Counted from the first letter of the stretch, positions 1 to 28,870 are shown. The stretch: 28,870 bases of DNA from Balneolales bacterium (GCA_035267005.1 DATFMK010000207.1:1-28870), one strand, 5' to 3'. Numbers and translations: made by a program. Notes: a model not told the origin generated them from the letters alone.

Positions 1-388
1 GCTTTTTTCTGCCGGCCGAGTCGCCGGATCGTTCGGTACCGAAATTTTTTTTTATATCGATATCCAGTTCTTCCTCGGCCAGCTTCATCAGGGTTTCATA
101 ATAATCCAATTTCATCTGGTTATGTCCCAGGGCCTGTTCTAGCTCCTTTATTCGCTTGCGCAAATCTTCGATCTTGTGTTGATGACTCTGTTTATCTACC
201 ACTAACCGGGCTCCTTTCTGATTGTAGTGGGAATACTTGTGAATCCATTGATAGATCGCCCCACGACTTACCTGATATTCCCGTGAAGCTTGGCTCACAC
301 TGAGTTTATTGGTTTCGATCTCTTTTACAACCTGTTTGCGTAAACTAACAGAAAAGATGCGTCTTTGTCTAAGATATTTTTTCGACAT
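1..388 (-). CDS. IS3-family transposase OrfA (HTH), 3'-partial; absent from ORF track
   Basis: ATG at 388 reads MSKKYLRQRRIFSVSLRKQVVKEIETNKLSVSQASREYQVSRGAIYQWIHKY...LEQALGHNQMKLDYYETLMKLAEEELDIDIKKNFGTERS: HTH plus coiled coil, with the KKNF codons on the A-run typical of the -1 frameshift into OrfB. Confidence 0.85.
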   Translation of the reverse strand, partial: MSKKYLRQRRIFSVSLRKQVVKEIETNKLSVSQASREYQVSRGAIYQWIHKYSHYNQKGARLVVDKQSHQHKIEDLRKRIKELEQALGHNQMKLDYYETLMKLAEEELDIDIKKNFGTERSGDSAGRKK

Positions 389-440
389 TTTTGCTCCTTT
401 TTGGATGAGTAAAAATGTCAACCTATTTTAGGCACTTACA
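1..440 (-). mobile_element. IS3-family insertion sequence, left end (partial; continues beyond window start)
   Basis: The minus-strand end reads TGTAAGTGCCTAAAATAGGTTGAC (starts 5'-TG, as in IS3-family ends). It is followed by AAGGAG and an OrfA-like HTH ORF with an A9 slippery run at 45-53. Confidence 0.8.
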
Positions 441-480
441 ATGCAGACGAAACAGAAGCGAACAGCCTAAACTCCTCTCA

Positions 481-504
481 TGTCGCAAGTTTGCAACTTG
501 TGAC
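481..504. repeat. REP-like hairpin GTCGCAAGTT-TGC-AACTTGTGAC
   Basis: 10-bp stem with one G-T pair. 480-493 (ATGTCGCAAGTTTG) is also a perfect 14-bp inverted repeat of 887-900. Confidence 0.7.
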
Positions 505-529
505 TCCTCATAATTATATAAAACTCACA

Positions 530-824
530 CAAGCCATAAGTTTATAACAAATAGTCTTATCTGACTTGTTTATTAAAAATAATAAAAGGCACCTTTTTAG
601 CAGCCCTGGAAGTCTGTCAGACTTAAATAAATCTACTGCAAAATCGTTATAATTTCCTAAGTTCGAAAGCCTCCTATGAAAACTTCATTGAATTGTATGA
701 TATTTTTTTAGTTTACCAGAAAGTTAAATACAATCATAATAATCCTGATAAAGCCGGTTTCGTCGACCCACTTGAAGAATATTTGATAGAAGTTCAGGAA
801 GTCAGGACGGCATTGATGGGTTGA
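530..824 (+). pseudogene. Decayed REP-associated tyrosine transposase (RAYT, IS200/HUH superfamily)
   Basis: One frame reads ...ENFIELYDIFLVYQKVKYNHNNPDKAGFVDPLEEYL..., resembling the RAYT C-terminal QKxxYIHxNPVxAG motif. An upstream frame reads HLFSSPGSLSDLNKSTAK. Stops and frameshifts lie between them; the 5' boundary is approximate. Confidence 0.65.
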
Positions 825-886
825 TACTGGTAGTATTAATTGGATGAACGATTAAAAAGGTTGAAATACAGATCTGTCATAAGGTA

Positions 887-900
887 CAAACTTGCGACAT
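887..900. repeat. REP half-site, inverted relative to 480-493
   Basis: CAAACTTGCGACAT is the exact reverse complement of 480-493. Confidence 0.7.
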
Positions 901-908
901 TTGGAGGG

Positions 909-943
909 CTGTCAGCGATCAGTTATCAGGTGCCAGCTGTCAG
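909..943. repeat. Degenerate heptamer tandem repeat (5 units ending CAG)
   Basis: CTGTCAG CGATCAG TTATCAG GTGCCAG CTGTCAG. Confidence 0.55.
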
Positions 944-1152
944 CTTTTTTAATTATTAATGTCCATCATTACATAAGTGTAACAACTTAAGAGAGATGTT
1001 CTCTAATAAGTAGATATTCCATTTTAAATAATTTCATCCGGTAATCCCGGCACACAATTAAAACAAAATCCTATAGCCAAAATCTCTTGAATATATTTCC
1101 TATTTACTTATCTTAGTTAAAGCATATCACATATCAATCATGGAGGGATAAA

Positions 1153-1614
1153 ATGAAGCCGCGCCTACGATTATGTTTTCTGATTCCTTTATTGGCCATT
1201 TTTATAACGGCTTGCGGGACGTCGCATAATACCACTCAACATGTTAAAAAACAGAATCAGTCTACCGATACATATTATTATGGCGAACCATTTCTAAATG
1301 TCAGAACGGCTGTCATTAATTCTTTGAAGGATGCGCGCTTTTTTATCAAGGACGCTGAAGATCTCAAACCGAATAAATTGATGCTTGTTGCCAGGTATGA
1401 CAACATCAATACGCTGTTTGAACCGAATTTACTTGAGATCTACGTTTACATCACCGAAGTAAAACCCAATTATATTAAAGTGTATGCTCCCAAACCTGAT
1501 CCGAAGCAATTTTCGGCCCGAAGTGCTATCGACCGGTATGATATTTTTATAAAATCACTCAGGCAGAAAAAACTCATTGCAGCGAAAGCAGTACCCGTAA
1601 ACAAAGGTAAATAA
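1153..1614 (+). CDS. Hypothetical lipoprotein
   Basis: GGAGG at 1142-1146; hydrophobic signal ending in lipobox ITAC-G. Confidence 0.8.
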   Translation: MKPRLRLCFLIPLLAIFITACGTSHNTTQHVKKQNQSTDTYYYGEPFLNVRTAVINSLKDARFFIKDAEDLKPNKLMLVARYDNINTLFEPNLLEIYVYITEVKPNYIKVYAPKPDPKQFSARSAIDRYDIFIKSLRQKKLIAAKAVPVNKGK

Positions 1615-1975
1615 TTAATATCAATAAGTTTCTAAAAGAAACAACTGTACAGATTGGAAGCACATCAATAATATGTAATAGATGGGACACTAACTTATTA
1701 TTCGAATCTGGGCATGTGAATGTGTTTCTGGAATAGCTGATACCATATTAGATCCTTATTGCAGCATATACCAGATGTACTAAACCTGGCTGATTCGTCC
1801 CGGTTTCAGATGTGTATTAAAAACAATATCGTATAATACAGTGATAGTCTAAAAACAGCCGGCTCATGAATTTGTTTGATTTGGGAATAGGACTGTCTTT
1901 TTCATAATCTGCTTTGGTAATTTTCCCTGAAATTTCTGTTATTTAAAACTAAATCCTCAGTAACCATGAAAAATT

Positions 1976-3631
1976 ATGAAAAAAATAGTCACCGTTTCGC
2001 TTGTTACAGTTTTAATATCCATAACGTTTTCCACTTCTAAAGCTCAAAATCATCAAACATATGATGTCGTAGTTTACGGCGGCACTTCGGCAGGTGTAAT
2101 GGCGGCGGTGGCGGCTAAAAGAATGGGGGCATCTGTAATCCTCCTTAGCCCTGAAAAACGAATTGGTGGAATAACCAGTGGCGGATTAAGCTGGACCGAC
2201 ATCGGGGATCAAATTCATCATAGAACCATTGGCGGCTATACGTTGAATTTTTTTCATCGTGTTTATCAATATTACCGTCACAAAAAAGCATGGGATCAGG
2301 AAACCAGGGCTGATTATCGTAAGGAAATCGAAACTACGGATCACAAAATAATGGATAAAGACAGTCTGATGTGGACTTTCGAACCCCATGTGGCTCTTAA
2401 GATCTTCAATGATTTAATTCATGAAAACAACATCCCCGTACGGCTTAACAGATGGCTTGATCGTAAACATGGAATCAGGAAAGTTGATGGTCGCATCGTT
2501 TCCATCACCATGCAGAACGGCGAAACTTATAGTGGGAAAGTATTCATTGATGCAACCTACGAAGGAGACTTGATGGCTGTTGCCGGTGTGTCCTATACAG
2601 TTGGACGGGAAGATAACCGGGAATATCATGAAACGATTGATGGCGTGCAGCTTTCGCATCACCATCAGTTTCCGGATGGTATTGATCCGTATCGTATACC
2701 GGGCAATCCATCCAGTGGTCTTCTTTGGGGTATTAGCTCCGATTCCTTATTACCAGAAGGTCATGGTGATAAAAGAGTACAAGCCTATAATTTCAGGGTT
2801 TGCCTAACGGATTATAAAGAAAACATGATTCCCATAACCCGGCCAAAAAACTATGATTCATCCAGATACGATCTGCTCATCCGGCTGATCCATGCACAAC
2901 CCAATAAAAGGAAGCTAAGCGATTATTTTATATGGAGTCCATTGCCAAACAAGAAAACCGATATTAATAACAACGGGGGGTTTTCAACGGATATGATTGG
3001 TATGAGCAACGCATGGCCGGAGGGTAGTTATACAAAAAGACGCGATATTTTTAAGTCTCATATGGCTTATACAAAAGGTTTATTGTATTTCATGGGACAT
3101 GACCGGCGCGTTCCCGATACATTGCGGCACCAGATGCTCAGATGGGGTTACCCAAAAGACGAATATCAGAAATCCGATCATTTTACTCCCGAACTGTATG
3201 TCCGTGAGGGCAGGCGTATGATTGGTGATTATGTGATGACAGAGCATAATTGCAGGGGCTCAGTAACGGTAAATGATGGTATTGCAATGGCATATTATAA
3301 CATGGACAGTCACAATTGCGAACGAATCGTAGTGAACGGAATGGTGAAAAATGAAGGAAATGTAGAAGCCGGAATACCACACCCGTATCCTATCTCATAC
3401 CGCGCGATAATACCCAAAAAGAAAGAGTGCACTAACTTATTGGTACCTGTATCTCTGTCGGCCACGCATATCGCATATGGATCCATACGAATGGAGCCCG
3501 TATTCATGATGCTGGGCCAGTCTTCTGGTACTGCTGCCGCTCTCGCAGCAAAAAACAAAGTAGCCGTTCAGAAATTAGACTATCCGAAATTAAAGAAACA
3601 GCTATTGAAAGACGGTCAGATTCTGAAATAA
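1976..3631 (+). CDS. Secreted FAD-dependent oxidoreductase (FAD_oxidored / xanthan-lyase-associated type)
   Basis: Signal peptide; DVVVYGGTSAG dinucleotide motif; FIDATYEGDL; RVQAYNFRVCLT; SATHIAYGSIRMEPVFM. Confidence 0.88.
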   Translation: MKKIVTVSLVTVLISITFSTSKAQNHQTYDVVVYGGTSAGVMAAVAAKRMGASVILLSPEKRIGGITSGGLSWTDIGDQIHHRTIGGYTLNFFHRVYQYYRHKKAWDQETRADYRKEIETTDHKIMDKDSLMWTFEPHVALKIFNDLIHENNIPVRLNRWLDRKHGIRKVDGRIVSITMQNGETYSGKVFIDATYEGDLMAVAGVSYTVGREDNREYHETIDGVQLSHHHQFPDGIDPYRIPGNPSSGLLWGISSDSLLPEGHGDKRVQAYNFRVCLTDYKENMIPITRPKNYDSSRYDLLIRLIHAQPNKRKLSDYFIWSPLPNKKTDINNNGGFSTDMIGMSNAWPEGSYTKRRDIFKSHMAYTKGLLYFMGHDRRVPDTLRHQMLRWGYPKDEYQKSDHFTPELYVREGRRMIGDYVMTEHNCRGSVTVNDGIAMAYYNMDSHNCERIVVNGMVKNEGNVEAGIPHPYPISYRAIIPKKKECTNLLVPVSLSATHIAYGSIRMEPVFMMLGQSSGTAAALAAKNKVAVQKLDYPKLKKQLLKDGQILK

Positions 3632-3808
3632 CACTCCAACGTCATATCGTGCGATGTAAAATTCCTGGAGCATAAGAGAAAGACAATATTAGAATTATGC
3701 AACGGATTTGGCTAATTCAGCCCCCGGTTACATATATAAATTTTACGGAAACGGTCTGACATGGAATAGTGTTTATTGAGTTCTATTATTATCAATACTA
3801 TAATCACA

Positions 3809-5269
3809 ATGAAATCAATAAAAACTATTCTTGTAACCGGCAGTACCGGCTATATCGGAGGACGCATTGTTCCACACCTGCTTGATGCCGGGTATCATAT
3901 ACGCTGTCTTGTAAGAGATCCGGCCCGACTTCAGGGAAGAGCATGGTACGATCGTGTTGATAGTACAACAGGTGACGTGTTACAGCCTGAGACATTACCG
4001 GAGGCCGTGAAGAATGTAGATATTGCCTATTACCTCATTCACAGCCTTGCCGGTGGTACAGGTTTTCATGAAATTGATATTACAGCCGCGCAAAATTTTT
4101 CGAAAGCGGCAAAAGAAGCCGGGGTTCAGAGAATCATTTATCTGGGTGGACTCGGAAATCCTGATACGGATTTATCCCGGCATTTGCGATCCCGTCAACT
4201 TACAGGTGATGCACTCAGAATATCGGGTATCCCGGTTACGGAATTTCGTGCCGGTGTTATTGTGGGATCGGGAAGCCTGTCGTTTGAACTGATCAGGTAT
4301 CTCACAGAACGTATTCCTGTTATGATTTGTCCGCGTTGGGTCTATACAAAAATTCAACCGATCGCCGTACGGGATGTCATCGAATATCTGGTTGCGGCGA
4401 TTAATGTACCCGAAAGTTCGGATCATATTATTGAAATTGGAGGAGCTGACGTTATCACATACGGCGAGATGATGTCCGGCTACGCCAGGGCCCGTGGACT
4501 CAAACGAAAACTCATTCCGGTGCCTTTTTTAACACCCAGGTTATCATCGTATTGGATTCACTTAATGACCCCGGTTCCGGCAAATATCGCCAAACCATTG
4601 ATTGAAGGATTACGAAATGAGGTGATAGTCCGTGATGACAAGGCCCGCAGCTTATTTCCAAACATCCACCCCGTAAGTTATCAAACGGCCGTTAAGCTTG
4701 CCCTTCAAAAGTTGGAAGCCGGCTCTGTAGAAACAGCCTGGAGCGATGCGCTTGTCTCAAGCCAGGGTGAGAAAGAACCCGTTGTTTTAAAAACACATGA
4801 AGGGATGATCATCGAACATCGACAGAAGATCGTTGATGTTTCCCCGGAGAATGTTTTCCGTACATTCACGAGCCTCGGTGGCAAACGTGGATGGCTGTAT
4901 ATGAACTGGGCGTGGAAATTAAGGGGAATTATGGACCGGCTCATCGGCGGTGTGGGTATGCGGCGTGGTCGAAGGGATCCTTTGGATATACGAATAGGTG
5001 ATGCCCTGGATTTTTGGAGAGTGGAAGAAGTTATACCCAATAGAATGATCAGGCTCCGGGCCGAAATGAAGGTACCCGGACGGGCATGGCTGCAGTTCCA
5101 GGTTCTGTCCAAAAAAGACGGCCGGTCTGTTCTGTCCCAAACTGCTTTTTTTGCACCTAAAGGGCTTGCCGGCCTGTCATACTGGTATCTTCTTTATCCC
5201 ATCCATCGTCTTATTTTTAGCGGAATGATCCGGGAAGTGAAAAAAATGGCGGAAAAAGACAGACCATGA
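3809..5269 (+). CDS. NAD(P)-binding SDR-like oxidoreductase with C-terminal DUF2867 (YbjT-like)
   Basis: ILVTGSTGYIGG Rossmann motif; C-terminal GDALDFWRVE...LRAEMKVPGRAWL...YWY. ATG 3809 preferred over the track's TTG 3776. Confidence 0.88.
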   Translation: MKSIKTILVTGSTGYIGGRIVPHLLDAGYHIRCLVRDPARLQGRAWYDRVDSTTGDVLQPETLPEAVKNVDIAYYLIHSLAGGTGFHEIDITAAQNFSKAAKEAGVQRIIYLGGLGNPDTDLSRHLRSRQLTGDALRISGIPVTEFRAGVIVGSGSLSFELIRYLTERIPVMICPRWVYTKIQPIAVRDVIEYLVAAINVPESSDHIIEIGGADVITYGEMMSGYARARGLKRKLIPVPFLTPRLSSYWIHLMTPVPANIAKPLIEGLRNEVIVRDDKARSLFPNIHPVSYQTAVKLALQKLEAGSVETAWSDALVSSQGEKEPVVLKTHEGMIIEHRQKIVDVSPENVFRTFTSLGGKRGWLYMNWAWKLRGIMDRLIGGVGMRRGRRDPLDIRIGDALDFWRVEEVIPNRMIRLRAEMKVPGRAWLQFQVLSKKDGRSVLSQTAFFAPKGLAGLSYWYLLYPIHRLIFSGMIREVKKMAEKDRP

Positions 5270-5770
5270 AAATCTTCGTAACGGTGCTTTTTTAAAATCT
5301 GTATCTCACCATTTCGTGCACAAAATATCACCCTCCACAATCAACCTGATACACTCAATGTTGATATCCTTAAAGCATTCGATCATCGCCAAAAGATACG
5401 AAATTATCAAATGATGACATTGCGACTATTCTTTGGGCTGCCAGCGGTGTCAACCGTCCGGACGGTAAACGTACAGCCCCGGCCACTCACGGGATGCAGT
5501 ATAACAATATTTATGTTGCGGACTATGAAGGCAATTATTTTTATGATGCCATTAATAACAGGCTGGCGTTGAGAAATAAGGAAATGTCTAAAAATAAATT
5601 ATCCGTACAACATCATGTGGCACAATCTTCTCATGTTATTATCATTACGGCTGATCTGAACCGTGTTCCGGGATTGATGTCAAACCGGGAGGCCAAACTT
5701 AAATGGGCAAATGTAACTGCCGGAACGATCGCGCAAAATATTTACCTGATGTGTGCGGATTTGCATTCGT
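5266..5770 (+). pseudogene. SagB-type nitroreductase, frameshifted and 3'-truncated
   Basis: ATG overlaps the upstream stop (ATGA). Three frames together read MKIFVTVLF / CISPFRAQNITLHNQPDTLNVDILKAFDHRQKIRNY / LSNDDIATILWAASGVNRPDGKRTAPA...AGTIAQNIYLMCAD, then similarity stops. Confidence 0.8.
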
Positions 5771-5789
5771 TCGGAGTCAATATCTTTTA

Positions 5790-6592
5790 TTCTCAAATTC
5801 GAAAGTTCCCTACCCTTAAAAAGGCAGAATAGAATTACAGTAAAGGGACAAGAAGAACAAAATGGCACTTTAGAAATCCTACTACATCGTAAAGATATCA
5901 GAATTGAAATACGAAACGATAAATTTACATTTGAAAGAAGCGGATATCCTGCAAGTAATTTGAGTGAGGGTGAAAAGTCCGCAATTGCTTTTGCTTATTT
6001 TTTAACTGAACTAAAATCATTAGGAAATGATAATCCTCCAAAATTGCCAAATACAATAGTTTTTATTGACGACCCAATTTCTAGTTTGGATAGTAATCAT
6101 ATTTTTCAGGTTAGACTTTTGGGTAGAATAGATAAATCTACCAATGAGGCTAAACGTCCATTATTTTTCATTAAACGAAATGACGATAATAGTGCAATAA
6201 TTAAAAAATTACCAAAATCATTTAGTTCATACAAATCTGAATATATTGGACTATTTCACACCATTAAAGAATTGGATGAATTAGAAGATAAAGAAGATTA
6301 TCCTAATTTATTAATTCTACCAAATGCAGTTCGTAGGTTTCTTGAATTATCCACTTTAATGAAATATCCAAGTGATACATAAGTTGATAATTGAGTAAAA
6401 AAAGTTTTTAATCAGGATGATAAACCATTTTACAATACTAAATTACTACACTGGTTTTCACACCAAAATCAATTTGAAAAAGTACAACAACACGACGACA
6501 AAATATTACAAATAGAAGATGCTATAAAAGAATTAATGGAACATATTAAATCAAAGGATGAATTACATTTGAAAGGACTAAATGTAGAATAG
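5790..6592 (+). pseudogene. C-terminal fragment of an AAA_13 / RloC-like ABC-ATPase-HEPN protein
   Basis: NLSEGEKSAIAFAYF (ABC signature), IVFIDDPISSLDSNH (Walker B/D-loop), NAVRRFLE and KLLHWFSH (HEPN-like). No Walker A or N-terminus; in-frame stops at 6380-6382 and 6392-6394; final TAG at 6590-6592. 5' boundary approximate. Confidence 0.78.
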
Positions 6593-6608
6593 AGAAAAAA
6601 GTACGATT

Positions 6609-6740
6609 ACCTAACATTTTGTATAAGTAATGGCAGGTAATGTGTTAAATATCAAGGTTTTTAGGCCACTAAAACTGATTAACGGTTTGACAGGAAAGTA
6701 CCACGCAATCTGCCACTACTCATACAATTTACCTTTAGCA
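6609..6740 (+). repeat. attC-like imperfect palindrome A (132 bp)
   Basis: Left core ACCTAAC 17 bp after the stop codon. Arms TTGTATAAGTAATGGCAG / CTGCCACTACTCATACAA pair at 16 of 18 positions. Right core is TTTAGCA(GT) instead of GTT... Confidence 0.7.
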
Positions 6741-6768
6741 GTCACCCCAAAACACAACTATAAAATTT

Positions 6769-8727
6769 ATGCGCAAATCTGATACAAATAGAGTCGTTTT
6801 TTACTCAAAAGAAGATATGGCGGGCGGACATCAACTTCAAAAGGGTGAGCATATTTTAAGAGCCAAAACCAAAACTAGTTACACTGACATCAATGACATT
6901 CTAGAGCTTTATAACATAAAAAAATACATTGACAATGAGTTATTTTTAAAAGTTTGGTCTAATGAAGACATTCTAAGCTTTAAACAGAAAGTCATAGAAT
7001 ATGGAAAAATTGTCGGGAGATTTATGTCAAATATTAATGACAGCAATGCTGTTGACATATATGATAACACCCTTCATGACTATATTAATTCATTTTGGGA
7101 ATTAGTTAGCAATCAAAGTGTATTTAAGCGAATATCAAAAGACAATTTTAAAAACATTTTATTCCATGAACCTCACCTAATTTATACAATTCTAAATCAT
7201 AAGAATATCGTTGAATACTACAATAATGAAGTAAAAGATTTTTTATTGACATATTCTCAGTCTGCAGAAATATTACTTTCTGTTTACGAAGTGAAAGAAG
7301 AATTTGCAAAGAATAAGAGATTCATTCCCAAAAGCCTGACAATTGATGACAAGGAAGCCATAATCTCAAGTTATTTAGAATCGAATGATGTGAATTTGAA
7401 TTATGTCGGATTAATTCAAAACATAAGGAACAGAAATGACTTTAAAATTTCTGATAAAACACGTCTTAAAGCTAAGCGTTTACACAAAAGTGAAACGGAG
7501 AAATTTTTCTCAGAAAAAGGTGGAATGAAATATGGAGTTTCAATTAGTTTTCCAGAAAATCCGACAAAAATTAAAGATGGTTTTGTTGACGAAAATCTCT
7601 TGGCTCATTATTCGTACAGTTTAGACTTCATCAAACAAAACAACAACCCATATTTGTTATTTCAGAATTTCAAGTATTTATTCGAATATCTCGACAATCA
7701 AAACAGAGTAAATCTTGTAAGCAAAAGAAGTCAACTCGGTTTATTTGAAAGGATTATGGGTGTTCAATCCCAGAACGAATATAGAGGTGGAACGAGCTTT
7801 TCATTATCTGAAATGACATCTCAAAGTCAAATAATAGGATACAATAAAGTACTGAGTGAATTAGGTACTTCATTGGAAGATATTCTGCACTTTGTTTTTA
7901 CAATTGCATTTCAAGAAAAATTTTCGTTTGCCAAAAATGCAAGGTTTTCGATTCCTACAGCAACTTCATACTTTGAAAAAGTTAGACTTTTAGCACCTGA
8001 ATTTGAATCTGCATTAAAGCAATTTAAACTATTTGTTGAAGATGGAAGTATTGATTTTGAACTTTTACAAATATCATCTTCTCCATCAGCGATAAAGGAT
8101 ATCCCAAGTCTAAATCATAATAAATACATCTATTTTAATGAAGATAATGAAGAGATAGTAGGATGTTCTAATTTATTCTTCTCTGACCAAACTCTTCTAG
8201 AATATGTTGAACCATTCAAAGAAGAAAAGTATCATACATTCTTCAATTTATTAGCAAATGAAAAAGTAAAGTTTACTAATTATGAAGAGCATCAAAAACC
8301 ACGATTGAATTATCTTATAGAAAAAGGGTTTATCTCCATAGATACTGATGATTTTATCAACATCACAAATCTTGAAAGAGTTTTAATCTTAAAAGATTTG
8401 TACGATAATGAGGTAGGTTCATTCTATCATTATTCATCTGATTTTCAACAAGAAGTTCAGCGAATGAATGATGAAAACATTGTTGATTTTGAGATTTCGT
8501 TATTTTCAAAACCTGAACAAGCATATTTTAATTACTTCTTGAACAAGAGTGAGTTTACTAATGGTTTGGATTTAAGGAATAGTTACTTGCATGGGACTCA
8601 AGCAAACCCTGAAGAAATTCAAACACACGAGTATGCTTATTTTACATATTTAAAATTAATATTCTTAGCATTTTTGAAAATAGATGATGATTTAAACATT
8701 CACAATGCGACAAGAAATAAAACATAA
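6769..8727 (+). CDS. Uncharacterised 652-aa protein with C-terminal HEPN-like RxxxxH motif (putative RNase / defence effector)
   Basis: Intact AT-rich ORF. GLDLRNSYLHGTQ (R603-H608) followed by a hydrophobic helix, resembling DUF4209-type HEPN domains. No signal peptide. Confidence 0.7.
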   Translation: MRKSDTNRVVFYSKEDMAGGHQLQKGEHILRAKTKTSYTDINDILELYNIKKYIDNELFLKVWSNEDILSFKQKVIEYGKIVGRFMSNINDSNAVDIYDNTLHDYINSFWELVSNQSVFKRISKDNFKNILFHEPHLIYTILNHKNIVEYYNNEVKDFLLTYSQSAEILLSVYEVKEEFAKNKRFIPKSLTIDDKEAIISSYLESNDVNLNYVGLIQNIRNRNDFKISDKTRLKAKRLHKSETEKFFSEKGGMKYGVSISFPENPTKIKDGFVDENLLAHYSYSLDFIKQNNNPYLLFQNFKYLFEYLDNQNRVNLVSKRSQLGLFERIMGVQSQNEYRGGTSFSLSEMTSQSQIIGYNKVLSELGTSLEDILHFVFTIAFQEKFSFAKNARFSIPTATSYFEKVRLLAPEFESALKQFKLFVEDGSIDFELLQISSSPSAIKDIPSLNHNKYIYFNEDNEEIVGCSNLFFSDQTLLEYVEPFKEEKYHTFFNLLANEKVKFTNYEEHQKPRLNYLIEKGFISIDTDDFINITNLERVLILKDLYDNEVGSFYHYSSDFQQEVQRMNDENIVDFEISLFSKPEQAYFNYFLNKSEFTNGLDLRNSYLHGTQANPEEIQTHEYAYFTYLKLIFLAFLKIDDDLNIHNATRNKT

Positions 8728-8736
8728 AAGGCAAAC

Positions 8737-8803
8737 TACTAACAATGTGAATAGTGCATAGCACCCTGCGGGATGCTACGACACCATACACGGAACGTTA
8801 TTC
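8737..8803 (+). repeat. attC-like imperfect palindrome B (67 bp)
   Basis: TACTAAC 10 bp after the stop codon. Arms GTGAATAGTGCATAGCA / TGCTACGACACCATACAC with bulges around loop CCCTGCGGGA. Right core GTTATTC. Confidence 0.7.
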
Positions 8804-8946
8804 ACAATAGCTCCAAAAAAGACCAACGCTCAAAAGATTATATTTGATTTTCTACCAGCGTACAGCAAACACATTTGCAAGTAACTTTTCCCACCCGCAC
8901 TTTCGTGTTGATAACGTTCCTGAGATTTATCTATGAAAAGGGAATG

Positions 8947-8954
8947 TAAATTTG
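8947..8954 (+). promoter_or_regulatory. Bacteroidota-type -7 promoter box TAAATTTG
   Basis: Matches TAnnTTTG, 16 bp upstream of the XRE start. Confidence 0.55.
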
Positions 8955-8958
8955 TATT

Positions 8959-8979
8959 TTTGGACAAAATATGTCCAAA
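8959..8979. promoter_or_regulatory. Putative operator TTTGGACA-N5-TGTCCAAA
   Basis: Perfect 8-bp inverted repeat lying between the -7 box and the start of the XRE gene, overlapping its ATG. Confidence 0.6.
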
Positions 8980-9306
8980 CAAATTGAATCCAAACAAATG
9001 CTGTCAATAGGAGAACAAATAAGAAAGCTGCGAGAGGACCAGGGGTTGCCTTTACGTAAAGTTGCGGCTGAACTGGACATTGACCAATCTATCTTAAGCA
9101 AGATAGAAAGAGGTGAACGGAAAGCTTCCAAGGAACAGATCATTCATATTGCCAGAATTTTCAAAGTGGACGAGAAAGAGTTACTCATTAATTACTTGAG
9201 CGACCGGGTGCTGTACGATCTGAAAGATGAAGATTTGGCAACAGATGCGTTAAAAGTGGCGGAAAAGAAAATTAAATACCTGATCAAAAGCCAAAATGGA
9301 AAGTAG
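8971..9306 (+). CDS. XRE-family HTH regulator (R-M controller-like)
   Basis: IGEQIRKLREDQGLPLRKVAAELDIDQSILSKIERGER; overlaps the MTase start by 11 bp. Confidence 0.9.
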   Translation: MSKQIESKQMLSIGEQIRKLREDQGLPLRKVAAELDIDQSILSKIERGERKASKEQIIHIARIFKVDEKELLINYLSDRVLYDLKDEDLATDALKVAEKKIKYLIKSQNGK

Positions 9307-10873
9307 AAAATCCATACGACCCATAGAACAAGAGTTACCAAATCATTTTGCTGACCGGTTAGGCGTTGCTTACGCTTCTTTGGTTAGTCAGCAACACAAA
9401 AAGGAAAACGGACAGTTTTTTACTCCGGTTGAAATCGCATCCTTAATGGCTTCCTTCTCTGATTTTGCAGGAAATTCTGTCCGAATTCTTGACCCAGGAT
9501 GTGGTTCCGCGGTTTTATCATGTACTTTGATTGAACACCTCGTCAATTCGAATAAAAAACTAAAAACCATTGAATTGGTGGCTTATGAAACGGATGCAGA
9601 ACTCATTCCTGTTTCAAAACGTTCTCTCGCCTATTTAGAAAAATGGGGAAACCAACAGGGAATCAATCTCAAAACGAAACTTTATACGCATGACTTCATC
9701 CTTCATAATTCCGATTGTTTCAAAGAAACAGACGATTTGTTTTCCAAACCGGTTGAGCAGTTTGATATTGTCATTTCAAACCCTCCTTATTTCAAACTAC
9801 CTATTGATGACAAAAGAGCAAAAGTTGCAAAAGTCATAGTGAATGGTCACCCGAATATTTATGCCATTTTCATGGCTTTATCGGCAAAACTGCTCAAAGA
9901 AAATGGCGAGTTAATTTTCATTACGCCACGCAGCTATGCGGCAGGCGGATATTTCAAAATCTTCCGGGAATATTTCTTCAAAATCATTGATTTGGATAAG
10001 GTGCATCTTTTTGTTTCCCGAAAAGACACTTTTAGCAGAGATAAAGTATTGCAGGAAACGGTTATTATTAAAGGAACCAAAAGATCCAAGCCCGAACCAC
10101 AGGTAACCATTTCTTCATCAAGTGGATTGAAAGACTTAAGAAGCCCGTTGATAAAGATATTCCCGAAAAAAGACATCATAGATCTGAATTCCAATGAGAA
10201 AATTCTCTATCTGCCAACAACCGACTATGATGAAGCTGTGTTGGAAATTTTCAAAAACTGGACAGGTAATTTGGCTAAATACAATATCAAGATTTCAACT
10301 GGTCCTGTAGTAGCTTTCCGGGCAAGGAATTACCTAAGGGAGAATTTTGAGAACGGAACGGTGCAATTAGCCCCACTTTTCTGGCTGCATAATGTGAAAC
10401 AGATGATATTGGAATGGCCAATAGTTAAGCCGAAAAAAGAGCAATACATAAACATTGAGGAAAAGGCCATGCCGCTCCTCATTCCCAACAAAAACTATAT
10501 CCTTTTGAGACGTTTCAGCAGCAAAGATGATAAAAATAGGTTGATTGCTGCTCCATACTTCTGCAATTTCATGAAATCGGATTATATCGGAGTTGAAAAC
10601 AAGGTGAATTACATCTATCGTCCAAATGGACACCTTGAACGAAATGAACTTATTGGGCTTTGTGCATTACTTAACAGCAACTTATTCGACGCGTATTTCA
10701 GGATTTTTAACGGCAATGTTAATGTGAGTGCCACAGAGTTAAGGGAGATGTCACTACCTCCACTGGATACCATTCTGGAAATTGGCGACACAATTATCCT
10801 GGCCAACGATTTTTCTGTGGAAAATATAAACCGAATTGTAAACGAATATTTTGAACCGACATACATTACATGA
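9296..10873 (+). CDS. Type II N6-adenine DNA methyltransferase, BsuBI/PstI type
   Basis: GQFFTP, motif I ILDPGCGS, motif IV NPPY, C-terminal FRIFNGNVNVSATELREM. Confidence 0.92.
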   Translation: MESRKSIRPIEQELPNHFADRLGVAYASLVSQQHKKENGQFFTPVEIASLMASFSDFAGNSVRILDPGCGSAVLSCTLIEHLVNSNKKLKTIELVAYETDAELIPVSKRSLAYLEKWGNQQGINLKTKLYTHDFILHNSDCFKETDDLFSKPVEQFDIVISNPPYFKLPIDDKRAKVAKVIVNGHPNIYAIFMALSAKLLKENGELIFITPRSYAAGGYFKIFREYFFKIIDLDKVHLFVSRKDTFSRDKVLQETVIIKGTKRSKPEPQVTISSSSGLKDLRSPLIKIFPKKDIIDLNSNEKILYLPTTDYDEAVLEIFKNWTGNLAKYNIKISTGPVVAFRARNYLRENFENGTVQLAPLFWLHNVKQMILEWPIVKPKKEQYINIEEKAMPLLIPNKNYILLRRFSSKDDKNRLIAAPYFCNFMKSDYIGVENKVNYIYRPNGHLERNELIGLCALLNSNLFDAYFRIFNGNVNVSATELREMSLPPLDTILEIGDTIILANDFSVENINRIVNEYFEPTYIT

Positions 10874-11829
10874 GTAAAATTGAAGAAGCAAAACAGATAT
10901 TGGAAGCGTTGGGACTTCCAAAAAGGCAGCAAAATGACCGTTCCGCATTGACGTTGCTTGCCTTATGTAACCTGAGAGAAAAGGACAAATGGAGCAAGGC
11001 CAAAGCTGTAAGTATGTCTGTTGTTGGCAATAAAGAAAACGCTAAATATGAGGGCGTGATGCGTTTTATTGCGCAGTTTTACAACAAACCATATGCAGAA
11101 AATTCACGGGAAACATTTCGCAGACAAACGCTTCATCAATTTGTTCAGGCTGGAATTGTAAACCACAATCCGGAAAACCCTGAATTACCAACTAACAGCA
11201 AGGACAATCATTATCGCATTTCACCGGAAGCATTGAAGGTCATCAAAACTTTCAACTCAAGAAACTGGAATAAAGAGATCAAGTACTTCAAAGAAAATGT
11301 GGGATTGTTAAGAGACAAATATCACAAGAAAAGAGAATTACGCAAAATTCCATTGAAGTTGAAAGACGGCACAGAACTTACTTTTTCTCCGGGCAAGCAC
11401 AATGAAGTTCAGATTGCCATTATTGAAGAATTTTCTCCACGCTTTGCTCCCGGAAGTGATTTACTGTATGTTGGAGATACCGCCAAGAAAGATCTATACA
11501 TGGACAAAAAGGGTATGGGAAAACTGGGAATTCCTATTGATGAGCACAGCAAGTTACCAGATGTTGTTCTGTACGACAATAAGAAAAAATGGCTGTTCCT
11601 GATTGAAGCGGTTACTTCACATGGTCCTGTTTCTCCGAAACGGATAGTGGAAATGGAAAAGATGTTGAAAAACTGTAAAGCAGGTAAAATATACGTGACA
11701 GCTTTCCCGGACTTCAAGGAGTTCAAACGCCATACTTCTGACATTGCCTGGGAAACAGAAGTTTGGGTAGTCATATTCCCGGATCACATGATCCATTTTA
11801 ATGGGAATAAATTTATGGGACCGAGATAG
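10870..11829 (+). CDS. BsuBI/PstI-family type II restriction endonuclease
   Basis: ALTLLAL, ENSRETFRRQTLHQF, SPGKHN, KLPDVV...LIEAVTSHGP, IAWETEVW; ATGA overlap with the MTase. Confidence 0.92.
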   Translation: MSKIEEAKQILEALGLPKRQQNDRSALTLLALCNLREKDKWSKAKAVSMSVVGNKENAKYEGVMRFIAQFYNKPYAENSRETFRRQTLHQFVQAGIVNHNPENPELPTNSKDNHYRISPEALKVIKTFNSRNWNKEIKYFKENVGLLRDKYHKKRELRKIPLKLKDGTELTFSPGKHNEVQIAIIEEFSPRFAPGSDLLYVGDTAKKDLYMDKKGMGKLGIPIDEHSKLPDVVLYDNKKKWLFLIEAVTSHGPVSPKRIVEMEKMLKNCKAGKIYVTAFPDFKEFKRHTSDIAWETEVWVVIFPDHMIHFNGNKFMGPR

Positions 11830-12047
11830 AAACCTTCACAAAAACAAATGGCGATCCTGCTAATTGCCTACAATTTTACCGAGTAATAACCCAGCCTAAA
11901 AAAATCATATGTGTATACCCGAGAATTGATGCTATTTTAATTATTTTATCTCGAACTCACGTTAATATTATTAATCTGCCAGCAATTGATACTTTGAAAG
12001 TAGAAATTGATAGTATTGAAAATGCAAAAGTGTTTAACAATATTTAA
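11826..12047 (+). pseudogene. Start-less open frame, possible 3' remnant of a lost gene
   Basis: About 70 sense codons ending ...IDTLKVEIDSIENAKVFNNI*, with a GTTTAAC core overlapping its last codons. No recognisable motif. Confidence 0.3.
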
Positions 12048-12152
12048 TGTCTACCCTGTTTTGCATATGGGCTTACTCGTTACTGTGTGCGCCATAGAGC
12101 GAAACTACCAACACACTGTATTGAGGAAGACAGAAAAAGTAAAACGTTAATA
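12032..12152 (+). repeat. Degenerate attC-like site C
   Basis: GTTTAAC-AAT left core and AAC-GTTAATA right core, in the same context as site B (followed by CCAACGC...CATTTGCAA). Internal arms pair poorly. Confidence 0.35.
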
Positions 12153-12266
12153 TGAAATGCCAACGCACAAAGAAGCACATTTGCAAGCCCTGACACACAA
12201 GCTGATGCTCCAATGCTCCATCTTGCAAAAGAGTTTTTTTCTTGCCTACACGCCACCGAAATTTGA

Positions 12267-12274
12267 TACATTTG
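12267..12274 (+). promoter_or_regulatory. Bacteroidota-type -7 promoter box TACATTTG
   Basis: Matches TAnnTTTG, 23 bp upstream of the SWIM gene start. Confidence 0.5.
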
Positions 12275-12297
12275 TGATTTAATAATAGTTTAACTAA

Positions 12298-13998
12298 ATG
12301 CAAATTCCACTAAACCAGTTTGAGCTGTACATTGACGAAACTATCCTGAAACGCGGCCTGCAATATTTTAAAAACGGGCATGTGCATGAACCTATTGAAA
12401 TAAGCCTGGGCATCTATGAAGCTATTGTTGAGGGCTCTCAAGATTATACGGTGCAACTGACCCTTAAAAATGGGGTAATAACCGAATATATTTGCGATTG
12501 CCCCTACGATTTTGGACCTGTGTGCAAACATGTGGCTGCCGTGATTTTTTACCTGCAACAGGATGAACTGGAATTGAATAAGAAGACTAAAAAAACAAAG
12601 GCTGGTCGAACACCTAAAGCTGCAAAACGAAAAACCATAGCCCAACAGGTTGACGAATTGCTCGAAAAAGCCACCCACGAAGAGCTCAAACAATTTATAA
12701 AGGAAAATACTACACAAAATATCCCGTTCAGGAATTTATTTTTATCCTCGTTTGCACAGCATAATTCCGACGAATCAAAGGAGCTTTATACAAAGCAGGT
12801 AAAATCAATCCTTAAAATGGCTTCCGACAAGCATGGTTTTATAGACTGGTCGGCTTCAAGACTTGTAAGTAATACGGTTTACAACCTTTTAGAATCGGCC
12901 CAAAAACAAATTGAGAATCAAAATTTCAAAAGTGCCTTTTATATCTGCACAGCCGTAATGGAACAGATGGCCAAAGCTCTTCAATATGCAGATGACAGTT
13001 ATGGAAATATTGGCGATTGTGTAGATGCTGCTTATGAAATGTTGCATACTATTGCACTAGAACAAACTACAGAAGAAATCAGGAAGTTAATCATTGAATA
13101 TTGTTTCACAGCTTTTGATAAACAAATATACTCGGATTGGGATTGGCATATTGGTGTTTTACGGCTTGCTTCCCTTCTTTTAAAAACAGAAGACGAAACG
13201 GAACGTATTTTTGACCAAATTGAAAAGGCCCAAAGGTCGGACTACGAGAGAGAAGAAGCCCAAAGTATTAAGTACGAAATTTTATTAAAAACCAAAGGGG
13301 AAAATGCTGCTGAAAAATATCTTGAACAAAATATTACCAATTCGAATTTAAGGCGGGAAGCCATAAAAAAATCACTGGAGAAGAAGAATTACGAGAAAGC
13401 TATTTCGATAGCAAAAGATGGGATAAATTATGATAAAAAAGACAAGCCTGGGTTAGTAATAGAATGGTATTATTGGCTACTTAAAATTGCACAAGCCCAG
13501 AACAATACTGATAAAATAATCGAATATGCCCGTTTTTTATTTATCAACAATTTCAGGCATGAACAGGATTATTATGAAATATTAAAGCAACATGTGAAAC
13601 CCGAAAAATGGGTTGCGTTTTTAGAAGATGTTATACAAGATATTACTGCAAAAAAACGTTGGCTCGATACTGGTTTGATAGCAGATATTTTTATTAAAGA
13701 AGAATGGTGGGACAGACTTTTAGAATTGGTTAAAAAATCTCCCAATTTATACACCATTGACCATTACGAAAAATATCTTTCTAAGAAATATCCAAATGAG
13801 ATAGTGGAATTATATGCCGATGGCATTACAGGATATTTAAAAAACAGCGTGGGGCGAAAACATTACCAAAATGCGTGCAGGTATATTAGAAAGATTATAA
13901 AACTGGGTGCAAGAGATAAAGCAAATGAAATTATTTCCTATTTAAGGACTGAATATCCTAAAAGGAAAGCATTAATGGATGAGCTGAACAAGGTATAA
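12298..13998 (+). CDS. SWIM zinc-finger protein with long helical (TPR-like) C-terminus
   Basis: CDCPYDFGPVCKH (CxC...CxH) preceded by KRGLQYF...YEAIVEGSQDYTV. Confidence 0.85.
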   Translation: MQIPLNQFELYIDETILKRGLQYFKNGHVHEPIEISLGIYEAIVEGSQDYTVQLTLKNGVITEYICDCPYDFGPVCKHVAAVIFYLQQDELELNKKTKKTKAGRTPKAAKRKTIAQQVDELLEKATHEELKQFIKENTTQNIPFRNLFLSSFAQHNSDESKELYTKQVKSILKMASDKHGFIDWSASRLVSNTVYNLLESAQKQIENQNFKSAFYICTAVMEQMAKALQYADDSYGNIGDCVDAAYEMLHTIALEQTTEEIRKLIIEYCFTAFDKQIYSDWDWHIGVLRLASLLLKTEDETERIFDQIEKAQRSDYEREEAQSIKYEILLKTKGENAAEKYLEQNITNSNLRREAIKKSLEKKNYEKAISIAKDGINYDKKDKPGLVIEWYYWLLKIAQAQNNTDKIIEYARFLFINNFRHEQDYYEILKQHVKPEKWVAFLEDVIQDITAKKRWLDTGLIADIFIKEEWWDRLLELVKKSPNLYTIDHYEKYLSKKYPNEIVELYADGITGYLKNSVGRKHYQNACRYIRKIIKLGARDKANEIISYLRTEYPKRKALMDELNKV

Positions 13999-14158
13999 GT
14001 CGCTAATACTTATATCCGCGCATTTGGTGGCGCATTTGCAATTCCTAAGAGCTAACGCTAAAGCAAAAATTGCAAAAGAGACCCAAAACCAACACACGGC
14101 AGACAGAAACGATATTGCAAATTGATATGAAAAATGATGGAAAATAAACAACGCCAGC

Positions 14159-14289
14159 CCATAACATTGTATTAATGTAATAGCGAGTTAGAGCTTAAAT
14201 AATTAATGAAGTGCCTAAAATAAATATTGCATTATAGCTGAAACTTAGATGTAGAAATTCGCTACTTCTTATATACGAGACCGTTACGC
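14159..14289 (+). repeat. attC-like imperfect palindrome D (131 bp)
   Basis: Left core CCATAAC; arms GTATTAATGTAATAGCGAGT / ATTCGCTACTTCTTATATAC; right core GTTACGC. Same length and layout as site A. Confidence 0.68.
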
Positions 14290-14348
14290 ACCCCAGCAAC
14301 AAGCACATTAATGGGACTAACCCTAACGCTTTCGGGCATGAATCCGAC

Positions 14349-14428
14349 ACCTATCTTGTGCGTAAGGGTTTAATTAAGTTGACAATCGTTGTTCGTATCT
14401 TAGCCCCTTATGCGCAGGATCGTTATAA
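14349..14428 (+). repeat. attC-like imperfect palindrome E (80 bp)
   Basis: Left core ACCTATC (ACCTAAC with one change); arms TGTGCGTAAGGG / CCCTTATGCGCA pair at 10 of 12; right core GTTATAA. Confidence 0.55.
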
Positions 14429-14575
14429 ACCCGGTTATAATCCGTCATAAAATTCATTCTAATAGGATAAAAAATAGTAAATTACAAGAAAGTTACTGAG
14501 TTAATCGGATAATTAACAGCCACAAACATATTCTACAATCTTTGACACATCTATCCAATCACAGAGAGTACCATT

Positions 14576-15124
14576 ATGAAAACGAGACAATCTATTACAT
14601 CAATCCTGCTCATTTTTTGTTTTGTTATTGCTTCAAGCATGACTGTGGATGCGCAAAAACGCCGTGAACGGCCATCACGGTATAAAAATATGCCTCGCAT
14701 CGGAAACAGGGTTACGCATGTCCCGCGTAGTTCTTATAGAATCCCTTATAAGAAAACCATCTATCATTATCATTCTGGTATATTTTATCGGCCTTATAAT
14801 CGCTTTTTTATTATTGTAAACGCACCTATCGGTATCAGGATACGTACACTTCCGCTCCATCATTACAGAGTGATCATCGGAACACATCTTTATTATTATG
14901 ATTATGGAAATTTCTACGTTCAAAAAGCCAATTATTATGAGTCGGTAGTACCACCATTGGGAGCCCGTGTTGAAGAACTTCCCGCTGGTTATTATAAGAT
15001 TGTTATAGAAAGCAAAACATATTACGAGCTCAATGGAGTGTACTACAAAGCGGTTGTGGATGATAAAGGTGAAGTCTGGTACGAGGTCGTGGGAATCAAT
15101 CATGATATGATAAATGATCAATAA
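14576..15124 (+). CDS. Secreted DUF6515-like protein
   Basis: Signal peptide; Tyr-rich repeats YHYHSGIFY...APIG / YYYDYGNFY...PPLGARVEELP. Confidence 0.7.
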   Translation: MKTRQSITSILLIFCFVIASSMTVDAQKRRERPSRYKNMPRIGNRVTHVPRSSYRIPYKKTIYHYHSGIFYRPYNRFFIIVNAPIGIRIRTLPLHHYRVIIGTHLYYYDYGNFYVQKANYYESVVPPLGARVEELPAGYYKIVIESKTYYELNGVYYKAVVDDKGEVWYEVVGINHDMINDQ

Positions 15125-15334
15125 CAGCCTGCCAAATTTATCAGATTTGTGTAATAGGTACCGGACATAATTCAGAAGTTAGAATAAACACCTTTGGCAT
15201 GGTGATACTCTTATGCCAATAATCAAATTGCTTCACATATTTTAAATTCTAAAGGATTTAAAAGCTGAAAAAAAAACAATTATGGATATTGCAGTGAAAT
15301 ACAGAAACGAACCGTTTAAAGTCAAAGAGGGATT

Positions 15335-16123
15335 GTGCATACGTTATTAGTTTATTTTTTAGGAATCTTATTTACTATAACCGGCTATCATAATGATGTG
15401 GATTCCATACCAAAAACCGATAGCCTGCAGTTTAAGACGATTGTTTTTTCACGATCAGCCCGGGATTGTCAAAAATGTAATATTGAGATGAAGTTCAGTT
15501 ATCCCCAAATAACCGGGGCCGGGAATTCGGGGATAAGAGATTCTCTGAATAATAGAATTCAAAGATATGTTTTAAGATCTGTTTATAGAGGGATTAAAGT
15601 ATCGGATCCCCGTCAGATCTATGGACATTTAGTGCAAGAATACGATTCATTAATTAAAATATTCCCTGATTATCCTCATCATAAATGGTACCTGAATCGA
15701 ACAGTTAAAATCATTTCTCACACATCTACCTATATCAGTTTAGAAATGGAGGAAAATGTTTTTACCGGTGGCGCACATCCTCTGAGTACGCGGAATTACG
15801 AAACCTTTAATGAAAATACGGGACAAAAATTAAGCCTTCATGGTATCATAAAAACGGGTATGATGGATACTCTGCTTTCTATTTCAGAACGAATCTTTAG
15901 GGAAACACGATCGTTATCGCCTGATACTTCTCTTAAAAAAGCTGGTTTCTGGTTTAAAAATGGCCAATTTCATCTAAACAATAACTTTGCCATCACGTCT
16001 AAAGAAGTCATTTTTTATTTTAATCCTTACGAAATTGCTCCCTATGCATGGGGCCCCACCCTGCTCAAAATTCCCCGAAATAAGTTAAAAGATATCGTAA
16101 CTGCACCATTTAATGCCAATTAA
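15335..16123 (+). CDS. DUF4163/DUF3298 (PdaC/RsiV-like) exported protein
   Basis: GTG start; FTGGAHP and FYFNPYEIAPYAWG motifs. Confidence 0.8.
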   Translation: MHTLLVYFLGILFTITGYHNDVDSIPKTDSLQFKTIVFSRSARDCQKCNIEMKFSYPQITGAGNSGIRDSLNNRIQRYVLRSVYRGIKVSDPRQIYGHLVQEYDSLIKIFPDYPHHKWYLNRTVKIISHTSTYISLEMEENVFTGGAHPLSTRNYETFNENTGQKLSLHGIIKTGMMDTLLSISERIFRETRSLSPDTSLKKAGFWFKNGQFHLNNNFAITSKEVIFYFNPYEIAPYAWGPTLLKIPRNKLKDIVTAPFNAN

Positions 16124-16217
16124 ATACTCCTGGCCGACGGCATACTTTACCTTTTTGATTAGTTTAAATCAGACTATTTTAACTCGACAACCGAACGTAA
16201 TTTAAAAGCGGATTTTC

Positions 16218-16505
16218 ATGGAACCATTAATTAAGCGCAGCTGGGTAATCGACAGTATTGTTATTATCGTCACAGCATTTCTTTTGTCCTATATTTACAT
16301 ATATAATGCTCAACATTTTGTACTCAAATTCCTATTAATCTTTTTGCTCATTTACTACTTTTTCGGTAAATCCGCTCAAAAGTACATTGATAAAAAGAAC
16401 CGGGAAGATAAAGAGAAAAGAGAAATGGATATGGATACGAAAGTAGAGGATGAAACAGAAAATGAAATGGATCCCGATTCAAAAGAAGTTAAGAAGGATA
16501 ATTAA
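16218..16505 (+). CDS. Small membrane protein with acidic tail
   Basis: Two hydrophobic segments followed by a charged C-terminus. Confidence 0.6.
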   Translation: MEPLIKRSWVIDSIVIIVTAFLLSYIYIYNAQHFVLKFLLIFLLIYYFFGKSAQKYIDKKNREDKEKREMDMDTKVEDETENEMDPDSKEVKKDN

Positions 16506-16521
16506 TCTTATATAGTCTGAA

Positions 16522-16983
16522 ATGAACGAGACAACGCGTATTGATAACCTATTGTTACAAACAATGAATGGGGACGCATGGCACGGCCCTGCAGTTTTTG
16601 AGCTTTTAAGAGACATCCCGGCAGAAAAAGCTGCTTTTCATCCGGTTGAGGATGTTCACAGTATTTGGGAATTAGTAGAGCACATGACCACGTGGCAAAA
16701 AGTGATCATCAGGCGTATGAACGACGAAGATTATGAACCTTCAGATGAGGAAAACTTTCCGGATGTGACTGCTGATTCGTCCGATACCTGGGAAAAGGCG
16801 GTTGAAGAACTATACCGGACCTATCAGGCTTTAAGAGAAAAAATCATACATTTTCCGGATGAAAAACTCGGGGAAGCTGTACCCGGGAAACATTATACTC
16901 ACTATATACAGTTACACGGTTTAATTCAACATAATTTATACCACGCCGGACAAATCGCTATCCTGAAGAAGAATATAATGTAA
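16522..16983 (+). CDS. DinB/YfiT-like four-helix protein
   Basis: AWHGPA, HSIWELVEHM, HNLYHAGQI (three-His metal site). Confidence 0.88.
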   Translation: MNETTRIDNLLLQTMNGDAWHGPAVFELLRDIPAEKAAFHPVEDVHSIWELVEHMTTWQKVIIRRMNDEDYEPSDEENFPDVTADSSDTWEKAVEELYRTYQALREKIIHFPDEKLGEAVPGKHYTHYIQLHGLIQHNLYHAGQIAILKKNIM

Positions 16984-16988
16984 CATCT

Positions 16989-17037
16989 CAGTTAGCAGTT
17001 AGCAGTTAGCAGTTAGCAGTTAGCAGTTAGCAGTTAG
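16989..17037. repeat. Perfect heptamer tandem repeat (CAGTTAG)x7
   Basis: Counted directly; begins 5 bp after the DinB stop. Confidence 0.97.
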
Positions 17038-17106
17038 CAAAGATGTCGTGCCTGATACCCGCTGTCAAAGGGAAAGTGACTTTCTACCGGTCTTAATAAG
17101 TTATGA

Positions 17107-17143
17107 TTCACCTTTAACGATATACTATTTCGTTAAGGGTGAA
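17107..17143. other. 14-bp inverted repeat (hairpin/terminator or operator)
   Basis: TTCACCTTTAACGA-N9-TCGTTAAGGGTGAA with one G-T pair. Confidence 0.5.
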
Positions 17144-17253
17144 ATATTCATTGGTCACTGTAAATTGCCTTTGTGCCTTATAATATTATTACTCTGATTT
17201 TATTATATTTAATTGTACTTGGTAAAGTTTATTTATAATATTCGACTATAATA

Positions 17254-17457
17254 ATGAGATTATTACGTGTATTTGTACTGATTGTTTTAATAGCTGTTCC
17301 TGTTATATTGATATCAATATTCGGGAAGGATTATATGATTCATAGTCTTTCCGTTATAAATTGGTATGTGACTATTCCTTTGGGGATTCTATTTGGAATA
17401 GTTGCTGCAACGTTTAAAGGTCGTATTGCCCGAAATTCTGCTTCCGAAAACGATTAA
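17254..17457 (+). CDS. Small hypothetical membrane protein
   Basis: 67 aa with two hydrophobic helices. Confidence 0.55.
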   Translation: MRLLRVFVLIVLIAVPVILISIFGKDYMIHSLSVINWYVTIPLGILFGIVAATFKGRIARNSASEND

Positions 17458-17499
17458 TTAATTGCCGGTTATTAATTGAAAGATAAAGTGGGGTAGCAC

Positions 17500-17877
17500 A
17501 TGGAATATCAAAATATAAAACCAATTACAATCATCCGTTGGCTCGCACGTATAACCGCGGCCTTCTTCTTCATCTTTATCCTGGCGTTCGCTATTGAACA
17601 AAAAGTGGACCCGTTTTCCATGGGATCTCATGAACTGACTTTAACAATTTCATTTTCCGTAATGTGGCTGGGATTTATCATAGCAATATTCAGGGAAGGC
17701 GTTGGCGGTCTTTTGATTATAGCCGGAATTTTATCTTTTTACCTCTTCAGTTTTATTTTTTCAGGATTCCTGCCACAAGGATTACCACTCTTCGTGTTAA
17801 TAAGTCCGGGTGTTTTATTCACCATTGTCTGGTTACATGACAAATACGGTAACAACAGAAGCCTGGCTAAAATTTAA
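17500..17877 (+). CDS. Hypothetical four-helix membrane protein
   Basis: IIRWLARI...REGVGGLLII...SPGVLF; four hydrophobic segments. Confidence 0.7.
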   Translation: MEYQNIKPITIIRWLARITAAFFFIFILAFAIEQKVDPFSMGSHELTLTISFSVMWLGFIIAIFREGVGGLLIIAGILSFYLFSFIFSGFLPQGLPLFVLISPGVLFTIVWLHDKYGNNRSLAKI

Positions 17878-18107
17878 CTGTTCAATCAAATCTACTGACC
17901 ATTTATTATAGATCCTCTCATTTTTCGATATGGATTGGATATAGTGCATTTTACTATACTCAGTAATTATTTTCGGTATATACCGTTCGTTCGATTATAA
18001 TTATATGTTTTTCCAGTCTCCATTTCTTACAAGCGAACGTTATATTCATTCAATTCATTTTATAAACAGTCAATAAACAGTAATCGAAAAACTATTACCC
18101 AAGTATT

Positions 18108-19106
18108 ATGAAATATCGTTTTTTAGGATCATCAGGACTAAAAGTATCTGCATTATCATACGGAGCATGGGTCACATTCGGAGATCAGATTGGTGAAGAT
18201 GTTGCTTATGAATCTATGAAAAGAGCTTATGATGCCGGAGTCAACTTTTTTGATAATGCGGAAGCCTATTCTTCAGGTACCGCTGAAAAAATGATGGGGA
18301 ATATTATAAAAAAAACCGGCTGGAAAAGATCCGGCCTGGTCGTGTCCACAAAAATCTTTTGGGGTGGCAATGGACCAAACGATCGCGGTTTGTCACGCAA
18401 ACATATTATTGAAGGAACAAATGCTTCATTGAAACGTTTGCAATTGGATTATGTGGACTTGATTTTCTGTCATCGCCCGGATAAACATACTCCGATTGAA
18501 GAAACCGTACGAGCCATGGATCATGTAATCAATCAGGGAAAGGCTTTGTACTGGGGAACGAGCGAATGGAGCGCCGAGCAGATTCGTCAGGCTTATGAAA
18601 TTGCCCGCCGCGAACATCTTATAACACCTACCATGGAACAATCGCAGTATAACATGCTGCACAGAGAGAAACTGGAAAAAGAATTTACACGATTGTATGA
18701 TGAAATCGGCTTGGGAACTACCATTTTTAGTCCTTTGGCCAGCGGTTTATTGACCGGAAAATATAATGACGGAATACCGAAAGACAGCCGGGCATCGCTT
18801 GATAAATATGAATGGCTGCGGGAACGATTTGAAAGTGAAGAAGGACGTAAAAAAATTGAAAAGGTAAGAAGGTTACAACCTATCGCCGACGATCTGGGTG
18901 CCTCCATGGCACAAATGGCCATAGCATGGTGCCTGAAAAACAAAAATGTCAGTACGGTTATTACCGGTGCTTCCAGACCGGAACAGGTTGATCAGAATAT
19001 GAAAGCAATGGATGTAGTCGATCAACTAACACCCGATGTTATGGAGCGTATTGAAGATGCACTGGACAACAAACCCAAACCGGTATTCGATTTTCGCAAT
19101 TTATGA
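18108..19106 (+). CDS. Aldo/keto reductase, Kv-beta-like subfamily
   Basis: [55 protein letters not shown]. Confidence 0.93.
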
Positions 19107-19142
19107 TAACATAAAGATACCGGAGAAGTTTATTACAGTAAA

Positions 19143-19174
19143 CAAAGGGATGTTTTTAACAGAACTTCCCTTTG
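19143..19174 (+). terminator. Possible terminator hairpin after the aldo/keto reductase gene
   Basis: CAAAGGGA ... TCCCTTTG stem with a weak T tail. Confidence 0.35.
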
Positions 19175-19303
19175 CTTGTGATATGATTATTGAAAATTAG
19201 AACATTAGCGAATTTGAGTTGTTTTTAATTATTACTCATGGCTCTTGGATTTTTCCGACTTCTTTTTTTAAGATTCATCACTGACATATCATCATTTCGA
19301 TAA

Positions 19304-19948
19304 ATGATCCACATTAAGATTTGTTGTATAGCTAATATTTACGAAGCACAAATGGCTATTGATCATGGCGCTTCTGCAATCGGACTCGTATCTGCAATGC
19401 CAAGCGGACCGGGTGTGATTGAGGAAAAATTAATAAAGAATATTGCGGCACAGGTTCCCAAATCGATATCGACTTTCCTGCTGACATCCAAAGTGAATCC
19501 TGATGATATAATTCAACAACATCGATATTGTAGTACTACAACCTTGCAAATAGTCGATTCCCTGCCGGACTATGCTTACCCGGTTCTGAAAGAGAAATTA
19601 CCGGATGTAAAGCTTGTACAGGTGATACATATTAGAAACGAGAACTCTGTTGAACGGGCGATAACTATTGCTCCACATGTAGATATGTTATTATTAGATT
19701 CTGGTAATCCCGACTTAAAAGTCAAGGAATTAGGCGGAACGGGCCGAACCCATAATTGGAATTTGAGCAAGGAAATCGTTGCATCAGTAGATAAACCCGT
19801 CTTTCTCGCCGGTGGTTTAAACCCGGAAAACGCACGGGAAGCAGTGGACTATGTAAAGCCTTATGGATTAGATGTGTGCAGCGGTGTCCGGACAAACGGA
19901 AAGCTGGATAAGATTAAACTTTACAATTTTATGAAGGCCGTATCATAA
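19304..19948 (+). CDS. trpF: Phosphoribosylanthranilate isomerase (stand-alone TrpF-like)
   Basis: IKICCI, LLLDSG, GGTG...HNW, FLAGGLNPEN, GLDVCSGV. Confidence 0.85.
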   Translation: MIHIKICCIANIYEAQMAIDHGASAIGLVSAMPSGPGVIEEKLIKNIAAQVPKSISTFLLTSKVNPDDIIQQHRYCSTTTLQIVDSLPDYAYPVLKEKLPDVKLVQVIHIRNENSVERAITIAPHVDMLLLDSGNPDLKVKELGGTGRTHNWNLSKEIVASVDKPVFLAGGLNPENAREAVDYVKPYGLDVCSGVRTNGKLDKIKLYNFMKAVS

Positions 19949-20018
19949 TTATTATTTTAAAGTCTGATCATTATTTGTAACACTATCAAGTAAATAATCT
20001 TTTAACAATTCTGACCCT

Positions 20019-20510
20019 ATGAAGAAAGCCATTATAACCTCTGTTCCTTTTGCTACAATCATGACGATTTTTTTCTACTTTTTTAATAGCAATGGAACAG
20101 TATCTGCCATAATTGCCGGATTATTATCAGCAGCTATTTATATAGTTTTTCTTCGATTAATGGCACGCCTTCTTTATAACAATATTAAAAAAAGGGTATT
20201 GCTGAAACCCTATGATAATGAAGAGATTATATTCGAATCACCCGCCAATCATTTTATGAATAAAGAAGCCGTGGGTGGACTCCTTTGTTTTACAAATCAA
20301 CGAATCGTTTTTCAATCCCATAATCTCAATATTCAAAATGATAAATGGGAAATTAGAACGACTGATATTACCAGGGTTTCTGAAAATAAAAAATGGGGCA
20401 TTATCCCAAATGGGCTTTTAATTGAAACGGGAAAGAAGAATCCGGAAAAATTTGTTGTAGATGAACCTGATAAATGGGTCCGTCTTCTAAATCAAATAAT
20501 TGATAAGTGA
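20019..20510 (+). CDS. Membrane protein with GRAM/PH-like domain
   Basis: Two TM helices followed by ANHF...EAVGGLLCFTNQRIVFQSH. Confidence 0.65.
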   Translation: MKKAIITSVPFATIMTIFFYFFNSNGTVSAIIAGLLSAAIYIVFLRLMARLLYNNIKKRVLLKPYDNEEIIFESPANHFMNKEAVGGLLCFTNQRIVFQSHNLNIQNDKWEIRTTDITRVSENKKWGIIPNGLLIETGKKNPEKFVVDEPDKWVRLLNQIIDK

Positions 20511-21256
20511 TGAACAGCAAGACAATTTCATCTGAACTGACTGGTAAAACAGCACTCATCACAGGGAGCAGTCGTGGTATTGGCAGGGCCATAACCAAAG
20601 TACTGGCTAATAGCGGCCTGAACGTCGTTATTAATTATAATCGTAGCCGGGAATCTGCCAACCCACTGTTAGAAGAAATTGAAGCTCAAGACGGTTCTGC
20701 TATCGTTGTCCGGGCGGATGTTTCAAAGACGGAGGATATAAAACGTCTGATTAAAGAATCGATTGATGCATATAACGGAATCGATATTCTGATTAATAAC
20801 GCAGCTATTGCTATTAAACAGGATATGGATTCCATAACCGAAAAAGATTGGGATCATGTTATTGATACTAATTTGAAATCGGTTTTCCTGGTTACTCAGA
20901 TGGTTTTACCTCAAATGCGAAAAAAACAATGGGGACGTATAATCAATCTCAGTTCTGTAGCCGCTTTTACCGGTGGACTCGTTGGTCCACACTACACTGC
21001 TTCAAAAGCCGGTATCATTGGCTTAACCCGGTATTATGCTGCGCGCCTGGCTAAAGAAAATATTACTGTCAATGCCATAGCCCCGGCCATCATAGAGACG
21101 GAGATGGTAAAACAAGCTAACCTCAACCCGGATGTAATACCCGTCGGACGTTTTGGTCAACCCGAAGAAGTAGCCAATCTCGCATTAATGCTTACTCGTA
21201 ATGGTTATATAACCGGTCAAACGTTCAATGTTGACGGCGGTTTGTATTTCAAATAA
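20507..21256 (+). CDS. Short-chain dehydrogenase/reductase, FabG-like
   Basis: TGSSRGIG, NNA, NLSS, YTASK, VNAIAPA, ITGQTFNVDGG; start may be ATG 20510. Confidence 0.9.
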   Translation: MMNSKTISSELTGKTALITGSSRGIGRAITKVLANSGLNVVINYNRSRESANPLLEEIEAQDGSAIVVRADVSKTEDIKRLIKESIDAYNGIDILINNAAIAIKQDMDSITEKDWDHVIDTNLKSVFLVTQMVLPQMRKKQWGRIINLSSVAAFTGGLVGPHYTASKAGIIGLTRYYAARLAKENITVNAIAPAIIETEMVKQANLNPDVIPVGRFGQPEEVANLALMLTRNGYITGQTFNVDGGLYFK

Positions 21257-21404
21257 GTAGTGTTAGAAATGAATTAACTACCCATCACGCCATGCTCTTT
21301 GCTCAATCCTAAAACTGATCACATTATATTACATAACAATATTTTAGCGTTTTAATAGTCATATATATTAATTGCATAATGGTCAACAAACTAAAATAAA
21401 AGTC

Positions 21405-21755
21405 ATGGAATCTTTGCGGGAAAACATTAAATCATTACTTATTGATGAGCTGGGAACTACCAATAAGGAAGAAAATAAACACCTCATTGAGAATATTGAT
21501 CATCCTTACCTGGAAAAAGCTATCCAAAATATGGACAGCAAATTACGAACACGAAAAATTCTCGCCCTTATATGTGTAATCCTGGCTCTTTTATGTTCGA
21601 TAGTGGTAGGCTATAACTATTATCAAATCGGTTTGGGCCTTCATGTCATTATCCTGCTATTTTTGAGTATTGCTTTGGCGGCAACAGCCGGATATGAAGC
21701 CACTGAGATGAGTAAACGGGCTGTTATCTATAAGATCTTACATGAATTATCCTAA
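21405..21755 (+). CDS. Hypothetical membrane protein
   Basis: ATG 21405 preferred over the track's TTG 21372; two C-terminal TM helices. Confidence 0.6.
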   Translation: MESLRENIKSLLIDELGTTNKEENKHLIENIDHPYLEKAIQNMDSKLRTRKILALICVILALLCSIVVGYNYYQIGLGLHVIILLFLSIALAATAGYEATEMSKRAVIYKILHELS

Positions 21756-21768
21756 TGATATATTTAAA

Positions 21769-21864
21769 TCCGCCTGATAATTTAAGTTGGCGGAAGTAAA
21801 TAAGAAAGGCTCCAAATACAACAACTCCACCTGTCATGCAGGCGGAGTTGTCAGAGTGGAGCCT
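21769..21864. terminator. Two hairpins between convergent genes (bidirectional terminator or REP-like)
   Basis: TCCGCC..GGCGGA (21769-21794); AGGCTCC..GGAGCCT (21807-21864) enclosing ACAACTCCACCTG/CAGGCGGAGTTGT. Confidence 0.55.
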
Positions 21865-21879
21865 ATCTACCTTGCTCTC

Positions 21880-22251
21880 TTAAGAAGCCTGTTCTGGTTG
21901 CTTCTCTAAAAGAATATCATCGATAGCTTTGATAAACGATTTCTTAGGTAAGGCACCCATGGCCATTTGTGGTTGGCCTTCCTTGGGACAAAACAGAATA
22001 GAAGGAATGCTGCGAATACCAAACATACCCGCTAATTCCTGTTGTTCTTCGGTATTAACCTTGTAGATATTTATTTTACCTTCATATTCTTTGGCAAGTT
22101 CTTCAAGAATTGGAGCGATCATTTTACAAGGCTGGCACCAATCTGCATAAAAATCGATAAGGCAAGGTAGATCCCCTTCGAACTTCCAGTCCTTGTTGTC
22201 GTCAAAATTGAAGACTTTTTCTTTAAATGTTTCTTTTGTTAAATGTTCCAT
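21880..22251 (-). CDS. trxA: Thioredoxin
   Basis: The protein MEHLTKETF...DFYADWCQPCK is encoded on the minus strand (CAT at 22249-22251, TTA at 21880-21882). The track's + label is wrong. Confidence 0.93.
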   Translation of the reverse strand: MEHLTKETFKEKVFNFDDNKDWKFEGDLPCLIDFYADWCQPCKMIAPILEELAKEYEGKINIYKVNTEEQQELAGMFGIRSIPSILFCPKEGQPQMAMGALPKKSFIKAIDDILLEKQPEQAS

Positions 22252-22636
22252 AGTACGTTGTATTTATTCCTTTCAAATGTTTTCGAAAATATAATAAATT
22301 TTCAACTAAATTACCATTCAGTTATTTAGTAATTTATATATCTAACGAACAGGATTCGATTTTATTGAATTTCATTCCCCTCGCATAAGATATCCGGATA
22401 AAACGACCGTTTGTTTTAACTCAACAATACCAATGACAAACTAAGCAGATTGTTTAACATATTCAGGTATAAAAATTGTTATGTTCCCCAAATCTCTCAC
22501 ATCAATAATAGTTATATCATTTGTCCTTAAGACTCCGTCTTTATAAATCCTTCATCTGAAAGTAGTACGTTCTCTGAACAGTCAGGCGATTCAAGGACAT
22601 GTAAATGAACAAACATATAAAAAAGACCAATCAATC

Positions 22637-22993
22637 ATGAAATTTTATAGTAGAAAATGGATTAAACCCGTTGACTTAAACGCTAATGACTCCCTCTTTG
22701 GCGGCAGCATATTAAAATGGATAGATGAGGAAGCGGCTATTTATGTAAGTTGCCAATTAGATAAGGCCAGGGTTGTGACTAAATATATGTCAGAAATCAA
22801 TTTTGTCCACTCGGCTAAAAAGGGAGATGTCATAGAGATTGGAATGGAAACTGTTAATTTTGGCAGGACCTCCATCACGGTTTCTTGCGAAGTACGCAAT
22901 AAATTTACACATGATACAATCATTACTATCGATAAGATTGTATTTGTTAATGTTGATGAGAATGGAAGGCCACAACCCCATAATAAACAGTAA
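22637..22993 (+). CDS. Acyl-CoA thioesterase (hotdog fold, YciA-like)
   Basis: DLNANDSLFGGSILKWIDEEA...NFGRTSITV...VFVNVDENGRP. Confidence 0.9.
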   Translation: MKFYSRKWIKPVDLNANDSLFGGSILKWIDEEAAIYVSCQLDKARVVTKYMSEINFVHSAKKGDVIEIGMETVNFGRTSITVSCEVRNKFTHDTIITIDKIVFVNVDENGRPQPHNKQ

Positions 22994-23201
22994 CTACTAC
23001 GAATAGTATTATTTGTGGCTGCTAATCATTCTTTGTTCAAGTATTCTGGAATCGCTTTCCCAGTCTTTTATTTTATCTATTATTAGTCATTATTTAAGTA
23101 TTATGTTATCAATTAATAATTTAATCCTACTCTTATATTTTATATTATAATTGTATAAGTAATTATTTCATTGAGGGTTATTTTACTTTAGTATTTATAA
23201 A

Positions 23202-23960
23202 ATGAATTATTTATATCGAGGGGGAATTTATTTAGCACTTTTTATATTCTTTCCTGTTATCACGTTTGCACAATCAAGAAATACGTTGGAATTCGGCAGT
23301 GGATTACTTCTTCAGGGTAACAGGAATCATTTAATATCACCTTTGCGATATACCGGTTCCACATTACCTGTATCTGCAGGTTACCGACGGGAGAAATCAA
23401 AATATTCCATCACCATAGAAGGCTTTTTCAGTGACCATAAATTGCATTCCGGCCTTTCATCCGGTTACAATCATACACAAAAAGATCTCGATGCACGTTT
23501 ACGAATTGGGTACCTCAGAAATATAGCATCTTTTGGAGGCGGCAAAGGTATGTTTATCATTGGTGCCTATCATGATGTGATGTTAAATTTACAAAAACAG
23601 TATTATACCCCTGATGACATCGAACATTTTATAGATGTTTCTGTCTCCCTTGTAGATATAGCATCAGGTTTTCGTTATAATCTTTCTTCCAATCATATTT
23701 TTCATGATATATTTGATATCACAATTTTAAATTTAGGCCTTCGCACTCCTTATTTCGGATTGCGGCGGAATTTAGATACTTATTTTGAATTTCCCGGTCA
23801 ATTTTTCAAAATAACAGAGAAGTTCTCATATCAATACCGGTTCTCCCGTTTTATAAACCTCAGGGTATTATATCTCTTTACTTATTATCGTTACAAAACC
23901 CCCTTCCATAACAGGTCATTATACCAAAATGTTTTGATACGGTTTGGAGTACGTATTTGA
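23202..23960 (+). CDS. Putative outer-membrane beta-barrel protein
   Basis: Signal peptide, alternating aromatic strands, C-terminal LIRFGVRI. Confidence 0.6.
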   Translation: MNYLYRGGIYLALFIFFPVITFAQSRNTLEFGSGLLLQGNRNHLISPLRYTGSTLPVSAGYRREKSKYSITIEGFFSDHKLHSGLSSGYNHTQKDLDARLRIGYLRNIASFGGGKGMFIIGAYHDVMLNLQKQYYTPDDIEHFIDVSVSLVDIASGFRYNLSSNHIFHDIFDITILNLGLRTPYFGLRRNLDTYFEFPGQFFKITEKFSYQYRFSRFINLRVLYLFTYYRYKTPFHNRSLYQNVLIRFGVRI

Positions 23961-24991
23961 GATTCCTGAAAGCTCATATCATTGCACCCATCTTAATTAT
24001 CATGATATTTATATCATGTACCGATATTTTCATACCTAAAGACAATCCCGATACACCCATTTATAATTTTGACACATTATGGAAGGAATTTGACAATCAT
24101 TATTCATTTTTCATCTATAAGAATATTAATTGGGATTCACTATATACCATTTACCGGCCAAAAGTAACATTACAGACCAGTGATCCTCAATTATTTGGTA
24201 TAATGGCCTCCCTGTTGTCGCATCTTCATGACGGCCATATCATCCTGAAATCCCCATTTGATATTTATGCTTATGAGGGCTGGTACTTAAATTACAATCA
24301 GGTATTCGACCTAAGCTTGATACAAAGTGATTATTTAAACGGCGACTACACTATTACCCCAAGCCGTAAGATGTTATTTGGTCAACTTATCCCGTCTGTC
24401 GGTTATATCTATATCATATCATTTAATGGTGTCAACTGGACTTCTGAAATGGATAACATACTTCAGAACCTCAACTTAGACAGGGGATTGATTATTGATA
24501 TACGAAATAACGGGGGCGGCAATGATGAAAATATGTTGAAAATTGCCGGACGCTTTACATCTGAAAAAAAATTCTTCCGTATTATCAGATACCGTAACGG
24601 ACCTGATCACTCAGATTTTTCCAAACCATATAAGGGATATGTTAGTCCCGCGGGGAAGCAACATTATGCCGGTAATATCGCTCTTTTAACAAATAGGGGC
24701 GTTTTTAGTGCTGCCGAGAGTTTTGTTTTAGCAATGAAATCTAATCCATATGTTACGACCATTGGGGATACAACCGGTGGCGGTTCCGCCAACCCAATAA
24801 ACAGAGAACTACCAAATGGGTGGACCTATAAAATATCTACCTGGATTGAATCTACTCCAGAAGGCGAGGTTTTTGAAGGAAAAGGAATACCCCCCGATAT
24901 CGCTTTACCCAAATCCATTTATAATCAAAGTGGATCCAGGGATTATATATTAGAATCCGCCTTACAATATCTTAATAATCTGCCAAACTGA
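23957..24991 (+). CDS. S41-family peptidase lipoprotein (Tricorn C1 + S41)
   Basis: TTG start overlapping the upstream stop; lipobox FISC; LHDGH, IIDIRNNGGG, FSAAESF, IGDTTGGG, EGKGIPPDI. Confidence 0.9.
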   Translation: MRFLKAHIIAPILIIMIFISCTDIFIPKDNPDTPIYNFDTLWKEFDNHYSFFIYKNINWDSLYTIYRPKVTLQTSDPQLFGIMASLLSHLHDGHIILKSPFDIYAYEGWYLNYNQVFDLSLIQSDYLNGDYTITPSRKMLFGQLIPSVGYIYIISFNGVNWTSEMDNILQNLNLDRGLIIDIRNNGGGNDENMLKIAGRFTSEKKFFRIIRYRNGPDHSDFSKPYKGYVSPAGKQHYAGNIALLTNRGVFSAAESFVLAMKSNPYVTTIGDTTGGGSANPINRELPNGWTYKISTWIESTPEGEVFEGKGIPPDIALPKSIYNQSGSRDYILESALQYLNNLPN

Positions 24992-25124
24992 ACAAAAATT
25001 TCAATAAATTACTATATAAGTATATTTTCATATCCTTAAATATTTATTATGTTTTCTGCGTCTAAATGACTATTATGATTATATATAGTCAAGAGACCTT
25101 TCTTTCTACATGGAGGTGATTTAA

Positions 25125-25400
25125 ATGCAAAAAATCGAGAGTGAATCTATAAAAAAAGCTCGTAATGATGTGGCCGCAATACAAAGTATCCTTCCCGGAT
25201 TAGGACATATTTATAAGGGGCATTACTATCAGGGGGTCATATGGATGATATTGTCTCCCGTAGTATTTTATGTCGGAGCCGTACTTTTCCTGGCAACCGG
25301 TGGACTCAGTACTCTATTTCCTTTGATTTATTGGTTTTTAGCCATTTTTAACGCTTATATTGCTGAAGATCACAGGAAACACCATATTGGTATCTTATAA
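25125..25400 (+). CDS. Small membrane protein (SILPGLGHIYKG motif)
   Basis: GGAGGT at 25112-25117; hydrophobic helices. Confidence 0.7.
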   Translation: MQKIESESIKKARNDVAAIQSILPGLGHIYKGHYYQGVIWMILSPVVFYVGAVLFLATGGLSTLFPLIYWFLAIFNAYIAEDHRKHHIGIL

Positions 25401-25423
25401 TAATCGCATATTAAAATCTAAAT

Positions 25424-25460
25424 AAAAGCCCGATATTTTTTTATATCGGGCTTTTTTTTT
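25424..25460 (+). terminator. Intrinsic terminator
   Basis: AAAAGCCCGATAT-T6-ATATCGGGCTTTT followed by a T run. Confidence 0.85.
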
Positions 25461-25573
25461 AGAACTCTAACAAGAAAATTCACATATTAATATTGTCACT
25501 AAACTGATCATTTTGCATTATTCACAAAATTTTTGGTCTATTAATAAAAAGGCTTAATAAAATCCTCTTAAAT

Positions 25574-26656
25574 ATGAGTAAAAGTGTTTACGCGGTTATT
25601 AAAGGCACTGGAAGTTACATTCCCAATAAAAAGGTTAAAAATTCGGACTTTCTTAAAAATCAGTTTTATCAGCCTGATGGTAATTCATTTACGAAATCCA
25701 ATCATGAAATAACGAAAAAACTAAAAGAAATTACGGATATAACAGAAAGGCGATATGTAACAGATGATCTTGTTACTTCAGATATCGCGTATTTTGCTGC
25801 CGGGAATGCACTCAAATCATCTGGTATAGATGGAGAAACTCTCGATTACATTATAGTGGCACATAACTTCGGTGATATAGCATCTGAAAACAGACATTCC
25901 GATTTTGTTCCTACGCTGGCTTCAAGGGTTAAGCACAAGCTTGGGATTCAAAATCCGGGTTGTATTCCATATGATTTGCCTTTCGGCTGTCCCGGGTGGC
26001 TGCAAGGGATGATCCAAGCTAACTATTATATAAAATCCGGCGATGCCAAACGGGTTATGGTAATCGGTTCCGAGACATTGTCACGCATATCGGATCCACA
26101 TGACCGTGATTGTATGATTTACTCCGATGGTGCCGGAGCAACAATCGTTGAAGCTTTAGAAAGTGATGAAGAAGTAGGTATACTAACACATTCTGTTCGA
26201 AACGATTCCGTCGACCAGGCCTTTATGCTCCGGATGTCTCAATCGTTTAATCCGGAATATACAGGAGACGAAATTTATCTTAAGATGGATGGTCATAAGT
26301 TGTATCAATATGCTCTTCGCCATGTACCGCAAGTGGTTAAAGATAGCATTGATAAAGCAGGATTATCTATCAAAGACATCAATAAAGTCTTGATACATCA
26401 AGCGAATGCCAAGATGGATGAAGCCATCCTGAGACGAACCTTTTCTCTCTATGATATCAATGATATTCCTGATGACATCATGCCTATGACCATATCGTGG
26501 CTTGGGAACAGTTCGGTAGCAACTATCCCCACCCTTCTCGACCTGATTAGCAAAGAGAAATTAGACGGCCATCATCTTCAACCGAAGTCTAATATCGTTT
26601 TTGCTTCAGTTGGAGCAGGCATGAATATTAATTCTGTTGTTTATCGAATTCCTTAA
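25574..26656 (+). CDS. fabH: 3-oxoacyl-ACP synthase III (FabH family)
   Basis: GTGSYIP, FGCPGW (Cys), IHQAN (His), GNSS (Asn), SVGAG. Confidence 0.88.
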   Translation: MSKSVYAVIKGTGSYIPNKKVKNSDFLKNQFYQPDGNSFTKSNHEITKKLKEITDITERRYVTDDLVTSDIAYFAAGNALKSSGIDGETLDYIIVAHNFGDIASENRHSDFVPTLASRVKHKLGIQNPGCIPYDLPFGCPGWLQGMIQANYYIKSGDAKRVMVIGSETLSRISDPHDRDCMIYSDGAGATIVEALESDEEVGILTHSVRNDSVDQAFMLRMSQSFNPEYTGDEIYLKMDGHKLYQYALRHVPQVVKDSIDKAGLSIKDINKVLIHQANAKMDEAILRRTFSLYDINDIPDDIMPMTISWLGNSSVATIPTLLDLISKEKLDGHHLQPKSNIVFASVGAGMNINSVVYRIP

Positions 26657-26662
26657 AAATAT

Positions 26663-27736
26663 TTATTGCTTTTTATAACCGGCCGGTACCTCGAATATCT
26701 TATCACCGAAATCGGCCGGTTTCAATTGAAGAACTTCGGTATAAAAGTGAATATCAGGGCCGGTCTCTTTCGGTTGCTCCAGCTTCTTCTTAACGACTTT
26801 TCTGGCAAAACGTCCAAATAGTTTTTTTACATTCGTGGTAGGTTTTACCTCATTCTCTTTTTTAGCTTCGTTTTCCTTTTGTGGATCAATAAAGAAGAAA
26901 CTACCGTCTATCACAACCGGATATCCTTTAATTTTATTCATCTCTTTAACTTCATCAGGCATATTAGTAGCTACAGGTTCACTTTCATCCTGCGATTGCT
27001 TCATTTTATTAAACAAAGTAACCCATTGTGTCCCGAGCATTTCTTTCTGTTGATCAGATATCTCAAAACCTAATTTCTTCATGTAGGCATCATTATATGC
27101 CATTTCATCTTTTTCAACATCCTGCATGTCACCGGTCAGAGGTGTCGTCCACACATTAGTCAATAAACTGTCGGTAACAGTCTCTTTGGTTTTAACATTT
27201 TCCCATACTGTAACCCATAAAACGGTGTATCGATTACAATTGAAACCATTAATTGATTTTTTGTCACTTGTATCTTCAACTTTGAATACTTTTCGAACAA
27301 GTTTAACATCACTCTCTTCCTTCTTTGTTTCAGGTTGAGCAGTTTGACTTTCTTCGGGTTCTGCCTGATTACCTACAGCAGTAGTATCAACAGTGTAATC
27401 TTCTGGTTGATATGGGGTTATAGGTATCACACGATATTCTTTTTTCTTGTGATCCATCTCGAAGATCTTCATATCAGGCAGATCTGTAATTTCGCTTTCA
27501 CTACCCGATTTCAAAAATAATTTGGCAATAGTATTATTTACAAAACCACTACCTTTAAAATCGGTATCACTATCTGTTCGCTTTTTGTCACCGTCTATTC
27601 TTGTCGTATTAACCGTTATATATTTCCCCAGATTCTTAAATGTTACTTCCGTTTTAACTTTTTTAATTGATTGAGCATAACTGTTTATAGCAGTAAAAAA
27701 TACGAGCATTACACCTAATACAAACTTCCCTAACAT
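26663..27736 (-). CDS. Secreted hypothetical protein (DUF4412-like)
   Basis: AAGGAGG at 27743-27749; signal peptide; KSINGFNCNRY and terminal IFEVPAGYKK. Confidence 0.7.
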   Translation of the reverse strand: MLGKFVLGVMLVFFTAINSYAQSIKKVKTEVTFKNLGKYITVNTTRIDGDKKRTDSDTDFKGSGFVNNTIAKLFLKSGSESEITDLPDMKIFEMDHKKKEYRVIPITPYQPEDYTVDTTAVGNQAEPEESQTAQPETKKEESDVKLVRKVFKVEDTSDKKSINGFNCNRYTVLWVTVWENVKTKETVTDSLLTNVWTTPLTGDMQDVEKDEMAYNDAYMKKLGFEISDQQKEMLGTQWVTLFNKMKQSQDESEPVATNMPDEVKEMNKIKGYPVVIDGSFFFIDPQKENEAKKENEVKPTTNVKKLFGRFARKVVKKKLEQPKETGPDIHFYTEVLQLKPADFGDKIFEVPAGYKKQ

Positions 27737-28087
27737 GGCGACCCTCCTTTAATTGATCTTATATTGAAACAATTAGTTATTTAATATATACAAATATCTT
27801 CTTGTTAATATATACACTAAGCACCTTTTTATCCTCAAAAATATCTCATAATAATTATTATTATGAGCTTATAATGGTTTTGGATGAGATTTATGCAATA
27901 TGCTTTATTATTGAAACACATCGCAGTATTAAGTATCGTAGACCTTTGTAAAGCTTATGACTAAAAAGGGGGAAACTTCCAATGGAACAAAAACATTGCT
28001 TTATCATTTATTTCCCCCTCTTAATAATTATGGCGTACATCATTTTTTAAAAAATGATGTAGTAATCCTTATTCAATACTGGCTTAT

Positions 28088-28870
28088 ATGATTTCAGACA
28101 AAAATGATCATATCATAATTCTATTAAGCTTGTTAATCAGCCTTATCCTGCCTCTGACTTTACATGCACAAATCAAGCAAACCGGAATTATTAAAGGAAC
28201 TGTTATAGATAAAGAAAATGGCAAGCCTTTAAAAGACGTGGATATTTTTCTTGCTAACACGACTTTTGGGACAACTTCAAAGCCGGATGGAACATTTCTA
28301 ATGAAAAAATTTCCAATTGGATCCTATCAATTGATATTCAGCCATCTTGGTTATATCGCCAAAGCTGTTCAGGTAAATTTATATTCATCGAATAAGTAAT
28401 CGATTTATATGAAATTAACACCACAAATCCATCAGATGGAAAGTATCACCGTAACAAGTAATAAACCGGAATTGTGGCAAAAAAGGCTTGCTCTCTTTAC
28501 GAAAGAATTTATCGGACCCTTTGTTACTAAAAAAGAATGTAAAATTGAAAACCCTGAGGTTCTGAATTTTCATAAAGACCCCAAATCCGGTAATCTTATT
28601 GCTAATGCCTCGGCTCCACTGAACATTATTAATTACCAGTTGGGTTATCATTTGAAAGTAATTCTAAAGACCTTCGATTGGACCACTAATGGAGTAACAG
28701 GTTCTTACACTTTTTATCCCCATTTCATTAAGTTGAAACCGAATAATAAAGAACAACTAAATAATTGGAAAAAACAGCGTCTTGACACCTACAAAGGATC
28801 ACTACGGGATTTTTTGTATTCGTTTATGCACCACCAATTAATGAATAACGATTTCGATATCAACCATGAC
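28088..28870 (+). pseudogene. Carboxypeptidase-regulatory-like (CarboxypepD_reg) domain protein with internal in-frame stop; runs off window end
   Basis: IKGTVIDKENGKPL...GSYQLIFSHLGY, then TAA at 28397-28399. The same frame continues open to the window end (SIYMKLTP...CKIENPEVLNF...PLNIINYQLGY...YKGSLRDF). Confidence 0.75.

Follow-up and report, generated by a model that had tools for sequence, protein, structure and literature searches.

Between positions 6609 and 14428 of a 28,870-nt stretch of DNA (hereafter the window; contig C207 of assembly GCA_035267005.1), imperfect palindromes alternate with genes resembling phage defence systems. A sequence-only reading had proposed six palindromes forming an integron-like cassette array without a visible integrase, in a genome of the FCB group. 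Are these palindromes integron recombination sites and, if so, which enzyme do they belong to? The genome is a metagenome-assembled genome (MAG) of 1,035 contigs, and its order is probably Balneolales. The features discussed below are as follows.

5725-5833, minus strand: relic of a rec2 gene (residues ~130-166 of 280), ~110 nt, at the head of the array
5837-6592, plus strand: 5'-truncated pseudogene of an AAA_13/PDC-S06 (RloC/PrrC-like) defence ATPase (Pfam, PADLOC)
6609-6740, plus strand: attC site A, R1 class
6769-8727, plus strand: PDC-S56, 652-aa candidate defence protein (PADLOC)
8737-8803, plus strand: attC site B, short R1 class
8971-11829, plus strand: operon of an XRE controller, an N6-adenine methyltransferase and a BsuBI/PstI-type restriction endonuclease (Pfam, PADLOC)
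12298-13998, plus strand: SWIM/DUF6880 protein, 566 aa, role not assigned (Pfam)
14002-14158, plus strand: non-coding stretch holding a "collapsed site" of the sequence-only reading; not an attC
14159-14289, plus strand: attC site D, R1 class
14294-14428, plus strand: attC site E, class of the canonical IntI-linked arrays

Four Palindromes Are Integron-Type Sites

A covariance model was trained on 20 homologous sites from other genomes, with no window sequence included. We named it R1, like the class of sites to which A, B, and D belong. Over the whole window and both strands, it gives exactly three significant matches, all in the same orientation: site A (132 nt; 104 bits, E 5e-30), site B (67 nt; 43 bits, E 3e-11), and site D (131 nt; 55 bits, E 1e-14). 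The class is present in 67 of the 121 sampled genomes of the same order. Site E is of another kind. It matches over its full length (model positions 5-118) a profile of 14 attC sites from the IntI-linked array of a relative (nhmmer E 1e-7, computed against the whole 5.36-Mb genome), and it resembles more than 40 sites in relatives' IntI-linked arrays, with 76-85% identity. This palindrome had been correctly recognized but placed at 14349-14428, which is only its inner part. The complete site starts 4 nt past site D, carries no cargo, and has CAGCAAC as R'', GTTATAA as R', and two substitutions in L''.

The two remaining palindromes are not supported as attC sites. At 12032-12152, the R1 model scores 7.3 bits (E 4.3) and the fold is no better than that of shuffled sequences (z +0.28); this is at most a relic keeping ..TTTAAC and GTTAATA cores 121 nt apart. 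The region at about 14002-14061, which includes the palindrome proposed at 14002-14033, is instead the conserved 3' non-coding part of the unit encoding the SWIM protein, common to the copy on contigs C170 and C209. It is followed by a conserved pre-attC segment (14033-14158) that recurs upstream of an R1 site in a relative's genome, G075; the genes preceding it there and in the window encode unrelated proteins.

The triplets of both cores, R''..AAC and GTT..R', are present in B (TACTAAC and GTTATTC), D (CCATAAC and GTTACGC), and E. The exception is site A: its R'' is ACCTAAC, and its R' has a mutated crossover triplet, reading TTTAGCA where GTT... is expected. Over 25 aligned sites, AAC and TT show little or no variation. 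Four homologues of site A (two in G005, one each in G066 and G019; 82-90% identity) have GTT at R' and unrelated flanks. Site B has five homologues (81-95% identity, unrelated flanks, a paired T..A insertion), and homologues of site D are known in G097, G110, and G028. The L-box stem of site D is decayed, with 6 of 18 model pairs broken, and its minimum-energy fold lacks the long hairpin, whereas A and B retain the stem. As the homologues bear canonical GTTRRRY-like cores, the deviant cores of A and D reflect decay of these copies and not a trait of the family. A distinct site family, suspected earlier from these cores, does exist as the R1 class, but the deviant cores do not define it.

The R1 stem covaries. 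Among the 20 sites from outside the window, analysed with RNAalifold and pair counts, 96% of the cells are paired and 11 of the 18 pairs show compensatory changes on both sides; none of 500 shuffles equalled the observed pairing, and slid controls reached at most 47%. Folding energy alone fails to set the sites apart from the background, whereas homology and covariation do. The bottom strand folds slightly better than the top one in 13 of the 20 sites (p 0.03), and on this strand the R and L boxes of all R1 sites are separated by an unpaired spacer (R' side, 5-6 nt; R'' side, 3 nt). In attC sites, IntI uses its I2 helix to dock extrahelical bases located near L'' (PMC5027507, PMC7790495). In our model-based reading, the class of site E has a single extra base within L'', and the B-type site has one on the L' arm instead. 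The A/D-type stems run through 16 bp without a bulge; two G.T wobbles, spaced by 4 nt, are conserved in them (18/20 and 19/20 sequences).

The arrangement of the sites is also that of cassettes. As had been noticed, the four supported sites share the plus orientation with all intervening genes, and sites A and B start shortly after a stop codon (17 and 10 nt, respectively). Arrays with a single orientation are also found in G005 (contig C48), G044 (C7), and G048 (C44). In relatives' genomes and in soil-metagenome contigs, the similarity between copies of a site ends at the R'' and R' cores, beyond which they adjoin unrelated flanks; the loose ends of the metagenome contigs map to 6613, 6733-6737, 8740-8741, 8801, and 14425-14426. 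Four public runs, available as contigs only, showed no joints, and no circles or excision junctions were seen. Judged by their sequence, all four sites are genuine recombination sites of the integron type, forming an attC-type cassette array in an FCB-group genome.

Defence Genes as Cargo

PDC-S56 and site B form a 2,063-bp cassette (6741-8803). Its protein matches PADLOC PDLC05039 over the full length (E 4e-244) and has no Pfam or NCBIfam match. Upstream of site A, the ATPase pseudogene contains two in-frame stops near 6380-6395; it aligns with positions 484-547 of the 713 of Pfam AAA_13 and, from profile position ~465 on, with PADLOC PDC-S06 (E 5e-37). The segment from B to D, with four genes over 5.5 kb, is too long for a typical cassette. 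Within it, the restriction-modification (R-M) operon alone (8955-11822) is common to G049 (79% identity) and G010 (69%), where attC profile searches of the fetched flanks found no site. The MAG contains the SWIM unit (12255-14061) twice, the other copy being 96% identical on C170 and 88% on C209, and the boundaries of the unit do not coincide with attC cores. An unrelated dispersed genomic repeat lies at 11943-11966.

The cargo is anti-phage, as previously proposed, with the candidate PDC-S56, a type II R-M pair with its own controller, and a dead PDC-S06/PrrC-like ATPase, alongside the SWIM protein. For the IntI integrons of Pseudomonadota, cassettes have been described as anti-phage "biobanks" made up of small, streamlined systems (Darracq et al. 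2024, preprint, 10.1101/2024.07.02.601686). The window similarly carries restriction-modification and single-gene systems as cassettes, but its units are large, at 2.1 kb and with as much as 5.5 kb from one site to the next, its host belongs to the FCB group, and its sites are mostly of another class.

R1 Sites Are Linked to a Recombinase Lacking I2

In relatives, R1 sites are tied to a 280-aa tyrosine recombinase that we call Rec2. It is related to IntI and Xer, carries all the catalytic motifs, and is devoid of I2, the IntI-specific insertion thought to define integron integrases. Against TIGR02249, it scores ~200 bits for a cut-off of 265, with profile positions 178-239 missing, and its KDR and HxLRH motifs are separated by 58 residues versus 100 in the IntI of the same genome as the window. 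Rec2 forms a separate clade (support 99/100), the housekeeping Xer proteins being on a distinct branch (100/99). IntI is regarded as most closely related to the Xer proteins (PMC7790495), and Rec2 resembles Xer recombinases, such as those exploited by IMEX and dif mimics, by its size, its catalytic motifs, and the lack of I2. It differs from them by its separate branch, its presence in only 37 of 121 genomes, and its location beside cassette arrays and not dif.

Of 19 informative Rec2 loci, 16 have R1 matches, 29 in total, and every one is located 5' of the gene with an identical strand sign; all matches in G048 follow this pattern. In a more remote Rec2-like clade (G019, G007), the layout is co-oriented instead of divergent. 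R1 sites occur in 33 of the 37 Rec2-positive genomes (odds ratio 12) and are less strongly associated with IntI (odds ratio 2.3), both statistics ignoring phylogeny. The 187 kb of Rec2-linked DNA contain 20 matches to the A/B/D profiles and none of the IntI-array class; conversely, the 97 kb of IntI-linked DNA contain 72 matches of the IntI-array class and none to the A/B/D profiles. Just upstream of the Rec2 start codon lies a conserved attI-like site of ~85 nt, whose conserved/variable boundary falls at an AAC/GTT triplet. From these linkages, R1 sites are not the usual partners of the canonical IntI of the genome. Nevertheless, R1 sites are occasionally found in IntI-linked or mixed arrays (G001, locus L014, 6258-6389; G000, contig C233; and the window, where E follows D), and IntI may therefore also act on R1.

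The statement that no integrase is visible holds for IntI, as TIGR02249 has no match on C207, but a relic of Rec2 is visible. With Rec2 of G048 as query, tblastn aligns a short run of 28 aa, 61% identical, to the minus strand between 5808 and 5725. At the DNA level, the relic is 74-81% identical to stretches inside the rec2 genes of G001, G004, G080, G112, and G098, every match placing it on the minus strand, and metagenome contigs part from the window exactly at 5833. It sits at the place and on the strand expected for a Rec2 platform, of which the recombinase is reduced here to these ~110 nt. The attI-like profile has no match on C207; it does match contigs C685, C233, and C364 of the same MAG, where the block comes with broken Rec2 starts, indicating other dead platforms. 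Contig C990 carries the 3' half of a rec2 copy and C814, unlinked to the window, a canonical IntI (266 bits with TIGR02249 for half a protein, insertion present). As the genome is a MAG, the association of C990 and C814 with C207 rests on binning. The earlier suggestion of a non-canonical recombinase is supported by the relatives' Rec2 loci. We found no paper describing I2-less integron-like arrays.

A Proposed Decayed Platform and Its Alternatives

We propose, with a probability of about 0.7, that the window is a decayed, integrase-dead non-canonical integron platform loaded with defence genes, whose R1 sites are tied to the I2-less Rec2. In the intact system of relatives, Rec2 is transcribed divergently from a cassette array beginning at the adjacent attI-like site. 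Each cassette ends in an R1 site made of an AAC core, a short unpaired spacer, a covarying stem of ~16 bp, a variable loop, and a GTT core. By analogy with integrons, we infer that Rec2 is the enzyme paired with R1, that the folded bottom strand is the one cut and exchanged at the AAC triplet, and that cassettes exit as circles, to be reinserted at the attI-like site. In the window copy, Rec2 is cut down to its relic, deletion has removed the attI-like site along with the 5' portion of the first cassette, the crossover G of site A is lost, the stem of site D is eroded, and the array is closed by a canonical IntI-class site. With these losses, the array is frozen for the most part; Rec2 (C990) or IntI (C814) might at most mobilize, in trans, the cassettes between B, D, and E.

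This platform is like sedentary chromosomal integrons, for example, the Vibrio superintegron with its IntI, attI, and attC, in that the array is headed by an insertion site and a tyrosine recombinase transcribed divergently, and in that its co-oriented cassettes end in imperfect palindromes. These have a variable loop, an unpaired spacer, and cores of the RYYYAAC...GTTRRRY type. In both, homology among copies ends at the cores, and site E truly belongs to the attC class of an integron of this kind from the same bacterial family. The platform differs in the recombinase tied to A, B, and D, which is devoid of I2 and below the TIGR02249 cut-off, in the continuous A/D-type stems with G.T wobbles in place of extrahelical bases, and in being dead in the window.

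An ordinary CALIN, in which A, B, D, and E would all be canonical IntI substrates, split by rearrangement or off-target insertion from a large IntI integron, with Rec2 as a bystander, seems unlikely to us. IntegronFinder defines a CALIN as a cluster lacking IntI in which two or more attC sites of the same strand are spaced by less than 4 kb. Applied to our model and profile matches, this spacing holds for A and B (2.0 kb) and for the adjacent D and E; B and D being 5.4 kb apart, the default rule yields two clusters, A+B and D+E. As in described CALINs, the attC sequences are heterogeneous, the cassettes are unlike those of mobile integrons, and IntI is encoded elsewhere in the genome, a situation well known for CALINs (PMC4889954). 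In this MAG, a true IntI accompanies ~55 attC sites spread over more than 20 short contigs, 63 of the 121 genomes of the order have IntI, site E belongs to the IntI-array class, and R1 sites occur within one IntI-linked array (G001) and in mixed arrays. However, site classes split cleanly between IntI-linked and Rec2-linked DNA, the orientation-locked adjacency of R1 to Rec2 and the attI-like site recurs across genomes, the array is headed by a relic of its own non-IntI recombinase, and the A/D-type stems lack the landmark docked by the I2 helix (PMC7790495). A distinct family with a non-canonical recombinase therefore holds better than the plain CALIN reading first proposed.

Rec2 could also belong, as integrase, to a mobile element such as a genomic island, one that merely tends to adjoin cassette clusters assembled by another process. 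This would accommodate the 34 sampled genomes with R1 sites and no Rec2 (19 of R1-bearing genomes lacking both Rec2 and IntI), a SWIM unit moving with boundaries away from attC cores, and an R-M operon found elsewhere without attC matches in the fetched flanks. We consider it improbable, given that distance and orientation are fixed, with 0.4-6 kb separating the Rec2 start from the first R1 site and a constant sign, that the conserved block upstream of Rec2 stops at the same AAC triplet that bounds cassettes, and that the platform is conserved while cassette content differs between genomes. Finally, transcription terminators or REP/MITE-like repeats, compatible with palindromes that follow stop codons, with unremarkable folding energies, and with a genome that does contain a dispersed repeat, are scarcely credible for sequences with no T-run behind them, with invariant AAC/GTT cores at both ends where homology breaks sharply, arranged in one-orientation arrays beside recombinase genes, and including a homologue of IntI-adjoining attC sites.

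Two Integron Systems in One Lineage?

Returning to the decayed Rec2 platform, a broader proposal, to which we give even odds, is that Balneolales-type bacteria run two parallel integron systems per genome. One would combine the canonical IntI with an attC class of its own; the other would combine the I2-less Rec2 with hairpin sites in which conserved G.T mispairs replace extrahelical bases. Mixed arrays and "double sites" joining R1 and the IntI class suggest that cassettes are occasionally exchanged between the two. If this is true, Rec2 would be either a living relative of the integron-integrase ancestor that preceded the acquisition of I2 or an independent solution to the recombination of single-stranded hairpins, and the window would be one fossil of the Rec2 system.

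Cross-Genome Evidence for Two Classes of attC Sites

The source MAG comprises 1,035 contigs (5.36 Mb, 38% GC), and the window is contig C207 complete. From 5.8 to 14.4 kb, GC drops to about 30–38%, and the genes between the sites all lie on the plus strand, as stated in the sequence-only reading. The palindromes that this reading took for integron-like sites are visible, but their inverted-repeat complementarity is merely 71–76% and their folding energies are ordinary. An energy-only attC scan, in which AAC...GTT pairs were folded with constrained cores, did not raise the real sites above background. As folding energies and the hairpin scan were uninformative, the case for the sites had to rest on cross-genome comparison. 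Within the window, no Rfam family was matched. A single covariance model (CM) for all site classes was dropped because MAFFT mis-registered the L boxes of both classes in the joint alignment; the class of sites A, B, and D, named R1, was therefore searched by CM and the class found in IntI-linked arrays by an nhmmer profile. The features discussed here are the following.

5741–5835, minus strand: relic of a recombinase gene (Rec2)
6609–6740: site A, class R1
8737–8803: site B, class R1
14159–14289: site D, class R1
14294–14428: site E, class of IntI-linked arrays

Sites A, B, and D have no relatives elsewhere in the MAG and have homologues in other genomes of the order. Similarity to these starts at the ...AAC core and stops at GTT..., the flanks being unrelated; in place of the TTT of site A, the homologues have the canonical GTT. 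Further R1 copies form co-oriented clusters in two relatives (G005:C48 and G044:C7). In a bottom-strand alignment of 20 non-window R1 sites, the stem shows 96% pairing, compensatory changes in 11 of 18 pairs (as many were reached in 0 of 500 shuffles), and two conserved G.T wobbles. The CM built from these 20 sites recovers palindromes A, D, and B with 104, 55, and 43 bits, respectively, and nothing else significant in the window. Two degenerate palindromes proposed earlier lack support: the one at 12032–12152 scores 7.3 bits and is not supported as an attC, and the "collapsed" site behind the SWIM gene (about 14002–14033) is conserved 3′ non-coding sequence. Contigs from four soil metagenomes follow the window and then part from it, precisely at position 5833 and at the cores of sites A, B, and E; none of their alternative flanks is present in the MAG. 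At contig level, these data listed neither excision circles nor deletion joints. Altogether, R1 sites were identified in 67 of the 121 sampled genomes of the order, and 25 of these 67 are devoid of IntI. Just upstream of D, a non-coding segment of ~125 nt (14033–14158) is 72–77% identical to about 1440–1570 of locus L064 (G075:C11), where, in another family, it precedes an R1 site and follows an unrelated gene. It may represent a conserved pre-attC module.

Site E belongs with canonical integrons. In the relative G001, an array of about 18 attC repeats, each roughly 120 nt long, follows the IntI gene; their cores read YCTAAC...GTTAGGC and their L boxes covary. A profile made from 14 of them detects about 55 copies in the MAG, spread over >20 short contigs, and one full-length match in the window (14298–14425), a stretch 76–85% identical to >40 sites in relatives' arrays. 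Site E is thus real, but the bounds first given to it (14349–14428) are wrong, since the profile match and the array sites of relatives point to a longer stretch, 14294–14428. At the edge of contig C814, the MAG carries a true IntI fragment (TIGR02249, 266 bits, profile positions 141–314) with the IntI-specific insertion. Full IntI genes are present in five of six family relatives, and IntI in 63 of the 121 sampled genomes.

A Divergent Tyrosine Recombinase Is Linked to R1 Arrays

The sequence-only reading had proposed that an unlinked or non-canonical tyrosine recombinase might serve the sites. In several R1-positive genomes without IntI, the best TIGR02249 matches are sub-threshold (about 200 bits) and lack profile positions 178–239. 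These 280-aa proteins, the Rec2 recombinases, are encoded next to R1 arrays. The spacing from KDR to HxLRH is 58 residues in Rec2 and 100 in the IntI of the MAG. Phylogenetically, Rec2 forms its own clade (99/100 support), apart from IntI (100/99) and from housekeeping Xer-like genes. The main clade, 68–82% identical to the query from genome G048, was found in about 25 sampled genomes, and 37 of 121 are positive once a more distant clade is counted.

All 29 R1 matches upstream of Rec2, which come from 16 of 19 informative loci, are on its 5′ side and share the same strand sign. This geometry is the divergent layout of integrons, and the same arrangement is found in G048 with an array of about 19 kb. 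Immediately before the Rec2 start codon lies a conserved block of 85 nt, whose conservation stops at an AAC triplet, the behavior expected of an attI site. The two site classes partition between Rec2-linked and IntI-linked DNA: 187 kb of the former contain no match to the IntI-array class, and 97 kb of the latter contain 72 matches to that class and zero to the A/B/D profile. The odds ratio for co-occurrence with R1 is 12 for Rec2 and 2.3 for IntI, both values ignoring phylogeny. G097 and G066 are examples of genomes with Rec2 as well as IntI.

Other recombinases were encountered. The one encoded on MAG contig C1030 was rejected as Rec2: this separate tyrosine recombinase is more distant (34–38% identity to Rec2) and adjoins no R1 site. 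Two members of a distant Rec2-like clade, at loci L166 (G019:C260) and L167 (G007:C75), show 42–47% identity and N-terminal extensions to 360–417 aa; their R1 sites lie downstream of the gene and are co-oriented with it, which recalls "inverted integrase" integrons. In a Desulfobacterales contig (L136), a minus-strand ORF at 4524 adjoining a canonical IntI encodes a 322-aa tyrosine recombinase, whose long branch is placed as sister to all of IntI (80/87 support).

The Window Carries a Decayed Array

The segment 5741–5835 aligns inside the Rec2 genes of five relatives, whose sense always corresponds to the minus strand of the window, and tblastn places Rec2 residues 139–166 on 5808–5725. An array with its R1 bottom strands on the minus strand would be expected to have its integrase at this place and on this strand. 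A 5′-truncated PDC-S06/AAA_13 pseudogene (PDC-S06 being a PADLOC candidate defence family) starts immediately to its right; a deletion has therefore taken away the 5′ half of Rec2 together with the attI-like site and the beginning of cassette 1. The idea that the nitroreductase gene is interrupted at a GTT core was rejected, as GTTCGG is within the Rec2 relic and the population break is at 5833. Likewise, the block from DUF6515 to AKR was discarded as a conserved distal integron flank, no attC being found near its orthologues in relatives. A comparison with an empty site was rejected, as no relative has the island's two flanks side by side.

Decay also shows in the sites: the crossover G of A is gone, a third of the stem pairs of D are lost, and L″ of E carries two substitutions; B looks intact. 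Three further dead Rec2 platforms were identified in the MAG (contigs C685, C233, and C364), and C990 carries the 3′ half of a Rec2 copy that is possibly intact.

Cassettes and Cargo

Cassettes of the window
Cassette 1: PDC-S06 remnant and site A
Cassette 2: PDC-S56 (a second candidate defence family) and site B, 2,063 bp
Cassette 3: XRE-M-R (controller, methyltransferase, and restriction endonuclease operon), SWIM, and site D, 5.5 kb
Cassette 4: site E alone, without cargo

The 5.5-kb unit is probably composite, because the restriction-modification operon is found on its own in other genomes and the SWIM unit (12255–14061) occurs a second time in the MAG, with non-attC boundaries. Inverted ~55-nt repeats border that copy (C170, 2311–3055, and C209, 1–359; 88–96% identity), whose boundaries lie away from attC cores. 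The R1 clusters of two relatives, L035 (G005:C48, 6074–16100) and L055 (G044:C7), also contain defence or toxin genes: GmrSD, XRE with two D12 methylases, two AbiEii genes (one adjoining a DUF6577 gene), and a PIN protein. These clusters also include one gene of the Pfam family Hfx_Cass5 ("integron cassette protein").

Sites D and E form a "double site," in which only 4–5 nt, and no cargo, separate an R1-class attC from a following attC of the IntI-array class. Three independent cases, each with a different R1 sequence, were observed: window 14283–14300, L014 (G001:C6) 6383–6401, and MAG contig C233 2634–2651, with gaps ACCC, CGCCC, and CGCC, respectively. Ordinary attC × attC exchange does not explain them.

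Some cassettes open with a shared leader after the R′ core (CCAACGC...CACATTTGCAAG; CCAACGC.CA...GCACATTTGCAAG), with copies at 8820–8880 and 12160–12190 of the window, after 1535 in L067, and before 9660 in L055. It was rejected as a general post-R′ motif, being present in just 2–3 of 102 regions downstream of attC sites. Although rare, it exceeds chance by far and may be a promoter of the Bacteroidota type carried by the cassettes.

Other Repeats and Duplications in the Window and MAG

A motif of ~22 nt at 11943–11966 (core ...TTATCTCGAACTCACG...) occurs on >100 MAG contigs in both orientations, frequently in inverted pairs about 200 bp apart and frequently at the ends of contigs. Its appearance is that of a dispersed repeat of the MITE or REP kind. 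A perfect tandem heptamer, GTTAGCA, in about eight copies (16989–17042), follows a DinB-family gene, and identical arrays exist in several relatives. Contigs C655, C771, and C1031 carry a second syntenic set of the window flank genes (1900–3631 and 14576–21755) with 38–86% protein identity, reflecting either two related genomes binned together or large old duplications. On the minus strand at 2–421, a fragment of an IS3-family OrfA-like transposase runs off the left contig end and probably explains the assembly break.

A Probable Integron-Type Platform without I2

Overall, the initial observation was mostly right, and its interpretation is supported and sharpened. CALINs are common (PMC4889954), detection of integrons has been reported for Bacteroidota (PMC8618304), and cassettes with defence genes are among those known from integrons (10.1101/2024.07.02.601686). 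The published view of the I2 helix is that only IntI has it and that it confers single-strand recombination; it is held to have turned a Xer-like recombinase into the integron integrase, via the extrahelical bases of the folded attC (PMC7790495). Rec2 arrays show every architectural part of an integron: recombinase, attI-like site, and hairpins that covary and have AAC and GTT cores. Unlike canonical integrons, however, the enzyme is devoid of I2 and the R1 sites of extrahelical bases. Our literature search found no description of an integron-type platform with an I2-less recombinase. Tools of the IntegronFinder type require the I2 domain for an integron call (PMC4889954); tied to an I2-less enzyme, Rec2 arrays would therefore be listed merely as orphan CALINs.

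Recombination of the sites, the choice of strand, and the pairing of enzyme with site are inferred. If Rec2 is active on R1, the origin of integrons would become directly testable, with a natural I2-less enzyme and a canonical IntI in the same cells. More organisms would then possess gene-capture platforms, and the source of some orphan attC clusters and of their large defence cassettes would be explained. The window itself is a decayed example, showing how such platforms die with their defence cargo frozen in place.

Follow-up and report, generated by a model that had tools for sequence, protein, structure and literature searches.

This locus raises the question of whether a large protein of 652 residues, encoded between a broken RloC-like gene and a restriction-modification (R-M) operon, is a new anti-phage effector, and of what kind. 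The stretch of DNA analysed here (the window) is the entire 28,870-bp contig C207 of a fragmented assembly (1035 contigs, about 90% completeness). An earlier interpretation, drawn from the sequence alone (the sequence-only reading), had described the open frame as intact and as carrying an LRNSYLHG motif near its C-terminus; both points are exact, and the gene has the following position:

6769..8727 (stop codon included), plus strand: PDC-S56-family gene, 652 aa (open frame, PADLOC match)

Identity of the protein

The protein matches the PADLOC-DB model PDLC05039 of the PDC-S56 family over residues 1-648 (profile positions 1-644 of 649; E 4e-244, 810 bits), and a second PDC-S56 model, PDLC05038, at E 9.5e-23; only PDC-S56 models matched in the PADLOC scan of the protein. 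It corresponds end to end to this single-gene candidate of PADLOC-DB v2, in length and in architecture, with no structural difference. PDC-S56 is one of 145 “guilt-by-embedding” candidates, which were picked because members lay inside BREX, DISARM or type I R-M loci and were catalogued without test (Payne et al. 2024, bioRxiv 10.1101/2024.01.29.577857). The gene is not the new candidate it had been taken for, because it is a full-length member of this family; the PADLOC search that the sequence-only reading itself proposed shows that the protein already has a name. Its description as uncharacterised holds for Pfam (at E up to 0.01) and NCBIfam, where the scans assigned it to no family, but not for PADLOC-DB, which already holds the family. 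The Abi families (AbiD/F Abi_2, AbiJ Abi_C and others) gave no Pfam or PADLOC model match to the protein. In the papers and supplements searched there is no mention of PDC-S56 by name, and no published domain analysis was found either. By sequence comparison, the gene is a catalogued phage-defence candidate and no new discovery. The genome that carries the window has one copy of it, with a GC content of 0.295 as compared to 0.369 for the window.

Conservation of the RNxxxH motif

The LRNSYLHG stretch spans residues 602-609; R603 is encoded at 8575-8577 and H608 at 8590-8592. The Rx4H pattern occurs once in the protein, and 0.51 occurrences would be expected by chance from its composition (0.045 for RNx3H); in a single sequence the pattern is not beyond chance, and its significance comes from its conservation across homologues. 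An exhaustive HMMER search recovered 1458 family clusters at 50% identity, and nearly all members are 630-670 residues long and colinear with the query. In an alignment of 141 full-length representatives (31-54% identity), R603 is present in 99%, N604 in 100%, Y606 in 96% and H608 in 100% of the homologues. E583 is likewise found in 100% of them, and N592, N598, Y624 and K637 in at least 96%. The two residues whose conservation the sequence-only reading had proposed to check are near-invariant, so that a motif not conserved among homologues is ruled out and the motif becomes a family signature. Judged from the alignment, RNxxxH is the most conserved feature of this large family.

A second conserved pair lies upstream. 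An acidic residue occupies position 413 in all 141 homologues (E in 64%, D in 36%), and 95% of them have a basic residue at 417 (K 85%, R 10%). In the HEPN superfamily, the R of the Rx4-6H motif is followed by a polar residue (N/D/H), and a second motif, typically Ex3[KR] with a conserved acidic residue, lies upstream in the sequence but close to the first (Anantharaman et al. 2013, PMC3710099). R603, N604 and H608 agree with the former across the 141 sequences, and the [ED]413-x3-[KR]417 pair fits the latter as a candidate second motif. Other invariant residues, namely P187, S472 in FSDQ and the KYxY stretch 452-455, lie outside the proposed HEPN motifs.

8575..8592, plus strand: R603-N604-S-Y-L-H608, predicted catalytic Rx4H (conservation; alignment with DUF4209 RNxxxHG)
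8005..8019, plus strand: E413-x3-K417, candidate HEPN “Ex3[KR]” motif (conservation; in helix 401-425)

Predicted fold and domain layout

The AlphaFold2 models, built from a 65-sequence alignment, are confident, both for the whole protein (pLDDT 92.2, pTM 0.86) and for residues 330-652 (pLDDT 92.9). The regions distinguished in them are:

6769..7773, plus strand: residues 1-335 (N-terminal), helical for the most part, a small beta-sheet lying at 256-283; assigned to no known fold; putative sensor/regulatory region
7792..8043, plus strand: helices 342-364, 369-385 and 401-425, all long, proposed to form the first half of a split HEPN domain (model secondary structure)
8116..8496, plus strand: winged-helix insert, residues ~450-576, probably two tandem domains (alpha/beta in the model)
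8497..8724, plus strand: residues 577-652, which would complete the HEPN domain as its second half (models; invariant E583)

Residues 1 to ~250 are modelled as alpha-helical and residues 256-335 as a small sheet plus helices; an ESM Atlas feature search with residues 1-335 yielded no usable match. The second HEPN half consists, in the model, of a helix at 581-591, a short helix at 602-607 that carries the motif, a loop and a long helix at 617-651. The HEPN domain seems, in the models, to be built from helices ~342-425 together with residues 577-652, with the winged-helix domains inserted between them. The core expected of the superfamily consists of four helices in two alpha-hairpins, where an insert would fall between helices 2 and 3 and the motif at the end of helix 3. 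The sequence-only reading had placed the HEPN domain in the C-terminal tail only, and helices ~342-425 are now proposed to belong to it as well. About 580 N-terminal residues had been regarded as free of any recognisable domain, and the Pfam and NCBIfam scans are indeed empty; since the HEPN domain seems split, the unexplained “sensor” part would nevertheless comprise ~330 residues and not 580. HEPN RNases are commonly dimeric, and the two-copy prediction of residues 330-652 (score 0.01, mark 0.42) has no bearing on dimerisation either way.

Relationship to known HEPN families

The best structural matches of the C-terminal third are HEPN domains. In a structural ranking among 48,161 chains, five HEPN-containing structures appear in the top 22, each aligned over most of its HEPN domain, and the first of all is the C-terminal HEPN domain of AbiA from Lactococcus lactis (PDB 8oz7). 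The HEPN and Roquin alignments extend from model residues ~20-57 to ~314-323. The HEPN-ROQ module of Roquin (PDB 4qik, 4qil, 4z31) gave weak structural scores, and its homology to PDC-S56 is not established; Roquin is a eukaryotic RNA-binding regulator rather than an RNase.

Other searches were less informative. Foldseek found nothing in the PDB at E <= 0.001 with either the whole or the C-terminal model, and phmmer and profile searches of PDB sequences yielded no more than chance-level matches. A second alignment (VIA) of the Foldseek candidates retained winged-helix proteins, Roquin and a designed helical filament, and nothing else. The Swiss-Prot AlphaFold search returned weak matches to the N-terminal region of PheRS alpha and no reviewed HEPN protein, and the Atlas shape searches returned only unnamed family members and weak PheRS-alpha and HTH rows. 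In the AlphaFold DB cluster search, fragments of the family were followed by proteins of DUF4209 (E 5.5e-5 and 0.019) and by one of DUF4145 (E 0.027).

DUF4209 (PF13910) is a C6orf70-type HEPN family that has been seen in R-M-related operons (Anantharaman et al. 2013, PMC3710099). Its bacterial members are ~590-620 residues long and carry G-x-N-L-R-N-x3-H-G ~45 residues from the C-terminus; in genomes of the phylum to which the window belongs, such proteins are named from Chlorobi and Alistipes, which makes Bacteroidota the probable phylum. The motif regions of the two families align, hhalign pairing G-l-D-L-R-N-k-Y-x-H-G-T of PDC-S56 with G-x-N-L-R-N-x-l-x-H-G-L of DUF4209, and the Foldseek E of 5.5e-5 refers to one DUF4209 protein. 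The profile-profile alignments are weak, both against seven DUF4209 sequences (P 3e-4, 40% probability) and against 16 (P 0.004-0.023, 2-9% probability), and are limited to ~50-130 columns. A relaxed Pfam scan of 65 relatives found DUF4209 in 10 and HEPN_RiboL-PSP in three, all below threshold. The window protein differs in that it has no PF13910 or PF24098 match; it stays below the PF13910 gathering score (22.3 bits), the genome that carries the window contains no PF13910 match, and the invariant QIE-x3-R of DUF4209 has no clear counterpart at the aligned position of PDC-S56. Filing the protein under DUF4209 was dropped, because against the 16 DUF4209 proteins only the motif region aligned, at low probability. 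Taken together, membership of PDC-S56 in the HEPN superfamily is likely.

Residues ~397-588 weakly resemble the N-terminal region of the archaeal/eukaryotic-type PheRS alpha subunit (Foldseek E 0.017-0.07 for about a dozen entries; Atlas TM 0.28-0.29). This region of PheRS alpha is a set of winged-helix folds which contact tRNA. A tRNA target is conceivable for PDC-S56 by analogy, because the winged-helix insert resembles it.

Genomic neighbourhood in the window

The gene had been placed between an RloC-like remnant and an R-M system, and this arrangement was borne out by the annotation of its neighbours:

5753..6592, plus strand: left neighbour, truncated and frameshifted AAA_13/PrrC-RloC-like ATPase remnant (PF13166, PDC-S06 and PrrC models)
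8971..11829, plus strand: right neighbour, type II R-M operon (Pfam, PADLOC)
8971-9306: C-protein of the R-M operon
9296-10873: N6-adenine methyltransferase
10870-11829: BsuBI/PstI-type restriction endonuclease

The left remnant covers positions 484-547 of the 713 of PF13166, with its matches in 5753-6382 and a change of frame at 6382/6395. At 5374-6592, a nitroreductase/SagB-like frame (5374-5832) runs into this AAA_13 (PrrC/RloC/PDC-S06-like) fragment, which is without the first ~480 profile positions. The fragment is truncated and changes frame, and therefore two broken genes abut here, at the left edge of the low-GC block. Given its predicted HEPN domain, PDC-S56 resembles PrrC and RloC in that a large regulatory protein would end in an Rx4H nuclease, and in its association with R-M. 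PrrC and RloC have an N-terminal ABC/AAA_13 NTPase, however, whereas PDC-S56 has no AAA_13, PrrC or PDC-S06 match; the PrrC-like fragment of the window is a separate, broken neighbour and not part of the PDC-S56 protein.

On the right side, a perfect 19-bp palindrome, TTGGACAAAATATGTCCAA, at 8960-8978 overlaps position 8971, where the operon's HTH controller gene has its start codon, and is likely to be a C-box operator. The next gene after the operon, in the same-strand block of lower GC, codes for a 566-residue protein (12298-13998) with a SWIM zinc finger, a weak DUF6880 match and no PADLOC match. The window contains no tRNA gene that would mark an island, its promoter and terminator scan stayed at background level, and repeat finding over 5200-14600 revealed no strong repeat family.

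Distribution and genomic contexts

Of 400 other genomes drawn from the phylum, a single one was found to carry the PDC-S56 gene, and no sampled genome of the window's own family or order did. Proteins 71-85% identical to it occur in Campylobacterota, Flavobacterium, Marinilabilia, Halarcobacter and Saprospiraceae, and such similarity between distant taxa indicates recent horizontal spread. No copy was found in 50,697 phage records, and seven of 72,556 plasmids carry one. Its surroundings were compared in 14 contexts:

Window: type II R-M and a broken PrrC-like gene nearby
L002: array of toxin-antitoxin (TA) and R-M cassettes
L005: PIN_3 and HigBA nearby
L015: SNF2 and PLD genes; defence-like by domain content only
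L028: TIR protein nearby
L030: type I R-M nearby
L031: Schlafen/AlbA ATPase, ICE-like element
L014: mobile-element gene only (IS1)
L027: mobile-element genes only (integrase, excisionase)
L003/L004, L016 (nif cluster), L026 and L032: gene alone among ordinary genes
L017: contig end beside an SSB gene; uninformative

TA, R-M or other defence-type genes lie no more than a few kb away in half of the contexts (7 of 14). The neighbours vary throughout and none recurs; the gene is therefore truly stand-alone, as the sequence-only reading had it, with no conserved partner. This includes a conserved adjacent antitoxin gene, of which there is none: the 387 bp upstream and 244 bp downstream in the window hold no conserved small open frame. 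PDC-S56 is thus a stand-alone, horizontally moving accessory gene.

Two of these contexts deserve separate mention. In L016 (GCA_965188145.1), a 76%-identical PDC-S56 gene (8001-9959) stands alone inside a nitrogen-fixation cluster (radical SAM/NifB-like, Oxidored_nitro, NifU, NifW and P-II), and genes for mobility or defence are lacking over 8 kb around it. In L030 (3449-10445), the R-M operon, consisting of hsdR, hsdS and hsdM with an unannotated 398-residue gene between hsdS and hsdM, adjoins the PDC-S56 gene and a 165-residue gene without assignment.

Cassette ends and mobility

Comparison of the flanks delimits a small mobile unit around the gene:

6734..6747, plus strand: conserved 5' end of the mobile unit, TTTAGCAGTCACCC here and GTTAGCAGTCACCC elsewhere (flank comparison)
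8730..8743, plus strand: conserved 3' end, GGCAAACTACTAAC, inverted repeat of the 5' end (flank comparison)
8736..8815, minus strand: imperfect attC-like hairpin after the gene (single-stranded DNA fold -13.2 kcal/mol, z -3.5, none of 200 shuffles as good)
6603..6745, minus strand: imperfect hairpin with an 18-bp stem before the gene, attC-like, weak (-15.1 kcal/mol, z -1.5, begins ACCTAAC)

Upstream homology stops at the same 13-14 bases in L002, L014 and L017, at the junction of G with TTAGCAGTCACC(C); in L030 and L032 the 5' end reads TTGGCAGTCACC, with unrelated DNA upstream. At the other side, GGGCGAACTGCTAAC directly follows the stop codon in L002, L014 and L017 (the last cut at the contig end), and variants of this 3' end are found in L015, L016, L031 and L003. 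The DNA outside both ends is unrelated between genomes. The ends at TTAGCAGTCACC and GGGCGAACTGCTAAC are mutual inverted repeats and resemble the inverse-core and core boxes of attC sites, which are defined by a pairing of inverse core RYYYAAC with core GTTRRRY; the 5' core of the window reads TTTAGC.

The L002 locus (Flavobacterium sp. CYK-55, GCA_018413465.1, 1-21956) is a one-strand array of at least 16 cassettes with about 25 small genes, among them ParE, Zeta toxin, PIN_3, UPF0175/DUF3368, a HindVP R-M system, an acetyltransferase and PDC-S56. Between its genes lie at least 16 copies of a repeat of ~150 nt, which start with ..GCTAAC and end with GTTAGC... No integron integrase was found above the cut-off in the L002 genome. 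On a separate 2-kb contig of the 1035-contig assembly, C814, the genome of the window carries half of an integron-type integrase, the C-terminal one, where the contig begins (2-523); its TIGR02249 score of 266.3 bits lies just above the cut-off of 265.

An integron-type cassette, as suggested by the conserved and inverted ends of the unit, is the best explanation of the gene's mobility and in our view a reasonably probable one. A transposon bounded by terminal inverted repeats and carrying its own transposase was set aside, because the protein has no transposase-like domain and the L002 copy lies in a regular array of attC-like repeats. Comparable integron-borne, single-gene defence systems are Taranis and Esos, which are short Vibrio cassettes (Darracq et al. 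2024, bioRxiv 10.1101/2024.07.02.601686) and likewise consist of a single HEPN-like gene carried as a cassette amid TA and R-M cassettes. PDC-S56 differs from them in that it belongs to another family and in that its integron nature is only suggested, by inverted ends and hairpins, with no integrase linked to the array.

Elsewhere in the window, about seven tandem AGTTAGC (GTTAGCA) heptamers occupy 16990-17040, directly after a DinB-family gene (16522-16983); the heptamer is identical to the core at the conserved 5' end of the PDC-S56 mobile unit. In L002, a 467-residue gene downstream of PDC-S56 (12197-13600) contains seven tandem repeats of 150 nt (50 residues) and so codes for a repeat protein, with no Pfam match recorded.

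Proposed mechanism and alternatives

On balance, we lean slightly towards PDC-S56 as a self-contained, single-protein candidate anti-phage effector with a HEPN-type RNase, travelling as a small cassette. The N-terminal helical region of ~330 residues would sense infection, or hold the nuclease off until then. The winged-helix domains which split the HEPN helices would probably hold the nucleic-acid (RNA) substrate, while R603, N604 and H608 would form the active site of a metal-independent RNA cleavage, probably aided by E583 and E413-x3-K417; 2',3'-cyclic phosphate ends would be expected of such a HEPN reaction. Upon activation, host and/or phage RNA would be cut, with tRNA as a candidate target, and the cleavage would lead to growth arrest and thus to an aborted infection. 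The gene itself would spread among distant bacteria on its own, in a small cassette whose inverted ends are conserved. The idea of a sensor fused to a HEPN RNase thereby gains in its HEPN part, from motif conservation and structural ranking, and is trimmed in its sensor part to ~330 residues. A more far-reaching version, which we regard as speculative and rather doubtful, would make PDC-S56 a new HEPN architectural class: an ATPase-free analogue of PrrC/RloC, whose core is split by a tandem winged-helix, Roquin-like/PheRS-alpha-like insert that positions tRNA or structured RNA for cleavage, and which crosses phyla as an integron-type cassette landing at non-canonical sites. Such landing would explain the solo copies within housekeeping operons.

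The alternatives concern both the chemistry of the protein and its use. RNxYxH might be a non-HEPN active or binding site, and the protein a new enzyme or nucleic-acid-binding factor with a helical C-terminus that resembles HEPN only superficially. We consider this unlikely, given the five HEPN structures in the top 22 of the ranking, aligned over most of the domain, and the G-x-[DN]-L-R-N-x3-H-G context common to DUF4209; moreover, the motif, the N after the R, the upstream acidic-x3-basic pair and the place before the last long helix fit the HEPN definition (PMC3710099). It is still less credible that the protein, as a HEPN and winged-helix RNA-binding protein, catalytically competent or not, serves host regulation or RNA processing in the manner of Roquin and is no immune effector. 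Its extremely patchy distribution, cross-phylum transfer and low GC speak against such a host role, and the invariance of its catalytic-type residues points to an enzyme under selection.

A HEPN-type RNase toxin could also be mainly selfish, stabilising its cassette array or mobile element by addiction or post-segregational killing. The TA-rich arrays of L002 and L005, the cassette-like ends and the solo insertions in housekeeping regions are in keeping with this; against it stand the lack of a conserved adjacent antitoxin gene in the 14 contexts, the size and multi-domain build of the protein, unlike those of classic TA toxins, and the occurrence of family members inside BREX, DISARM or type I R-M loci, through which the family was chosen, and we hold a mainly selfish role to be improbable. 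The notion of a backup layer that works with the adjacent type II R-M system, put forward in the sequence-only reading, has in its favour the physical adjacency, the gene ending 244 bp before the C-protein gene. Yet no functional tie was found, because the neighbours differ in each of the 14 contexts, the 13 others having different or non-defence neighbours; in addition, the operon has its own controller gene, and the hairpin and the conserved unit end lie between it and the gene. A backup role is accordingly very hard to credit.

Implications

For the window, the practical outcome is the annotation of the gene as a catalogued defence candidate. What the present analysis adds is the structural ranking with AbiA in first place, the layout of a split HEPN domain with winged-helix insert, the [ED]x3[KR] pair and the conserved cassette ends, which offer a handle on how such genes cross phyla. 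If PDC-S56 is borne out by tests, one “guilt-by-embedding” candidate would be validated, and bacterial immunity would gain a single-gene RNase effector of wide occurrence, with 1458 clusters and named members in Bacteroidota, Campylobacterota, Pseudomonadota and Bacillota.
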